Virus record (IMG/VR): IMGVR_UViG_3300030376_007133
Source of the DNA: an uncultured virus (IMG/VR IMGVR_UViG_3300030376_007133)
Lineage: Duplodnaviria > Heunggongvirae > Uroviricota > Caudoviricetes
Reading direction: 5' to 3' (one strand)
DNA length: 64,000 bases
In this document: positions 1 to 64,000 of the stretch, in pieces
How positions within the stretch are numbered: the stretch's first letter is position 1
Layout of the letters: each line of letters starts with the position of its first letter
The notes under the pieces: model-generated
What the model saw: the letters and a program-made list of their open reading frames with translations, nothing else
The model's database searches: none
Told to the model about the DNA's origin: nothing
Program-made: the position numbers and the translations under genes

Positions 1-249
1 CCCCTTAGGAGTGATAGCAATAAAAACTATCTGGCCGGTTTTAGTCTTAACTTCTTCCAGCTTCGCATCTAAGTTTTCTTCTGTGATTACGAACCAATCG
101 ACAGGTGGCATTTCGACTTTAGCAGGACGTTCTTGGACCGGTATGGTCTTCTCAACGTACTCAGTCGTTACCACTACCTCCGGCTCCACTGTCCTCCCCA
201 GACACCCCGCTAGTATCAGCGGGCTCATCAGTAGGAGGGGTAGTTTCAT
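1..249 (-). CDS. Outer-membrane lipoprotein, probable o-spanin (3' end runs off window; missing from ORF track)
   Basis: Manual translation from ATG at 249: MKLPLLLMSPLILAGC-LGRTVEPEVVVTTEYVEKTIPVQERPAKVEMPP...; lipobox LAGC, Pro-rich, overlaps the end of the upstream TM/coiled-coil gene. Confidence 0.75.
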   Translation of the reverse strand, partial: MKLPLLLMSPLILAGCLGRTVEPEVVVTTEYVEKTIPVQERPAKVEMPPVDWFVITEENLDAKLEEVKTKTGQIVFIAITPKG

Positions 250-610
250 TTTCGATACGATTGATGAGCTTTTCGACTGCGTTATCAATTCTATCTTCGA
301 GTCCTTGTGCATTTGTTAATGCCTCCATAGTCAAATCAATTTTAGCAAAGACACCACGTAACTTGTTCAAATGTTCATTTGATTGTTGTAGTCTCTTCGA
401 TAAATCTCTGTTTAGTTTTTCGTTTTTCTCTGCGTCAGCCTTCATAGTGTTTACAGTATTCTGTAATGTCTCGGCAGCTGATTTTAGCTTTACATTGTTT
501 TCTCTCAATGTGTTCATAGTTTCTTGTGACCATAGGTAATAGCTATAACCACCATAGCCTACGCCACCGAGTAAAGAAACAATTATAAAAAATAAATAAA
601 TCTTAGCCAT
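161..610 (-). CDS. Probable i-spanin (N-terminal TM plus periplasmic coiled coil)
   Basis: Single N-terminal TM helix, long heptad-rich region, overlapping lipoprotein gene. Confidence 0.7.
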   Translation of the reverse strand: MAKIYLFFIIVSLLGGVGYGGYSYYLWSQETMNTLRENNVKLKSAAETLQNTVNTMKADAEKNEKLNRDLSKRLQQSNEHLNKLRGVFAKIDLTMEALTNAQGLEDRIDNAVEKLINRIENETTPPTDEPADTSGVSGEDSGAGGSGND

Positions 611-785
611 TTTGTTGATGTATATAGTCTCTAAAGCGCTTTAGTAAGACTGTCCTTTTCTTTGATCGTCTATCAGTTACATTAATAGGTTTAAAAGCTT
701 TACGAGCATGTGGTGCTAGGTCTACACCACCATGTGCTACTGAATTAGTAGGTGCGTCTTCTTCCATTTCTTTTTTCTTTTTCAT
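603..785 (-). CDS. Hypothetical protein (EEDAPTNS motif seen in T4-like phages)
   Basis: Tightly packed ORF with overlapping start/stop. Confidence 0.6.
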   Translation of the reverse strand: MKKKKEMEEDAPTNSVAHGGVDLAPHARKAFKPINVTDRRSKKRTVLLKRFRDYIHQQNG

Positions 786-1337
786 TTCGATATCTCCGAA
801 ACTGTAAAATATACTTTTCTTTGAGTACGCTGATGTACGCCTTCATAGATATCCAGGCCGCCAACATCTCCTACTGGAAAGCAATTATCTAAAACACGAA
901 TCTTATCTTTTCTTTTAACTAATTCTTCATGAGATTCGTTTAGCATTTTATCATTTAATATATGATAAACACCTGGTGATATTTGTTTTTCGTCTAGCAT
1001 AAACCACTGAGAGTTTTCATTAATCAGATCTAATGGATCGAGGCCTGATTCTTCAAGAGCTCTCTCAGGGTTCACACCATACTTTTCTTTTAATAAGAAC
1101 AGAGCGGAAGCTAAGGAACCAATTTTTCCGCCTGGTATTAATTTTTTTATATTATAAACTAGTCTATGGAATAAAGTATATGCTGCTTTTTCATCTGTTG
1201 TTTCTGGACTTCTGAGTTTTACCCTTTGCATCAATAAGACCCATCTTGAACGCCTTGGTCTTATTAAACGAAGTCGTTAAAAGTTTTAGAAATCTAAGGG
1301 TATACACCAGATCACCGGCGCGGGATAGTATCGTCAT
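782..1337 (-). pseudogene. Conserved T4-like hypothetical gene with a frameshift near 1217-1220 (real or assembly error)
   Basis: ATG at 1337 reads MTILSRAGDLVYTLRFLKLLTT...IDAKGK then stops; the other frame continues LRSPETTDEKAAYTLFHRLVYNIKKL; junction is GGT-AAAA-CTC. Confidence 0.6.
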
Positions 1338-1700
1338 TTAGATTTTCCTTAACGCTTCAATTGCAGTCTTATCCATTTTTATTTCTACCATCTGAGTATC
1401 CGTTATGTGTCTGAGGAATACCAGAAATGGCTTAATAACTTCTAGTTGTTCAGTATTCATTTTGTATAACAAAATATTCAGGGCTGCTTCGATGCCAAAT
1501 ACGTTAAAGATAACTATAATATGATTTAGTATCAAGCGATCAGATAACTGACCTGTTTCTAAGTATCGGTTAACTAACCGCTTGACGTATTTAAACCTGT
1601 TAAGGTCCTCGTTAAACTCTTCAGCATCTATTCCTAATGGGCTATAATAATTCTTGGCCGCATATAGGAACAAGTTCGCATCATTTAATTCAATTTTCAT
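1338..1700 (-). CDS. Conserved hypothetical protein of marine T4-like phages
   Basis: EDLNRFKYVKRL...RLILNHIIVIFNVFG motif. Confidence 0.7.
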   Translation of the reverse strand: MKIELNDANLFLYAAKNYYSPLGIDAEEFNEDLNRFKYVKRLVNRYLETGQLSDRLILNHIIVIFNVFGIEAALNILLYKMNTEQLEVIKPFLVFLRHITDTQMVEIKMDKTAIEALRKI

Positions 1701-1703
1701 TTT

Positions 1704-2015
1704 CTACGTTCTTTTTATAATACCTTTCATTGTATTTATTAACGTAGATTTGTTTTTACGACGGTCTAGTTCAACGCCGTTTTCACGACCAAGTTCTTCT
1801 AATTCAACTTTAGTCATACCTTCTAGATCGCCTTCGTTTAATGTTTCGAGCGTAGGCTCAGGAGCCGGATCTGCTTCGGTTAACATCTGTCCACCTTGCG
1901 CTGCATGCCACTCATCAATTTCTTCTTGAGTAAAATCCCAACGCACCATGATCCGACCATCTTCTCGTTGCCACCCACGTAGGGTAGGTACGTGATTTGC
2001 TGGTCCTTTAATCAT
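1704..2015 (-). CDS. Hypothetical protein with C-terminal HeH/Rho-N-like helix pair
   Basis: LEGMTKVELEELGRENGVELDRRKNKSTLI. Confidence 0.55.
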   Translation of the reverse strand: MIKGPANHVPTLRGWQREDGRIMVRWDFTQEEIDEWHAAQGGQMLTEADPAPEPTLETLNEGDLEGMTKVELEELGRENGVELDRRKNKSTLINTMKGIIKRT

Positions 2016-2809
2016 TATTTGTCCTCTACTTTTTTCATAGTTTCGGCTTTAGCAGCCTTTTTATTTACTTCATCTTTTGCCTGGTTAGGCACAGTTCTCA
2101 TTGCATCTTGTGCATTCTTAGCAACAATCTTTTCATGGTCTACTGAATCAGCTGGTACTTGATTACCATCATGATCTTTAATCCACTGCGCTGCGGCCGC
2201 TGATATGTGATCTTGGCTTTGATTTACAGTTTCACCTTCATGATCTTTTAATTGCTTTTCAGCAGGAATCATTTGTTGTGGTGGCACAGCATTCTGATTA
2301 ACCACATTCTTTTCCATGATTCGCTGATAGATTGGCCATTGAGTATTCTCTTGTGCCATGTTACTATCTGAACTCATAGCTTTCTCACCTTTTTCCTTTT
2401 TCTTCTTAGGATTCATTACAACTTCATCTTCACCCATTTTTTTCTTCATGCCTTTAGGTGCAAGTTCATTCTGTTCTTTTTTCATCAAGTCATCATGATT
2501 CTTCTTAGCATATGCATCAGCCTCAGGTTTAGTATCAAACTCTTTGACTTTTTTATTGTTAATGTCATAGACACAAAACTTACCTGTCTCTTTATCTTTT
2601 GAAACATGGCTTGTTGGATCCATATCATGGTCTTTTTTAGCATCGTAGTCTGCTTCATCCATTTTTTTCTTTTTGCGCATCATTGCGAAATCAGAACCGT
2701 CGATGTCGCCATCTCCGTCTTTGTCTAACTTCTTCTGACCGCCTTTTAACTTTTCTTGGACCTGCTTGTATGCCTGCCCAATGCTCTCGATATATTCTTT
2801 ATTTTCCAT
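2015..2809 (-). CDS. Charged protein with EF-hand-like loop, possible internal head protein
   Basis: LDKDGDGDIDGSDF; Lys/Asp/Glu-rich. Confidence 0.55.
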   Translation of the reverse strand: MENKEYIESIGQAYKQVQEKLKGGQKKLDKDGDGDIDGSDFAMMRKKKKMDEADYDAKKDHDMDPTSHVSKDKETGKFCVYDINNKKVKEFDTKPEADAYAKKNHDDLMKKEQNELAPKGMKKKMGEDEVVMNPKKKKEKGEKAMSSDSNMAQENTQWPIYQRIMEKNVVNQNAVPPQQMIPAEKQLKDHEGETVNQSQDHISAAAAQWIKDHDGNQVPADSVDHEKIVAKNAQDAMRTVPNQAKDEVNKKAAKAETMKKVEDK

Positions 2810-2821
2810 TGGTTCCTTCCT

Positions 2822-3100
2822 TTACATCCATATTTGGGCGGCTATGGCGCCGACGGCTGCCACTATGGCAATCCAGAATAATTTATTTATAACACCGATA
2901 GTACGTGCGTTATCGCCTACCGTGTTTTCTATTTTATCTAATTTCTCTGAGAACTTATTCATTCGTTCCCAAGAGTTAGTGCGATACTCATTATAAGCAT
3001 CCATCTTCTCTTCAAAGCGGGCAAGTGCCACTAGTACTTCGCTCATCTTATCTAATTTTTCTTCTATGCGATCTAGTCGCTTTGCAGTTCCTTCGGCCAT
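2822..3100 (-). CDS. Coiled-coil protein with C-terminal TM (XhlA-like architecture, possible lysis role)
   Basis: RLDRIEEKLD coiled coil; LFWIAIVAAVGAIAA TM. Confidence 0.5.
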   Translation of the reverse strand: MAEGTAKRLDRIEEKLDKMSEVLVALARFEEKMDAYNEYRTNSWERMNKFSEKLDKIENTVGDNARTIGVINKLFWIAIVAAVGAIAAQIWM

Positions 3101-3828
3101 TAACACTTCCACCTTCTACGTGCAGCTTTACCTCTTTCACCTGTCCAACCTTTAGATCTAGCACAAAAGGACTTACGTCTCTTTGCATCTTTACTACCAC
3201 GTTTTACTTTACCGGTTACTGCTGTTTTTAGTTTACTTCCAGGGTTTTTTGCTCGGAATGCTGCGACACCCTTTTTAGTCATGCCAGCGCCGTCTTTTGT
3301 TGACAAAAAGTTGCCACTCTTTTTAGAAGTGTCAATAGGATTAGATTCTCTATCTTCATTAGTTTTTGGTTTCTTTTTATATGTGTCTAAACCTTTACCA
3401 GGAGCCATTCTATCAGGCTTACTAGATTGAGATGTTGCAATACGTTTATATGCACCTTCTTCTTTCTCATCACCTTTATTTGTGTGTGGATTATCTTGAT
3501 AGCTTTTACGTCTTAATGATGCTATGCCTTTTTTAGATCTCACTATAACATTTTCATCTTTTTTCTTATCTTTATCTAATTTTTTACGTAGATCTTTTAA
3601 ACCCATCTTAAGTTTTTCTTTATCTACACCGACATTTTTACTAATACCAGATTTAGTAATATTTTTCATGCTTAATGATAGTTCATCAAGATCAGATTCT
3701 TTTATACCTACTTTTTTCATAAGCATCCCCATCGCTTTTTCTTTATCTTTATCATTAAGACTTTTATCAAGCTTTTGTACTTCTTTATCAAGCATTGCTA
3801 TTTGGTCTGGATTTAGTGTCTTAGCCAT
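3100..3828 (-). CDS. Lys-rich hypothetical protein, possible internal protein
   Basis: C-terminal KRRKSFCARS...ARRRWKC module common in T4-like marine phages. Confidence 0.6.
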   Translation of the reverse strand: MAKTLNPDQIAMLDKEVQKLDKSLNDKDKEKAMGMLMKKVGIKESDLDELSLSMKNITKSGISKNVGVDKEKLKMGLKDLRKKLDKDKKKDENVIVRSKKGIASLRRKSYQDNPHTNKGDEKEEGAYKRIATSQSSKPDRMAPGKGLDTYKKKPKTNEDRESNPIDTSKKSGNFLSTKDGAGMTKKGVAAFRAKNPGSKLKTAVTGKVKRGSKDAKRRKSFCARSKGWTGERGKAARRRWKC

Positions 3829-5213
3829 TACATTTCTCTGAATTTCATTATTGCTTTTCTTCGAGCAGAAGCCATACCTTTATCACGTTTTTGTACTGTC
3901 TTTAAATCTTTATATGGGCTTGTCTTACGTACCATATTTGCCGCAGCTGAATTATTTGCACGATCTTTGCTATATCGCGCTTTATCCATGTAACGTTTAC
4001 GCGCCTTATCAGAATCTAAGACTTCGTTTTTCATATCTTTTTCAGATGGTATTTTAAATGGTGCCTTCTTAAGAGTTACGGCCGCTTTACCTTTTTCAGA
4101 TGACTGTGCAGATTTTGAAAGTTTCTTTTGCAGAGCTGCATTTTGGTTTTCATTCTTAGGTACACAGTTAGGCACACGTCGTCCGCCTTTCATTTTATAA
4201 CCAACCTGTTTATGAGAATCCCAGCATGCTTCATCTACATCTTCGTTTGGACCTGGATGTGTAGACTTCTTAGCAACTGCTTTATCTCTATTCATCATCT
4301 TCTTAATCTTCTGAAGTTTTTCTCTATCAGCATCTTTTTCAGCTTTAGACTTACCAAATATATCACGCATAGGAGTCATAGAACGTGCAATCTCATTAAT
4401 TGTACTTTCGTTTTTTCCTTTTGCTGCAATTTTCTTTTTAGCAACATCTCTCATCTTTTTATGAACTCGTGCCTTATCTTGATATTGATCTAGTTCCCAA
4501 TCCATTTTAACAGCATTATCAGTAGGATGATATTCACCAGTAGCATGTTGACCAATACGTTTGGTAACTTTCTTTTTATAGCTTTTCATTGTATCTTTTG
4601 ATAATTCACTAACTGGCTTTTTCTCATCATCTTTTGTTTTCTTCATGGCTTTGCGAGCAAGGTTCTTTGCAACGTTCTTATCTTTTACAATATTACCGAA
4701 TTTATCTTTTCGTTGCGCTTGAGGCTTTCTCCAACCTGAATCATATGACCATGAATGTGCTTCAAATGTCAACATAGATTCTTTATAAATGTGTGGATGC
4801 TCTTCTTTTGCATGATCATGATCACCACCATAATGGTTACCAAGAGCTTTCTTTACATTCTTTTTAGGGCCGTGATATTTAACTTCATCATCTCCATGAT
4901 AAGTTGTTTTAACGCCATGCTTCTTTTTCATATGAGCTGCGTGTGCTTTTTTCTGAGCTTCATTCTCATGTGAGTGCATTGCATGATTTGATGAAACGTG
5001 ATCCTTTGCCTCATTAGTAGATTCTTTCATTTTTTTAACGTCTCCATGTCCTGCTTTAGCGGCACCTAGTCTATACTTATTTCGACTGGCAGGTGTATTA
5101 TGAGGCTTTACATTATAGCCAGAACCATCCTTATGTACATGTATAATTTCATGCGTCTGTCCAGCGTGTGGTCCACGTGTAACTGTAACCTTATCCCCTA
5201 CCTTATGTGCCAT
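3828..5213 (-). CDS. Lys/His-rich modular protein, possible internal head polyprotein
   Basis: Modules bounded by xxE sites; EACWDSHKQVG...VPNCVP motif. Confidence 0.6.
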   Translation of the reverse strand: MAHKVGDKVTVTRGPHAGQTHEIIHVHKDGSGYNVKPHNTPASRNKYRLGAAKAGHGDVKKMKESTNEAKDHVSSNHAMHSHENEAQKKAHAAHMKKKHGVKTTYHGDDEVKYHGPKKNVKKALGNHYGGDHDHAKEEHPHIYKESMLTFEAHSWSYDSGWRKPQAQRKDKFGNIVKDKNVAKNLARKAMKKTKDDEKKPVSELSKDTMKSYKKKVTKRIGQHATGEYHPTDNAVKMDWELDQYQDKARVHKKMRDVAKKKIAAKGKNESTINEIARSMTPMRDIFGKSKAEKDADREKLQKIKKMMNRDKAVAKKSTHPGPNEDVDEACWDSHKQVGYKMKGGRRVPNCVPKNENQNAALQKKLSKSAQSSEKGKAAVTLKKAPFKIPSEKDMKNEVLDSDKARKRYMDKARYSKDRANNSAAANMVRKTSPYKDLKTVQKRDKGMASARRKAIMKFREM

Positions 5214-5216
5214 CTT

Positions 5217-5462
5217 TTATCCCTTTACCTTAGCTGCGAGGTCCTTATCTGCTCCGCCCCACGTACCTGATGATTTTGTTGTGAATGAATTAACTCTAGC
5301 CATAGCCCACTGTTGTGGAGTAGTGCCCGGTCTGTGACCTGTTTTCCAAGCGGCCATACCTCTGTTGTATACCTTTTTTAAAACACTAAGAGGCATTTTA
5401 CTTTTTGCGGCTTTATTCTTTAAGCCTTCATTTTCAGTGATGTACTGGCTAAATTTAATCAT
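5217..5462 (-). CDS. Small basic protein with capsid-targeting-like N-terminus
   Basis: MIKFSQYITE; VYNRGMAAWKTGHRPG...QQWAMARVNSF. Confidence 0.65.
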   Translation of the reverse strand: MIKFSQYITENEGLKNKAAKSKMPLSVLKKVYNRGMAAWKTGHRPGTTPQQWAMARVNSFTTKSSGTWGGADKDLAAKVKG

Positions 5463-5464
5463 GA

Positions 5465-5806
5465 CTATTTCTTCTTATCTGGATGGCCTTTACCGCCATC
5501 TGCTTTGTTTGCCCATACTGCTTTACGCTGTGCTGCTGATACATAACCTTCTTCTTTATCCATCATTTTGCCTTTGGCTAATTTTCTCATACCTTTTCTC
5601 ACATTAGTCTTCATATCGTGAGCTCTTGTATCAGTATCTAAGTTAGGATACTTGCCTTTCATTCTTGCAACATGCATATCCTTTTTAGCATCTCTCTTTA
5701 CAATGTCAGCTGCAGCCTTTTTTCTGTACTGTTTCATTTTTTCAGGGCTTAGCTCATCGAGTTTCTTTTCTTGTAAGCCTTCCCTTAACTCGAAATAAGT
5801 TTTCAT
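5465..5806 (-). CDS. Basic protein with capsid-targeting-like N-terminus
   Basis: MKTYFELRE resembles T4 IPII/IPIII MKTYQEFIAE. Confidence 0.6.
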   Translation of the reverse strand: MKTYFELREGLQEKKLDELSPEKMKQYRKKAAADIVKRDAKKDMHVARMKGKYPNLDTDTRAHDMKTNVRKGMRKLAKGKMMDKEEGYVSAAQRKAVWANKADGGKGHPDKKK

Positions 5807-6876
5807 TAGTCGTCTCCAAACATTTGTTTAAATTTTTTAGTGTGTTTACTAGGTTTAGTTTTTGCATCAGCATCACCTGGTGCTGGCTTATATGATTTAG
5901 GATCACCGTCAGGCATTTTAGCTTGACGCTTGAACTGTGCTTTACGTTTGTCCTTAGTAGACTTTGCTAATCCTTTATGATATGCAGGATTATTAGCTTC
6001 CTTAGGTGCAAACTTCTTTTTAATATCTGCTACTGATGCATCTGTACCGTAATCAAGTACTTTCTCAACAGCGTCTAACCATTGACGAGTCTTAGTGCCA
6101 TTAGCTTCAACTATAACGTAGTTGGTACCACAAACTGTAATGGTACCAACTTCGTTCGTCTCTTTTATAATGACCTCATCACCCTCACTAAATAGTTGTC
6201 CCTCTACATAAGCTTCACGCTCTGGAGAGACTGAGTCAAATTGTATCATATTTTTAAATTCTTTTGTTTCTTTGAGTCCTAGTCCTCTTCGAACATCGTT
6301 AAATAATTTCTTAGCATCATTATTGGACATTGCATTTGGAAGACCCTGTGCAAAGTTAGTGAAATCATTATCGACTGCGTACTTACGCTGTTTAGTGCCT
6401 GATGCACCTTCAGCCCCTTCCGCGTCTGGATCTCTCTGTCCGGCAGATACTATCTTAATTCCGTCTTTAAAGTTGTAAAATCCATGTCGGCCTTTCTTGC
6501 CGTTATACATGTTCAACCTTTTATTGTATTCATTCACACGATCAGAACCTGCAACCATTACTACGCTGCGGTATCCTTCATCATATAATGCAGTAAGTGC
6601 TGCAAAAGGTGTTTTCGCTTTCTTGTTCATCATTACCTGACGAGCATGCTTCGGAAACATCTTGCGCACATACTTGATTTTTGAATTGTATGGGATTGGA
6701 TTTTTCTTATCACTAGACTGTGATAAAAATACACGGTATGGATTGCGTCCTGATGAAGACGCAAGTTTATCTAATAACTTACCATGACCTATAGTGGGAG
6801 GATTCATTCTACCGAAGGTAAAATAAGCTGTCTTTTCCTCCTCAACCAGAAATTGAGAAAAACTATTAATAGGCAT
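5806..6876 (-). CDS. HxGH-superfamily nucleotidyltransferase (cytidylyltransferase/NMNAT-like)
   Basis: FTFGRMNPPTIGHGKL, MVAGSDR, ASGTKQR. Confidence 0.75.
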   Translation of the reverse strand: MPINSFSQFLVEEEKTAYFTFGRMNPPTIGHGKLLDKLASSSGRNPYRVFLSQSSDKKNPIPYNSKIKYVRKMFPKHARQVMMNKKAKTPFAALTALYDEGYRSVVMVAGSDRVNEYNKRLNMYNGKKGRHGFYNFKDGIKIVSAGQRDPDAEGAEGASGTKQRKYAVDNDFTNFAQGLPNAMSNNDAKKLFNDVRRGLGLKETKEFKNMIQFDSVSPEREAYVEGQLFSEGDEVIIKETNEVGTITVCGTNYVIVEANGTKTRQWLDAVEKVLDYGTDASVADIKKKFAPKEANNPAYHKGLAKSTKDKRKAQFKRQAKMPDGDPKSYKPAPGDADAKTKPSKHTKKFKQMFGDD

Positions 6877-7242
6877 TTATCTACCGCGTTTCCTTTTTAA
6901 CTCTTGTTTACGCTTATCTTTTCTTAAACGTCTACCTAGGTTTTTAATACGACCTGCAATTTTACTTAGACGTTTTTCAAGCGCTCCCTTTTGAGCTGCG
7001 GATAACTCGGATTTGGCTCTGCCTTTAGACATTTTTTGGCCTATATCTTTACGCCCTTGCCTTTGAGCACGACGATCGATACGTTTTTTATCAGCGATTT
7101 TGAACTTTAAGCGTTTCTTACCAAGTGCAAGTTTAGCTTTATTCTTCTTCATTTTGACTTTTGCCCTACGTCTCTGCGCAGGAGTCCATTCTCGCTCACT
7201 AATTTCTTCGTAGTTCTCTACGAATTCTTTGAATTTAAACAT
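6877..7242 (-). CDS. Highly basic protein with capsid-targeting-like N-terminus
   Basis: MFKFKEFVE; Arg/Lys-rich. Confidence 0.6.
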   Translation of the reverse strand: MFKFKEFVENYEEISEREWTPAQRRRAKVKMKKNKAKLALGKKRLKFKIADKKRIDRRAQRQGRKDIGQKMSKGRAKSELSAAQKGALEKRLSKIAGRIKNLGRRLRKDKRKQELKRKRGR

Positions 7243-8472
7243 TTAGTTCCGTCCCGGTTTATCCCATCCCTTTAATATATTGGGTGAAAAGTTGTTGTAT
7301 GAAAATTCCATACGATCAACGAGTTTCACTGCATCACCACCAAGTTTATCAATAGCAACAAAGCCTTCGGCACCTGTTACCTTGAATCCATTCTTTGTCT
7401 TCACAAAAGATTTAACTTTCTGTAATGTATTAAGCTTATTTATAAGTTTTAATTTCGCTACTACAATTAATTTTTGCAGTTCGAACATTTTTATTAGATT
7501 TGCCTTGTTCTGTGGCGAAAAGAACGACAGCATCTGCTGTTTAGCATCTCTTTGAGACTGCTTGCCCTTCTCTGACTTACGTTTAGCTTCTTCTTTACCA
7601 TACTTGAGGCCAATCCATTTGATCAGCATATCAGTATGACGTTTAGTATTTTGTACAACCTGTCCCTTTCGAACATACTTATTATTAAATTGTTCGATAA
7701 GTTGTGCAAGTTGTTGGTTAGACTGCAGTTCTCGCAGTGTAGAACCTGCAATCTGATTGAATAATTTACCAGCTTGTGACAATGATTTGTTTACATCGTC
7801 AGTTTCTTTCTTGTTCATCAAAAGGTTAGTATGATCTCGTAACATTGCGTCTTGAGACCATACCGCTTTTGATTTTTTCATTCCTCTAACGTTGACACCG
7901 TAACTGGCTCTGAGGGAATCGAAACTAGTTCCACTATATGACGTGTGCCAGACGATCCCAATGGTAGCGCGTGTGATATCACGAGCAGCATCATTATCAG
8001 AAGGAACAGCATAAACAATGGTGTTTGGATGAAACGTAACATATTTTTGTCCTTTAATGTTTACTTTTTTTACATCACCAGGGCCAAACAAGAAGTCACC
8101 TTGGATAATTCCTTTAATTCCAAGTTTGGGCAATTCACGTAAAGCAGACTTAAGCTTGTCAGCAAGGTCGCCACTAGTGTCATTATCAACATCAGCAGCG
8201 GTCTTATAAATCTTGGGGTTCTTATTGAAGATCCCTTTTTTCGCAACGAAGAATACTCCGTCCGAAGGATCAGTGCCAGCAAAAATAGCAGGGGCACCGT
8301 CCCACTTAACAGATACGTTACCATCTTGTTCGCCTTTCAGCATATCGCGTAAAGAACGTAATGCATTGATTGCTTGCCGAGTACCTTCCACTCCACCATA
8401 GAGAACCTTATCCTCTATGTGTGTCATGTGAGTATTCTTCTGCTCAGTCAATGTTTCTTTAAACGATATCAT
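7243..8472 (-). CDS. Ligase/capping-superfamily nucleotidyltransferase-like protein (DUF6267-like)
   Basis: Motif I VKWDG, motif III-like IQGDFLF, motif IV EGFV, motif V VKLVDR. Confidence 0.65.
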   Translation of the reverse strand: MISFKETLTEQKNTHMTHIEDKVLYGGVEGTRQAINALRSLRDMLKGEQDGNVSVKWDGAPAIFAGTDPSDGVFFVAKKGIFNKNPKIYKTAADVDNDTSGDLADKLKSALRELPKLGIKGIIQGDFLFGPGDVKKVNIKGQKYVTFHPNTIVYAVPSDNDAARDITRATIGIVWHTSYSGTSFDSLRASYGVNVRGMKKSKAVWSQDAMLRDHTNLLMNKKETDDVNKSLSQAGKLFNQIAGSTLRELQSNQQLAQLIEQFNNKYVRKGQVVQNTKRHTDMLIKWIGLKYGKEEAKRKSEKGKQSQRDAKQQMLSFFSPQNKANLIKMFELQKLIVVAKLKLINKLNTLQKVKSFVKTKNGFKVTGAEGFVAIDKLGGDAVKLVDRMEFSYNNFSPNILKGWDKPGRN

Positions 8473-8500
8473 CTTGTTTCCCTGAATGTCATACCGGTAT

Positions 8501-8529
8501 ATTATACCACGTTTCTCGTGATTTGTACA
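8501..8529 (-). promoter_or_regulatory. Sigma70-type promoter TGTACA-N17-TATAAT
   Basis: Exact 17-bp spacer, extended -10 TG, upstream of ATG 8472. Confidence 0.7.
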
Positions 8530-8531
8530 AT

Positions 8532-8753
8532 TTAATGTGCGTCGTAATACGATTTACTTATCTCACCACGATTAACTGTGTTCGCATCAGTTGTTTTTTT
8601 AGTCTTAACATATATAGATGTACCGCCTGTCGTACGTATACCACCAGAGGATTTTGCCCATAGCTTTCTTTGCTGTGGAAGTCCTGCACCAGGATCTGGA
8701 GGTGCATTATCATATTGCCATCCAGGTAAATTAGTAATATTTACATATGCCAT
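8532..8753 (-). CDS. Hypothetical protein
   Basis: Packed ORF coupled to upstream stop. Confidence 0.55.
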   Translation of the reverse strand: MAYVNITNLPGWQYDNAPPDPGAGLPQQRKLWAKSSGGIRTTGGTSIYVKTKKTTDANTVNRGEISKSYYDAH

Positions 8754-9250
8754 TATTCGGCTTCTCCCATTAGTTTATCGTATTCAGCTTGATCTACTAC
8801 ACCTTCGCGCAATAGCTTTTCACGGTTTGCCATGTGCTTCATAGTGATCTCTTCTTTTGATCCACCGAAGTAAGCCACTGCATGACCTTCTTCGATCATA
8901 ATAGTTGTCAAGCGTCTTATTTCATATGAGTTGTCTTTGTTTTTATATTCTATATTGAAATCACCAAGGATACGGCCGAACTTGCCTTTCATATCCTCAC
9001 CTTTTCTATCTTCTTCTGTAATAAGCTTTACATGTTCGCTTTTAAATAATTCTTTGACTCTTGCCTTTGCAGCTTCGCCAAATAGATCTTCTACTTTATC
9101 TCTTGTTCGTGACTCGGGTGTGTCAATACCCATGATACGTACTCTTTCATCATGTAACCATATACCAAATCCTAAATCAATATCAACATCTACCGTATCA
9201 CCGTCAACGACCTTAATTAATTTTACGTCGTATTTGTTTTCGGTTGCCAT
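8753..9250 (-). CDS. Thermonuclease (SNase-like) family protein
   Basis: KVVDGDTVDV, RVRIMGIDTPE, GKFGRILG. Confidence 0.85.
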   Translation of the reverse strand: MATENKYDVKLIKVVDGDTVDVDIDLGFGIWLHDERVRIMGIDTPESRTRDKVEDLFGEAAKARVKELFKSEHVKLITEEDRKGEDMKGKFGRILGDFNIEYKNKDNSYEIRRLTTIMIEEGHAVAYFGGSKEEITMKHMANREKLLREGVVDQAEYDKLMGEAE

Positions 9251-10218
9251 TAGATTTCCTCTACATTTTTCTTTTTAATTGCTATAGCAAAAACTCCAAC
9301 TCGTGCAGTGCCGACATGAACTCCGCCTGCATTAGCCCCTCTATCACCTGTATATCTTGCATAAAATATTGCTTTGTAATCACCCTTTGGAACGGCACCA
9401 TTATTATCTTGATGTTTTGATTTGATATAATAATTTCTGCCACGCTTTTTGATTTTCATAGGACCTTGATGAAATTCATCTACGTTATTTTTACCTCGTT
9501 CTTTTCCATAATCTATACCCCATACAGATTGCAAAATTAGTTTTTTATTATTTAAACTACGCCATGCAGTATCACCACTTTTCATTCCGTCTGGAAACTG
9601 TTTCTTTAGAGCAAGCATCCAATCTGTAACAAGTTTATTATTTTTAAATATCTTATCCGCTAAACCACCATATTGTTGAAAGTCTTTAGCTGTTGAACCA
9701 TCTTTATGAGATATCCATGCAACTGCTTCACCCTTAGCATCTACTAAATGAAAATCTGATTTAGGTGTACCACCTGTAGATTCTACACCAACTACCATTA
9801 CTTTTCTTTTACCAACTATCATGGGCAACACTGATATGCCATCTTTGACCATTGCACGTTCTATTTCTTTTCTTAAGCCTGCAAGTTCTCTATCTTCTGC
9901 AGCAGTACCAGAACCTTTGCCTTTACCACCAAACTCTGGAGTTTTATGAAACTCATGAGGATATTTTACTGTAACAGCTTTACCTTTATCTGTTTTGCCT
10001 TTCATCATTGCTGAATATCCATTAACATACATTTCTGCATCTAATGTTTTCCAATCAGGCGATGTTATCATCACAGCACCTTTATCTGTTGAAAAGTATT
10101 CTTTATCCTTTACTTTATCTACAAATACAGGTACTCTAGCAAAGCTTCGTTTTGCAAGATCGTAGTGTTTTAATTGTAAGAATGTATTCTCTGCCATAAA
10201 CGTGGAAAATCTCTTCAT
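9250..10218 (-). CDS. Protein with capsid-targeting-like N-terminus and possible PD-(D/E)xK nuclease fold
   Basis: MKRFSTFMAE; AAED...TPKSDFHL...ISHKDG...FQQYGG. Confidence 0.5.
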   Translation of the reverse strand: MKRFSTFMAENTFLQLKHYDLAKRSFARVPVFVDKVKDKEYFSTDKGAVMITSPDWKTLDAEMYVNGYSAMMKGKTDKGKAVTVKYPHEFHKTPEFGGKGKGSGTAAEDRELAGLRKEIERAMVKDGISVLPMIVGKRKVMVVGVESTGGTPKSDFHLVDAKGEAVAWISHKDGSTAKDFQQYGGLADKIFKNNKLVTDWMLALKKQFPDGMKSGDTAWRSLNNKKLILQSVWGIDYGKERGKNNVDEFHQGPMKIKKRGRNYYIKSKHQDNNGAVPKGDYKAIFYARYTGDRGANAGGVHVGTARVGVFAIAIKKKNVEEI

Positions 10219-10242
10219 GGTTCTACCTAAGTTATTTTACAC

Positions 10243-10250
10243 TATTTATA
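10243..10250 (-). promoter_or_regulatory. T4-type late promoter TATAAATA
   Basis: Exact consensus 25 nt upstream of ATG 10218. Confidence 0.75.
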
Positions 10251-10257
10251 TCTTTTT

Positions 10258-10333
10258 TGGTCAGGGCGGCAGGACTCGAACCTGCGGTCTCTCGGATCCA
10301 AACCGAGCACTTTACCAACTAAGCTACGCCCTG
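10258..10333 (-). tRNA. trnP: tRNA-Pro(UGG), CCA encoded
   Basis: CAGGGCG/CGCCCTG acceptor stem, anticodon arm CTCGG-TTTGGAT-CCGAG, T-loop TTCGAGT, A73-CCA; 76 nt. Confidence 0.95.
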
Positions 10334-10335
10334 AT

Positions 10336-10360
10336 AAAAAAAAGGCGGCACAAGGCCGCC
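10336..10360 (-). terminator. Intrinsic terminator
   Basis: GGCGGC-CTTGT-GCCGCC followed by T8. Confidence 0.75.
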
Positions 10361-10385
10361 GAGTTGGGAGGGAGGAAAATCCGTC

Positions 10386-10643
10386 TCAGCGACGGTAGAT
10401 GTACGCATCTACCTTTGATGCATACTTAAGCGGGAGAGAGTTATTATATCGCCATACGCCCATACGGTGACCACGACCCTGAGCCTTTACATAGTAGCGA
10501 TGAAAATAACCTTGCTCTTTTAAATCTCTATTTAGGTTTTTAACCATACGACGAACAGATGCAAGTTCTGTTTGATCTTGCTCATCCATTCCGAATGTAC
10601 CGATGTAAGCCTCGGTACGCTGCTTTGATTTATCATAATACAT
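10386..10643 (-). CDS. Hypothetical early protein
   Basis: Coupled ORF downstream of early promoter. Confidence 0.6.
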   Translation of the reverse strand: MYYDKSKQRTEAYIGTFGMDEQDQTELASVRRMVKNLNRDLKEQGYFHRYYVKAQGRGHRMGVWRYNNSLPLKYASKVDAYIYRR

Positions 10644-10909
10644 TATTCAAACTCCCATTCTTTAAATGTAACAATATCACATATTTCTTTCACAACCTTA
10701 CGGCCGTACTCAGTGAATAGTATTCCACGATGCCATACCCAATGCTCAACGCATTGCTCATGTGAAAACTCATCTTGCTGAGTCATCCAACGAAGAGCAT
10801 CCTTACGAGTCTTCGCACCAAGAAGCATATAAAAATTAACTTCTTTCTTAAATTCATTTAAGCATCTCTGCTCTTCACGTCTTTCTTCTTCGTCAGTATA
10901 ATATCCCAT
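10643..10909 (-). CDS. Hypothetical early protein
   Basis: GAGAGG RBS before ATG 10909. Confidence 0.6.
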   Translation of the reverse strand: MGYYTDEEERREEQRCLNEFKKEVNFYMLLGAKTRKDALRWMTQQDEFSHEQCVEHWVWHRGILFTEYGRKVVKEICDIVTFKEWEFE

Positions 10910-10935
10910 TGCTTTTCCTCTCATTTAATAAGTAT

Positions 10936-10968
10936 ATACTAACATAAAAAGGGGTGCTTGTACACCCC
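10936..10968 (-). promoter_or_regulatory. Early promoter TGTACA-N17-TAGTAT overlapping a terminator hairpin
   Basis: GGGGTG-TACAAG-CACCCC-T5 contains the -35. Confidence 0.7.
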
Positions 10969-11126
10969 TTTTTTTACTTTTTTTAAATTTTTTTATATGT
11001 GTTACAATTATGTCACACTATTTGTTATTTCTTTTATTCTTCCGCAAACCATGTAAATACTTAGGAACACCTGCGTCTTTCTTCTTCAACCAAGTTTTAT
11101 ATTTCTTTCTTAACTTACAGAATATT

Positions 11127-12083
11127 TTAGGCAGCGAGCGCATACTCGACTGCCTTTTCAGCGGCTTTCACCTTACGTGGTTGGTTATATCCGAACCACT
11201 GATTATGAAGCCTTTGCTCAGCCGAACGGCCTTGCAAGTGATCAGTAACATAAGTCACTGAGTTGAAAGCCTGCCACCAAGAACCTTCACCGTACTGAGC
11301 ACCAGGCTGAGTCTCAAGTGCATCGTAGCACATTTGAGCAGATCGTGAAAGACCTTCGTAAGTAGTTGCAGCAACTTTATCTGCAGTTCTTGAAGTTGAA
11401 GGATAAACCTCATCGTAAAACTTGATAAGATTCTCAACTGAGAAACGCTTAGAACCTAAGAACTGAGCCATCTCTTTGTACTTCTCGAACTTCTCGTGAG
11501 CAAGACCAAGATCTGATTTTACTTGATCAGGATCAAACACTGTTCTGTGTCCAACTTTAACTGATCTGTTAGCAGAAGCTTCAAGACTCATTGCAAGAGT
11601 GTTTTTACAAACTACACGAATCGGTGTGAATCGTACGTCAATTGATTTGCCGTACTGATGTGGATTAGAGAACAAGAAGTATGAATCGACTTGATCTTCA
11701 CCGAAGACGTCAAAAGACTCTTTTACTTTTGCAAGTGCCCACACAATCTGACCGTTCTTTAACGATCCTGCTGTATGCATTTCCATGTCACCAGCTGCAA
11801 CATATTCTGCAAAGAAGTTGAAAGCATCTTCGTTCTGAAGAGGATTCCAAGCTTTTGTGACATTTGTCAAGATAGTGTTGTCACTTGTTCTTACAAGCGC
11901 TTGTTGACCTGTCTTGACTCGTTGATCACCAATTGTTACATATGCGTCAACCTTCTCAACTTCCCAGTCAAGATCAGCTTTTTCCATCATTTGTAATGGT
12001 GTCAAGTCATTGCTAACTTCTACACCTAATCCATGCCATGGTAATTCACCGGCATACGCCATTGTTTCTACTTCATGTGACAT
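11127..12083 (-). CDS. DUF932/DUF945 family phage protein
   Basis: MAYAGELPWHGLG, TAGSLKNG, FTPIRVVCKNTL, WQAFNSVT. Confidence 0.85.
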   Translation of the reverse strand: MSHEVETMAYAGELPWHGLGVEVSNDLTPLQMMEKADLDWEVEKVDAYVTIGDQRVKTGQQALVRTSDNTILTNVTKAWNPLQNEDAFNFFAEYVAAGDMEMHTAGSLKNGQIVWALAKVKESFDVFGEDQVDSYFLFSNPHQYGKSIDVRFTPIRVVCKNTLAMSLEASANRSVKVGHRTVFDPDQVKSDLGLAHEKFEKYKEMAQFLGSKRFSVENLIKFYDEVYPSTSRTADKVAATTYEGLSRSAQMCYDALETQPGAQYGEGSWWQAFNSVTYVTDHLQGRSAEQRLHNQWFGYNQPRKVKAAEKAVEYALAA

Positions 12084-12095
12084 TCTATATCTCCT

Positions 12096-12272
12096 TCACA
12101 CAGTTGCTATTTCTTGAAAAATGAATTTTGCTTCTTGAGCAAATTCGCGATCGGTGCACTGACTAAAGTCAAATGCTGTACATTCCATAGTGTACAAAAC
12201 TTCTTTTGCAGTCATCTCATCAACACCACAGATTTCCATAATTCTTTTAGTATACTCAGTCCATATTGACAT
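12096..12272 (-). CDS. Hypothetical early protein
   Basis: Same 25-nt leader and RBS as gene at 10909. Confidence 0.6.
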   Translation of the reverse strand: MSIWTEYTKRIMEICGVDEMTAKEVLYTMECTAFDFSQCTDREFAQEAKFIFQEIATV

Positions 12273-12298
12273 GCGTTTTCCTCTCATTTAATAAGTAT

Positions 12299-12327
12299 AT
12301 CATACACTATATAAATAGGAATGTAAA
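12299..12327. promoter_or_regulatory. Minus-strand early promoter TTTACA-N17-TATGAT with a plus-strand late promoter TATAAATA (12310-12317) inside its spacer
   Basis: Both consensus sequences read directly. Confidence 0.65.
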
Positions 12328-12383
12328 CAGTTAATTTGAATAAAAACGCATTTTTTTACATTTAATGAGAAAGTGTTACATAA

Positions 12384-12827
12384 ATGACACAGTATTATAT
12401 TACAGGAATTAGGCGCGGTTTAGGTAAAGCTTTAGTCGATAAATATGGTAATTGCAATGCATTAGAAGAATGTGACATATTCATTAATTGTAAACACGAT
12501 GGCTTTTTACAGGTTGATTTACTTTATAAGGCGGCAGATTTAAATAAAAGAATTATAAACATTGGCAGTGCTGCAAGTGATTGGACTAAAGGATACCAAA
12601 AAACTTTTAAATATGGAATTGAAAAGAAAACATTAAAAGATGTTAATGATCAATTATTTTATCAAGGTATAAATACAACTATTATTAATTTTGGTTTTTT
12701 TGATACTGAAAGAGTTGCTAATATAGAAGCTAATAAGATGAGTATAGAATATTGCTTATCTATTGTACAATGGGTTTTAGATCAACCTCATAGAGTAAAG
12801 GATATAACTATTACTCCGTATAAATAG
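12384..12827 (+). CDS. Minimal short-chain dehydrogenase/reductase-like protein
   Basis: ITGIRRGLG, DIFINC, IINIGS, YGIEK (YxxxK). Confidence 0.7.
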   Translation: MTQYYITGIRRGLGKALVDKYGNCNALEECDIFINCKHDGFLQVDLLYKAADLNKRIINIGSAASDWTKGYQKTFKYGIEKKTLKDVNDQLFYQGINTTIINFGFFDTERVANIEANKMSIEYCLSIVQWVLDQPHRVKDITITPYK

Positions 12828-12845
12828 TAAAAATAGGAGATTAAA

Positions 12846-13130
12846 TTGGCGTATAGATATTTATTCACACTTACTAAAGCTGCTGATGATACACCGGTAG
12901 ATACTAGAGATAATACTAATGTATTTGAAAACTACCAAAATTCAAGTAGAATTGTAGGTGAAAATGTTAGTGTAGATTCTGCTAATCCTTTAGTATTACA
13001 TTGCAGTATTGATTTCGATTCAGAGGGTTCATCTGTTTCATATGTTAATACGCTTACAGATGCACTTGGTGTCGGCCAAGTATTTGATGCTGGAATTACT
13101 ATGTCTAATGTTTCAGGTTCAGAAGTTTAA
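12846..13130 (+). CDS. Small hypothetical late protein
   Basis: TATAAATA at 12819-12826, AGGAG RBS, TTG start. Confidence 0.65.
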   Translation: MAYRYLFTLTKAADDTPVDTRDNTNVFENYQNSSRIVGENVSVDSANPLVLHCSIDFDSEGSSVSYVNTLTDALGVGQVFDAGITMSNVSGSEV

Positions 13131-13943
13131 ATTTTTATAATTAAGAGCTATTCTATGTAAGACTCTTTCTTCCATTCTATCAAATTCCCATCTTTTATGC
13201 AGACTCAGCCATTGATCTGACAATAGTATTTGGCCATTTACCCAATCATGATGATACGTATGTTGCTCATCTAATATGTACTCAATTAAACGATTATGAA
13301 TACTTTTAAATTTTTCATCATCTATGTTATGCATACCAAATACTTGTAAAAATGGATAATATAATCCTACTTTACCTGATGCTGTTTTCATTACTAAATC
13401 AAAGACATTATCTTTATTTACGTGATCTCTAAAATATGGCGTAGTACTATATTTTCCAGCCTCGTATCCAAAATAACATTGTATGTCTTTTATTTCTTCT
13501 TTAAAGTCATTAGGTAAATTTTCGTATACGTTAACCATGTTTATAAAGCTGGTTCTACTGCCTTCCATGCCTTCAGCTCCATACATCCAAACGATAGGAT
13601 CTCTTTTTTTATTACTAGCTTGATTTGCATGCCAATCTAATGCGCTCGTATGACCAAATAAACCAGGCTCACCTTTATCATTCTTTTTCCCTGTAACTCT
13701 TATTACACCATCAATAAGATTAATAGGATTAGACCTTGATTTGTTTTTCTGATGCATCACATCACCAATTAGATATGCTATTTCTAATTGATTTTCTGGA
13801 CTAATATCTATTTGCTTATTAAACACAACAACTGTTTGTTCTGATAATAACTTTGCTACATTTAATATATCTTCAACAGATAAATCTCGTATATCATCCT
13901 CAACTATAACGGTCCAACCGTTTTCATGTAAGTTATAATTCAT
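13119..13943 (-). CDS. TauD/TfdA-family Fe(II)/2OG dioxygenase
   Basis: LDWHAN, SRTSFINM, YHHDW...DQWLSLHKR, RVLHRI. Confidence 0.8.
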   Translation of the reverse strand: MNYNLHENGWTVIVEDDIRDLSVEDILNVAKLLSEQTVVVFNKQIDISPENQLEIAYLIGDVMHQKNKSRSNPINLIDGVIRVTGKKNDKGEPGLFGHTSALDWHANQASNKKRDPIVWMYGAEGMEGSRTSFINMVNVYENLPNDFKEEIKDIQCYFGYEAGKYSTTPYFRDHVNKDNVFDLVMKTASGKVGLYYPFLQVFGMHNIDDEKFKSIHNRLIEYILDEQHTYHHDWVNGQILLSDQWLSLHKRWEFDRMEERVLHRIALNYKNLNF

Positions 13944-13944
13944 A

Positions 13945-14649
13945 TCACACCCTATATTTCGTATTAACAATATATAAAAATGGTTGTCTTTCGTTTAATA
14001 AAATTCTATTATCTCCTTCTAACCAACCATAATCTACGAACTCTAAATTTTTATTATTTTGTATCATAATATTCCAATCAGATAAATCACTAGTCATTGC
14101 ATTTTCAATTACACTTATAATACTATTCTCATGCATAAAATTGTGTATATCATTATAAAAATTTTTATGTAACTGCCAATCTAAATCTAGGTATAATCTC
14201 TCTGGCCATTCAAGTAAATCTACTTTTCGTTGCCAATGAGGTGGATTACCTACAATTAAATCAAACTTTTTATGCCGATCAATAGATTGTAAATTATTAC
14301 TATGATACACATTAACATTTGTAAGTGAGTTTTCTTGTATGGTAATATTAATTGTATCTATTGCTGGTTTATGAATATCTGCTAACGTTAATTCATTACA
14401 TAAGTTTCTTCCTAATAATTCAAATCCAATATATCCAGGTCCTGAACACCATTCATAAACATGGTTTACATTACCAAATTTATTTTCTGCATATGAAGCA
14501 TAGCATGGACCTTGTATGCTTCCTCCACCATTTAGTGTTCTATTGTAATAAACTTTAATTCCATGTATATCAATAAACCGATGATCTGGATAATTTTTAT
14601 CACTATAAGATTTTATTTTATAAAATTCATCCATCATATATAAATTCAT
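13945..14649 (-). CDS. Class I SAM-dependent methyltransferase (NPP-type)
   Basis: EWCSGPGYIG; DLIVGNPPH. Confidence 0.8.
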   Translation of the reverse strand: MNLYMMDEFYKIKSYSDKNYPDHRFIDIHGIKVYYNRTLNGGGSIQGPCYASYAENKFGNVNHVYEWCSGPGYIGFELLGRNLCNELTLADIHKPAIDTINITIQENSLTNVNVYHSNNLQSIDRHKKFDLIVGNPPHWQRKVDLLEWPERLYLDLDWQLHKNFYNDIHNFMHENSIISVIENAMTSDLSDWNIMIQNNKNLEFVDYGWLEGDNRILLNERQPFLYIVNTKYRV

Positions 14650-15445
14650 TTGGATCTTTATAAAAGACGTTTTTAAATATAGATTTCTTTTCAGGGTTAA
14701 AATTAGTTTTTGTATCTATGTAATCATCTAAACTAATAGGCTTAAAATCTATAATGCTATCACACGAATAAACTTTTTTATTAATATCGATTGCTATTTG
14801 ATTAAGATCGATATCAATCATTTTAATTTTAGTCTGTTTTGATATCTGTTTAGCAATTGCTAATTGTTCAGTACAAATAGGATGCCAATCAAATTGATCT
14901 TTAATTCCAAATCTACCGTTTTTCCAAACCTTTGCAGTTTGTTTATCAGCTAGTCCAATATTATGAAAGTCTTTTATTAAAAAATTAGATTTATTGTAAA
15001 TAGATTCAAGTTCAGTTCCTCGATTATCTAAGCTATAATCTTCTGCACTTGTGTACCAGTAATTTAAGTCTTTTGCATTTAAAAGATCATTTACTATTTG
15101 CATATTTTTTACAGTTTTTTCAAACCAATAATCGTCATCATAAAAATAATAATAGTGATCGCTTATCTCTTTAGATTTATTTTTAGAGTTGTGTACATTA
15201 CCTAATGTATTCCATTTGCCATCTTTTTTATTATCGAACTTATTATAAAATGGCCAGTTAATTATAAAGCTTGTATTAGTTGCATTCTTAATATATGGAT
15301 AAGTTGTATATAAAACATAATCTGATCCCATAGCCCAGTTACCGATATTAATTCTATCTTCAAAACCAGCACATAGAAAATCTGCCCATGTTGGCCATAA
15401 ATATTTTGTAAAACTACATCCGTTAATTACTAAGTCGTATTTCAC
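14627..15445 (-). CDS. SGNH/GDSL-like hydrolase or acyltransferase
   Basis: INGCSFT...WPTW; distal DWHP. Confidence 0.5.
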   Translation of the reverse strand: MKYDLVINGCSFTKYLWPTWADFLCAGFEDRINIGNWAMGSDYVLYTTYPYIKNATNTSFIINWPFYNKFDNKKDGKWNTLGNVHNSKNKSKEISDHYYYFYDDDYWFEKTVKNMQIVNDLLNAKDLNYWYTSAEDYSLDNRGTELESIYNKSNFLIKDFHNIGLADKQTAKVWKNGRFGIKDQFDWHPICTEQLAIAKQISKQTKIKMIDIDLNQIAIDINKKVYSCDSIIDFKPISLDDYIDTKTNFNPEKKSIFKNVFYKDPNEFIYDG

Positions 15446-16526
15446 TTATTAAATCCTTTACATCTTTCCAATTAAATGTATCTTCTGTATATCTCAATGG
15501 TAAACCTATTAAATACCGATCGCGTTTCGAAGGCGGTACGCTATGCTGCTCAACAGTATTTAGTATTGCAAAATCATAATCTATATTTCCGTATTTAGTG
15601 AAATTTACTGGACCATTTTCGATCGAAGCAATATAATTGATACTAAGATGGTTTTGGCCAGGAACTCTATAGTGAGTATGTTTTACGAGTTCTACGCCTG
15701 ATTTTAAAAATAATGCTCGAGGTTTTTGTACTTCAATATATTTACAATTTAAAATATTAGATAGTTGCTCATACCACTTTTTACATTCTGGGCAATCATC
15801 AAAATTAACATCACAAGCTTTCCAATCAGTAGTTTCCATCATCCATTTTGTAGTAGAGTCAGTTGCATGTATATTATTATAGAAATTACCATAGTTTAAA
15901 TAATTAAGAGATACAACTTCTAGTGCTAATTCTTTCCAATCAATATCGAGCTTGTTTTGATTTAATTCTATTAAATAATCTTCTTTTGGTCTATACTTTT
16001 TTAGATCAAATCTTTCTGAAGATATTTTAAAAAACATTACACTTTGGAAACAACTTGGACTATTTTCATTGTCAATCATTTTATATCTGTCTTTTAAAAC
16101 AGAAGCTTCAATCCAATATTGATTAAACTTTTTAGCGCTAGATTTTAACGCAGCAGTTTTGTTATATTCCATACTTGCAAAACAGTTTTCTTTATCAGTG
16201 TTTTCTTTAACCCACTGATATTGAGCTCTCAGCATCATGAATAGGGGTGTTTGTTTATTTTGTTCTAAGCTACTTGAATAGTTACGGTACTTTGGATCAA
16301 TAAAAGATCTTGTTCCTATTCTACATGTGTAGTTAGGAAATCCTTCTTCTTGTATGCCAGAAAATGATACAATATTATCGCCGTCTTTAATGACGGTATA
16401 TAATAAAAACTTTTTTTCGTGAATGTATTGAAACCAATCTTTATTTCTATCAGTACAATTATCAGCTTGATATTTCCAATAGTCTATAAGATATTGTGGA
16501 GCTGTTTCATAATTCTGTAATAACAT
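15423..16526 (-). CDS. Two-domain protein: GNAT-like N-terminus plus 2OG-Fe(II)/cupin-like C-terminus
   Basis: IVSFSGI...RIGTRSFIDPKYR; LVKHTH...LNTVEQHSV...DRYLI. Confidence 0.5.
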   Translation of the reverse strand: MLLQNYETAPQYLIDYWKYQADNCTDRNKDWFQYIHEKKFLLYTVIKDGDNIVSFSGIQEEGFPNYTCRIGTRSFIDPKYRNYSSSLEQNKQTPLFMMLRAQYQWVKENTDKENCFASMEYNKTAALKSSAKKFNQYWIEASVLKDRYKMIDNENSPSCFQSVMFFKISSERFDLKKYRPKEDYLIELNQNKLDIDWKELALEVVSLNYLNYGNFYNNIHATDSTTKWMMETTDWKACDVNFDDCPECKKWYEQLSNILNCKYIEVQKPRALFLKSGVELVKHTHYRVPGQNHLSINYIASIENGPVNFTKYGNIDYDFAILNTVEQHSVPPSKRDRYLIGLPLRYTEDTFNWKDVKDLISEIRLSN

Positions 16527-16797
16527 CTACGGTTACCTTAAATCCAATATCATTCATATTATCTTTTAATTTTTGCATTCTTGATAAAGTACGTAAAGCT
16601 TTTATCTTATTATCATATGTATCTTTAATAATAAGATAGTCACCTTCTATGTATTTTATTCTATTTTTAGATAAAGCTGTTTCTAATATTTCTGTATCGT
16701 TGTCAGACATATAAGATCTAACAAAACCATCTTTGTAATTATTAAGCCATCCAGATTCTTTATAAGTTTTAATTACAAGAGTTATATTCTTTCCCAT
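16507..16797 (-). CDS. Hypothetical protein
   Basis: Overlapping ORF within island. Confidence 0.5.
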   Translation of the reverse strand: MGKNITLVIKTYKESGWLNNYKDGFVRSYMSDNDTEILETALSKNRIKYIEGDYLIIKDTYDNKIKALRTLSRMQKLKDNMNDIGFKVTVDVITEL

Positions 16798-17483
16798 AGT
16801 TTACCCATCATATAAATGTAGTCGTTACCAAGATCTGCTTTTCTTATATTATTATGATGATCAGTGTGCTTCTCGTCACCCCACATCAACCAATGTAACC
16901 AATTAATATTAGTGCTTGTATCAGATCCAATGCGCTTACTTGTATCTCCATGATCTAAATGAACTACAATTGTTGTAAATTGTTTCCACCAAAAAGACAT
17001 AGCAATAATTGGTGCTAATGGCACTAACATTAATAATAATAGTTTATAATGATATTTTGTAAAGAATTTAACATAAGGTTCTTTTTTTAACCTTACAGCT
17101 TCTTTCAAATCAACAGAAAAGGACTCGCCATAATTACTAAATATTGCTTTAAGTAAGCCAACCTTTCTCCACTCGTGTGGATCTTCTTCTGTTCCAGATG
17201 TTCTATGATGTTTTATATGCATGCCTGCCCACATAATAGCTGGGCCCATATTAGTAGTAACGTATATAATATGTCCTAATAGTATTCCAAGTTTGCTAAA
17301 TTTAAAATGACGGTGTGTGAAATATCTATGAATAAAAACTCCATGACCTAAATGAAACCATAATAAACTAATAGGAAATATTATTAATAGAGTTAGCAAT
17401 GGCCAATTAATAAAATATATGATGGTCAGTATATGAGATATAAGAGCAACAATGTGAATCTTTTGTAAATCAGACATATTCAA
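16782..17483 (-). CDS. Membrane fatty-acid desaturase (delta9/DesC-like)
   Basis: His boxes HRYFTH, HIKHH (+DPH), HTDHH; TM segments. Confidence 0.85.
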   Translation of the reverse strand: MNMSDLQKIHIVALISHILTIIYFINWPLLTLLIIFPISLLWFHLGHGVFIHRYFTHRHFKFSKLGILLGHIIYVTTNMGPAIMWAGMHIKHHRTSGTEEDPHEWRKVGLLKAIFSNYGESFSVDLKEAVRLKKEPYVKFFTKYHYKLLLLMLVPLAPIIAMSFWWKQFTTIVVHLDHGDTSKRIGSDTSTNINWLHWLMWGDEKHTDHHNNIRKADLGNDYIYMMGKLWERI

Positions 17484-18195
17484 TAACTTTTCCTAGTTTA
17501 TACTGCAAATCAAAATTACTAAGTTTTTCTTTATTGGGATATAAATGGTGTTGTGTATGAAGTTCATCACCCCACATAATAGGCCATAGCCATTTATTAT
17601 CTGAGCTTGTATCTTCGCCTCTTCTATTTGTTAAATCGCCGAAGTCTAAATGTACAGCGATAACACTAAATTGTTTCCACCACCAACACATACCAATAAT
17701 ACCACCAAAAATAGGCATCATACAAGTCATAATCTTATAATGATTATTTGTCATTTGCTTCATGTAAGGAGTTAATCTAAAAGTTCGTATAAGTCTTTTC
17801 TTATTGATCGGTGAATATTCAACATGCCATTCGCTAAAGAATATTTTCCAAAAACCTACCTTACGCCATTCATGAGGATCATGATCTGTGCCACTAGTTG
17901 CATGATGCTGTTGGTGTATCGCAACGTACCCAGGTAGTTTACCCATATTTGTCATAATAGCAATAAGGTGTAATATATAAGTTGCTCTATTAGAAAAATT
18001 AAATTGTCCATGAGATAAATGTCTATGCATAAAAACTGAATGGCCAATATGATATATTAAAAGACTAATTGGAATAATCCACAAAAGATATTGCCAACCA
18101 AAATATAAAGTATGGGTTATTAAAACCGCAGTTCCTACTGCGGCTGCAATTTGTGTATTTCTAAGTTCTTTTTCAAATCCTATCATTGTGTACAA
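17470..18195 (-). CDS. Membrane fatty-acid desaturase, paralog
   Basis: His boxes HRHLSH, HQQHH (+DPH), HTQHH. Confidence 0.85.
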   Translation of the reverse strand: MYTMIGFEKELRNTQIAAAVGTAVLITHTLYFGWQYLLWIIPISLLIYHIGHSVFMHRHLSHGQFNFSNRATYILHLIAIMTNMGKLPGYVAIHQQHHATSGTDHDPHEWRKVGFWKIFFSEWHVEYSPINKKRLIRTFRLTPYMKQMTNNHYKIMTCMMPIFGGIIGMCWWWKQFSVIAVHLDFGDLTNRRGEDTSSDNKWLWPIMWGDELHTQHHLYPNKEKLSNFDLQYKLGKVIEYV

Positions 18196-18656
18196 CCTAC
18201 AACGTGTATTCTCTCGTGAGTTAGAGATGCATTCATGGCTGTGTGAGGCAATGTTGTATCAAGCAAATATGGATGTGAATCTGCAGGAACATGGTATAGT
18301 TGTTTATCAATAACTAAAAAACAATGCGGATGAGTAGTTACAGCTAAATGAATTCGTTTTGAAAAATCTTTATGGTACGAATAGCAATTACCTGGTTTTA
18401 CTTTTAATATTCGTGTTCTGTATAAATTATTTTCTGTTATAAATTTCGAAATTTCCCAATGCGGTTCTGTATTTAATTTTTTAAAATCTGTTTCTTTAAA
18501 ATTTTCACCATATGTTGTTCCTACACCATCATGCCACTCACCGTTAGGTGATTGTAATGATATTTGAGAATCGTTCCACCAACCATGGACTTTAACTATA
18601 AAATCAATCTCGATTTGAATTTGATTTAAATCGTATGTTTTATCTATTTTTTGCAT
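18183..18656 (-). CDS. 2OG-Fe(II) oxygenase (Asp/Asn beta-hydroxylase-like)
   Basis: YSYHKD...RIH...LDTTLPHTAMN...RIHVV. Confidence 0.75.
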   Translation of the reverse strand: MQKIDKTYDLNQIQIEIDFIVKVHGWWNDSQISLQSPNGEWHDGVGTTYGENFKETDFKKLNTEPHWEISKFITENNLYRTRILKVKPGNCYSYHKDFSKRIHLAVTTHPHCFLVIDKQLYHVPADSHPYLLDTTLPHTAMNASLTHERIHVVGCTQ

Positions 18657-18670
18657 ACAAATATCTATAT

Positions 18671-18698
18671 AAAAATGGGGAGCTGACCGTAGCTCCCC
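18671..18698 (-). terminator. Intrinsic terminator
   Basis: GGGGAGCT-ACGGTC-AGCTCCCC-ATTTTT. Confidence 0.75.
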
Positions 18699-18726
18699 GC
18701 GCATCTATTACGTGATGACCCGATTC

Positions 18727-19095
18727 TTAGAATGCGAATGATACGCCGACTGTTGCGTCGCCGAATTCAAGATCTGCATCTGTACCGATTTCTCCGTACG
18801 CACGTAGACCTGTACCGCCGATTGTATACCCCGCTTCGAAGTCTACTCCCTTGAATACATCACCTTCGTTCAAGTTTATAACATCAAAAGTTGTTGATGC
18901 TTTAAAGTCAGTGCCCCAAGCATTCATACCGACTGATGGAACGAATTCCATAGCCCATAGCTCAGTTCCTGTGTCATAATTTAAGTCAGCTTTACCGCCT
19001 GCGGATAGAGTCTGACCAGCTACTGTGAGGTCCATAGCAGAAACTGCTGAGGACGCCATAATAAGAGTTGCTGCTACTGTTGCTGCAATTTTCAT
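18727..19095 (-). CDS. Small outer-membrane beta-barrel (porin-like) protein
   Basis: Signal peptide, amphipathic strands, C-terminal VGVSFAF. Confidence 0.7.
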   Translation of the reverse strand: MKIAATVAATLIMASSAVSAMDLTVAGQTLSAGGKADLNYDTGTELWAMEFVPSVGMNAWGTDFKASTTFDVINLNEGDVFKGVDFEAGYTIGGTGLRAYGEIGTDADLEFGDATVGVSFAF

Positions 19096-19110
19096 AATCG
19101 TTCTTCCTTT

Positions 19111-19347
19111 TTATTTACGATTCCAGATTTCATAGAGTACCCAAACGGCCACTAAACCTACGAGTCCCTGTGATCCTAATGTTGCTATTATTCCGCTAAC
19201 GTTAGATATCACGCTCGCAGTTGGCAAGAACGGCGTTAGAGTTGAACTAAGGCCTAAGACCTCAATTACAATCATTAGCGCTGCTATCGAAATACCGACT
19301 TCAGCGAGTGCTCCTGCCCATGTTTTAACTTTGTTTAAGATTTCCAT
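19111..19347 (-). CDS. Small membrane protein
   Basis: Two hydrophobic segments; GGGAG RBS. Confidence 0.65.
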   Translation of the reverse strand: MEILNKVKTWAGALAEVGISIAALMIVIEVLGLSSTLTPFLPTASVISNVSGIIATLGSQGLVGLVAVWVLYEIWNRK

Positions 19348-19371
19348 ATAATCTCCCCTTTCTTATATGAT

Positions 19372-19565
19372 GTCACTTTTCTGTTGCTAAGCAAGTGACC
19401 AGCTCCCTGTGATTATGCGGCTAGCGCAAATCCAGATGGTGCAAAATTATCGTTTGCAGTTATTGTTCGTAAACTAGATACCATGTCGATCCTTGTTCAC
19501 CCCCATAATTGGTGGAGGTGCTGGGTACCGCCCCCAGGTCCATACCATCTTTATAGCGTCTACAC
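19372..19565 (-). ncRNA. ssrA: Circularly permuted two-piece tmRNA; tag ANDNFAPSGFALAA (outer ends approximate)
   Basis: Acceptor piece ends CTGGG-GGCGGTA-CCCAG-CACCTCC-ACCA at 19510; 5-nt spacer; coding piece starts GGGGGTG at 19504 (G3.U70); tag ORF 19457-19413; terminal GCAACAGAA hairpin. Confidence 0.92.
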
Positions 19566-19625
19566 TAATATTTATTAAAGTTTAGTATACCACAATAAAC
19601 ATTATAGAGGAGTGTGACATATATA

Positions 19626-19901
19626 TCACAGTTGGTTATCATGCACATAAAGTTGTATCAAAGCATAATGTAATACTTTTAACAGATCTTTACGAGCATC
19701 ATCTCGAGATCCTTTCTTTCCATATCGGTTAGAATACTTATCAACGTTGCCCATACAAAAGCCTGTACCATGTCCACGTTCGATAATTACTTCAGTTGAT
19801 TGAAACTTATTAGTAGCATAATGCCCTTTATATGTTTCATCAATATAATTTTTAAACTCATCAATTAGATTAGATTCATTAAATTTGTAATCAATCTTCA
19901 T
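19626..19901 (-). CDS. DUF3310-like protein
   Basis: GHY...GFCMGNVDKY..RYGKKG...DLLKVLHY. Confidence 0.7.
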   Translation of the reverse strand: MKIDYKFNESNLIDEFKNYIDETYKGHYATNKFQSTEVIIERGHGTGFCMGNVDKYSNRYGKKGSRDDARKDLLKVLHYALIQLYVHDNQL

Positions 19902-20380
19902 TCCCAAACTCCATCATAATTATAAAAAATATGTCTACCAATAGTTCGTGTCATAAACATACCATCTGCTTTTGTCCACCAAGGATCTACATAATCAGCA
20001 TGATAATATATTGCATCAAATGTATAGTCAGGTGTGTCACCATGCATAACTTCTATTGCAATCTTCTTTGCTTGATTCCAAGCTTTATAGTCACGAGGAC
20101 GTGGATCATCTATAGTATGAGTCCAACTAAATTGCTTTGGTTGAAAAATAACTTCGCAAACACTGTTAGGAAATTGATCATGATGTACTCTATTCATAAC
20201 AACATGAGCAACTGCATATTGACCTTTTATTGGTTCACCACGAGCTTCGTGATAAATGTTAGCAGTCATACAATCTACTGTTTCTTTAAAGTCTACAACG
20301 CCGACCCATGTACAACCCATAACGGCCATAATGGATACGGCAGAAAAGACACCACCTAATCTGTTTATTGTTTTTTTCAT
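19898..20380 (-). CDS. SleB/Hydrolase_2 cell-wall hydrolase
   Basis: NIYHEARGE, AVAHVVMNRV, FPNSVCEV, QFSW, IGRHIFY. Confidence 0.9.
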   Translation of the reverse strand: MKKTINRLGGVFSAVSIMAVMGCTWVGVVDFKETVDCMTANIYHEARGEPIKGQYAVAHVVMNRVHHDQFPNSVCEVIFQPKQFSWTHTIDDPRPRDYKAWNQAKKIAIEVMHGDTPDYTFDAIYYHADYVDPWWTKADGMFMTRTIGRHIFYNYDGVWE

Positions 20381-20386
20381 GAGTAT

Positions 20387-20415
20387 ATTCTATCACAAAC
20401 AAAAGTGTTTGTACA
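20387..20415 (-). promoter_or_regulatory. Promoter TGTACA-N17-TAGAAT (leaderless geometry)
   Basis: -10 ends 6 nt before ATG 20380. Confidence 0.65.
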
Positions 20416-20418
20416 CAG

Positions 20419-20631
20419 TTAATTTAACTTTTTTATGCCTAAAGCCCAATTTTCTGCGGCATCTTCAACATACCTTAACGATTTACCTGGAAATTCTTCG
20501 CTATCAAAACGTGTACCATTTTCTTCATGGTATGTTATATAAGCATGTTCCTCTTTAAAGTTAAAGTGAACCTCACAATATTGCCCCTCGTTAGGAGCAT
20601 CGGCATAGTATGTATGAAGATGTTTATTCAT
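20419..20631 (-). CDS. Hypothetical protein
   Basis: Coupled ORF; YVEDAAENW motif. Confidence 0.6.
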   Translation of the reverse strand: MNKHLHTYYADAPNEGQYCEVHFNFKEEHAYITYHEENGTRFDSEEFPGKSLRYVEDAAENWALGIKKLN

Positions 20632-21308
20632 TGTACGTAGTCCTTTATTGTTGGAAAGATTTGTGTTATAGCTGTAGCAATTGCCTTTGCCAATTCCATG
20701 TGTTCTTTTTGTGTACCATTGTCCGATCGTAACTCAACGTAATGTATCCAACTTCGAATAGTTCCGTTGACGTATAACTTTGAGACAGTGTTGCCTTCAG
20801 GGAGAACAGCCCTTGCTTGTTCCTTTGCGATACCATTATCTATAGCCCATTCATATGCTTCTTTTGCCGCTTCAATAACAGATAATTGTTTAGCAGCCCA
20901 TATCATACTTAATCGTTCATCTTCAGTTTCAATACTATTCTGACGATTCTTAGTATCTTGTAACCGAGCTTCCCTTAAAACAAAATCATCAAGATCCCTG
21001 ATATCAGCATACCGCTGAGAAAACTCTTGAAATGAAAACGATCGGTGTCTAAGGAATTGTCTTGCGATATCTCTTGTTGTTTCGACTTCGATGCAGGCTG
21101 ATGCCATTTCGAACGGTGACCAGTGCTTGTGCTTGATGAGATATCCAAGTAACTTTGTCGTTGTTTTGGTGTTAGCTTGGTTTGACGGATTGGAGACACG
21201 GGCGCAATACGCGACGAGGTCTTGGATGTTTTCAAGTCCCATGATTCCTGGTTCGCCAGAGTGTACATGCCGTACAGGTTGTGAGTATGAGATGAGACGT
21301 GCACGCAT
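20628..21308 (-). CDS. thyX: Flavin-dependent thymidylate synthase
   Basis: RHRSFSFQEFSQRY; HWSPFE; EQARAVLP. Confidence 0.95.
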   Translation of the reverse strand: MRARLISYSQPVRHVHSGEPGIMGLENIQDLVAYCARVSNPSNQANTKTTTKLLGYLIKHKHWSPFEMASACIEVETTRDIARQFLRHRSFSFQEFSQRYADIRDLDDFVLREARLQDTKNRQNSIETEDERLSMIWAAKQLSVIEAAKEAYEWAIDNGIAKEQARAVLPEGNTVSKLYVNGTIRSWIHYVELRSDNGTQKEHMELAKAIATAITQIFPTIKDYVQ

Positions 21309-21457
21309 TATTTTCCTTGTCCTCGGTATTTCTTGTGACTTCTTTTCTTTGATTTATTCATAGAAGAGAATTTAACACTTCCATTACCTTGAGATGTTTT
21401 CTTATACTTAGATCTAGACCATGTACTTGCTGTAGTACCAATCATCACTTTAGCCAT
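21308..21457 (-). CDS. 49-aa basic protein (not in ORF track)
   Basis: MAKVMIG...SSMNKSKKRSHKKYRGQGK, a motif seen in T4-like phages. Confidence 0.65.
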   Translation of the reverse strand: MAKVMIGTTASTWSRSKYKKTSQGNGSVKFSSMNKSKKRSHKKYRGQGK

Positions 21458-21677
21458 TATATTTCCTTGTCATTGTATCATTTCCTTCAGGTAAACACAT
21501 GATAGCTTCTATTCTATCATTGAATCCACCTTTTGCTATTACTTCTATAGCAAGTGTACCTGCATTCTCTGCATTCATAACATAAGCAATGCATTCATTT
21601 TGAGTTTCAAACTTTAGGGTTTCTATTCCCCACGGTGCTGGTGTATTGAGAGTTACTAAAACTATTAACCACTTCAT
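21450..21677 (-). CDS. Small secreted/membrane protein with Cys pair
   Basis: MKWLIVLV; AGGAG RBS. Confidence 0.55.
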   Translation of the reverse strand: MKWLIVLVTLNTPAPWGIETLKFETQNECIAYVMNAENAGTLAIEVIAKGGFNDRIEAIMCLPEGNDTMTRKYNG

Positions 21678-21759
21678 TTATTTCTCCTGTGCATTATAAT
21701 TGCAACAGCAATCATTATTAAGGGGTATCCATACACCACCGTAAAGTATACCCATATCA

Positions 21760-22086
21760 TTATTCGTGTTCGCCACCATTACCACGCGAGTTATAATTTT
21801 GTGGCGCACTATATTTTTCTGCGCTATCATATACTATGGCTGTAATAAAAATACCAAAGACTACTAGTAAATGTCCACCTGCAGATATTCCAAATGCATA
21901 CGGATTATTTATTAGGGCTGCAAAGATACCACTCCACATGATAGCTAGTATTGAGAATACCATCAGGCCCAACTGAGGTGGTAGGTTACGAAGCGGCGAG
22001 TTCTTAATAGTCATTATACCGTTCCATGCATCCTTCATACTTAAGATTGTTGTTCCCCATCCTATAGGTTTTACTTTATCCTTCAT
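21760..22086 (-). CDS. Two-TM membrane protein
   Basis: Hydrophobic segments; NSPLRNLP. Confidence 0.6.
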   Translation of the reverse strand: MKDKVKPIGWGTTILSMKDAWNGIMTIKNSPLRNLPPQLGLMVFSILAIMWSGIFAALINNPYAFGISAGGHLLVVFGIFITAIVYDSAEKYSAPQNYNSRGNGGEHE

Positions 22087-22304
22087 TTGTTTTCCTTTAT
22101 GTTTATATTACTTGGATTGTATTGTTCACCATTGTATTTACTGCCTGTTGCATTAGGCCCAGTTTCCACACCATTGTTACATGCAAATAGTACAACTAAA
22201 AGGAATATTATAGAAACTAGTACAACTCTCTTAGTCCATACTATAAACTCTACAAACGTTTTTTCAGCTTCTTCTTGTGCAGCTTTCTTTGGATCTAATT
22301 CCAT
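22083..22304 (-). CDS. Single-TM protein resembling aa3 cytochrome c oxidase subunit IV (CtaH)
   Basis: EKTFVEFIVWTKRVVLVSIIFLLVVLF. Confidence 0.45.
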   Translation of the reverse strand: MELDPKKAAQEEAEKTFVEFIVWTKRVVLVSIIFLLVVLFACNNGVETGPNATGSKYNGEQYNPSNINIKENK

Positions 22305-22438
22305 TCTCTAGGCTCCACCCATGGATAACAAGGTATAATACTTTGCTTACAATACTTAGCATTGTCAACTAACAACACTGGTAAGATTACAATTACAAAT
22401 ACACAAAATAAAAAAGGCCACATTATTCCTTTCATCAC

Positions 22439-23812
22439 TTACTCCATTTTAAAGTTACTAAATTTCTCTTGTGCCGTGGAATTATCAAAAACTGGTACGT
22501 CTTGTACTAAGTTTTGTTGTGATTCAGCCACATCAAATAACTTCATACGTGATCTATCTATACCTACCACAAACCTCTTATGTGTGGCAGGATCATTATA
22601 ACGATTCTTTAATTGTTTAATCATTATCTGATTCTGTGATTCTAACTCTTCATTAGAAACGAGAGCAAACATCAAGTCCGCCGTTGCGGGTAATCCAAAA
22701 GACTCGGACGTATCTTCAAGCCCAGGATCAGAGCTGCCATAACCACTACGCGTCGTTTGAGTTGCAGATACGATCGGAACGTCAAATTCGACCGCCAGAC
22801 CACGTAGCTCTTCAGCAATTGCTTTGATGTATGTATAAGAATTGATAGATCCTCCCATTGCTTTCATACGAGAAGATGCACAAATATTCAAGTAATCTAT
22901 GAATATCATATCAGGTACAAACTTCTTCTTTAGTTTAAGTTCATTCAACAGCGCTCGGAAGTGATTGCTATGTGCAGAACCAGTCGGATATTCTTTTACG
23001 ATCAGTTTACCGTTTGTCATCTTCTTTAGTTTTGCAATCTTGTTAGAAAACATATCAAATGACAATGTAGGTATTATATCTAATGGTGTATCTAGTAAGT
23101 TAGCATCGATTCTTTCAGCGATACGTTCTTCTGACATTTCCATTGTGATGTATAAAACATTTTTACCTTGTGCTAGTACGCTTCCAGCAACATGGCACAT
23201 AAAGAGAGATTTACCAACGCCAGTGCCAGCCAAAGCAATATTAAGTGTTTTATTGGGTAAACCACCTTTAGTAATGAGGTTAAGTTTTTCGATGTCAAAC
23301 TCTATCCTTTTCTCATCTGCATGGTAAAAATCATATCGTTCAGAGAATGCTTCGATATAATCATGACCAATGTTTGTATCAAATGATACGGCAAGAGCTT
23401 TTTGTAATAGATCAGGTAATGAATTTTTAGATAGCGTTTTGTGTTTACCATCAATAACTGTAATAGCTTCTAGTACAGCTTTATGTACTGCCTGATCTTG
23501 ACACCACTTCTCAGTAGTATTCTCAAGCCATTGCGTATCAATTTCTTCTATCTTAAATATATCAGGAATTATTGATGATGCTTCAGTATAATCATTTGCA
23601 TTTGCAAATCTATCAGACTGATCTACCTCAATACGAAAAGCCTCCTCAGTTGGAAGCTTGTTATACTTCGCAACAAAGGATGCCAATTCTTTAAATAACT
23701 TCTGATGGATACCAGTAAAATAATCTGGTTGTATAAACGGCAGAACCTTACGCATGTAATTTTCATTAGTCAATACATTTCTTAATATAGTTTGTTGTAG
23801 ATTCTCACTCAA
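22439..23812 (-). CDS. gp41: Replicative DNA helicase
   Basis: ALAGTGVGKS, IFIDYLNI, SATQTTR, QLKNRY. Confidence 0.95.
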   Translation of the reverse strand: MSENLQQTILRNVLTNENYMRKVLPFIQPDYFTGIHQKLFKELASFVAKYNKLPTEEAFRIEVDQSDRFANANDYTEASSIIPDIFKIEEIDTQWLENTTEKWCQDQAVHKAVLEAITVIDGKHKTLSKNSLPDLLQKALAVSFDTNIGHDYIEAFSERYDFYHADEKRIEFDIEKLNLITKGGLPNKTLNIALAGTGVGKSLFMCHVAGSVLAQGKNVLYITMEMSEERIAERIDANLLDTPLDIIPTLSFDMFSNKIAKLKKMTNGKLIVKEYPTGSAHSNHFRALLNELKLKKKFVPDMIFIDYLNICASSRMKAMGGSINSYTYIKAIAEELRGLAVEFDVPIVSATQTTRSGYGSSDPGLEDTSESFGLPATADLMFALVSNEELESQNQIMIKQLKNRYNDPATHKRFVVGIDRSRMKLFDVAESQQNLVQDVPVFDNSTAQEKFSNFKME

Positions 23813-24128
23813 GATCTTTTGCTTTCACTTTTTCTGCTTCTTGGAATAATGTAAATAATACATCACCGGCAGCCTTTTGTAAACCACTATTTTTTTCTGT
23901 TAAGTCAGGATCCGGTGTTGATTTAATAGCAAAGTCAAATGCTAGTTGAAACTCATCTTCATCTGCTGGATCATCAATCATACGTAGATTTTTAAATCCA
24001 ATCAATGTCTCAACAAATGCACCTGTTAGAAGGCGAACGTTAAATTCCATTTCGCCTTCACCAGGATTTGCTTCTTCTTCGATTGCAAAGTCAATGTCTT
24101 CTTTTAAGAAGTCACTTGTAATAGTCAT
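23805..24128 (-). CDS. Acidic hypothetical protein at the gp40 position
   Basis: Synteny between uvsX and gp41. Confidence 0.55.
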   Translation of the reverse strand: MTITSDFLKEDIDFAIEEEANPGEGEMEFNVRLLTGAFVETLIGFKNLRMIDDPADEDEFQLAFDFAIKSTPDPDLTEKNSGLQKAAGDVLFTLFQEAEKVKAKDLE

Positions 24129-25174
24129 ACTGTTTCCTCTACAATTTCATCCATAGATACTTGTTCTTTGTAACCAATTGAATATTGCTTCTTGACAAAC
24201 TCTTTAAAATCTGTTTTATTAAAGATGTCAATCCAGAAAAACTGTCCGAGTGTATCTCCATACCTTACTTTATTACCTAACTCACCGGTCTCCTGGTCGA
24301 CCACAGCATACCACCCATTCGATGGTTTCTCAACATATCCACCTGCTAAGGCAACATCAAGTAATCCACTATAATCTTCGACGCCACCTTCCCATGAGAC
24401 GGTGATTGGTATCTTAGACTTTTCTTTTACATAGCGTGATTTCTCTACGTTAATTACAAAGTGATAACCTTGAATCTCTGTACCTTTTTTGTCTTGTTGA
24501 CGACCAATGATCCAGATATTATCAGCTGAATAGTAAAGACCTGTACCACCACCAACAACGGCTTTAGGGAACAGACCGATTTCCATATATGTATGGTTAA
24601 CAGCAACCATAGGAATATTCTTCATAGTTAAGTATGGAGTTGCCATACGAAATAAACCTTTGAGTGCTTTTGCCCTTGACATATCTGCCACTGACTTTTC
24701 ATTCATAGCATCATCAAGTTCTTTCTTCGATGCTAAGTTACCGATTGAATCAATAACAATAATAACATGATCATCACGATCGATGTTCTCAAGTTGATTG
24801 ACTAGATCGAATTTTAGTTCTTCTACATTTGTAATCGGTGTGTGAAGAACACGGCTAGGATCAATATCAAATTGACTAAAATAATTTTGAGGTGAGCCAA
24901 ACTCAGAATCATAAAATAACATAACGGCATCTTTGTGATGCTTCATGTAAGCACCAGCCATAAGTAAAGCAAATGAAGTTTTGAAATGCTTTGATGGACC
25001 GGCAAGAACGGTAAGACCGGCAGATAGACCACCATCAATATCACCTGACAAGGCAACATTAATCATTGGTACATCTGTCTTTACCATATCCTTTTCATTA
25101 AAAAATTTAGACTCAGAAAGAACCTCCGTAGCTTTTAGCTTGGAGTTCTTTTTGAGTTTATCCATGATAGACAT
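24125..25174 (-). CDS. uvsX: RecA-like recombinase
   Basis: AGPSKHFKT, FYDSEFG, IDSIGNL, EKSRYVKE. Confidence 0.95.
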   Translation of the reverse strand: MSIMDKLKKNSKLKATEVLSESKFFNEKDMVKTDVPMINVALSGDIDGGLSAGLTVLAGPSKHFKTSFALLMAGAYMKHHKDAVMLFYDSEFGSPQNYFSQFDIDPSRVLHTPITNVEELKFDLVNQLENIDRDDHVIIVIDSIGNLASKKELDDAMNEKSVADMSRAKALKGLFRMATPYLTMKNIPMVAVNHTYMEIGLFPKAVVGGGTGLYYSADNIWIIGRQQDKKGTEIQGYHFVINVEKSRYVKEKSKIPITVSWEGGVEDYSGLLDVALAGGYVEKPSNGWYAVVDQETGELGNKVRYGDTLGQFFWIDIFNKTDFKEFVKKQYSIGYKEQVSMDEIVEETV

Positions 25175-25202
25175 GCATAATCTCCTTTAGATTGATAAGA
25201 AT

Positions 25203-25231
25203 ATTATATCACGATTTACGGGTATTGTAAA
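25203..25231 (-). promoter_or_regulatory. Promoter TTTACA-N17-TATAAT for uvsX
   Basis: Exact spacing. Confidence 0.65.
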
Positions 25232-26024
25232 CAATATTATTTGACTTTTCTCTGTCATCTACTTCATATTGTTTTCTTACTTCGTTATTAGCATCGATGA
25301 CTTCTTCAAGGATACTAAAATCACCAGCATAATGTAAAAAAGCTGACGTATCTTTTGGGAAACAAGCTCCACCAAATCCGTGTTTACCATCGTAACCTGG
25401 TACAGTTGTATGTGATGCTCCGATACGGGGATCATCAATCATTGCATTAACTACACGAGAATATCTTGCTTTAGATTTATGTATAATTTCTGCGAATTGG
25501 TTGAACCACATTACTTTACTTGCAAGATAACAATTGATACCGTACTTGATAAAACTTGCTTCTTCGAATGTGGTATAGTGAGTGGGACATTGACGACATG
25601 CACTATAGTCATCATAATATTTTTTTAGTTGTTTGCAATCCTCTTCATAACCACCAAATACATGAATAGTAGGATTTAAAAATTCTTCTATTGCATTACG
25701 TTCGGCAAGAAACTCAGGATTATAAACTACTCGTTCAAATTGTAAAGGCATAACATCAGGAGTAATAGTAGATTTAACTACAATTAATGCATTTGTATTT
25801 TTACGTAACCATTCAGTCGCTTCTAATACTAAGTCAGCATTGATTGTACCATCATCATTCATTGGTGTAGGTAAACATACACAAGCTAGATCTATAAACT
25901 TATTTAAATCTTTTAACTTAGTTCCATATAATGGATCTACTATATATTTTTCTATACGAGGATCGTTAAATCCTGCATCCACAGCTTTACCTACAAAGCC
26001 ATGGCCTATGATTGCCATCTTCAT
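25209..26024 (-). CDS. UDP-glucose/GDP-mannose dehydrogenase family
   Basis: IIGHGFVG, CLPTP, KST, YNPEFL, GFGGACFPKD. Confidence 0.9.
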   Translation of the reverse strand: MKMAIIGHGFVGKAVDAGFNDPRIEKYIVDPLYGTKLKDLNKFIDLACVCLPTPMNDDGTINADLVLEATEWLRKNTNALIVVKSTITPDVMPLQFERVVYNPEFLAERNAIEEFLNPTIHVFGGYEEDCKQLKKYYDDYSACRQCPTHYTTFEEASFIKYGINCYLASKVMWFNQFAEIIHKSKARYSRVVNAMIDDPRIGASHTTVPGYDGKHGFGGACFPKDTSAFLHYAGDFSILEEVIDANNEVRKQYEVDDREKSNNIVYNTRKS

Positions 26025-26980
26025 TAATTTACCTTATGATAAGTTTTATACCATTCTACAAAATTTGCAACGCCTTCTTGCACTGATACCTTTGGTTTAT
26101 ACCCTAATGCTTGTAGCTTAGTTGTATCTGACCAAGTGTCTTGAAGATCAGCAGGATGCATTGGGCTATAGCGAATGTTGGCTTCTCTATCTAGATTCTT
26201 TTCGATCTCTCTGACAAAGTCCATAAGCTGTACACGTTCGCCATAACCGATATTATATATTTCATTTTTACCGTGTTCCATAGACTCAAGCGCAATTATT
26301 ACTCCATCTACAATATCATCTATGTAAGTAAAATCACGTGACATGTTGCCATCATTATATACTTCTATCTCTGTACCATGTATAATATTATCTACGAATT
26401 TATATAGTGCCATATCTGGTCTACCCCATGGACCATAAGCTGTAAAGAATCTTAGACCAGTAGTAGATGGTATACGTGCGTAATTAAACATAGATTCATT
26501 TGCAATCTTAGTCATGGCATATGGATGTTTAGCTTGACCGGGTGGATCCTCTTTAAATGGAATCGGTCCTGTATTCACACTTGATGTTGATGCATATACA
26601 ACTTTATGTATTGCTAACATTTCACATGCCTCAATCAAATTATGAGTACCTTTAATATTATTCATCATATATAATTGTGGTTGTTCTAATGAAAACCTGA
26701 CGCCAGGATAACCAGCTAAATGAATGACAGCATCTGGATTTTCGGTATACATAAAGTCTACCATTTTATCACGATCTAATAAATCAATATTATGTATTGC
26801 TGCTCTTTCACGTTTATTAATATGAGCTGAATTAATTTGAGTAACTCTATCCCATTTTAAATTAGGATTATAGTATTCATTATAATTATCGATACCGCAT
26901 ACTTCATAACCTCTATTGATAAGATTCACACACGTATGCATACCTATGAAGCCAGCAGCTCCTGTCACCATTACTTTCAT
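26024..26980 (-). CDS. NAD-dependent nucleotide-sugar epimerase (UDP-glucuronate 4-epimerase-like)
   Basis: TGAAGFIG, YAMTK, LRFFTAYGPWGRPDMA, RDFTYIDDIV. Confidence 0.9.
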   Translation of the reverse strand: MKVMVTGAAGFIGMHTCVNLINRGYEVCGIDNYNEYYNPNLKWDRVTQINSAHINKRERAAIHNIDLLDRDKMVDFMYTENPDAVIHLAGYPGVRFSLEQPQLYMMNNIKGTHNLIEACEMLAIHKVVYASTSSVNTGPIPFKEDPPGQAKHPYAMTKIANESMFNYARIPSTTGLRFFTAYGPWGRPDMALYKFVDNIIHGTEIEVYNDGNMSRDFTYIDDIVDGVIIALESMEHGKNEIYNIGYGERVQLMDFVREIEKNLDREANIRYSPMHPADLQDTWSDTTKLQALGYKPKVSVQEGVANFVEWYKTYHKVN

Positions 26981-27086
26981 TTCTTCATCCTCTTCATGGC
27001 TTTACGTATTCCATACCAAAACCATATCTTCCAAAATATAGTAGCCCAAGGATCTGTATACATGATATAATATTTAATCTTTTTTA

Positions 27087-28094
27087 TCATACCATAAAAT
27101 CCTCTAATGCTCTTACAGGAGGAGTGCCTTGTCTTTGTTCCCAACCTGATTCCCAACCAGAATTATTTGCCAATGTAGATGGTATGTGATCAAACGTGCC
27201 ATTACCTCTTGGCACATAGTTTTGTCCGAACCTTACAAAGTCACACATTACGTCTTCAAGATCTTTTGGTTTACCGCCTGTTTTTTCACGTAGTAAATCC
27301 ATAAAGGCATCTGCTTTCCAACCTGATGATAGTTTCTTCATACAACGCACGGCATTGTTACCTAAGTATGTGTGGCTATCTACATCAGTGAGCTCGGGAA
27401 AATAATCAGAGCAGTCCATAGAGAAAGCCGCATACTGAAAATTAAACTTTCTGTGACCATTTCTTCTATTGTGTTCATTAAGATGATCGACAATATCTTT
27501 ATGGCCTCGCTTCTTCTTATATAAAAACTCTCCAGTACTATGTATCAAGTCTGGTAATTCCTTGACCATAAAGTCTACGTTACTCACGCCTTTCTTAGGT
27601 GCGGGCGGTTGATTACCAATAGAAGTAAACATTGACTTACCTGATTCTTTTGTTTGAACCAGATCTTCTGCCATATCTTGTATATCTCTATGTCTGCCCC
27701 AATGTTGAACTATGTTGTTACGATAACCATGATCGTTCTCAAAGCTTGCACCAGAACCTGTAATCCTATGACACATAAAAGTATATAGCCAAGTTTCTAT
27801 TGGCCAATTAATCTCATCATTCTTTGCACTTATGTCACGTCTATCTTTCTTTTGCCAACGCCATTTAGGTGTCTTCGATCCAAATCTCAGATCTTGTAAT
27901 ACATTTGAAAAGCCTGCAGCGTTTCTTGTTTTACAATCGTAGATATCGATCTTCTGCATAAGAGGATCGTCAATAATTTTATTTGCTTCTGGTCCTTCGT
28001 AATCTAGTTGTCCCCAGTTTACGTTGTCTTGTAACCAGCCAGCTCGTGGATAATAATAATCAACTAATACGTCGATTGCTTCTTCATTCAACAT
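27087..28094 (-). CDS. Putative aGPT-Pplase / amino-acid:DNA transferase-like helical DNA-modification enzyme
   Basis: FMCHRITGS; D-YFP..D; C-terminal DLEDVMCDFVRF resembling the family ExxxC[DE]xx[KR] motif; context. Confidence 0.55.
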   Translation of the reverse strand: MLNEEAIDVLVDYYYPRAGWLQDNVNWGQLDYEGPEANKIIDDPLMQKIDIYDCKTRNAAGFSNVLQDLRFGSKTPKWRWQKKDRRDISAKNDEINWPIETWLYTFMCHRITGSGASFENDHGYRNNIVQHWGRHRDIQDMAEDLVQTKESGKSMFTSIGNQPPAPKKGVSNVDFMVKELPDLIHSTGEFLYKKKRGHKDIVDHLNEHNRRNGHRKFNFQYAAFSMDCSDYFPELTDVDSHTYLGNNAVRCMKKLSSGWKADAFMDLLREKTGGKPKDLEDVMCDFVRFGQNYVPRGNGTFDHIPSTLANNSGWESGWEQRQGTPPVRALEDFMV

Positions 28095-28968
28095 TCTTAG
28101 GCCATTCTCTATATGAATCAATCGTATCAGGCAAATCAAGGTTTTGTAAGATAGGTTCTTTACCTACGTTCCAGAATAGAATATCTTTCTTACCATCCTT
28201 CGGTATATATTTCCAGACTTTGCCATCGTAAGTATCTATAGTCGGGAATGGTGGCAAGTTTTCTTTCTTCTCAGAAGTAGTAAATGGTAATGGTTCTGAT
28301 ATAGGATCAGCTTTACCAAGTTCACCAGCTTTCATATTACGTGATACACAAACAGATATAAACTCAGCATTAGGCCAAGCTATTTGTAATCCCCGTGTGA
28401 GCACGCCCGTGGATGTGGCTGTGTACACCACTTCTGGTTCACGAATCTGCGATGCAGTCTTTACAATACCTGCCGTAACCATTTCATGTTTTAAACCAAG
28501 AGGTACAAAGAAAGTATTTTTATATTGGTCTGCCCAGTCTTTTGCAATCTTATTTAGATTAGGCATAGCAGCGATTCTATGAAATTCTGCCTTTGCGCCA
28601 CGTTCTATACAACAAGCCTGATGATCAGAAATACGTTTAGAAGATGGCATAAAAAGTTTTACGCTAAGATCATGCCTATTAGCAACATCAAGCAAACTAA
28701 CACCAGCGAGACCAGTGCGAGGTTGAACATAAACAATAGTATCGACCCTACTAGGGAGAAAAGAGATAAGACAATCTCCACCCCTACACTTACTACCAAC
28801 AAGATAATCATCACGAACAACACGAACATTATCAATTCTATCAACAACTGGTATACCGTAAGGATCCTTCCAATCCTTTGCTAAATCCAAATAATATTCT
28901 TTTGGATCTCCATATAATGGATGTATGTCTTTATTGACTCTGTCAACTACATGATTATTATGCGCCAA
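28084..28968 (-). CDS. Fold-type II PLP-dependent enzyme
   Basis: VVRDDYLVGSKCR (PLP Lys), ATSTGVL, YDGKVW, ILFWNVG. Confidence 0.75.
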   Translation of the reverse strand: MAHNNHVVDRVNKDIHPLYGDPKEYYLDLAKDWKDPYGIPVVDRIDNVRVVRDDYLVGSKCRGGDCLISFLPSRVDTIVYVQPRTGLAGVSLLDVANRHDLSVKLFMPSSKRISDHQACCIERGAKAEFHRIAAMPNLNKIAKDWADQYKNTFFVPLGLKHEMVTAGIVKTASQIREPEVVYTATSTGVLTRGLQIAWPNAEFISVCVSRNMKAGELGKADPISEPLPFTTSEKKENLPPFPTIDTYDGKVWKYIPKDGKKDILFWNVGKEPILQNLDLPDTIDSYREWPKNVE

Positions 28969-29908
28969 AGGGAGATACTCCCCAATCATTTCTACGATAA
29001 TAAGGTGGAGCTACATGAAAACTAGAACCATGTTCCATATGCGTGTTTGCATATTTCTCAGGATCCATAGTATACCATTCCTTTGGTGGCATTACAACTT
29101 TACCTTTTGCTTCATCATGTAGGATTTCAATAAACTGATTTGTAAGATCCCAACGTTCTTGCCAAGATCCATAGAAAGGTTCTTTCTTAAAATATCCTGA
29201 CTTAGGTATACGTCTACCTTCAAACTCTACTGGAACAGGAGCACAAAACCATACGTCATCACCAAGTTCATTGCCTTGACGTACATACTCTTTGATAGTA
29301 TACTTTAGACTAAAGTTATGATGACGAAGAATATGATGCCTAATATCAATAGATCCAAGACAAAGAGTAATCTTATCGTACTCGCCTTCAAGTTCAAAGC
29401 CTTTCTTAAGAGTTCCATATAATGTTTTACCATCGGTTCTAAATACCTTATCACCTTTACCACTAAATGCTATTGTATGTGAGTCACCATATATAACAGA
29501 ATTAGTTTTAAGATCTGCTTGTTTTAGTGATTTAATATTACTTATACGTTGTGATACTTTTTGACACCAATCGTAATCAATACCATTATATGTTGTAGCA
29601 TTACGAATACGCTTGGCAAGCATTGATCCATAGTCTGGCATATGCCAGTCAAGCGATACAACGTTTTTACAAGCCATAACAATATTGATCTTGTCAAAAA
29701 CTTCTTTAGTGGCACCACCGAATAAATTAAGTGTACCACCAAAGTTTGCACCATGATCTATATAAACTGTATCAGCACGTAAGATATCAGGTGTACATTT
29801 ATTATTAATAGATGCACCTAATTGTTCACTCCAAAGTTCAGCCCAACCTCTTGTATGAGATTTAGGATTCTTCGGTATATTCGATATCGGATTGGTTATA
29901 ACCATCAT
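28958..29908 (-). CDS. Fusion of beta-glucosyltransferase-N-like region and SGNH-like domain
   Basis: LNLFGG (cf. T4 BGT INFFGG); IYGDSH, LGSIDIRHH, distal SFH. Confidence 0.45.
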   Translation of the reverse strand: MMVITNPISNIPKNPKSHTRGWAELWSEQLGASINNKCTPDILRADTVYIDHGANFGGTLNLFGGATKEVFDKINIVMACKNVVSLDWHMPDYGSMLAKRIRNATTYNGIDYDWCQKVSQRISNIKSLKQADLKTNSVIYGDSHTIAFSGKGDKVFRTDGKTLYGTLKKGFELEGEYDKITLCLGSIDIRHHILRHHNFSLKYTIKEYVRQGNELGDDVWFCAPVPVEFEGRRIPKSGYFKKEPFYGSWQERWDLTNQFIEILHDEAKGKVVMPPKEWYTMDPEKYANTHMEHGSSFHVAPPYYRRNDWGVSPFGA

Positions 29909-30347
29909 ACTTCACAAAGTCCCATTTTACTCCAGCCTCTTTAAATATTCGTCTACTTTGAATCCATGAATCAAGCCACCGGTCTGTAATCTTTTGATGA
30001 GGCATCACAACTCGGCTAACGCCGACTTGAACAACGCCGAGGGAGCAAGATTTACAGACCGGTAACCCATACACGTACAAGGTGGAGTTATCGAGGGAGA
30101 CACCATTGTACGATGCATTGTAAATTACATTCATTTCTGCGTGAACGATGTAATTATATTTTTGTTCTCGATCATCTAGACGCTCATTGCTATCTACTAT
30201 GTTTCGAGGAAATCCATTATAGCCGCAAGATAATACTTGTCCTTTATCACCTATGGCAACCGCACCAATTTTACTTGATGGATCTTTAGACCAGCTGGAA
30301 AGTTGTTTGGCTAACTCTAGATATCGTATGTCCCATTTATTTGACAA
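29862..30347 (-). CDS. cd: dCMP deaminase
   Basis: WSKDPS, GYNGFPR, HAEMN, PVCKSC. Confidence 0.92.
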   Translation of the reverse strand: MSNKWDIRYLELAKQLSSWSKDPSSKIGAVAIGDKGQVLSCGYNGFPRNIVDSNERLDDREQKYNYIVHAEMNVIYNASYNGVSLDNSTLYVYGLPVCKSCSLGVVQVGVSRVVMPHQKITDRWLDSWIQSRRIFKEAGVKWDFVKYDGYNQSDIEYTEES

Positions 30348-31023
30348 GTTTAAAATGCCTTTCATATACGTGAAGATTCTGAACCTGCCAATGAATAAAA
30401 CCAGATTCTATTTCTTCGCCTCTGCTAAAACTAATGTCTGATGCTAATTTTCTTAACACAAACTCTTGCCAAGCATAATCATTCTTATAACCAAATACTA
30501 CATCATTTGAACGCATTTGTACAACACAATCTAATCTGTTATCTCTTATATAATAAGTAACAGCATTTGTGCAGATAAAATCATTCTTATCGTTTTCGTT
30601 ATATTCTTTCCATATGCTCGGACGATTATATATCATTGTACCACGTCTACTATCTGGATTATTCAATAGTTCGTCTAATACTTGATCATACTGTTGGTAA
30701 AACTTTGGACTATAAATGAGATGACCGTAATTAGAATTAATCTCGCCATGCTCATTAGCAGCATATTGCCATGCTTGAGGTGGCTTTTGCTGACCAATTC
30801 CATAGATATCATTTATGTTAGTTGATTGATTTTCATACCATGTGATTTCTGCATCTACATAGTATTGATTGACTTCGCCAAAAATAACCGGTTCGTCAGC
30901 AATGAAATTAGCTCCAATAAGTTCAATTGTCTTTTGACCGGTTTTATCCATAGTAAATGCTTCATCGTTTAATTCACCAATAAAAAATTTACGTATGTCA
31001 GTTACGCTTGGAAGGTACATCAC
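30337..31023 (-). CDS. gp42: dCMP hydroxymethylase (thymidylate synthase fold)
   Basis: INSNYG, DFICTN, MRSNDVVFGYKNDYAWQ with cytosine-specifying Asp, LHVYERHF. Confidence 0.85.
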   Translation of the reverse strand: MMYLPSVTDIRKFFIGELNDEAFTMDKTGQKTIELIGANFIADEPVIFGEVNQYYVDAEITWYENQSTNINDIYGIGQQKPPQAWQYAANEHGEINSNYGHLIYSPKFYQQYDQVLDELLNNPDSRRGTMIYNRPSIWKEYNENDKNDFICTNAVTYYIRDNRLDCVVQMRSNDVVFGYKNDYAWQEFVLRKLASDISFSRGEEIESGFIHWQVQNLHVYERHFKLVK

Positions 31024-31420
31024 AAACTCTCTTTCTCAAATCGCTACTACTAAAGCGATGGTCCCTCTTATTAAAATATATCTGAATGCCACGATTACGA
31101 CATTCATCCTTACCAGTAAAATCCTTTAGCCGATACTCTTCACCAAGGATTCTGACGTCAATAGGATACATGTTTATTATATCAAGTAAATCACGTTCTG
31201 TACAATAAACAACTACCTCATCAACATATTTAACGGCATGCAATTGTGCTTGCCTTTCTACAATAGTTTGGACCGGAGGATTTTTATCACTCCGGTCCAA
31301 GGACGGATCGACTTGCAAGGCTGCAATCAAGTAGTCACACTGAGATTTAGCTTCTCGAAGCATGCTTACATGACCAGCATGAAGGAGGTCGAAGGTGCTA
31401 GCCGTCAGTCCTATTCGCAT
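30998..31420 (-). CDS. TagD-like cytidylyltransferase
   Basis: TASTFDLLHAGH, KYVDEV, RFSSSDLR. Confidence 0.85.
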   Translation of the reverse strand: MRIGLTASTFDLLHAGHVSMLREAKSQCDYLIAALQVDPSLDRSDKNPPVQTIVERQAQLHAVKYVDEVVVYCTERDLLDIINMYPIDVRILGEEYRLKDFTGKDECRNRGIQIYFNKRDHRFSSSDLRKRVCDVPSKRN

Positions 31421-31748
31421 TCTTATCTCTATTCAAAAAGTCACGAGTTGGATCTTGTCCGTCAATACCACCGCGTGCATACGCAACGGCAAAAGACGAA
31501 TAGTTAATTAGATCTTTAAGTGAGTCCTCAATGGACTCAAAGTTTGGTTCATAATCAGGATCATTCTCCATTGCTTCGAGAACTGACCATAATCGAATAG
31601 TTTTTGTATTGATTAATTCCATAATGGACATTACACCACGTGGATAATAATCAGCTTGTTTGATACGTGAATTAGGGTTTTGGTAATCACGTGATTTTCT
31701 ATCTTGAATCTCTGCACACTCTTGCAGGACTTTGATTGATTCTTTCAT
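31398..31748 (-). CDS. Nucleotide-modification-associated domain 1 (DUF1599-like)
   Basis: KSRDY...ESIEDSLKDLINY. Confidence 0.7.
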   Translation of the reverse strand: MKESIKVLQECAEIQDRKSRDYQNPNSRIKQADYYPRGVMSIMELINTKTIRLWSVLEAMENDPDYEPNFESIEDSLKDLINYSSFAVAYARGGIDGQDPTRDFLNRDKNANRTDG

Positions 31749-31769
31749 ATTGACCTCTTTTCTAAATAC

Positions 31770-31798
31770 ATTCTATCACATTTAAAAGCGTTTGTACA
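31770..31798 (-). promoter_or_regulatory. Promoter TGTACA-N17-TAGAAT heading the modification operon
   Basis: Exact spacing; GAGG RBS before ATG 31748. Confidence 0.7.
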
Positions 31799-31801
31799 CA
31801 G

Positions 31802-32350
31802 TTATTTTCGAAAAAATTGATAATTCTGATCCATTCTTGTTCCGCGTATTTCTTCAAGAGCTTTATCAAGATCGTAGTCTTGTGGATTGTCGTCAAAAGG
31901 AAATGGAAATCTCATATTTTTTCTTCCTTTTGAATCGAATGTTCCATCATGCTTTAATCTTTTTACGGCTTCTTTGGCATCAACGTAGTCAAGTATTTTA
32001 TATTGTACCATATCGTTTAATCGCAAAATTTTATGTGGTTTCTTTAGCCACGTCCATACTCCGAATTTTTGTATTTTACCTTCTAATACTAATCCTTTAA
32101 TATAATCTGATACTTTTACGCCATATTTAGAATCTAGTTTATAGTCAATATTACCCATAAACTTATGAATTGTATCCCATTCATATGGGTGTTCATGTAA
32201 TGTTTGATATGGATCTACCTTTGATTGATGCCATTCTGGAAACTCACAGTCCCATTGAAAATATGGATCTACAGTTGTACGTTTATCTTCAGCAACACGT
32301 TCATCACGTCTTTCAATAAACTCTTTTGCAACTTTACCTTTAAAAATCAT
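31802..32350 (-). CDS. Hypothetical protein
   Basis: Overlapping ORF; possible D..DYK nuclease-like motif. Confidence 0.55.
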   Translation of the reverse strand: MIFKGKVAKEFIERRDERVAEDKRTTVDPYFQWDCEFPEWHQSKVDPYQTLHEHPYEWDTIHKFMGNIDYKLDSKYGVKVSDYIKGLVLEGKIQKFGVWTWLKKPHKILRLNDMVQYKILDYVDAKEAVKRLKHDGTFDSKGRKNMRFPFPFDDNPQDYDLDKALEEIRGTRMDQNYQFFRK

Positions 32351-32693
32351 TGCCCATAAACCCCACTGATTCTCTTACAATATCTTTGTGAGCAAATTCT
32401 GCCCAATACAATTCAAATGCAACTCCGTCTTCAATGCATTCAAACTTATGATATAGACCTGGTTTTACTTTTGTGTAATCACCTGGATATAATATAGTCT
32501 CGTCACATAAGTCATAATCTTTTTGCCATACTTTAATACGCATAGTACCTGACTCACAATAGAAACCATTCCATTTATATTCATGTAAGTGTTTAGAACA
32601 AACACCACCTTTTTTCATTTCAATTCTATGAAACTCTAAAACTCCATTAGCTTCAACGAGTTCAGTAGTTCCCCATACTTTACCAGCTATCAT
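32340..32693 (-). CDS. Cupin (sugar isomerase-like)
   Basis: GKVWG, CSKHLHEYK, PGLYHKF. Confidence 0.75.
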   Translation of the reverse strand: MIAGKVWGTTELVEANGVLEFHRIEMKKGGVCSKHLHEYKWNGFYCESGTMRIKVWQKDYDLCDETILYPGDYTKVKPGLYHKFECIEDGVAFELYWAEFAHKDIVRESVGFMGNDF

Positions 32694-32845
32694 GTATCAT
32701 CTGCCTTAAATTCTTTAATACGTATATAAGCTTCGTTTAATTGCTTTTGTAAATCACGTACATTTCGTTTCAATATTTCTATTTCATCAGCTTGAGCTAC
32801 AATCATTTTTCGATTCTTCTCAGCTTCCATTTCATCAGGTAACAT
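32690..32845 (-). CDS. 51-aa coiled-coil protein (not in ORF track)
   Basis: MLPDEMEAEKNRK...LQKQLNEAYIRIKEF; fills gap with coupled ends. Confidence 0.55.
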   Translation of the reverse strand: MLPDEMEAEKNRKMIVAQADEIEILKRNVRDLQKQLNEAYIRIKEFKADDT

Positions 32846-33174
32846 TACTCAGTCCTTGTAAAATATGGTTTACGACAAATAGTTCTACCTGAAGATAGTT
32901 GACGAGAACAACGCCAGTCTGCGGTATCTTCCCATTTCCAATCAGGTCCTCTGAACCATGGCTTTCTTTTTAGAAACTCTCTCATCTCAGCAACTTCTAT
33001 TTCTTGTTCTTGCGTACGATATTTTTGTACACAAGCTGCTGCCTTACTATAGTTATATGTTTCAAAACTATTGTTATTATAATCTTTCATACAGTCTTTA
33101 ATAAAAGTATTATCAGCCATCACCATAGAAGATGTACACATAATAATAATTGCAAACATTACATATTTCATCAT
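32845..33174 (-). CDS. Secreted Cys-containing hypothetical protein
   Basis: Signal peptide; 4 Cys in mature part. Confidence 0.55.
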   Translation of the reverse strand: MMKYVMFAIIIMCTSSMVMADNTFIKDCMKDYNNNSFETYNYSKAAACVQKYRTQEQEIEVAEMREFLKRKPWFRGPDWKWEDTADWRCSRQLSSGRTICRKPYFTRTE

Positions 33175-34106
33175 ATCTTTCCATTTCTCATAATATATTC
33201 CAATGCTCTATCAGCCTCAGTTTCCATTGGTCTGCTTTCGTACCAATTACCATTCTCTTGATCAAACTGTTTACATAAATTTGCTATCTCGAATGCTTGA
33301 ATCGGATAACCACGATAAGTGGCATTACCTGCAATCTTCACCATAATGGCATACATCTTAGCATACCAACCAGTGCCACTAATAGTTTGATATTCTGCAG
33401 CTAAGTCTTTTGGCCAGAATGGACAATCTCTATAACCAGACCAAGAATAAGTTGTATTAGTTAACTTATTTTGTTTATATTCTAGTACAGCAGCTTGTAA
33501 TTCTGGCGGTAATCTATCTAAAAAGTTTTTAGAGTCTCTGCTACGGTCGTAAGGCCATTTGGCCATAAGATGATCAACGTCAATAGGATTCCCGATATTA
33601 TCGAAAATAAAGTTGTTAGCACCAGCATATTTCGCTGGTATGTAATACATCCTTGATAGATCTTTAGTCTGTGCATCTCCAATATCTTCGAGTTGTTTGT
33701 TGAGTGACCACCAGAAGTGCTTAATCTCAGATTGTTCAACCTGTCGTTCAAGCTCAAAGACAAGTCTGAACTTCGGCTGATCGAGTGTAGAGCTGGCAGT
33801 ACTATAGCAAATAAAATTATAATTACCAAAACGCTTAACCAAATCATCTTTTAAATCTCCTTCGAATTCATAATCGTCAACATCAACAGCAGCCCAACCT
33901 GCCCAAGCCAAAACATTTCTGTTCGCCCGAGTTGTGCCATCCACGTAAGTAGCCGGTGATATAAGCTCAGCATCTTTTTTACCTTTTCTTTCTTGTTTAC
34001 TTAAATCAAATAGCAAATGTTTAAAGTCATCCCACGAATGGAATGACATTTTCCTATGAGTTTTATTGTCAAACGTACTCTTAAAGAGCGTTAGGGAAGT
34101 CTCCAT
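33171..34106 (-). CDS. AEP-superfamily primase-like protein
   Basis: ISPATY, RANRNV, AVDVDD, YSTASS, KFRLVF, KDLSRMYY. Confidence 0.7.
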   Translation of the reverse strand: METSLTLFKSTFDNKTHRKMSFHSWDDFKHLLFDLSKQERKGKKDAELISPATYVDGTTRANRNVLAWAGWAAVDVDDYEFEGDLKDDLVKRFGNYNFICYSTASSTLDQPKFRLVFELERQVEQSEIKHFWWSLNKQLEDIGDAQTKDLSRMYYIPAKYAGANNFIFDNIGNPIDVDHLMAKWPYDRSRDSKNFLDRLPPELQAAVLEYKQNKLTNTTYSWSGYRDCPFWPKDLAAEYQTISGTGWYAKMYAIMVKIAGNATYRGYPIQAFEIANLCKQFDQENGNWYESRPMETEADRALEYIMRNGKI

Positions 34107-34494
34107 GGTTATCCTCATGCGATGGTGCCTGCCAGTCTTCAGGCTTCAATAGATCAGGTAATCCAAAAGGATTTGGCCTACCTGGTTTTATTCCTGGTTC
34201 TTTTGAAATATTTGCTTTATAAATTTCGTCCCATGCTTTATTGGCATCCACACCAAAAACGTCAAGAGTGCCAATAGCGAAAACACAAAGATCAATAAGA
34301 CCATCAACGATTTCTTCAGGATCTCCTTTTTTAAAAGCATCACACGTTTCATCCAATTCCTCGCGTACCATTCCTAATCTAAAGAGAAGATAGTTTTGCA
34401 TCTTAACTTTGTCATCTTTATTTTTTTCAAACCAGTCATTCACGCCAAACTTAGCATGCATATCACTGATGTCTTTTACCCAATTTTCACTCAT
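34081..34494 (-). CDS. MazG/PRA-PH-like NTP pyrophosphohydrolase
   Basis: REELDE...EEIVDGLID...ANISK...KPEDW. Confidence 0.8.
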   Translation of the reverse strand: MSENWVKDISDMHAKFGVNDWFEKNKDDKVKMQNYLLFRLGMVREELDETCDAFKKGDPEEIVDGLIDLCVFAIGTLDVFGVDANKAWDEIYKANISKEPGIKPGRPNPFGLPDLLKPEDWQAPSHEDNHGDFPNAL

Positions 34495-34499
34495 AATAT

Positions 34500-34528
34500 A
34501 TTATACTCCATTTTCAATCTTTTGTAAA
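34500..34528 (-). promoter_or_regulatory. Promoter TTTACA-N17-TATAAT (leaderless geometry)
   Basis: -10 ends 5 nt before ATG 34494. Confidence 0.6.
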
Positions 34529-35235
34529 CACTTATATGTGTCTTCCCATGAATTAACTTCTACTACTTCACCACCCTTATCACGTAACTTACGAGCAATC
34601 TCAAAATCGTTTCCACCTTCTTCAGTCTTATCACCAAAGTATACTACTTTAGTAGCATCAAAGTTTTTTACGATTTGTTCTTTACCATTACCGTGAGGAG
34701 TGATGTCTATGCCGGTTTCACCAGCTACTGTTGCTATTACTAGATCAGCACTTATATCCCACCATTCTTGCTTATACCATCTTTCATTGAATCTTTCTGC
34801 AATGCCTTCTCTTTCTTTATTAGCTTCATCCCATTGCATATAATTTTCTCTACCGTCTGGACCACCTTTGCGACCTAGCACACTAAAGTTTAGTAAACCT
34901 GTACGCTGATCAAAATGATCACCTGTCTTACTCATAAAATTTGAATTACTCAACTCAGCTAGTAACCACCAACGATGTTTATCTGGTAATGTCCAGTCAT
35001 TTTTATGCAATTCTCTATCACCTTGGAATACGTGATTACCTGAACATTGATAAACTTTAACACACAGATTATAGATCTCTTCAGGTATTTGTTCTAATGT
35101 CTTTTCTCTATCAGAACCTGTGATTAAATAACATTCGTGCTTCATTACAAACTTAACAAAAAACTCAGCAAACTTCTGATCCATCTTACCACGACTTGGT
35201 GTAAGTGTACCATCAACGTCAAAAATATAAATCAT
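34501..35235 (-). CDS. HAD-IIB phosphomannomutase-like protein
   Basis: [32 protein letters not shown]. Confidence 0.85.
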
Positions 35236-37728
35236 CCGAAAAAATCCTCCAATGTGTTTTTCTGTTCGACCGACCAGCCGACAGCGTCAAGAATCGGTAA
35301 GAGAGGTTCAATAAATGTTTTGTCAAACTGTTTGTTATAATCCACATAATTATGTAAGCCAAGACTCTCAGGTAAATAACCTGGAAACGCAATCACATTT
35401 TCTTTGATCGGATTAGGCATACGCATNNNNNNNNNNACAAAACTTTATCTTCTCTCCGTTTTGAATTAGTGGGTACATTTTGCCAAGAGATTTCTCCTTA
35501 ATCGAATGATTATACATGATAGACCCACGTACGTGGATAGGTGTGCCCTTGGCATACAATGTACTTTTACGAGACCATTTAGTCAAATCCTTTACGCCTC
35601 GTGGAAACGAAACTTCTTCGGGAGGCAATGACGTAAATGCTTTACGAAAATCTGCAATAAACCTTTGAGTTTTATTCTCATCGCCTTCGATAATAATCTT
35701 AAACATCTCTTTGAATTTAGTACGTACAACTTCTGGAGTTGAAGACTTAATTGCCTCAATGCCCATGATCTTAAGTTTTGGTTCGGCATATTGTACACCT
35801 TCTGAGTTGTGCACATTTAGAATATATCTTTTCTTTGCCGTCCATATACCACGATTTGCAATAACCTCACGCGCCATAACCATACGGTTTGTATGAGCCT
35901 GTTGCTTATCAAATAGTTCAGCATAAGATTTCTCTAAGACTTTTTCGAAATGCTCAGAACAAATCTTGTCAAGTGCTACTACTGGATCTTTAGGATTTAG
36001 TTGCTTGACTAACGGACCCATGTTAATGTACAACGAATCTGTATCCATGGCAATTACATAATCACGAGCTTCTGTTTTAAGGATACGATTCATCTCTTTG
36101 TTCATAGCTTTCTCAGCCCACATGATAGACAGCTGACCGGATAAAGTAATACCTTCGGCCATACGCATATCAAAGTAACGGAAGTGTTTATTACCGAGTG
36201 CGCCATAAAGTGAGTTCAAGAGAATCTTAATAGCCATTTGCTGATTCTCAAGTTGATTGATTTCTTTCTCGAGATGGAACGTTTTCTCTTTCTGATACTC
36301 ACGTTCTTTGGAAAGCATTTGCTTTTTGACTTCGGAACGTTCGGCATAATAATCTATAATAATCTGAGGTAAGATGCCTTGATAAGATTTATCATAAGTA
36401 GAACCATTGGCAGCGATTGCAATATTCTGTTCTCGGAAGTTACGTGGAACCGGATCAGACTCAAGATAACCTAGTACACCATTAGGTGCTCGAGCTTCAG
36501 TAATAGTTTCAGGTGACATATTGTATTGTACAATAAGATTAGGATATAGAGAATTAAGATCGAACGATACAACCCAATCGTGTGAACCAACATATGGGTC
36601 TTTTACATAGCCGCCTGGATATGGGATTTTATCCTTTACTTCATTAGGCGGAACAATAATATTCTTTTTGTTAAGTTCACGATATATGATAGAATCCCAT
36701 ATAGCCGTCGTACCCATCGTATCAGCTAAAGTTACTCCACCTTTATATGCCACTGTAAGTGCAAGGTTGATAAGACCCATCTTGTCATCGATACGTTGAA
36801 CAAGTTGAACATCTTTGATATTATAGTCGATAAATTTTTGATGATCGTTTTTATAGAGCGTATGAAGACTACCATGTTCCTCATAGGATAACTTCTTCTC
36901 ACCGAGTACCGTATAACCGATGTGATCAAGTTTATATGATTCTTGAGCACCATAGGAATAACCGAACTTCTTGAACAATTCAAGATAGTCACCTTGTTCG
37001 ATGCCAAATATTTTATACGTACCAGACTTAGTTATGTCGGTGTCAACTATATTCCATGGCGATAATCGTTTAGCGGCTTGCTCAGAACCAATTCGAGTTA
37101 ATCTTTTAATTAAGTACGGTATATCAAAATATCGACAATTCCAGCCAGTAACTACATCAGGATAATTGTCAGACCAGTACTTAAGGAAACTGGCAAGCAT
37201 AGCTTCTTCCGAATCAAACTTTTTATATTGAATTAGATCGCCATGCATTTCTATTTCACATTTTTCTACGTCATAATCACCTAGACCCCACACATGATAT
37301 ATGGAAGACTTACTGGATTTAAGAGCAATAGAAATGATTGGATGTAATGCTTCTTCTGGTTCAGGGAATCCATCGTCAGAGGCAACCTCAATATCGAAGT
37401 TAACTACATTGATATGAGCTGGATTAAACTTAATATTGTCTGGCCACTTATCAGCAATGAATTGTGTTGGCCACCGGTCCATACCATAGATTTTAAACTC
37501 AGGAATTTCTTGGTAACGTTTCATAAATTGTTTAGCTTCGCTCATACTATCAAATTTAATAGGAGCTACCGGAGTACCATCAAGAGCGAGGAATGGCGAT
37601 TCATCGTTAGACTTGATATACAACTTCGGTTGAAATTTTACTTTAGATTGAATTGGTGCGCCTGAATCATTATATCCACGATATAGGATTTGATTCATGT
37701 GACGATTTACTGATGTATAGAATGACAA
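35232..37728 (-). CDS. gp43: Family B DNA polymerase (one gene across N gap 35427-35436)
   Basis: FDIEV exonuclease, [27 protein letters not shown]-terminal LEDFFG clamp-binding peptide. Confidence 0.95.
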
Positions 37729-37751
37729 AAGATACCTCCGCGTATGGAGTC

Positions 37752-37785
37752 ATTATATCACGAAAAAAGGGGGTTGTACACCCCC
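37752..37785 (-). promoter_or_regulatory. gp43 promoter TGTACA-N17-TATAAT with -35 in the loop of a terminator hairpin
   Basis: GGGGG-TGTACAA-CCCCC-T6. Confidence 0.7.
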
Positions 37786-37791
37786 GTTTTG

Positions 37792-37995
37792 TTATTGTGG
37801 AAAATATTTATTTAGCATTTCAACTTGATCATTATATCTTGCAATCTCATCTAGTTCTTGTTCAATTGCTTCTATGATATCTGGATGCTCACCCACTCCA
37901 ACTGGGTTATTCAGATATACTTCAATATTTGCTTTATGCTTTGATATGTGACCATTGGCGTGTGCTTTGAGTGCTTCGAGTAGCTGTAGTCTCAT
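37792..37995 (-). CDS. Conserved hypothetical protein
   Basis: KHKANIEVYLNNPVGVGEHPDI; AGGAG RBS. Confidence 0.7.
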   Translation of the reverse strand: MRLQLLEALKAHANGHISKHKANIEVYLNNPVGVGEHPDIIEAIEQELDEIARYNDQVEMLNKYFPQ

Positions 37996-38035
37996 TGTTT
38001 CTCCTGTAGGCTGAAGGGGCTTTCGCCCCATCAGA

Positions 38036-38206
38036 TTATTGTAGCTTAGATAACTCTAGCATTACTTTCTTGGCTTCCTTGTGGTAGCCTTGCCTTGTAA
38101 GTTCCGCCGCCGCTCTGGAGTAGCCAATCACTTGGACCGTACGTCCTAATGCCGACCACAAGCCAGACAAGGGCGAAAACGCATAAGATAGAATTGCTGT
38201 TGTCAT
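38036..38206 (-). CDS. 56-aa protein (not in ORF track)
   Basis: MTTAILSY...GYSRAAAELTRQGYHKEAK; starts right after the DUF1127 stop; followed by GGGGC-GAAA-GCCCC hairpin. Confidence 0.6.
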   Translation of the reverse strand: MTTAILSYAFSPLSGLWSALGRTVQVIGYSRAAAELTRQGYHKEAKKVMLELSKLQ

Positions 38207-38440
38207 TTACACGAACCCCCGTAAGTTTGGGTTTACTAAACCCTCTTTTTGAGGTTCCACATCAGGAACTCTTTTCTTGGCATCTTTCCATGCTAAATGC
38301 CGGATTTCTCCTCTTGCAATACCAATGTCCATAAGTTCTCTATTTGATAGCTTGTATAGTTCATTGATAGTATCTAGTGCTAATTTACGACGACGATATT
38401 TAGTCGCCAGACTCTGTAAGAAATTGTTTAGTGTTTTCAT
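38207..38440 (-). CDS. DUF1127 (YjiS-like) protein
   Basis: TINELYKLSNRELMDIGIARGEI. Confidence 0.85.
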   Translation of the reverse strand: MKTLNNFLQSLATKYRRRKLALDTINELYKLSNRELMDIGIARGEIRHLAWKDAKKRVPDVEPQKEGLVNPNLRGFV

Positions 38441-38864
38441 GGTTTGTTTCCTCGTTTGAACCAATGTTGATTTTACGAGGACGCATTTCTTCTGGAATAA
38501 CATACTTCAGTTCGATTGCAAGTATACCATCCTGAATATCTGCTCCGTGCACTTGTACGTGCTCAGACAGCCGGAACGTACGCTTAAACTTCTTGGTAGA
38601 AATACCTCGATGAATAAACTCACGACCCCTAGACTTGTGATCGCCCGTTACAGTTAGTGTACGATCCTTAACCTCAACAGATAATTCATCTTGAGAGAAT
38701 CCAGCAATAGCCAATTCAATCAGATAATCTGTTTCACCAGTCTTAATTATATTATGAGGTGGATAGTGATCATTCGCATGTTTAGCAGTCCATTCAAGTT
38801 CATTGAATAGATGATCGAAACCAACGAATGAGGAACGGGGAAATAGTGTTTGTAAGCCTGTCAT
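38400..38864 (-). CDS. hsp20: Small heat-shock protein (IbpA-like)
   Basis: FVGFDHLF, YPPHNI, ELAIAGF, HRGIS, DGILAIEL...PEEMRPRKINI. Confidence 0.93.
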   Translation of the reverse strand: MTGLQTLFPRSSFVGFDHLFNELEWTAKHANDHYPPHNIIKTGETDYLIELAIAGFSQDELSVEVKDRTLTVTGDHKSRGREFIHRGISTKKFKRTFRLSEHVQVHGADIQDGILAIELKYVIPEEMRPRKINIGSNEETNHENTKQFLTESGD

Positions 38865-38933
38865 TGTTATCTCCTTTATGTCAAGCAAGATTGAAAAGTG
38901 ACCGGATTATTCCGCATCACAATTGTATTTATA
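38865..38933 (-). promoter_or_regulatory. Late promoter (38926-38933) plus ROSE-like RNA thermometer leader
   Basis: TATAAATA; hairpin; ATCTTGCT-TGACATA-AAGGAGAT pairing over the SD. Confidence 0.65.
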
Positions 38934-38963
38934 CAGTATAGCCATTACCTTACGGTATAGCTG

Positions 38964-39374
38964 TTATTTATTACCTATGTTATACTTAGGCAACAATTCC
39001 CAATTATTCTTATCTTTATAAGAAATAATTTTAATTTGACGAAGTGGTGCACATTGAAGGTTGCCGCCGTTCACAATAGTTACTAGACCCCAATCACTTA
39101 ACAATGTCGCTATCGTGTTCCTACGTTCAATGTCTGTCTCTTCTAGGTTTGCTTTCTTACTATCAAGTAGAAACAACTCTTTAAAATGCACGATAAAATA
39201 CCGGCCTTGTTTATGTAGAATATGACAGGATTGAAATAATTTCTTTTCTTTACGTGAAGCTACACCTATACGTGTTAATGTTTCACGGACTTTTAGGAAG
39301 TCATCTGGTTCATTTAAGGTAATCTCCAACATATCAGTTGGATTCCATATTACCGTTTTATCTTCTTCTTCCAC
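38964..39374 (-). CDS. regA: Translational repressor
   Basis: DDFLKVRETLTRIG, QSCHILHKQGRYFIVHFKELF. Confidence 0.95.
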   Translation of the reverse strand: MEEEDKTVIWNPTDMLEITLNEPDDFLKVRETLTRIGVASRKEKKLFQSCHILHKQGRYFIVHFKELFLLDSKKANLEETDIERRNTIATLLSDWGLVTIVNGGNLQCAPLRQIKIISYKDKNNWELLPKYNIGNK

Positions 39375-39738
39375 CTTTACTCACCTTGTTTTTTATAATT
39401 GTTATTTGGTCAGGCGATAGAAGTGTCAGGGCTTGGCGGGCTTTCTCATTACTATACCCATAATATTCCTTGACAGCATCAATATCACTTTCTTTTTGAG
39501 CCTTAGCCCACTTAGAAAACCTTTTACGTTTTCTGATCATATTTATAAGAAAGTGATATTGTAGCTTATTGTCAATCTGATGATGTTTATTCATTTCATT
39601 AGCAATAATAATTGTATCTTGGAAATAAGACAGACCTCGATTTACCATAAACGAGTTATATGCTTTTTCACTGTCGTCATCAATCATAATATCTTGTTTA
39701 GTTAGATTGATACTATTTAAATAATCAAAATGATTCAA
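39358..39738 (-). CDS. gp62: Clamp loader small subunit
   Basis: FMVNRGLS...ANEMN...RKRKRFSKW; synteny. Confidence 0.9.
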   Translation of the reverse strand: MNHFDYLNSINLTKQDIMIDDDSEKAYNSFMVNRGLSYFQDTIIIANEMNKHHQIDNKLQYHFLINMIRKRKRFSKWAKAQKESDIDAVKEYYGYSNEKARQALTLLSPDQITIIKNKVSKGGRRR

Positions 39739-40001
39739 AATCCACCTTCAATCCCACTGTCTTGACCTGGCCAATCATACGATCGTATTCTATCCCACAA
39801 TATATCTTCTGTTAAATTTACAGAATTACCTTGCTGAACGTCATGCCCTTGATAATATAATTGTGGATACGTTCTATGACCATCAGGTAATGGTTGGTTG
39901 TGCTTAATCGTATATTCTATGTTCCACTCGTCTAGCTTTTCTTTTAGCATATGACAATAATAACATGAATCTTTAGTAAATAACACAAGTTTTTGAGTCA
40001 T
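39735..40001 (-). CDS. Glutaredoxin-like protein
   Basis: CYYC; TYPQL. Confidence 0.8.
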   Translation of the reverse strand: MTQKLVLFTKDSCYYCHMLKEKLDEWNIEYTIKHNQPLPDGHRTYPQLYYQGHDVQQGNSVNLTEDILWDRIRSYDWPGQDSGIEGGF

Positions 40002-40174
40002 AATTTTACCAATGGTTCTACGGTCGATACATCATGAAAATCATTTCTATAGTGAGTTCGAGCATAACTTTCTTTTACTAGATGCCCATCTTTTTTTCTA
40101 TATACAATATATTCTTCTTTAACAACATCTGTTTTATCAGATTTAAGTGCTTGTGTAAAAGGTCCTTCGTTCAT
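39998..40174 (-). CDS. 58-aa hypothetical protein (not in ORF track)
   Basis: ATGA-coupled at both ends. Confidence 0.5.
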   Translation of the reverse strand: MNEGPFTQALKSDKTDVVKEEYIVYRKKDGHLVKESYARTHYRNDFHDVSTVEPLVKL

Positions 40175-40593
40175 GTTCTGCTACCTCTTAGTGCAAAGTA
40201 TAATCCACCTACCCATAAGAATACGTGTAAGTTATCATACAATATAACATCTAATAAACTTGTTGGTTGTCCTATCCATATAACTCCAGTAGCAATACAA
40301 CATATTGTGATACCAGAGAATCTTGTTAGTAGATCTCCTGCATCTTGAATCCAAACAAACCAGCCTGCTATTTTAGAAACTAAAACACCACTAACTAATA
40401 AACCTATGCCTGCACCGATTTCTCCGTACACTACAAACCACCATACTATAGCAGGTAGTTCCCAAGATTCAGCATCTTCTATACTGAACGGCCATTTGCT
40501 TAATCCCTGTTGTAAGAATACAATTGCAAGTGGTATACGTAATAGCCAATGGCTCAAACAAAATTCTGGTATTTTAGATAATATATTTCTCAT
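40171..40593 (-). CDS. DoxX-family membrane protein
   Basis: LLRIPLAIVFLQQGLSK...GEIGAGIGL. Confidence 0.7.
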   Translation of the reverse strand: MRNILSKIPEFCLSHWLLRIPLAIVFLQQGLSKWPFSIEDAESWELPAIVWWFVVYGEIGAGIGLLVSGVLVSKIAGWFVWIQDAGDLLTRFSGITICCIATGVIWIGQPTSLLDVILYDNLHVFLWVGGLYFALRGSRT

Positions 40594-40793
40594 AAATTTT
40601 CATCCTTGTGAAAGCAATCGAATGCAATGCCATAATACTTATTAAGAGTAACTTGTTGCCAGTTCTTCTTATCAGCAATAGCCATACATTGTTCTTTAGT
40701 AAATAATTCTTGCATTATATATTGGTTTCCCATGTATACCCAATCGGTACCGTTGTTACCCCACATTGAAATAACTAGTAAAAATTCTTTCAT
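40590..40793 (-). CDS. Hypothetical protein
   Basis: Coupled ORF. Confidence 0.55.
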   Translation of the reverse strand: MKEFLLVISMWGNNGTDWVYMGNQYIMQELFTKEQCMAIADKKNWQQVTLNKYYGIAFDCFHKDENL

Positions 40794-41725
40794 TACTTAA
40801 ACTCCACGTTTGCCATGATCTCAGTCATACAAGCTACGACATTAAGTTCATGGTCTGCCACAAAGGCGTTTTTATATTGGTAGTCAGCAAGAATCAAAAC
40901 AAGTTGTGGAATAGATTGAGGTGCTACATAATCATTCATCGAATCATATATTCCACGAAAGATAGCGGTTGCATCTATATCCATACTATTAACAACCCAA
41001 TGGCGCATATTCTTAAAGTCTTTGTCTTTAAGATATTTAGCTAAGTCAGAAAAAGATTTATTTGTATCTAATGAACCAGACACAACAAGACTACCGCTTG
41101 TAGAATGTCTTTGAGCTTCATTTAATACTCTTCTCCAGTCGGGTGCATGTTTCATCACTAGATCAACAGGTGATTTTTCATCATGCTTTATAGCTTCTCT
41201 ACCTAGTATATATAAAAGTCTTGCATGAAAGCTTGCCGCAAGTTTAGGTAAATCTTTCTTACTTGTATTAAACTCATATACACCACAACGAGAATGAAGT
41301 GGTTCGATGATTTTATTCTTAAAGTTACAAGTGAGAATAAATCGACAATTGTTCGCAAACTCTTCAATGAATCCACGAAGAGCTGGTTGAGTCGATTGGG
41401 CATTAAGATAATCGGCTTCGTCAAGGATAACAACTTTGTATCCACCTTGCAAAGAAACCGATGATGCGAATTGTTTTATCTTACCTCGTAAGGTATCGAT
41501 ATTGCCTTCTTCAGAACCGTTGATCATGATATAATCAAGACCTAGTTCATGGCAAAGGGCTTTAGCAACAGTTGTCTTACCAAGACCGGCTGTACCGGTG
41601 AAAAGCATATTAGGCAATTCACCGGTAGCCACAACATCATGGAACTGTTGTTTTAGTTCTTGTGGAAGAGTACAATCCACAATATTTTTTGGCCGATACT
41701 TTTCGACCCATAAAAAATCTGACAT
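40793..41725 (-). CDS. gp44: Clamp loader large subunit
   Basis: LWVEKYRP, GTAGLGKTT, ILDEAD, LHSRC. Confidence 0.95.
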   Translation of the reverse strand: MSDFLWVEKYRPKNIVDCTLPQELKQQFHDVVATGELPNMLFTGTAGLGKTTVAKALCHELGLDYIMINGSEEGNIDTLRGKIKQFASSVSLQGGYKVVILDEADYLNAQSTQPALRGFIEEFANNCRFILTCNFKNKIIEPLHSRCGVYEFNTSKKDLPKLAASFHARLLYILGREAIKHDEKSPVDLVMKHAPDWRRVLNEAQRHSTSGSLVVSGSLDTNKSFSDLAKYLKDKDFKNMRHWVVNSMDIDATAIFRGIYDSMNDYVAPQSIPQLVLILADYQYKNAFVADHELNVVACMTEIMANVEFK

Positions 41726-41748
41726 TACAAACCTCGTTCAACAAATAC

Positions 41749-41777
41749 ATTATATAATAAAAAGGTAGGTTTGTAAA
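41749..41777 (-). promoter_or_regulatory. Promoter TTTACA-N17-TATAAT
   Basis: Exact spacing upstream of gp44. Confidence 0.65.
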
Positions 41778-41993
41778 TTATTTTTGAGCCTCGTAGTTTT
41801 CACCAAGAGAAATAGCTTTCACACACTGATCACGTAACTGACCAATTGTAGATAACTCTTCTCCGCGGAATCCACCACGTTGTGCAACGGCGTCAATGAC
41901 AGCAATCATTGAACGTCCCATTTGTGTTGATACCTGATAGATCTGATCATGATCAATAGGTACATTATTTTCGGCTTTTACTTCTTTAGCCAT
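41778..41993 (-). CDS. Hypothetical protein
   Basis: IDAVAQRGGFRGEEL; GGAG RBS. Confidence 0.6.
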   Translation of the reverse strand: MAKEVKAENNVPIDHDQIYQVSTQMGRSMIAVIDAVAQRGGFRGEELSTIGQLRDQCVKAISLGENYEAQK

Positions 41994-41994
41994 T

Positions 41995-42669
41995 TTATTC
42001 TCCATATGTTGAGGATTTTTCTAGAGCAATCCAATAGGATACACCTAGTTCATTATTAGAAAACTCTGAGATGAGTTTAGACGAAATTGCCACGTGGTAA
42101 TCACCTGGTATAATCTTAAGATTAGAGATACTTATAACAAAGTTAAAAGGATCTTCAGGATAATTGCCGGCTATATCGATAGCGAATGTATTTGATGTAG
42201 CATTTTTACTATCAACAACTGACAAAGTTAGATGACCATTACCTGGTGTAATCGATACTTCATCATGACCAAGAGCCGCTGCGGCACGTTTGATACGACT
42301 CAGTGTGTTGGCATCTAAAGTAAATTGTACTTCGCACTGAGGCATTACAATCTTTTTAGATGGTGATGTCAACATGTCCGGATCTGAAAAGAAATACTTA
42401 ACTTTAGACCGACCAGATGAATCACTGATTAGTACATAATCTTTCTCGAAGGATAGATTAGGTACATCAACAAGACCTAGGACATTTAAAAATTCATTTA
42501 AGTCATAGATCCCGAAGTCTTGAGGAAAGTCTTCAACAGTACTGGCTGCTGATAAAACATTCTTCGCTTCAGAAATAGTCTGAATACTATTGCCTTCATT
42601 GAAAACAATGTTTGAATTAATACCTGCATAATTCTTGAGAATAGACAGGGTATTTTCACTTAGTTCCAT
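41995..42669 (-). CDS. gp45: Sliding clamp
   Basis: LSENTLSILKNYAGIN, FGIYDLNEFL, YWIALE. Confidence 0.93.
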   Translation of the reverse strand: MELSENTLSILKNYAGINSNIVFNEGNSIQTISEAKNVLSAASTVEDFPQDFGIYDLNEFLNVLGLVDVPNLSFEKDYVLISDSSGRSKVKYFFSDPDMLTSPSKKIVMPQCEVQFTLDANTLSRIKRAAAALGHDEVSITPGNGHLTLSVVDSKNATSNTFAIDIAGNYPEDPFNFVISISNLKIIPGDYHVAISSKLISEFSNNELGVSYWIALEKSSTYGE

Positions 42670-42694
42670 GATATACTCCATAATTTAGAATACT

Positions 42695-42723
42695 ATTATA
42701 CAACATTTTTGACGGATTGTACA
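42695..42723 (-). promoter_or_regulatory. Promoter TGTACA-N17-TATAAT
   Basis: Exact spacing upstream of gp45. Confidence 0.7.
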
Positions 42724-42726
42724 ACT

Positions 42727-44442
42727 TTATTTTACCTTGCTAAAGTTTTTATCTTTGATAAATTCCATCTTAGATTGAAACTTATCATCAAGGATTTCAC
42801 CTTTATGCGATATTACAAAGACATTAGTATCTTCACCGAACGCATAAATTATTTTCATTAAATTACCCACACCCTCATGGTCCAATGACGAATCAAATGT
42901 CTCATCAAGTATGAGTAAGTTAGTAGCTACTGAGTTTTTCATCTTGGCAATCTGACGCCAAGTAAATAACAGAGCTAAATCTATTCTTTGTTTCTCACCT
43001 TCTGAAAACGAATCATAAGAAAAGTTATCACGATGACGAGATCGAATAGTCTCAGTAAAACTTTCATCTAGATTAAAATGTACAAAGAAATCTAGAATCT
43101 GTAAATACTGATTTGTAAGTTGATTGATGACTGGTAGATATTGTTTAATAATCTTTGTCTTAATACCGGTATCTTTCAACATCTCAAGAATAACTGTATT
43201 GTAAGTTACATCTTCGTTGATGCTTAATTTATGTTCAAAGTGTGCTTCACGTTGTTCTTGTAACTTAGCTAGTTCTTCTCTTGCCTTTGCTGTATCACCA
43301 TCAGTACCTTTAATCTTATCGATCTGATTTGATAATACATTAATACGTTTTTGTAGACTATCTATAGAATTATTATTAGTAGTAACAATGGCTGTTTTAT
43401 CTCTTATATCTGCAGACCTATTATCTAAATCAGTAAGATCTATTTCTACGGCTTCTGCTTCGTTAGCCAGATCTATAAGAGTGTCTTGATATATTGCAGC
43501 CTTGTCTTTAGCAGTCTTAAGTTTTTCTTGTTTGAGATCTATTGGTATCTCTTGCTCACATGTTGGGCAATTGTCGTGGTTCTCATAAAACTTAGATTCT
43601 TTTACAAGTGATCGTATCTTAGAATCGAAGTCAGCTTTATATTGCAATAACGATTGCTTCTTATCATGTCGTTCTTTAATCTTTTCTTGTAAGCCTCGTG
43701 AACGTCTTTCTATATATTGAGTATGTCTATTGTTCTCAGCCTGAAGTGTTTCTATCTCACTGCGTGCTTCATCTATCTCATCTGTCTTAGACTCAACTTC
43801 TGTATTAGCAAGACCTTCAACTTCTTTAATATAATTCTGTTGTAAGCTAATTTTGTCTTTTGCTAATTCTAAACTATAGTCAACATCCTTAAGATTATCC
43901 TTCAATAAGCTTTGCTTTTCTTTTAGGATCTGATTCATTTTAGAGAATACATTAATGTCCAGAAGATCCTCGATAACATCCCGCCGATGATGCGAGGGAA
44001 GTTGCATGAAAGGAATGAAGGAGGAGGATCCCAACACAACAATCTGATGGAAGCTTTTATGATTAAGCTTCAGAATGTTTTGTTCGAGAATCTTCTGGTA
44101 CTCTTTGGCATGTGATGATTGATTAATCATCGTGCCATCAACGTAGATCTCAAACTTACCTGGTTTGATTCCACGAATGATTTTATATTCTCTTTGACCT
44201 ATACTAAACTCAACTTCTACTTCACAATTCTTATTGTTAATAGAGTTGACTAGTTGTGGTTTATTAATATTTCGGTGAGGTTTGCCAAACAGAGCGTATG
44301 ACAAAGCGTCTAGCATTGTAGATTTACCGGCACCATTGTGACCGATAACAAGGGTGGTTTTACTGCGTATAAAGTCTATCGTCGTAAAGTGATTGCCTGT
44401 CGACAAAAAATTACGATAACGCAACGTCTTAAATAATATCAT
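42727..44442 (-). CDS. gp46: Rad50/SbcC-like recombination ATPase
   Basis: GHNGAGKST, CPTC hook, FSEGE, ILDE. Confidence 0.95.
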   Translation of the reverse strand: MILFKTLRYRNFLSTGNHFTTIDFIRSKTTLVIGHNGAGKSTMLDALSYALFGKPHRNINKPQLVNSINNKNCEVEVEFSIGQREYKIIRGIKPGKFEIYVDGTMINQSSHAKEYQKILEQNILKLNHKSFHQIVVLGSSSFIPFMQLPSHHRRDVIEDLLDINVFSKMNQILKEKQSLLKDNLKDVDYSLELAKDKISLQQNYIKEVEGLANTEVESKTDEIDEARSEIETLQAENNRHTQYIERRSRGLQEKIKERHDKKQSLLQYKADFDSKIRSLVKESKFYENHDNCPTCEQEIPIDLKQEKLKTAKDKAAIYQDTLIDLANEAEAVEIDLTDLDNRSADIRDKTAIVTTNNNSIDSLQKRINVLSNQIDKIKGTDGDTAKAREELAKLQEQREAHFEHKLSINEDVTYNTVILEMLKDTGIKTKIIKQYLPVINQLTNQYLQILDFFVHFNLDESFTETIRSRHRDNFSYDSFSEGEKQRIDLALLFTWRQIAKMKNSVATNLLILDETFDSSLDHEGVGNLMKIIYAFGEDTNVFVISHKGEILDDKFQSKMEFIKDKNFSKVK

Positions 44443-45500
44443 GCAATTTCTAAAGATTGAGCCTCAGTCATAAGGTTGTACACATCCTTCTTGATACGTT
44501 CCTTACTCAGCTCAGTTTCTACTCCATCTATATAAGTATTCAACAATTCTGTTGTGTCTTCAAGGGAGATCTCATCATCTCCAACGTTTGATCCAATAAA
44601 TTCATCAAAGGTCTCTTGGATCTTTAAATCATATATTGTCCTATTCTGTATTCTATCAACAAATCGATCAAATGTAAACTGATTTTTTCGATTTATTACA
44701 ACTATTTTTACAAATTTATTTTCTACTTGACTTAGATCGTAATCCATATAATCAGTAGTACTATCATCATACCTAATCCTGTGGTGCAAAGTAAGAGGGT
44801 TCCTAATAGCTTCAAGCTCTCTCGTACCCGTGTCCAGAATATGGAAGTATTTGTTATCGTGCGCGTCATTCCAGAAAAACTCCATTTGACTACCAAGATA
44901 GGTTATATTATCTTGAGTTGATTTTGTATGGAAATGTCCTGAGTATACGGCTTCGAACCGTTTGAATAATGATCTGTCTAGACCATGTTCACACTTGATG
45001 CCTTTCATCATTTCATAACCAATAATATCAAAGTGTCCACCCATGATATCGGCTTTACATTCTTTGATAAACTTTATAGAACGTTCTTCGTTCTCAGCAT
45101 CTATCCATGGGACTAATGCCATTTTTAATCCATCATAATCCATCACAGTTGGTTCATGGATAATATGGACTTCATTCATATAATGTCCAAGTAATTCTTT
45201 TAGACTATTTAATTCACCAGTATTCTTATAGTATACGTCATGATTGCCACGAATGATATCCATTGTAATGCCGTGTTGTCGTAACGGTTTAAGGAAGCAA
45301 TGCCTAATCCGATTAATACACTTGAAATTAATGAATTTTCTATTATCGAAGAAGTCACCCAGGTGAACGATATGACGAATATCGTTTTCCAAAAGATAAG
45401 GAAAAAATACATCTGAGTAAAATTTCTCTGCGTTATCGAGAAATATGTCAGAGCTATTGCGAGTCCCACAGTGAGTGTCATTTATAATTGCTACTTTCAT
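44439..45500 (-). CDS. gp47: Mre11/SbcD-like nuclease
   Basis: DTH, GDFFD, GNHD, SGHFH. Confidence 0.95.
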   Translation of the reverse strand: MKVAIINDTHCGTRNSSDIFLDNAEKFYSDVFFPYLLENDIRHIVHLGDFFDNRKFINFKCINRIRHCFLKPLRQHGITMDIIRGNHDVYYKNTGELNSLKELLGHYMNEVHIIHEPTVMDYDGLKMALVPWIDAENEERSIKFIKECKADIMGGHFDIIGYEMMKGIKCEHGLDRSLFKRFEAVYSGHFHTKSTQDNITYLGSQMEFFWNDAHDNKYFHILDTGTRELEAIRNPLTLHHRIRYDDSTTDYMDYDLSQVENKFVKIVVINRKNQFTFDRFVDRIQNRTIYDLKIQETFDEFIGSNVGDDEISLEDTTELLNTYIDGVETELSKERIKKDVYNLMTEAQSLEIA

Positions 45501-46087
45501 TTTAAAAATTCACTTAGGTCAGAATCAGCTTTCATCTCACGCTTTTTACGTTTTTCTTTTTTGACGAATTCTTTAACTGCGTCATCCGTAGCCTTTACCT
45601 TATCTATACGATCTTTAAGGAAGTCTACGAATTGTTGAGCCACGGTATTTGCAAGTGTGTCACCCTCTACTTCAACAAACGTTTCTAATCCCGAACTAGT
45701 GAGATATTTGAGTTTGATGTCTTGTTGCTTTTTCTCTTTAGCAATACGACGGAGAAATGCATACCACGTGATTTGAGTAAAATATGCAAATGCATTTGGT
45801 TTTCCAGTTCTTGTTGCGGTTTCTAAATTATAATTCTCTATTGCCTTTAAGCAATTCTCAACAGCATCCATTACCATTTCTTCTCTATATGTATAACGAA
45901 TGAAATTTGATTTATGAGATAAGCCTTCCGCTATCTTGAGAAAGCATGATGCTATGTAATCTGTTACAATAGGTAGCTGCTCATTTTTTGCTTTAGCTTT
46001 TCTAACTTCTGTTACGTATTCAACAACGGCAGCTGAGAAGTCTGCATTATTTACGTAGTGAATACTTTGACGTTTAGTTCTTGCCAT
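45497..46087 (-). CDS. gp55: Late-transcription sigma factor
   Basis: HYVNNADF, KIAEGLS, NAFAYFTQI...RIAKEKKQ. Confidence 0.93.
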   Translation of the reverse strand: MARTKRQSIHYVNNADFSAAVVEYVTEVRKAKAKNEQLPIVTDYIASCFLKIAEGLSHKSNFIRYTYREEMVMDAVENCLKAIENYNLETATRTGKPNAFAYFTQITWYAFLRRIAKEKKQQDIKLKYLTSSGLETFVEVEGDTLANTVAQQFVDFLKDRIDKVKATDDAVKEFVKKEKRKKREMKADSDLSEFLK

Positions 46088-46106
46088 AACTTGTCCTTTC
46101 ACATAT

Positions 46107-46196
46107 ATCATACTATATTTTTATGGCGATGTACACTAAATTTTTTTAAAAAAAAGTAAAAAAAAGTATGTACAAACCGGCTGGTTGTGGTATAAT
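46107..46196. promoter_or_regulatory. Divergent promoter pair: minus TGTACA-N17-TATGAT (46107-46135), plus TGTACA-N16-TATAAT (46169-46196)
   Basis: Both read directly; A/T tracts between. Confidence 0.6.
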
Positions 46197-46228
46197 AATA
46201 AAGAGGTTTTTGAGGTGGGTGGTATACC

Positions 46229-46630
46229 CTAGTGTAATTTACTCTTATCCATTTTCGGAAATGGTAATATATTCTCTGCTATCTCTTCTTTTTCTATCTC
46301 TTCTAATTCTTCATCAGTTGGACCCTCGTTGAATTTTAAATATTCTTGTAGAGTGTCACGATAGTTATTTAATATTTCTCGCGTCGGGCTTGCTTGAGAA
46401 ACAATTAAGTCTCCGTTCAATGCAATGTTATATCCTTCTTCGATTTGTCCAACCATAAAAGGCCGAAGAGTACATAACCTCATAGCTCCTGTTGGAGATT
46501 GTAAGAATACTATCTCAAATGCATTTTTAGCAAGTATAGTAGCATTATGATCATCATCCCATTGAACGATCTCACATAAGACTTCTTCGCCGCTTGATAA
46601 TTTTAATTGAATTATTTCTTGATCGGTCAT
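46229..46630 (-). CDS. Hypothetical protein (Sm-like N-terminus), usual position between uvsW and gp55
   Basis: LKLSSGEEVLCEI. Confidence 0.65.
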   Translation of the reverse strand: MTDQEIIQLKLSSGEEVLCEIVQWDDDHNATILAKNAFEIVFLQSPTGAMRLCTLRPFMVGQIEEGYNIALNGDLIVSQASPTREILNNYRDTLQEYLKFNEGPTDEELEEIEKEEIAENILPFPKMDKSKLH

Positions 46631-48138
46631 GTTTTAAATTCTATCTCGTATATTTTATAGTTAAAAGATTCTCTTGAATATATTCTAATACGTTCTGCAC
46701 TATGCATTAGTGTGTAGTTCTTACGTCCTTTCCAATGCAAGTCGTCCGCCAAGTCAAAGAGCTTCGTAGTCCTAGAATCGTCTGATTTCCTAAGTCCTCT
46801 TCCAATTGACTGCAAGACTTTAATCTGAGATTTTGAGGGAGAGGCAAAAATAATGTTGTGTAAATTACGAATATTGATCCCAGTACTAAAAGTGCCCAGT
46901 GAGGCCACGATAATTGCATTCTTCTGTTTCTCCACTATTTTACGAATTGCTTCTCTATCCGCTGTCTCCACATCTCCTGATACGTAAAAAACTTTTCGTC
47001 TTTCATGTGCATTGGATTTAATTAGATTATATAATGGCTTTCCATGCTTATCTACAAATTGAAATAATATAAGAGTATTACCGTTTTGATCTAATGCAAG
47101 ATTATTTATAAACTTATTACGCGCTTCGTTTGTAACAATATAATCTATTTCATCATGATACTCTCTTTTACCAAACGTTTTTCTTATATGCTCAGGATAT
47201 TTAAGTAATAATACACTAATCTCTAATGGCGCTAGTGTATCTTCTTCTTGTAATTTTTTAGTGGTTGTAACATTATATACCTTTCCAAAAAGGCCTTCTA
47301 ATACAAGTCTATGAGTTTGCGTGCCATCTAATGTACCTGTTGTACCAAATCTATATTCAGCCTCACGACATTTATTCATAATAGATGTAAGTGACTTTGA
47401 TTTAAATCCGTGACATTCATCACCAAAGACCATACTAAATTGCTCGAACCATTTACCAGGCAGCTTATATACAGATTGCCATGTAGAAATAATAACGTTT
47501 TGGTTTACATTTTTTTCTTTGCCTGAATATATTCTATGGCATTCATTCTCGACTATAAAGTCATTATCATAATATGAATAGTCTTCAAAGTCAGAATACA
47601 TCTGTTGTACTAGAGAAGTCGTAGGTACAATTATTAAACATTTTTTGTTTGTCTTCTCTAGTAAGTATCTCATTAGTACATAGATTATGAGTGACTTACC
47701 TGAACCAGTGGGACTTAGTAATATAGATCGTTTTCTGTGTAGTCCTTCGCATATTGCTTCTATTTGATAACCATGCGGATTGATTCTTTTACCTTTTGTA
47801 GATAATGATAAACCATTGATAAAGTCACTTAGCTCAGCGGGATCTACGTCGACCGTAGAGCCAGGTACGCCATAATAATTGTTATGTTCCACTTCTACTT
47901 TGTATTTACGTGGTGCACAAAATTCTTGCAAGTATGGGAATAAACCCACAGGCAATTCTTGTGACTGTGAATTATACAACCTTATTTTGCCGTCCCACAC
48001 CTTATTACGAAATGCTGGCATATACTTATAGCCTGGAACAAAAAATGAAAAGAAGTCTGTCAGTTCGTTAGCTATTCCCATATCAGTATGTACTGACATT
48101 ACGGAATGATTCTTCTGACTTACAACTAGTTTATCCAC
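46627..48138 (-). CDS. uvsW: SF2 DNA helicase
   Basis: SPTGSGKS, GDECH, QSIGRGLR. Confidence 0.95.
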   Translation of the reverse strand: MDKLVVSQKNHSVMSVHTDMGIANELTDFFSFFVPGYKYMPAFRNKVWDGKIRLYNSQSQELPVGLFPYLQEFCAPRKYKVEVEHNNYYGVPGSTVDVDPAELSDFINGLSLSTKGKRINPHGYQIEAICEGLHRKRSILLSPTGSGKSLIIYVLMRYLLEKTNKKCLIIVPTTSLVQQMYSDFEDYSYYDNDFIVENECHRIYSGKEKNVNQNVIISTWQSVYKLPGKWFEQFSMVFGDECHGFKSKSLTSIMNKCREAEYRFGTTGTLDGTQTHRLVLEGLFGKVYNVTTTKKLQEEDTLAPLEISVLLLKYPEHIRKTFGKREYHDEIDYIVTNEARNKFINNLALDQNGNTLILFQFVDKHGKPLYNLIKSNAHERRKVFYVSGDVETADREAIRKIVEKQKNAIIVASLGTFSTGINIRNLHNIIFASPSKSQIKVLQSIGRGLRKSDDSRTTKLFDLADDLHWKGRKNYTLMHSAERIRIYSRESFNYKIYEIEFKT

Positions 48139-48574
48139 CCGCTTCGAACCTTCTCCAATCAATAATATTTTTTATAGTGGAATGTCTCCACTTTAATACA
48201 TTTATAATTTCGGTAAGTGTCTCTATATAAGTTTTATAGTATGTAATTTTTTCCTCAGATTTTTGTATATCAATATCAGCATCATAGTAATAATCCATCT
48301 CACCTTTGAGAACCTTTAATCCTTCAAATGGATCAAACTCCCAACCAGCTTCCTGAATTTGTTCTTGTGTCATTTTGCCATTATAGTATAACCATTTCTT
48401 TTTGAGTAAAGTCTTTTGATCCATCTCAGCTTTCTTTAACTGAAGACGAGCTATGGACATAAACTCCATATATTTTGCATGTAGTGCTGGTGTTTGTCTA
48501 GATGTTTCATCAAGATTATACTGAGGTATCTCAGCATCTTTTTTCCACATCTCGAGTACAGTTTCGAGATTCAT
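48131..48574 (-). CDS. uvsY: Recombination mediator
   Basis: LHAKY...YYNGK...IKNIIDWRRFEAG; synteny. Confidence 0.88.
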   Translation of the reverse strand: MNLETVLEMWKKDAEIPQYNLDETSRQTPALHAKYMEFMSIARLQLKKAEMDQKTLLKKKWLYYNGKMTQEQIQEAGWEFDPFEGLKVLKGEMDYYYDADIDIQKSEEKITYYKTYIETLTEIINVLKWRHSTIKNIIDWRRFEAGG

Positions 48575-48585
48575 TATATAACTTT

Positions 48586-49107
48586 CTATTTTTTCTTCAA
48601 TAATGCTAATGTATGTACGGCATCTACAATATCATAAAATTCTAAAACTCTATCATACCGCGGTCTTTTTTTAGCTGGTTTATCTTCGGGCCAACCATTT
48701 GTATAATCATGTAAAAAAACTAAAGAATTGCTTGTTATATTATCTATAACAGATTCAGCAACATACTGTCTTGCTCTGCCATCGATGAATACGATGTCAA
48801 ATATTTGTGATTGTGTTTTAGGCCAATTGATATAATCTTCAAACCATTCGGGTTTAGAAGGTCCGTAAGGTAAAAAGCTATTATCGTTTGGTGGAATGTG
48901 AATATAGTTTACATTCATGTAGGGAACTAAACTCGGTTGTACTTGTGTATACCAACCGGTATGGTGTTCTATAGAATATAAAGTTTTTACAAGCTTTGCA
49001 AATATCTCAGTGCTTTGTCCTGATCCATATTCTAACATTACCATATCTTTTTTCAAGTATGGTTTCATAAAATCCCATTCTCTGGGCTTCATCAAAGGTG
49101 TTAACAT
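48586..49107 (-). CDS. Class I SAM-dependent methyltransferase
   Basis: LEYGSGQST, SIEH, FIDGRAR, LHD. Confidence 0.75.
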   Translation of the reverse strand: MLTPLMKPREWDFMKPYLKKDMVMLEYGSGQSTEIFAKLVKTLYSIEHHTGWYTQVQPSLVPYMNVNYIHIPPNDNSFLPYGPSKPEWFEDYINWPKTQSQIFDIVFIDGRARQYVAESVIDNITSNSLVFLHDYTNGWPEDKPAKKRPRYDRVLEFYDIVDAVHTLALLKKK

Positions 49108-49115
49108 AAATTTAT

Positions 49116-49608
49116 TTATTCAATCTCAAAGTAGTTAAATTCAAAGTTTAGCGGTACAGAAAAATATTGTATATCAGCTCTTGTTGATTCTAATGCTATC
49201 TCACCTATCGAAGTAAGCCTAGCATCATAATACGTTATTTCTTTATTAGCATTATTTTTACTGGTTAAAGTATATAATTTTAAATCCATATCAAGAGGTN
49301 NNNNNNNNNTCTCTTGTTTGTCTGTTAATATCATTTACTTGAACTGTTTCTTTTAGAATTTCATACATCTCTGTATAATTTATTAGATCTTCATCTAATA
49401 TAACATTACATACCAATTCACCGAATTGTAATCTTTCGCCTGGTTGATATGTTGTTATAGATTTATAAGGTACAGCAACTCCTGGTAATGTTACTTCAGG
49501 ATGTGTTACACTCGTTACAAAATATTCGGTCTTAGGATAAAATTTTCTATCTAAGACCAATTTAAATCCCGTTGGTTCTAAATAATTTTCATTTATATTA
49601 TAAACCAT
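49116..49608 (-). CDS. gp3: Tail tube terminator/completion protein (across N gap 49300-49309)
   Basis: NYLEPTGFKL, ILDEDLINY; synteny after gp23. Confidence 0.75.
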
Positions 49609-49617
49609 TTATATCTC

Positions 49618-49899
49618 CTAAACCGCAAAGCTTTCACCACAACCACATGATGCAGTTGCATTGGGGTTTACTACCTTTAAGTAAGAACCACCTAGTTCTT
49701 CTACATAATCTATAGTGCAACCAAATACAAACATCTCTGCCATTGGATCTAGCCATAGATTCCCTATCAATGGTTCTTTATCTGTTACGCCCCACTCGTA
49801 TTGAAAGCCTGAACATCCGCCACCTTTTACATTTAAGGAAACGTTAGGCTTGCCAACCTTCTTTAAATATTTTTCTGCGTTCTCTGTAAGTTTAATCAT
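49618..49899 (-). CDS. A-type Fe-S carrier (IscA/HesB family)
   Basis: GGGCSGFQY, NPNATASCGCGESF; TATAAATA at 49905-49912. Confidence 0.9.
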   Translation of the reverse strand: MIKLTENAEKYLKKVGKPNVSLNVKGGGCSGFQYEWGVTDKEPLIGNLWLDPMAEMFVFGCTIDYVEELGGSYLKVVNPNATASCGCGESFAV

Positions 49900-49913
49900 A
49901 TTTGTATTTATAC

Positions 49914-49938
49914 AAAAAAAAGGGCGCCGAAGCGCCCT
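49914..49938 (-). terminator. Terminator after gp23
   Basis: GGGCGC-TTCG-GCGCCC followed by T8. Confidence 0.85.
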
Positions 49939-49961
49939 AGTTAGATAGGTTATCCCTATTC

Positions 49962-51269
49962 TTATGTGTTTAGGATGTTATCCACACGCATAATTCTGTA
50001 GTACTGGTTCTGACGAACTGTACCTAGGCCACTTGAAGATCCAGGTGTGAATGGGTTTGAAGCAAGACCGTATCGTGTCTTGAAACCAATTTTTGGCTGG
50101 AATGTATCTTCAGCAACTGCACGCATCATTGTTAATGGTACGTATGGGCAGTAGAAGAGACCTGCGTCGTATGCGTTTGCACCTTTATAGCCGACAGTGA
50201 TATAATCAACTGTTGCATAAGGGTCGATGTACACTTTCATGCGACCGTTCAGAGTACCAGCAAATGTGTTACCTGTGTCGTCTACATTCAATGTGTTAGA
50301 AGCTAGTACTTGTGAGTAATCTAACATACCTGTGGCAGCTAGAGCAGAAGCAACGTCTGATGAACATACCATCACGTTACCTTTACCTCTACGAGTATCT
50401 TTTGCGATTTGGTTAGCTTCACGATCGATTTGGATGCCGAGACCTTTAAATTTCTCTGCAGACCAACGACCATCAACATCAGAATCAAGGTTAATTACAC
50501 CTTTCTTAGCGATCTGAGCTGATTGAGCACCTGGCTTAGCATGCGCGTTGATCACACGAATAATTTCGCGGTTGATCTCAGCAAGAATCTCAGTTGACAA
50601 GATGTTTGCCAATTCTGATTCAGCGTCTAAACCGTGGATCGCTTTAAGATCCTGAGCCAACTCTAATGAGTACTCAGCTTTTAGAGCACGTGACTTTGCA
50701 GTCACAGTCTGACGCTCAATGCTGAATGCCATTTCTGCGAAGTCTGTTGAACCTTGTGATCCAAGAGCTTCAGCAGAGTCTGTTGCCATACCGGAACCAT
50801 GTAATGGACCAGTACGCTCTCCGCCTGAATCTAATCCACTAAGACCTGAACCGTCAGCACCATCAGCAACGTTATTTGCTGGAGTAGCTTGAGTACCAGA
50901 GAATTGTGTATCAGCTTCGTTGTAAAGAGCCTCTGTACCACCTTGCGATGTGTACTTTGACTTCATTGCAAAGATAAGACCTGTTGGACCGTTCATAGGC
51001 TGTACAGATGCTAAATCGTGAGCAATTAGGTTAGGAGCAGCACGACGTACTAGGCTGATCAATACTGGATCCCAGTTATTGATTGAAGCGCCAGTTGCGT
51101 TTGTTGGTGCAGCTTCGTTTAATTGAGCGCGCTCTTCAGTAAGAGCTCTCTCAGTATTTTCCAACAGAGCAGCAGTTACTTGCTTTCTGTGGTTGTCTCG
51201 AATGGAGCCAGCTGTTTCTTCATTAAGAACCGGTCCCCACTTTTCGACCAAGTTAGAATAAGATTCCAT
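49962..51269 (-). CDS. gp23: Major capsid protein
   Basis: VQPMNGPTGLIFA, KSRALKAEYSLELAQDLKAIHGLDAE, FQPKIGFKTRYG. Confidence 0.97.
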   Translation of the reverse strand: MESYSNLVEKWGPVLNEETAGSIRDNHRKQVTAALLENTERALTEERAQLNEAAPTNATGASINNWDPVLISLVRRAAPNLIAHDLASVQPMNGPTGLIFAMKSKYTSQGGTEALYNEADTQFSGTQATPANNVADGADGSGLSGLDSGGERTGPLHGSGMATDSAEALGSQGSTDFAEMAFSIERQTVTAKSRALKAEYSLELAQDLKAIHGLDAESELANILSTEILAEINREIIRVINAHAKPGAQSAQIAKKGVINLDSDVDGRWSAEKFKGLGIQIDREANQIAKDTRRGKGNVMVCSSDVASALAATGMLDYSQVLASNTLNVDDTGNTFAGTLNGRMKVYIDPYATVDYITVGYKGANAYDAGLFYCPYVPLTMMRAVAEDTFQPKIGFKTRYGLASNPFTPGSSSGLGTVRQNQYYRIMRVDNILNT

Positions 51270-51283
51270 CTCTTGGATCTCCC

Positions 51284-52333
51284 TTATTTAGTTTGTTTTC
51301 TGATTGCTGACAAATATGTCGCCATTGTTGCAGAAACTTCTTCTGTATCAGCTTCCGCATCCACATCTGTTTCTTCAGCAATAGTTGATTCTACAGCTGG
51401 CGCTGCAAAATGAGCTTCTTTGACGGTAGCCACTTTCTTAGCGAAAGTTTCATCGTCTTCGAAATCGATAGAGTCGACAAGACCTGCAAGCTTCTCAGCT
51501 TGTGTATCAGGAAGATCTTTAGCTGCTTCAGCTACAATAGCTGAACGTGTAAAATCTTCAATTGCCTTGGCTTGTTCTAGCGCTTCTTCAGTACGAGCGT
51601 TAAGAGCTTCTTCGAGTTCTTCGACTTGTTCAGATAGTTCGTCGACTAGGTCGATTTTGCTTTCTGGCACTTCGATGTAAGACTCTGTGAATACATCTTT
51701 TAGCTTGTTCATGAAAGTTTCAGCGATTTCTGTACGTAAGCCAGTTTGAACTGCTAGCTTGTTGTCTTCCATCCACTGCTCAACTACGTAGTTTAGGTAT
51801 GAATCTACTTTTTCTACGAGGTCAGATTTTGTTGTTGCAATTTCCTCAGCAAGCTCGCTAGCATAATTTTCTTCGAGTGTTTCGATTTCTTCTGCTAATT
51901 TTGCTTTCATTGCTGATTCAAAGATGATTGTAGTTTTCTCTTTGAACTCTTCTGATAGAGTTGCTTCAGATTCAACTAATGCATCTAATTCGCCTTTATA
52001 GTCATAAGCAACTTCTGGGTTTTCCATGATAGCTTCGTCGTTGTTTACATCGACGTCATCTTTCATCACACCATTATAAGTTGCTGTAAGCTGAGCTTTA
52101 TTCATTTTGCTCTGCTTTAGATACATGGCTTGCAACATACCTGCTTTTGTTTTCGGCATCGGCATATGTGTACCCTGCTTAGGTGCTGGGTCTGGTGCTT
52201 TAGTAGTTTTACCAGCCGCGCCCTTTACAGATGCAACAGATGCGTTCTCCGCATTTTTTGGGTCGTGAGCTTCTTCCACAACGTCCTCGTCATGGAGATC
52301 TGCTTCTGTGACCTGATTTTCTAGATCAGACAT
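51284..52333 (-). CDS. gp22: Prohead core scaffold
   Basis: LSEEFKEK, VDSYLNYVVEQW; AAGGAG RBS before ATG 52333. Confidence 0.9.
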   Translation of the reverse strand: MSDLENQVTEADLHDEDVVEEAHDPKNAENASVASVKGAAGKTTKAPDPAPKQGTHMPMPKTKAGMLQAMYLKQSKMNKAQLTATYNGVMKDDVDVNNDEAIMENPEVAYDYKGELDALVESEATLSEEFKEKTTIIFESAMKAKLAEEIETLEENYASELAEEIATTKSDLVEKVDSYLNYVVEQWMEDNKLAVQTGLRTEIAETFMNKLKDVFTESYIEVPESKIDLVDELSEQVEELEEALNARTEEALEQAKAIEDFTRSAIVAEAAKDLPDTQAEKLAGLVDSIDFEDDETFAKKVATVKEAHFAAPAVESTIAEETDVDAEADTEEVSATMATYLSAIRKQTK

Positions 52334-52343
52334 GCTATTCTCC

Positions 52344-53006
52344 TTACATGCTCTTTTGTTTGAGTAACGAGAGGAAATTCTTATACTCACGGACCTGTGT
52401 CTCATAGAGATCAGTACGTGGAGCTTGTTTAATTTCAGTCTCCATTTTTTCAATTGTCCTGGCTTCGATAATGCCGTTATTCCATACCCAGTCTACACCT
52501 TCCATAATTCCATTAACGAATGCATTCGGTGCTGATGGATCTTGTACGATATCAACCGTATTAAGAATAAAGTCGTCTTTGACGACCGCTGTACCATTAC
52601 GTGTTTCAAGACTTCCCATACCACGAGTTGACACGCCTAGTTGAACGCCGCCTTCGAGCAAACCTTTTACGATCTGTCCCATTGGAGTATCCAGTACTTG
52701 TGCCTTACCCATCACGTTATTACCTTCAAAGTTGAGATCGGTAATTAGATGGGATACCTTATCTAAATTAACTGTTGGGCCTTCCGGATGGTTAAGCTCA
52801 CCAACAGCTCGTTTAGTATTAACTTGATCAGTGACATATTTGTCAACTGCTTTTTCTAAAATAGCCTTAGGATAAATCCTACCATTACGGTTCTTTGATT
52901 CGGCCATAGCGAAAACACCCGAGATGAGATATTTCTTCGAGCCGTCTTCTTTTTTCTCCACGATGCATTGAACATCGCTTTCGTTATATTCCGTAATAAG
53001 TTTCAT
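52344..53006 (-). CDS. gp21: Prohead protease
   Basis: MKLITE, NRNGRIYP, GELNHP, GVSTRGMGSL, DIVQDPS; TATAAATA at 53039-53046. Confidence 0.95.
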   Translation of the reverse strand: MKLITEYNESDVQCIVEKKEDGSKKYLISGVFAMAESKNRNGRIYPKAILEKAVDKYVTDQVNTKRAVGELNHPEGPTVNLDKVSHLITDLNFEGNNVMGKAQVLDTPMGQIVKGLLEGGVQLGVSTRGMGSLETRNGTAVVKDDFILNTVDIVQDPSAPNAFVNGIMEGVDWVWNNGIIEARTIEKMETEIKQAPRTDLYETQVREYKNFLSLLKQKSM

Positions 53007-53051
53007 TTATCTTAGACCTGTGATAATTATGTTACAGTTATTTATAACAAA

Positions 53052-53381
53052 TTAATCTTCTACTTCTGTTTCCTCTTCATCAGTATCTGAAGTATATTCT
53101 TCCGCACCATCTTCTAGGTCGTCTTCGTATTCTTCATCCTGATCAAGATCTAATTCCATTTGTTCTTCGTCATCTGGTTCTTCACCATTATAAACTTGTT
53201 GTGAAAGCGCTACTTTCTCAGCATCAAGAGCATCGCTAAGTTTATTACCTAACATATCGTTAAAAGTAGTTTGTGCACCAGCAAAGTTCTTTGTCAATAT
53301 ATCATCTACAAATGTTTGCATTGGATTAACCTCTACTTCTGGTTCCATTACTTCGGCTTCGTCATTCATTTCATTCTCCAT
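53052..53381 (-). CDS. Acidic prohead core protein (gp67-like)
   Basis: Very acidic; between portal and protease. Confidence 0.6.
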   Translation of the reverse strand: MENEMNDEAEVMEPEVEVNPMQTFVDDILTKNFAGAQTTFNDMLGNKLSDALDAEKVALSQQVYNGEEPDDEEQMELDLDQDEEYEDDLEDGAEEYTSDTDEEETEVED

Positions 53382-53536
53382 TATGCCAGTTTTGGTTTTA
53401 AAATTACGTCGCCGTAATTATCTAATTCTTGAAAATTTTCTACTAATACTTTTTCACCTGTATCAACATAAACATAATATTGTTTAATTTGACCATTTTC
53501 AACAGCTGTTTCTATTGTAAGGTTTCTATCTTTCAT
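53381..53536 (-). CDS. Small hypothetical protein
   Basis: Likely start MKDRNL overlapping the portal end. Confidence 0.4.
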   Translation of the reverse strand: MKDRNLTIETAVENGQIKQYYVYVDTGEKVLVENFQELDNYGDVILKPKLA

Positions 53537-55046
53537 CTGGTTCTTCTTCATTATCAACTTCACCAGATGCAATTTCACCGTCAATTTCTTTCTTAATTCT
53601 TTTGATATCTTCATCATCTAACATAAGAATATTTTTCATGGCCCATTCTTTTGAATAGTACTGACCAATATAGTTCTGAGCTAAATCCATTGTTTGTAAT
53701 CTTTCACGTATTAGTTCAGCATCTCTAAGTTCAGCAAAATGATTGTCATGTGCATATTCGACAACTAAATCATTTTCCCATTCTTTCCAATCTTCTTCAG
53801 CTATTACACCTTTTAATATAAGTTGCTTGCGAAGAATATCTAAGAAGAGAGCTGAGAATCTACGTCGTAGACGTTCAACAAACTTCTGAAATTTTAATTC
53901 GTCCCTATTGATCTCTGTCGATCTACCAAGTATATTAGCAGATTGATCTTGTTCAAGACGAGATATAGGCACATTGAGAGACTTATATAAACGTTTCTGA
54001 AAATATAAGATATCATCTATTTGTCCGAGGTTCTCACCACCTGGTAATGTACTAATCTCTGTACCACGGCCACCTTCTTTTCTTGGTAACCAAAAATCTT
54101 CAAGCATTGACATATGTTTACGATCATCTTTTAGTTTACCTGTTGTTTGATCATAAACAAGCTTGTTACGATACTGAGTCATGATTTTCTTCATGTACTC
54201 TTCAGCTTTACCTGTTGGCATGTTACCTACATCGATATAAAAGATACGACGTTCAGGTGCACGTGCAAGACGATAGATGACTAGTGAGTCTTCCATCATT
54301 CTTAACTGGTTTAATGGCTTCAGTGATTTCTGAAGATATGATATAACTCTCTTACGATCTTGATCTAATAGACCAGATGTAACATAACTCACGGCGTCTG
54401 TTGTAAGCTTAACGCCTTGCTTAGTTTGACCTGGTTTCTCTTGGTAAATAAAATGCTCGTCAACCTTTTCAATTAACTCAGCACCTGTGATCGGGTCTTT
54501 CTTCTTCTTAATTTCTTTTACTTTACGTATCTTCGTAGCATCAATAGGACGGATATCTTGGATACCCATCTTCATATTTGCTTCGTTGACTACGAGATGA
54601 TGATAAATTCGACCGTCTACATACCAACGACGGAAGATGTCATGCCCTAGTTCGTTAAACTTAAGCATTACACATATGTTTTGAAATTCTTCTGTTATAT
54701 TCTTTTTAATCTTATCTGATACTTTAACATTATCCATATTCATAGATACGGTAGAACCATCATCTGCGATAGATACTGATTCGTTAACAATGTCTTCAAT
54801 AGCCGCATCAACTTCTGGATGCATAGCAACACCACGATATTGCTTAATCTTTAATATATTATCTTTAAATTCATCACCGTCAATATTAACATATTGACCA
54901 AAGTGAGATCCGGATGCAGTTACGTAACCCGCGCCATCCTCATCGATGGGCGGTACAATAGAATCCATCTGATTCTTTTTAGAAGGCTTGTCTTGCTTTC
55001 TACGTATTTCAAATCCAAATAATGTAAATCCGTTATTCTCTGCCAT
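53526..55046 (-). CDS. gp20: Portal protein
   Basis: WYVDGR, YRLARAPERRIFYIDVGN, EDFWLPR; TATAAATA at 55100-55107. Confidence 0.97.
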   Translation of the reverse strand: MAENNGFTLFGFEIRRKQDKPSKKNQMDSIVPPIDEDGAGYVTASGSHFGQYVNIDGDEFKDNILKIKQYRGVAMHPEVDAAIEDIVNESVSIADDGSTVSMNMDNVKVSDKIKKNITEEFQNICVMLKFNELGHDIFRRWYVDGRIYHHLVVNEANMKMGIQDIRPIDATKIRKVKEIKKKKDPITGAELIEKVDEHFIYQEKPGQTKQGVKLTTDAVSYVTSGLLDQDRKRVISYLQKSLKPLNQLRMMEDSLVIYRLARAPERRIFYIDVGNMPTGKAEEYMKKIMTQYRNKLVYDQTTGKLKDDRKHMSMLEDFWLPRKEGGRGTEISTLPGGENLGQIDDILYFQKRLYKSLNVPISRLEQDQSANILGRSTEINRDELKFQKFVERLRRRFSALFLDILRKQLILKGVIAEEDWKEWENDLVVEYAHDNHFAELRDAELIRERLQTMDLAQNYIGQYYSKEWAMKNILMLDDEDIKRIKKEIDGEIASGEVDNEEEPDER

Positions 55047-55112
55047 ATTCTTACCTACAAAAAATAGTTTAGCAAAGGGCCTTTCGGCCCTTCACATATT
55101 ATTTATAACTCC

Positions 55113-55640
55113 TTACGAAGTGGTATTTGACTCCCAGTACTGGATCGTGAAGGTAGTAATAAACTCTTCGATCGCTCCAGTGTTGTCATAATTAAGCTCT
55201 ATTTCTCCAACTTCAGTAGGAAAAGATCCTCTGAAATCATATCGCTTAATTGATGTGCCGTCTCTATCTAATTGTTCTACAATTAAGTCAGCCTGGTAAT
55301 CAGTTGGATTCACAAGACCAACGTTAGTCGTATGTCCATTTATACCATTCATCCATCTTTCCATTGCGTCACGTACATTAAAGTCTGTATCATTAATGAC
55401 TGTAACTGTCCATGGTGCAAACGTACGTTCGCCAGCTATTTGTAACTGACGACCACGGAAAGCAATCGGTACAGCTTCAATAGTTGATGCCGGTAATTGA
55501 GCACCCTTACACATAAATGATGTCATTTCAACGTCACCAGCCGCATAGCCTGGAAAGTTAATTGTTGCTTTAAACAGATTAGAGCGAGCGCCACCACCAC
55601 GTAGTTTTGCTTTAAAATCATCTACTCCTAGAATAGCCAT
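55113..55640 (-). CDS. gp19: Tail tube protein
   Basis: GGGARSNLF, AGERTF..WTVTVIND, FPT. Confidence 0.93.
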   Translation of the reverse strand: MAILGVDDFKAKLRGGGARSNLFKATINFPGYAAGDVEMTSFMCKGAQLPASTIEAVPIAFRGRQLQIAGERTFAPWTVTVINDTDFNVRDAMERWMNGINGHTTNVGLVNPTDYQADLIVEQLDRDGTSIKRYDFRGSFPTEVGEIELNYDNTGAIEEFITTFTIQYWESNTTS

Positions 55641-55661
55641 TTTGTTTTCTCCTTACCGCTA

Positions 55662-57386
55662 CTATATGCCAACTACTTCTTCGAAGTCAGCACCCGTTCT
55701 AGTCGCCACAAAATTCAATGTGATGAAGTTGATTGAGCGTGCTGGCTTGATGAAGAGTGTCGCCACAAATTCATTTCTATCAATTACTGAAGCGGTATTG
55801 TTTGTCTCATCACAGACTACTTTAAAGTCTGTAATACCACGTCGACCTTTTACTTCACGAAGTAGAGGTTCTACGTTATTCACAAATTCAGCTCGAGTAA
55901 ACTCGTCGTTTAGTTCAAAGAGAGAAGCTTTAGCGAATTCACCGATTGCTTTTTCTAATGATGTAAACAATCTACGAACATTAATACGATCAAATGCTGA
56001 TGGTCTGTTCATGTGTGTTTTATCACCATAGAGCATTACTCCTTGTCCAGGAATATTTGCAATAGGATTAACTGCCGCTTTATAGAGTGTATCTCTTTGA
56101 GCTTTTGTTGGTGAGTAAGCCAATGAAGTAATACCTAGGTAATTACCACGTCTTGTTCCAGCAGGAGATACCCATGGAGCAGCATTGTTATCTGTTGCGG
56201 CCATGATTCCGGCTGTTGAAGATGCGGCAGGTACCATGATATACCTGTCATTGTACTTATCGTATACTTTTAAGAAGTTGTTATCAACAACTAAGAATGA
56301 ACCGAATGTGAAATCTTTCGCTGTTAATAGAGTATTTGTTACCATAGTAGCAGGATCTGCTACTCCTACAATATCAGTTCTTGCCGGTGAAGCTACCGCT
56401 ACACAATCTTTACGAGCAACTGCTGTTGCCATAATATCGTTTACAACCGTTACATGATCTGATCTAGCGTTCATTGAATTAGAGAATAGAATATCTACGG
56501 GAATCGTATCTTCGTCTTCTAATGCATCAAAGGCTGTTTGCATAGTTCCAGCTGTATTAGCGTTTTGATTTACACCACCAGTTAAATCTATATTTAAGAC
56601 GGCCGCAGGTGTTGTTAAGTAGTTTGTACCACTTGCCAATGCTGTACCGGCGTCTGCATCGAATCTCGATCCAGCTGTACCAAATCCAGCCATCCATACA
56701 TAGGATGATCCTGTGTTTATAACGTCTTTAATATAGTTAGCAGTTCCATCTGCTTTCTTTGAGTCGGTTGCTAATGATACATGTGGAAATGTTTCTAAAA
56801 CTCCACCCTTTGGACCAAAGTTTCCGCTAACGTCTACGACTGCAACATGTACTTCGTCATTTGTTGCACTCTCAGCAGCGGCTGATGTTGATGTTCCAGG
56901 GAATGTATCGAAATCTGATTTATATGCCCAACCATCAAAGGTTGTCTCATCTGCTGGACATACTGAAATTGTTAAACCAGTACCCAATGCGCCAGGATAC
57001 TTTGCTATGAAAGTATGATTTGCGCCAGCGAGTGTTGATTCTTGTGCGTCCCATTCCATTGAATTTCCAATTGATGGGGCTGTTGCAGAGTCTGCGTCAT
57101 ATGCATTCTTTGCGTTTGCGTCTGTTGTCCGAACAACTTTCAAGTTATCGGCATATCGTAAATAATATGCTGCGCTATGAAAGTCAACGGAGTTTGCATC
57201 GTCAGGTGCGGCAAAAGTTCCTACTAGTTCTGTTTCTGTTGCAACAGTCATAGGTACTCCTACTGGTCCCCAACGAAAATCACCTACCGTACCACCGATT
57301 GTAGTGCTAGATGTACGAATACTTGTACTAGCATCAATCTCTTTGATTACTACGGCAGGACTTGATGAAGGTACTCCAAGTGCCAT
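55662..57386 (-). CDS. gp18: Tail sheath protein
   Basis: WGP, SPAG, FDRINVRRLF, KPARSINFITLNF; TATAAATA at 57448-57455. Confidence 0.95.
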   Translation of the reverse strand: MALGVPSSSPAVVIKEIDASTSIRTSSTTIGGTVGDFRWGPVGVPMTVATETELVGTFAAPDDANSVDFHSAAYYLRYADNLKVVRTTDANAKNAYDADSATAPSIGNSMEWDAQESTLAGANHTFIAKYPGALGTGLTISVCPADETTFDGWAYKSDFDTFPGTSTSAAAESATNDEVHVAVVDVSGNFGPKGGVLETFPHVSLATDSKKADGTANYIKDVINTGSSYVWMAGFGTAGSRFDADAGTALASGTNYLTTPAAVLNIDLTGGVNQNANTAGTMQTAFDALEDEDTIPVDILFSNSMNARSDHVTVVNDIMATAVARKDCVAVASPARTDIVGVADPATMVTNTLLTAKDFTFGSFLVVDNNFLKVYDKYNDRYIMVPAASSTAGIMAATDNNAAPWVSPAGTRRGNYLGITSLAYSPTKAQRDTLYKAAVNPIANIPGQGVMLYGDKTHMNRPSAFDRINVRRLFTSLEKAIGEFAKASLFELNDEFTRAEFVNNVEPLLREVKGRRGITDFKVVCDETNNTASVIDRNEFVATLFIKPARSINFITLNFVATRTGADFEEVVGI

Positions 57387-57460
57387 GTGTTTTTTCCTTT
57401 TTAAATAATAAGATCTGTCATAATACGGCGGGTTTTCACTATGTTCTTATTTATAACTTA

Positions 57461-59047
57461 TTAAAAGTCTAGATCTGGCCTCTCTTCTATCTGCCAATGT
57501 CGTCTATCTTCATCTATTACTGGTACATGTGGTAAGCCATCATCCACAAAACCAAATGGTAATACATCTGCTTCTATTTCTTTCATCCTTTGGTCGAATA
57601 ACATTTCTTTTAAATTAATATCTGTCAATTCGCCAAAGTAATTAGTGCCTGCAAAATAACCAAACAGCACTAGATTCATCACTAAGTCATCATGATTACC
57701 TTGTGATGCTTCGTATGATTGACCTTTTGCCTCAAACGTAGATATTTCTAATATAGTTTGTTGATCAACGATCTCTAGTTTATTATTTTCTAGCAAATCT
57801 TTAAATGATGAGCAACCAATACGTTTAACCTTACGTGTCATCTCAATGCCTAAACCAGTAGATTTAATCGCTGATTCAACATGAAAGTTTTCATATTCTA
57901 ACTCATGGTATAATCCGTTACATACAACTTGCCCAGCATCATTTGCCTCTACAACCACATAAGCATTATTGTAGGCTTTTGCAAATTTATAAATAAAATC
58001 TGGGAAGAGAATAGGCGAGATAAGGTTATTGCGATAAACAGCAACCTGTTTAAAAGGCCTCGTGCTAATGTCGACTACATTAAAAGTACTATAGTCCTGG
58101 CCTCTTCCCTTCGCAACATCTACCGTTACAACATATTCGTGTTTAGGTACAACCTCCTCATATATTAGTGCATCACCTTTTACTTGTATTGGGTCCTTTG
58201 CTCTTAGACTCATAAGTGTTTCAGCATTGATTAACGTATCACCTGTACCAAAGAATGTATTACCAAACTCTTGATCGAATTGCAATCGAGAAGTATTGGC
58301 AATAGTTTCTTCTTTCCACTTACTGTCCCGCCCGGGTACGTCCCACCAGTCAACTCTGAACGGTTGAAACTGATTTGTTTTTTGTTGTGCTCCCTCCCAA
58401 ATTTTATGGAAGACATTACCTATACCATTGGCGGTAGAAGTAATAATCACTTTTGTATCTTTACCTGATGAAATCACCGGATATGTTGATGTGAAAAATT
58501 GTGCATCATTCTCAACGAATGCAAACTCGTCTAAGAATAATAGGTTAATAGAAAGACCACGAATAGAGGAGCCTGATGTAGCTGCCGCAATGATCTTACT
58601 ATTATTCGAAAATTCTAATGAACCTTTGTTTAAAGCTTTTGTACCAGGTTGTAAGAAGAATGGCAGATTCTCTAACATAAGAGTAATACGTGCAAGCATC
58701 TCACGGGCAGTTGCGCCTTTGTTAGCTAGTACAGCCACTGTTTTTTCTGAGTGAAATAAAACAAACCATAGAATATATGCAACAGATGAAATTGATTTAC
58801 CGGACTGACGACAAGCCAATACGATATTAAATCTATGCTCATTGAAGTATTCGAACATTTTCTCTTGATAAGGATATAAATCGAAGTCAACTAAGCCTTC
58901 GTCAAGAGAAATAACTTTACAATATTCTCTCGCAAAGTGTATAGGATCTTGCATACACTTTTGATATTCTAGTATTTCTGCTTGGGACCATGAAGTGACA
59001 ATACCGTCACGTTTAACATTGGAGTTCCCTAAGTAACCATCATTCAT
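57461..59047 (-). CDS. gp17: Terminase large subunit
   Basis: CRQSGKS, LDEFAF, STANG, DVAKGRGQDYS, HDDLVM. Confidence 0.97.
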   Translation of the reverse strand: MNDGYLGNSNVKRDGIVTSWSQAEILEYQKCMQDPIHFAREYCKVISLDEGLVDFDLYPYQEKMFEYFNEHRFNIVLACRQSGKSISSVAYILWFVLFHSEKTVAVLANKGATAREMLARITLMLENLPFFLQPGTKALNKGSLEFSNNSKIIAAATSGSSIRGLSINLLFLDEFAFVENDAQFFTSTYPVISSGKDTKVIITSTANGIGNVFHKIWEGAQQKTNQFQPFRVDWWDVPGRDSKWKEETIANTSRLQFDQEFGNTFFGTGDTLINAETLMSLRAKDPIQVKGDALIYEEVVPKHEYVVTVDVAKGRGQDYSTFNVVDISTRPFKQVAVYRNNLISPILFPDFIYKFAKAYNNAYVVVEANDAGQVVCNGLYHELEYENFHVESAIKSTGLGIEMTRKVKRIGCSSFKDLLENNKLEIVDQQTILEISTFEAKGQSYEASQGNHDDLVMNLVLFGYFAGTNYFGELTDINLKEMLFDQRMKEIEADVLPFGFVDDGLPHVPVIDEDRRHWQIEERPDLDF

Positions 59048-59414
59048 CTTTTAATCGAGGCGTTAAATCAATAACGTTGTTAGCAGGCTTTTCGATTTTA
59101 TCTACGTCCTGTAACATCCTTTGTAAATCAGTTGTAGAACCAATAAACAAATTATTATTTGTTGTGCCTTCAGCTTTCATAGGTATGTCATCATTTTTAT
59201 TAATATCTTTGTTTTTCTTATTCAGGTCCATAAGCTTATCGTTTACATCACCGACATTCTTAATCATGCCAGATAATACTTCTATAGCACGAGGATGCTC
59301 GGACTGTTGAGCAATCTCAATAGCCAAGTCAAGGGCATCTTTGCCTTTCTCTATTAACTCATAGTAAGTTTGTCGAGAATATTCATAGTCGTTTGCAATC
59401 TTATCGCTATCCAT
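59040..59414 (-). CDS. gp16: Terminase small subunit
   Basis: DYEYSR, HPRAIEV, NNNLFIGSTTDL. Confidence 0.9.
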   Translation of the reverse strand: MDSDKIANDYEYSRQTYYELIEKGKDALDLAIEIAQQSEHPRAIEVLSGMIKNVGDVNDKLMDLNKKNKDINKNDDIPMKAEGTTNNNLFIGSTTDLQRMLQDVDKIEKPANNVIDLTPRLKDE

Positions 59415-59421
59415 AATTCAC

Positions 59422-60210
59422 CTATAAGCTGCTATCACCAACATACTTTGTATTATAACCTGGAAATAACGGATCGTCAGGAGTTCTACTAAAGAATTTA
59501 GGTGTATATTCTACACTAAATGCAAACCCAGCTGAATCTGCTTGATCTAAATCATAATTGACAATAGACTTTTGTATAACACTTTTACCGGCATCTATAG
59601 GACCGTAAAAAGCTGTTTTCATTTCAAAGTCTAAAACATATTGTAATACACTTCTATCTTGTAATGGTCCTTCAAAATCAGAAAGATAAGAAACACCTTG
59701 TAAAGTAATTGGTATATCTTCTAACAAATCAGTATAATCATCAAAAGGTTTCATAGTCAATGTATATTGTGGACTAAAGAACGGTAAAATCTGCTCTACT
59801 ACTTGTAATGCATCATCTTGTGCTTTTGCGTATATAGTCAAAGAAAATGTTATATTATATGGTACAGATCTTGTAACCACATCTTTTTTAGAACCTTCAT
59901 CACTAATTGTATTATTATGAAATGTTTTATTTAATTTTTGTAATTGTCTTGTATCATCATAAATGTACGATGTAATCTCAAAAGACATACGAGGTAGTTT
60001 AAGAGCAACGGCCTCATCTCTTTGTATATCTTGAATGCCTTGGATTCGTTCTATGTACTTATCACGAGGCGCATATGCTAATGGTACTCTTATAGTACTA
60101 ATTACTGCACCAGACGAATCTTTACGAAGTATGTATAATTGCGTAAATAGAGAACCAAATGCTGCTACGCATTTTCTAACCTTCTGATGATAAAAATGAG
60201 GGCCGAACAT
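59422..60210 (-). CDS. gp15: Tail sheath stabiliser/completion protein
   Basis: VPLAYAPRDK, LPRMSFEI, VEQILPFF.P. Confidence 0.9.
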   Translation of the reverse strand: MFGPHFYHQKVRKCVAAFGSLFTQLYILRKDSSGAVISTIRVPLAYAPRDKYIERIQGIQDIQRDEAVALKLPRMSFEITSYIYDDTRQLQKLNKTFHNNTISDEGSKKDVVTRSVPYNITFSLTIYAKAQDDALQVVEQILPFFSPQYTLTMKPFDDYTDLLEDIPITLQGVSYLSDFEGPLQDRSVLQYVLDFEMKTAFYGPIDAGKSVIQKSIVNYDLDQADSAGFAFSVEYTPKFFSRTPDDPLFPGYNTKYVGDSSL

Positions 60211-61013
60211 TACTTACCTATCCTTAGCATATAATCGGTATTAACAAAATCTGCTTTACCAAATATTTTTTCTGCCGTTATGTCTGCATTTTTATGATAT
60301 TTATCAGCCATTTCATCTAAAAAGTTTTCTAAATCATTAGCATGAGGTAAATCGTGCTTAGCAATTCTATCGGTTGTATGTTTAATATATCCTGAAACTT
60401 CTGTAATAGCTACTTGTGGATGTATACCAAATTGTTGCATATACTCAATAGTAGATGCTGAAGCTCTAGAACCATTAATTAAGTTACGATACATCAATTC
60501 AAATGATCGTCTTACGTGATGTCTCTTTTCTTCCTTTTCAAATGATTCTTCATCCCATTCATCAATGCCATAATTTTCTTTTATATTTTCATAGTTATCA
60601 ATCAAAGTTGCAATATCTTTTATAGAGCCATTTATTTTATTTTCTAACATAACTAAACCGTGTCTAGCATGCTTTAGCTCAGCTTCTGCAACTGCACCAT
60701 CTTTACCTTCTAATTCCAAAATTCTCATACGAGTTTTCGCATGATTTACTTGTGATTCAGATAATGCCATTTTTCTTTTTTCTACTTCAGCTGTGATTTG
60801 TCTTAACATTCTATATGGCGAATGACCATTTAGCATAGTAAGAGTCATCATAGACAAAGTAGTTTGAGAATTACTTCGATCAAACGCACGTGTAACACGA
60901 TCTATTTCTGGTAATTTTTCTGCTACTCTTGCCGCAGCAACTTGATTTATATTTTCTGATGCTTCTAACGGCAAAGAAAAGGTAATCGGTTTTTGTATCA
61001 CATTATTTTTCAT
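60210..61013 (-). CDS. Helical hypothetical protein next to the fibre gene
   Basis: SPYRMLRQI; coiled coil. Confidence 0.6.
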   Translation of the reverse strand: MKNNVIQKPITFSLPLEASENINQVAAARVAEKLPEIDRVTRAFDRSNSQTTLSMMTLTMLNGHSPYRMLRQITAEVEKRKMALSESQVNHAKTRMRILELEGKDGAVAEAELKHARHGLVMLENKINGSIKDIATLIDNYENIKENYGIDEWDEESFEKEEKRHHVRRSFELMYRNLINGSRASASTIEYMQQFGIHPQVAITEVSGYIKHTTDRIAKHDLPHANDLENFLDEMADKYHKNADITAEKIFGKADFVNTDYMLRIGK

Positions 61014-61021
61014 AATATCTC

Positions 61022-64000
61022 CTATTGAGGTGTACCTGAACTACCACTATTATAATATTGTCTTATAACCATTTCGCCAAAGTCTGCTGCATTGCCAAGA
61101 GTTTGAATAGTTATATATTGAATTTCATCATGAGTTGTTATGTAGCCTTGTGAATTATATGCACGTACTCCACCTGCCATGACTCCTCTATAATAGTTTG
61201 ACATACCAGCCATACCAGTCATTGTTTTAGTTAAATCTCCAAAGTCAGATGCATTCCCAGGAGTAGCTATAGTTATATAATCAATAGTGTTTGTATAATT
61301 CAATAGATGATCCGCATCACCAGTAAATCCACCTGCAAATATTCCTCTTGTTTCATCTTGCATAGAGGCTGTTCTAAATTTGTTTGTAGTTAAATCTCCA
61401 AAGTCCTGAGAATTACCTGTTGTTGCAATAGTTACATAATGCAAATCGTTTGTTCTTTGAAAAGTAGATCCGTCATGATATGTTCCTCTTTGAAAAATAC
61501 CATACGTAGCATTAGATATTCCGTTATTACCACCGCCATTAACTATTGCATCACCGAAATCAGCTGCATTTCCAGTTGTTGCAATTGTAATATAATCTAT
61601 TGCGTCTTGATTAACTGATCCCTGTACACCACCAGCCCATAGTCCTCTATTACCATCTGAAGCAGAGCTTCTACTTGCTGTCGCAACTGTTTGATCGCCG
61701 AAGTAAGAAGCAGATGCAGGATTAGCTGAATTTATATAGTCTAGTGCAGTAGTTGATCCAGAAGAATCGATATAATTATATACAATTCTCCCTGCATCGC
61801 CACTACTTACAGCGCATACATGTTTTGAACTTACACCACTAGCGTCACCAAAAGAGACAGCATTTCCTTTATTGTTAATATCGATATATTGATTGATGTT
61901 ATCTGGAGTTTGGCCTGAACCATTTTCGCCATTAAATATAATACCTCTATCACCAGAATATGAATTAGTTACTGTTTTAATTATTGTTTTACCAGTTGGT
62001 CTTGCTTGTTGCCAGTTTTGTCCATAATGGCTTAAATTATATTTAGAGACACTAGAATTAGAAGTAGTCATGTTAGTCATTGTTTTAGAAATCAATGATG
62101 TACCTGGTCTTACCTGTAATCTATTAGATGCGCTCTCGGTATTATTAACATCTTCGATATGTAAGTGAATTCCATGCCTATCAGCTTGTTGTTGAATTTG
62201 ATTTTCTCCTGGTACGTTACTATCATAATAGCCTACCGGCAAAGTATTTGGTAACTTTGCTAACCATAAATTATGATTCGATGTATATAAAGAATCCTCA
62301 TAATCACCTGATAAAATTAGATTATTATTTGCATCGATATTGACGTCTCCGATTGCAAAATAACCAGCATGAGCTCTAATTTTCTTCTGATCTAATAAAT
62401 TACCATCTGAATCATACTTTAAAATAATATTAAATTGTTCCGCAGGATCGGCCGCCTCTGATGCTTTAATGCCATTAAAAAATAAATTACCATCATCATC
62501 AACAGCAGCATTATATGTTATACCTGTATACGCATTTGGTTCTGAATGGTTATATACTCTTTGCCACTTGATAGCTCCAGTATCCTTATCTAATTTTACA
62601 ACTGATGGTCTAATATCACCCGGACCTTGCATAGAATATCCAGTTAATACAGGATCTCCGCTTTTAAATAAGTTTAAATCATATAACATATCAGATACAT
62701 CATCAATACTATCATTAGTTTGAAGACAGCTATGCCATTGTAGTTCACCTACTGAATCTGTTTTAAATGCTAAGGCATAATTTCCTGAGCCAATATAATT
62801 TTGATTAGAGTCATATAATGATCTACCATTATATGATGTTCCGTAGATATTATCAGAATCATCTAACTTTACAATTGTACCTACTAAACTATTACCTCTA
62901 AAATTCGGTACTGTAAAGTCTGAATCAGTCTCCCACCCAATTTGTTTAGACCATATAGGTGTACCACTAGTGTTAATCTTTGCTAATGTCATATTAGCAA
63001 AACTACCGCCTGAGTTAATGGGGTATGTATTTGTTTGTATTTTAGATTCACCTAATACGACAGCATTATCATTTGTATCTACATCAACTCCACGTAGTTT
63101 AACACCATTGCCTGCGCTTTGAGCTGTATTATCATAAAAAATCTTTTTATATTCAATATTACCTCCTGAGCTTATTTTTGTAATAAGACCAGGACCCCAA
63201 GTTTTAGTATGCCAATCTTCACCTACCGTAATTGAATTATTATTTGTATCTACTACCATATCATATGGAAAATTATCATCTACATTTTGATTGTTATTCC
63301 AATAATATCCCCATAATTTATTGCCATATGTATCATATGATGATACAAACATATCTTTATCAGAAAAAGATACACCCGATACTATTATATTTCCTTCACC
63401 ATCTCCAACTATATTATATGATTTTTCATCTGCTAAATTTGAAAAATTATCTATTCTTTGCCAACCTTCGGACGGAGCACCTCTTGTTAAAAATGCATTT
63501 GATTTAAATGGAAATTCATAATCATCATCAAATAATACAGCTGAATCTAAATCTGTCCATATTCGTGATTGATAATAAGAACGATAATCTCTTAAATCTG
63601 TACCCATAGCAGGTTTATCAGTAACTCGTGATGCCCCGCTATTTGTAAATGTCGCATTACCTGTTAAATCTGTATAACCATTAGCATCGGCAACAATTAA
63701 TGTCTTAGTGCCAGTATTTAGAGTATCATCTTTAATAGTAGGTCTAGCTAAACTAGGAACAAATGGGCCAGGATATTTTACATAATGATGAATTGCAAAG
63801 TCTCTAATATAGACACCATCTGAATATCCGTCATTTCTACCAAAAGTCCAAGTTGAATTACCTTTTTGAGTTGGCAATTGATACCAGTTACTACCTGCTA
63901 CTAAACCATCTACATAGCCTATAAGAGCACCACGTTGTCCGTGAGAGTCTGCACCCACGTAACCATCGTATACTCTATCATGCGGAGCTGGCTTATATAC
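61022..64000 (-). CDS. Large virion fibre/adhesin-like protein with beta-propeller repeats (5' end outside window)
   Basis: Frame open to 64000; six C-terminal I(D/Q)YITIxTxGNAxDFGD-type repeats; central W-x-K/R propeller repeats. Confidence 0.75.
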   Translation of the reverse strand, partial: VYKPAPHDRVYDGYVGADSHGQRGALIGYVDGLVAGSNWYQLPTQKGNSTWTFGRNDGYSDGVYIRDFAIHHYVKYPGPFVPSLARPTIKDDTLNTGTKTLIVADANGYTDLTGNATFTNSGASRVTDKPAMGTDLRDYRSYYQSRIWTDLDSAVLFDDDYEFPFKSNAFLTRGAPSEGWQRIDNFSNLADEKSYNIVGDGEGNIIVSGVSFSDKDMFVSSYDTYGNKLWGYYWNNNQNVDDNFPYDMVVDTNNNSITVGEDWHTKTWGPGLITKISSGGNIEYKKIFYDNTAQSAGNGVKLRGVDVDTNDNAVVLGESKIQTNTYPINSGGSFANMTLAKINTSGTPIWSKQIGWETDSDFTVPNFRGNSLVGTIVKLDDSDNIYGTSYNGRSLYDSNQNYIGSGNYALAFKTDSVGELQWHSCLQTNDSIDDVSDMLYDLNLFKSGDPVLTGYSMQGPGDIRPSVVKLDKDTGAIKWQRVYNHSEPNAYTGITYNAAVDDDGNLFFNGIKASEAADPAEQFNIILKYDSDGNLLDQKKIRAHAGYFAIGDVNIDANNNLILSGDYEDSLYTSNHNLWLAKLPNTLPVGYYDSNVPGENQIQQQADRHGIHLHIEDVNNTESASNRLQVRPGTSLISKTMTNMTTSNSSVSKYNLSHYGQNWQQARPTGKTIIKTVTNSYSGDRGIIFNGENGSGQTPDNINQYIDINNKGNAVSFGDASGVSSKHVCAVSSGDAGRIVYNYIDSSGSTTALDYINSANPASASYFGDQTVATASRSSASDGNRGLWAGGVQGSVNQDAIDYITIATTGNAADFGDAIVNGGGNNGISNATYGIFQRGTYHDGSTFQRTNDLHYVTIATTGNSQDFGDLTTNKFRTASMQDETRGIFAGGFTGDADHLLNYTNTIDYITIATPGNASDFGDLTKTMTGMAGMSNYYRGVMAGGVRAYNSQGYITTHDEIQYITIQTLGNAADFGEMVIRQYYNSGSSGTPQ

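Follow-up and report, generated by a model that had tools for sequence, protein, structure and literature searches.

A candidate gene cassette for decorated 5-hydroxymethylcytosine in an uncultured marine T4-like phage

The thymidine pathways of phages M6, ViI and PaMx11 comprise a dUMP hydroxymethylase, a 5-hmdU DNA kinase, an amino-acid:DNA transferase (AADT; Pfam ADDT, PF18724) and a PLP decarboxylase, and the available text of PMC8989533 notes fusions among the kinase, PLP and AADT proteins. T4 decorates 5-hydroxymethylcytosine (hmC) with alpha- and beta-glucosyltransferases, and its gene order in the interval of interest is uvsX, b-gt, 42, imm, 43. In the arabinosyl-5-hydroxycytosine clusters of RB69 and DLP3, as described in the available text of PMC13326640, a thymidylate synthase (TS) homologue with the Asp and nucleotide-sugar genes lie in the uvsX-gp43 interval; the RB69 protein, gp48, is a flavin-dependent 5-hydroxy-dCMP synthase, and GT-B arabinosyltransferases and a thymidylate-kinase-like gene are also present. 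In phage methyltransferase/TET clusters, hmC is made post-replicatively from 5mC and serves as a platform for added groups, the known products are glycosides, and some clusters carry P-loop kinases that resemble the thymidine-pathway ones (PMC8256090, in its available text).

Here we describe a locus within 64,000 nucleotides of DNA from an uncultured, marine, T4-like phage (the whole stretch analysed, hereafter the window). Because three enzymes related to those of the thymine pathways stand in the slot where T4 keeps a sugar-adding gene, the DNA of this phage probably contains an undescribed decorated cytosine.

The locus and its supply of hydroxymethylated precursor

The genes of the region all lie on the minus strand between those for UvsX (24125-25174) and DNA polymerase (35413-37728), the latter seemingly split, an effect of ten masked positions (N) at 35427-35436. 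The genes concerned are as follows.

20628-21308, minus strand: ThyX, flavin-dependent thymidylate synthase (Pfam Thy1 1.4e-43)
25209-26024, minus strand: short UDP-sugar-dehydrogenase-like (UGDH) gene, 271 aa (Pfam, with no match to the C-terminal domain)
26024-26980, minus strand: nucleotide-sugar epimerase (Pfam 1e-52)
27087-28094, minus strand: U350, all-helical, DNA-glycosylase-like fold (predicted fold)
28084-28989, minus strand: fold-type-II PLP enzyme (phrog_7093 4.5e-29)
28958-29908, minus strand: U316, two-domain SGNH-fold protein (predicted fold)
29862-30365, minus strand: dCMP deaminase (Pfam dCMP_cyt_deam_1 6.8e-15; phrog_174 6.8e-38)
30337-31023, minus strand: T4 gp42-type dCMP hydroxymethylase (PDB 1b49 match)
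30998-31420, minus strand: cytidylyl/adenylyl-transferase, RfaE domain II or TagD-like (Pfam CTP_transf_like 2.1e-13)
31398-31748, minus strand: U116, small MazG-like protein heading a chain of overlapping genes (phrog_18404 'hydrolase' 1.2e-11)
32340-32693, minus strand: cupin (Pfam)
34081-34494, minus strand: MazG-like nucleotide pyrophosphohydrolase (Pfam PRA-PH 5.8e-11; phrog_671 1e-23)
34501-35235, minus strand: PMM (Pfam)

From U116 to U350, seven genes of the window overlap by 11-47 nt. As in T4, the neighbourhood reads 41-uvsX-modifier-42-43, but the modifier slot between uvsX and 42, which in T4 holds the beta-glucosyltransferase, is here taken up by U350, the PLP enzyme and U316. Most of the gene list in the original prediction held: Pfam bears out the epimerase, dehydrogenase, cupin, PMM, MazG-like enzyme, cytidylyltransferase and dCMP deaminase, and ThyX does lie outside the interval. 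The Nmad1 placed in the interval did not survive, the region giving zero matches to Nmad families, and a 'BGT-like' half assigned to U316 comes down to a weak profile match.

The gp42-like enzyme, predicted earlier to carry the cytosine-specifying Asp, shares 52% identity with T4 gp42, and its match to PDB 1b49 (T4 dCMP hydroxymethylase) has E 1e-70. It conserves both the catalytic Cys motif and the Asp of NDYAW; in 6l18 and 6a9a, entries for the D179N mutant, this stretch reads NNYAW. An identity as an RB69-type 5-hydroxy-dCMP synthase was considered and rejected, as the match to RB69 gp48 is 30% over 125 aa against 52% to T4 gp42. Judged from its sequence, the enzyme should yield 5-hydroxymethyl-dCMP as the precursor base. 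Like M6, ViI and PaMx11, the phage would thus use a TS-fold hydroxymethylase to obtain a hydroxymethyl-pyrimidine, but the base would be cytosine, and unlike in the methyltransferase/TET clusters, hmC would arise at the nucleotide level, and neither a methyltransferase/TET pair nor a kinase or glycosyltransferase accompanies it.

To compare loci, we used 27 related viral contigs, each with flanks of 4.5 kb or more to either side (full-flank loci). As in T4, a dCMP deaminase and a nucleotide pyrophosphatase stand alongside the hydroxymethylase. The deaminase, found in 25 of the 27 loci, would be the source of dUMP for ThyX, like cd in T4; with dTMP coming from ThyX, the ThyA-fold gene can take the role of cytosine hydroxymethylase. 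U116 occurs in 19/27 loci, frequently abutting gp42; it has zero Pfam or PDB sequence matches, its phrog_18404 match covers the second, MazG-like half of that family, and it may be a dCTP pyrophosphatase serving to exclude C. The MazG-like pyrophosphohydrolase at 34081-34494 (24/27 loci) may also influence the dNTP pool.

Three candidate modifying enzymes

U350, described in the original prediction as aGPT-Pplase-like, does have the helical glycosylase-like fold in its AF2 model (pLDDT 86.7), though Pfam is silent: the window protein has zero matches to Pfam ADDT at E up to 1, and of 50 family representatives one reaches ADDT at E 0.00099 and one HMUDK_hel at 0.01, both below the cut-offs. Its top named BFVD match is an 'Amino acid:DNA transferase domain' protein (E 1.2e-12, TM 0.80, 29% identity), with aGPT-Pplase1 and 5-hmdU-kinase helical domains in lower rows, the latter at E 0.06 or worse. 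A search of 48,161 solved chains ranked 8z2m_A, the AADT PaMx11 gp46, first (202 residues, rmsd 3.7, VIA Z 9.2), a score that the tool itself cautions is moderate when proteins are helical; the dozen chains ranked below it are HhH glycosylases or DUF2419 throughout. Foldseek against the PDB gave zero matches at E 0.001 or better, and U350 had zero matches in 50,697 phage records.

Across 40 family members, E280, D281, C284, D285 and R288 of U350 are at least 90% conserved, and the E-D-x-x-C motif aligns locally with E243-T244-x-x-C247 of ADDT, although U350 and the ADDT family match weakly when compared profile to profile (probability 2%, E 0.024). In PaMx11 gp46, according to the available text of PMC11472151, the nucleophile proposed to attack C6 is Cys247, and Glu243/Thr244 keep a metal bound at O4. 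The E-x-x-x-C pattern is also present in the HMUDK_hel proteins M6 gp55, the helical proteins of contigs L089 and L157, and 44RR ORF233c, so it is a mark of the superfamily rather than proof of transferase activity. On its modelled fold, U350 appears to belong to the superfamily of AADTs and 5-hmdU-kinase helical domains, with the Glu...Cys motif that the M6, ViI and PaMx11 systems share, and it is a candidate group transferase on 5hmC in DNA that would use Cys284 and Glu280. U350 differs from those systems in being a single helical protein where they have a paralogous pair, and in falling below the Pfam ADDT and HMUDK_hel cut-offs.

The prediction of a fold-II PLP enzyme was confirmed by phrog_7093 despite a Pfam PALP score below the cut-off (17.8 bits vs 35). 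The protein matches M6 gp52 by BLASTP at 3e-5 with 23% identity and a C-terminal motif in common, the motif PFP..YD.K.W..FWN.G is invariant in the PLP enzyme alignment, and Lys67 aligns with Lys36 of M6 gp52, the predicted aldimine lysine (PMC8989533, available text). By sequence, it is assigned to the family of M6 gp52 and ViI gp226, decarboxylases of amino-acid:nucleobase conjugates in DNA; it may carry out a different PLP reaction.

U316 (AF2 pLDDT 85.3) consists of an alpha/beta domain at residues 1-130 and, at about 131-311, an SGNH-fold domain whose GDSH motif contains Ser143. SGNH esterases and acyltransferases, the O-acyltransferases OatA and PatB among them, match residues 131-311 at Z ~10 with Foldseek probabilities of 0.98-1.0, so the SGNH half of the proposed BGT-like/SGNH fusion is supported by fold. 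Residues G141, D142, S143, H144, D188, R190, H191, H192 and H298 are invariant, while the DxxH block lacks its customary Asp and reads S-S-F-H. Just as partner enzymes are fused in the thymidine pathways, seven cluster representatives carry U316 as the N-terminal part of a fusion with U350-like domains; they make up 7 of the 8 long representatives of the U350 family, and one such fusion was verified as a single 786-aa ORF (L088:2379-4739). ORF233c (795 aa) of Aeromonas phage 44RR2.8t, which also encodes a gp42 homologue, likewise joins a U316-like N-terminus to a weakly HMUDK_hel-like C-terminus. In position, U316 corresponds to the DNA kinase of the thymidine pathways; its role is guessed from that position and the fusions only, and no acyl donor is evident.

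The same observations bear on an unlikely alternative, in which U316 itself places an acyl, aminoacyl or other group on the hmC hydroxyl as an ester, U350 serves as a DNA-binding base-flipper and the PLP enzyme makes or edits the donor or the attached group, with no AADT-type methylene substitution. The fusion resembles the kinase-helical-domain architecture, the E-x-x-x-C motif of U350 is common to HMUDK_hel proteins, and OatA and PatB, both O-acyltransferases, are among the SGNH-fold matches. ORF233c combines a U316-like domain with a weak HMUDK_hel match, and a second phage lineage pairs a U316-like gene with another helical protein, one scoring above the HMUDK_hel cut-off (3.6e-12), and with an inositol-phosphate-synthase-like gene, but has no PLP gene. 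However, the nearest named fold kin of U350 are AADT-domain proteins (E 1e-12; the best solved chain is an AADT too) rather than kinase helical domains, the PLP family works on amino acids already on DNA, and transfer in M6 needed gp51 and not the helical gp55, according to the available text of PMC8989533.

In 27/27 full-flank loci, U350 has the PLP enzyme, U316 and gp42 no more than 4.5 kb away, in two gene orders. Because these loci are kin (U350 70-95% identical), 27/27 does not represent 27 independent events, but the co-occurrence of the four genes is more than chance. This linkage argues against the very improbable reading that U350, the PLP enzyme and U316 do not act on the phage's own DNA but on free nucleotides, a metabolite, or in anti-defence or repair (for example on damaged or host bases), leaving plain hmC in the virion. 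Direct evidence of a modified base is absent, base excision is frequent among glycosylase-fold proteins, and the substrate ranges of SGNH and PLP enzymes are very wide, all of which such a reading would accommodate. Against it stand the strict co-occurrence with gp42 and the position of the cassette in the b-gt slot. Type IV restriction enzymes target plain hmC and would have access to a genome whose hmC was left undecorated. Moreover, the characterised relatives of U350 and the PLP enzyme in the available texts of PMC8989533 and PMC11472151 all act on a hydroxymethyl-pyrimidine in DNA.

Sugar genes, glycosyltransferases and kinases

The original prediction had seen neither a kinase nor a full glycosyltransferase, and Pfam scans of 89 window ORFs likewise returned no P-loop DNA kinase or glycosyltransferase family. 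The suggested search beyond the window was run on five related records (86, 77, 53, 39 and 38% complete), none of which gave a match to PF18748, PF09198, PF00534 or PF00535, with positive controls detected in M6, T4 and L089. No gene of the GT1, GT2 or BGT families was found in the window or in these five records. The window thus lacks the P-loop 5-hmdU DNA kinase of M6, ViI and PaMx11, in whose place stands the two-domain SGNH protein; unlike T4, the cassette includes neither BGT nor any other member of a glycosyltransferase family, and neither the GT-B arabinosyltransferases nor the thymidylate-kinase-like gene of RB69 is in the window.

The window does share nucleotide-sugar genes with the RB69 and DLP3 clusters, which raises the improbable reading that these genes supply a sugar, such as a uronic acid, for attachment to hmC, and that the N-terminal domain of U316 is a BGT-like acceptor-binding half. 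As a model, RB69 has sugar-nucleotide genes, including those for UDP-arabinose, transferases and a TS homologue between uvsX and gp43 (PMC13326640, available text). The cytidylyltransferase gene sits inside the overlapping chain, sharing 23 and 26 nt with its neighbours U116 and gp42, and contigs L141 and L142 have a 44-45% identical homologue upstream of a U316-like gene, with an epimerase adjacent; the NCBIfam matches of the window protein are rfaE_dom_II (1.9e-20) and g3p_cytidyltrns (2.3e-17), both below the cut-offs. Residues 41-131 of U316 also resemble BGT 55-144, including NLFGG/NFFGG, in a weak profile match (E 0.0056, probability 6.5%).

In contrast to the cassette, the sugar genes are present in 2-12 of the 27 full-flank loci (UGDH 12/27, cytidylyltransferase 10/27, cupin 8/27, epimerase 7/27 and PMM 2/27). 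Phage C48C1 carries an epimerase, UGDH (49% and 41% identity) and a primase-like gene at the same position, without a gp42 homologue, U350 or U316, and in the window a 106-nt gap separates the epimerase/UGDH pair from U350. The missing glycosyltransferases, the C-terminal half of U316, which is SGNH and not a nucleotide-sugar-binding Rossmann domain, and the PLP enzyme, which glycosylation leaves unexplained, also weigh against it. The epimerase and the UDP-sugar-dehydrogenase-like gene are probably accessory and outside the cassette, and we regard the nucleotide-sugar genes, cytidylyltransferase included, as accessory cargo of a variable region.

A proposed route to a decorated cytosine

We favour, with a probability of about 0.55, a cassette that makes a further-decorated hmC by a post-replicative, amino-acid-type route in which the SGNH protein replaces the kinase. 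The original prediction of an uncharacterised substituted hmC stands in that T4-type hmC synthesis is coupled to AADT and PLP relatives without a DNA kinase or known glycosyltransferase, as the identity to gp42, the PaMx11 gp46-like fold, the Lys67/Lys36 alignment and the linkage indicate; its sugar-gene component, the 'uronate' substituent, does not.

In such a route, the gp42-type enzyme would produce 5-hydroxymethyl-dCMP, with the dCMP deaminase and ThyX sustaining dTMP and one of the two MazG-like proteins probably removing dCTP, and hmC would be incorporated into DNA during replication, as in T4. After replication, U350, the PLP enzyme and U316 would act on hmC in the polymer. U316 would prime the hydroxymethyl group, most simply by O-acylation, creating a leaving group without ATP-dependent phosphorylation. 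U350 would flip the base and attack C6 through Cys284, with Glu280 nearby, allowing the 5-methylene to exchange its oxygen substituent for a nucleophile, most likely an amino acid, which the PLP enzyme would then trim, for example by decarboxylation to an amine.

New here are the U316-U350 fusion and the pairing of a U316-like gene with a helical protein in a second phage lineage. The chemistry of the modification and its protective effect against restriction are inferred from the locus: these marine T4-like myoviruses would carry a bulky or positively charged cytosine able to block both restriction and CRISPR nucleases.

Gene content of the region and its T4-like setting

The window is part of a T4-like myovirus in which the minus strand carries nearly all genes, and its backbone includes gp23, portal, sheath, terminase, gp45, clamp loader, RegA, UvsW and UvsY as well as gp46/47, gp41, UvsX and a B-family polymerase. 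This polymerase shares 54% identity with its counterpart in Phage C48C1 (Kyanoviridae) and 46–48% with those of cyanomyoviruses. For 25209-35235, the region that the original prediction had read as a cytosine hypermodification pathway, megablast found no nucleotide-level match among 50,697 phage records. Most of the proposed gene list was recovered at the same coordinates with Pfam, PHROGs and NCBIfam, as listed here.

Genes of the region recovered with Pfam, PHROGs and NCBIfam (strand given for cassette members)
25209-26024, UDP-sugar-dehydrogenase-like protein
26024-26980, epimerase
28084-28989, minus strand, PLP-fold protein
29862-30365, dCMP deaminase
30337-31023, minus strand, ThyA-fold protein
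30998-31420, cytidylyltransferase
32340-32693, cupin
34081-34494, MazG-like protein
34501-35235, PMM

Among them lie the helical protein U350 (27087-28094, minus strand), the two-domain SGNH-fold protein U316 (28958-29908, minus strand) and the small MazG-like protein U116 (31398-31748, minus strand). NCBIfam gave no name for U350, the PLP protein, U316, U116, U182, U109 or prim315, and a PDB sequence search with U116 found nothing. ThyX lies outside the region, at 20628-21308, as had been proposed. For the proposed Nmad1, no match to any Nmad family was found in the region. The lack of a kinase or glycosyltransferase noted for the window held, since Pfam found no P-loop DNA kinase or glycosyltransferase family among the 89 window ORFs.

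The window contains two 10-N runs, 35427-35436 and 49300-49309, apparently masking. A split or intein-bearing polymerase was considered and rejected, as the break is the masked run at 35427-35436; the 64-aa stretch 35232-35426, though resembling a separate gene, is the polymerase C-terminus (phrog_262, 4.7e-20). Elsewhere, a low-GC island at 12000-18700 (GC 0.28–0.31 vs about 0.36–0.38 in its surroundings) carries genes for a TauD-family dioxygenase (13119-13970), an N6-type methyltransferase-like protein (13945-14649), two fatty-acid-desaturase-like proteins (16782-17483 and 17470-18195) and an Asp/Asn beta-hydroxylase-like protein (18183-18704).

Predicted enzymes of the cassette

We refer to the gp42 homologue, U316, the PLP protein and U350 together as the cassette. 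The gp42 homologue matches T4 dCMP hydroxymethylase (1b49) at E 1e-70 vs 1e-6 or weaker for ThyA entries, and is 52% identical to T4 gp42 over 223 aa. The cytosine-specifying Asp, which corresponds to Asn177 of E. coli ThyA, is kept within NDYAW in both the window and T4 enzymes, where D179N mutant PDB entries read NNYAW, and the catalytic Cys is kept as well, FICTN aligning with FMCTN; the enzyme is thus of the gp42-like, cytosine-specifying type originally proposed. According to a 2026 paper (PMC13326640), the TS homologue of RB69, which carries this same Asp, makes 5-hydroxy-dCMP, and both marker positions are common to the hydroxymethylase and 5-hydroxy-dCMP synthase types. For that reason the window protein was compared with both T4 gp42 and RB69 gp48, and at 30% identity to the latter over 125 aa, vs 52% to T4 gp42, an RB69-type 5-hydroxy-dCMP synthase is disfavored. 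Judged by sequence, the ThyA-fold protein is a gp42 orthologue, which makes a 5-hydroxymethyl group its likely product, and homology points to synthesis of the hmC nucleotide.

The PLP protein reaches only 17.8 bits with Pfam PALP, under the cut-off of 35, and matches phrog_7093 at 4.5e-29 and M6 gp52 at 3e-5 by BLASTP. An invariant lysine, Lys67, lines up with Lys36 of M6 gp52, and a C-terminal motif is invariant too. PMC8989533 predicts that M6 gp52 forms its aldimine through Lys36, and demonstrates that gp52 and ViI gp226 decarboxylate amino-acid:base conjugates in DNA. On these alignments, which uphold the proposed fold-II PLP enzyme, the protein is a member of the phage family of M6 gp52 and ViI gp226, fold type II. 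Two phages have relatives of the PLP protein, at 28% identity, under the annotation 'DNA modification methylase': in Erythrobacter phage vB_EliS_R6L (L083) the relative lies within a long gp1, near a PAPS reductase, and in Microcystis phage Mae-JY30 (L084:5890-6600) it is a free-standing gene that follows two ParB/sulfiredoxin genes.

Of 286 U350 relatives found at E ≤ 0.001, 120 were listed, and none of these carries a Pfam domain or name; 19 distant or fused relatives likewise matched no Pfam family save for one weak MGDG_synth row, and tblastn found no U350 match in 50,697 phage records. Its AF2 model (pLDDT 86.7) is all-helical. Among predicted viral structures (BFVD), the best three rows have E 1e-13 to 5e-12, TM 0.74–0.80 and 29–31% identity, and include an 'Amino acid:DNA transferase domain-containing' protein (E 1.2e-12, TM 0.80); other rows belong to aGPT-Pplase clade 1 and to 5-hmdU-DNA-kinase helical domains. 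The best of 48,161 solved chains is 8z2m_A, the amino acid:DNA transferase (AADT) PaMx11 gp46/PUGT (Z 9.2, rmsd 3.7, 202 residues), which a sequence check places in the ADDT family (PF18724, aGPT-Pplase clade 2); AGOG, DUF2419 and other HhH glycosylases come next. The helical glycosylase-like fold foreseen for 27087-28094 is therefore seen in the AF2 model, with an AADT as the closest solved structure and HhH glycosylases behind it.

Foldseek of the model against the PDB gave no row at E ≤ 0.001, with AGOG glycosylases first at E about 1, and PDB sequence searches with the single sequence and with a profile returned chance-level rows only. U350 falls below the Pfam cut-offs of both ADDT and HMUDK_hel, the family of 5-hmdU DNA kinase helical domains. 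The window protein had no ADDT match at E up to 1, and one of 50 family representatives reached ADDT (E 0.00099, 19.3 bits vs a cut-off of 26.2), with M6 gp51 as positive control at 1.4e-46. Nothing significant came from hhalign of a shallow U350 alignment against single M6 gp51, M6 gp55 or ORF233c of phage 44RR, or of a deeper one against the helical protein of viral locus L089. Profile-profile comparison with ADDT was weak (probability 2%), and its sole local match places E280-D281-x-x-C284 on E243-T244-x-x-C247. Across 40 relatives, conservation of the E280/C284 motif is 90% or higher. Since E-x-x-x-C is also present in HMUDK_hel proteins, it marks the superfamily and not the transferase clade. 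According to PMC11472151, the nucleophile proposed to attack C6 in PaMx11 gp46 is Cys247, and a metal at O4 is held by Glu243/Thr244; speculatively, Asp281 in place of Thr244 might read the cytosine N4 amino group.

U316 has 520 relatives. The three-layer alpha/beta/alpha SGNH fold of its model (pLDDT 85.3) spans residues 131-311, which match many GDSL entries at Z 10.7–8 and Foldseek probability 0.98–1.0. SGNH/GDSL enzymes carry a GDS nucleophile in block I and a DxxH histidine in block V; in U316, G141-D-S-H144 (GDSH) and H298 are invariant, and Ser takes the place of the DxxH Asp, three residues ahead of His298. No Pfam SGNH model matched U316 or 22 family members, and PDB sequence searches (single sequence and profile) gave chance-level rows only. 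Residues 1-130 form an alpha/beta domain, and a search of the ESM Atlas with residues 1-132 gave nothing usable. Alignment-to-alignment hhalign against BGT was weak (E 0.0056, probability 6.5%, 82 columns), the match in single-sequence runs was limited to an NLFGG/NFFGG motif, and Pfam found no BGT (PF09198) in 22 members. In the proposed BGT-like/SGNH fusion, then, the SGNH half stands by fold, while the BGT-like half depends on that weak profile match. In a less favored rival reading, catalysis would fall to U316, with U350 flipping out the base for it; that the best solved match of U350 is an AADT speaks against this.

Linkage of the cassette and the accessory sugar genes

A pattern scan of IMG/VR gave 153 stretches with U350 relatives, 80 of which were kept for counting. 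Many of the 80 loci are truncated; in them PLP was found in 73, U316 in 63, gp42 in 57, dCMP deaminase in 43, MazG in 40, UGDH in 26, epimerase in 16, cytidylyltransferase in 16, cupin in 14 and PMM in 4. In the full-flank loci, those flanked by at least 4.5 kb on either side, the PLP protein, U316 and gp42 each occur in 27/27, within 4.5 kb and in two gene orders, these 27 being related phages (U350 70–95% identical) and not independent events. The T4 interval runs 41, 40, uvsX, segA, b-gt, 42, imm, 43, and in the window U350, the PLP protein and U316 take the b-gt position, adjoining gene 42. From U116 to U350, seven genes form a chain with overlaps of 11–47 nt, and a 106-nt gap lies before the epimerase; a sigma-70 promoter scan of 24000-36000 (56 sites vs 49.5 expected) was uninformative on the operon boundary. 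A further, unlikely reading is that the three proteins beside gp42 modify no DNA at all; their constant company with gp42 and their b-gt position speak against it.

The original prediction had counted the nucleotide-sugar genes as pathway members, and a sugar or uronate decoration would be the corresponding product. In favor of that rival reading, RB69 keeps its UDP-arabinose genes in the same interval. The counts do not bear out such membership: UGDH is found in 12/27 full-flank loci, epimerase in 7/27, cytidylyltransferase in 10/27, cupin in 8/27 and PMM in 2/27. Furthermore, the polymerase–UvsX interval of Phage C48C1 carries homologues of the primase-like gene (53%), epimerase (49%) and dehydrogenase (41%), and the complete C48C1 genome has no gp42 homologue (the same query matched in phage 44RR2.8t), nor U350 or U316. 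No BGT, GT1 or GT2 genes and no 5-hmdU kinase (PF18748) turned up in five related records (86, 77, 53, 39 and 38% complete), in searches whose kinase and glycosyltransferase positive controls matched in M6, T4 and L089 (M6 kinase 1.1e-19). Because the sugar genes occur in a minority of loci, are present in C48C1 and have no glycosyltransferase beside them, we regard them as accessory cargo in an interval of variable content; the cassette can be explained without them.

Two of these genes have features of their own. The cytidylyl/adenylyl-transferase gene (30998-31420) sits inside the overlapping chain, between U116 and gp42, and homologues at 44–45% identity lie with an epimerase just upstream of a U316-like gene in two loci of another lineage (L141:5290-5670 and L142:3199-3579); a role for this enzyme in the modification of some phages is conceivable. 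The UDP-sugar-dehydrogenase-like protein (25209-26024) is short, at 271 aa, matches only NAD-binding and central domains, shows no C-terminal-domain match and is far under the NCBIfam cut-offs, and may act on a different substrate or depend on a partner.

The gene at 33171-34118 encodes a 315-aa primase-related protein (phrog_9765, 7e-42), whose Atlas look-alikes carry PriCT_1 and BT4734-like_N and for which PDB sequence searches gave chance-level rows only. It was rejected as a modification enzyme, being primase-related and also in C48C1, and since it is kept in 22/27 full-flank loci as well as in that phage, we place it in the backbone, outside the cassette.

Apparent recurrence of an SGNH–helical pair, and the proposed modification

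Clustering at 50% gave 141 representatives of the U350 family, of which eight long ones were examined, and 7/8 join a U316-like N-terminal half to a U350-like C-terminal half. One such fusion is a single 786-aa ORF (L088:2379-4739) on a 225-kb viral contig. Cultured phages with U316 relatives are confined to Aeromonas (38 records), Tenacibaculum (3) and Stenotrophomonas (2). ORF233c of Aeromonas phage 44RR2.8t (L002:5992-8379, 795 aa) has a U316-like N-terminus, and its C-terminus matches HMUDK_hel weakly, over a stretch that contains the E-x-x-x-C motif. This phage encodes a gp42 homologue, and offers a cultured hmC-type phage where the SGNH–helical pair could be tested. ORF233c adjoins a sodium:solute symporter-like gene.

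A scan seeded with the fusion proteins gave 298 further stretches (80 kept), mostly from another phage lineage, whose polymerase is about 30% identical. Downstream of a U316-like gene, 31/32 full-flank loci of this second lineage have genes for a myo-inositol-1-phosphate-synthase-like enzyme, a 135-aa product and a HMUDK_hel protein, the last above its family cut-off (3.6e-12). An FkbM methyltransferase occurs in 23/32 full-flank loci and a BGT-like gene in 3/32, and the TS homologue near the cassette has Asp at the specificity position.

Examples of the second-lineage cassette (IMG/VR loci)
L089:9926-15427, second-lineage cassette
L157:8392-14171, second-lineage cassette

From the fusions and these neighborhoods, the SGNH protein and its helical partner look like a recurring linked pair across phage lineages, with an interchangeable third enzyme.

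In the pathway that we propose for the window, U350 would flip hmC out of the DNA, with Cys284 attacking C6 in the manner of an AADT; U316, standing in for the absent kinase, would activate the hydroxymethyl group, O-acylation being the simplest way; an amino acid would become attached to hmC; and the PLP enzyme would then trim it. Such a pathway would be of the same kind as AADT plus PLP pyrimidine hypermodification, differing in its predicted substrate, cytosine, in lacking the kinase present there, and in its SGNH partner. AADTs typically work downstream of a 5-hmdU DNA kinase (PF18748), which was found in neither the window nor the five related records; to our knowledge, all characterized AADT pathways use a DNA kinase. 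The mechanistic question is thus how the hydroxymethyl group leaves without one. C5-methyltransferases can swap the hmC hydroxyl for thiols through the same C6 chemistry, and if so here, activation of the hydroxymethyl group may not be obligatory.

More broadly, an SGNH protein and a helical glycosylase-fold partner, separate or fused, could form a general ATP-independent platform that derivatizes DNA hydroxymethyl-pyrimidines with an interchangeable third enzyme, a tentative idea to which we give roughly three chances in ten. If it is right, the PLP enzyme (present in the window and in 153 or more related viral stretches) would yield an amino-acid-derived cytosine, the myo-inositol-1-phosphate-synthase-like enzyme with the FkbM methyltransferase a cyclitol- or sugar-phosphate-type decoration, and the fused 795-aa protein of 44RR2.8t-group Aeromonas phages a third product, implying several undescribed DNA bases and a new activation of the 5-hydroxymethyl group.

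The cassette is not described in the titles and abstracts listed by the literature searches. The cytosine hypermodifications so far found in nature are glycosylated forms of hmC or 5-hydroxycytosine (PMC13326640), and an amino-acid-type cytosine decoration, if true, would be a new DNA base. Its enzymes could become tools for site-selective 5hmC labeling. The cassette is common in the ocean, with 286 relatives of U350, 520 of U316 and 153 viral stretches with a U350 relative, and the modification, if true, would affect sequencing chemistries and virome library preparation and would alter how the DNA of marine T4-like phages behaves with restriction enzymes and CRISPR nucleases.
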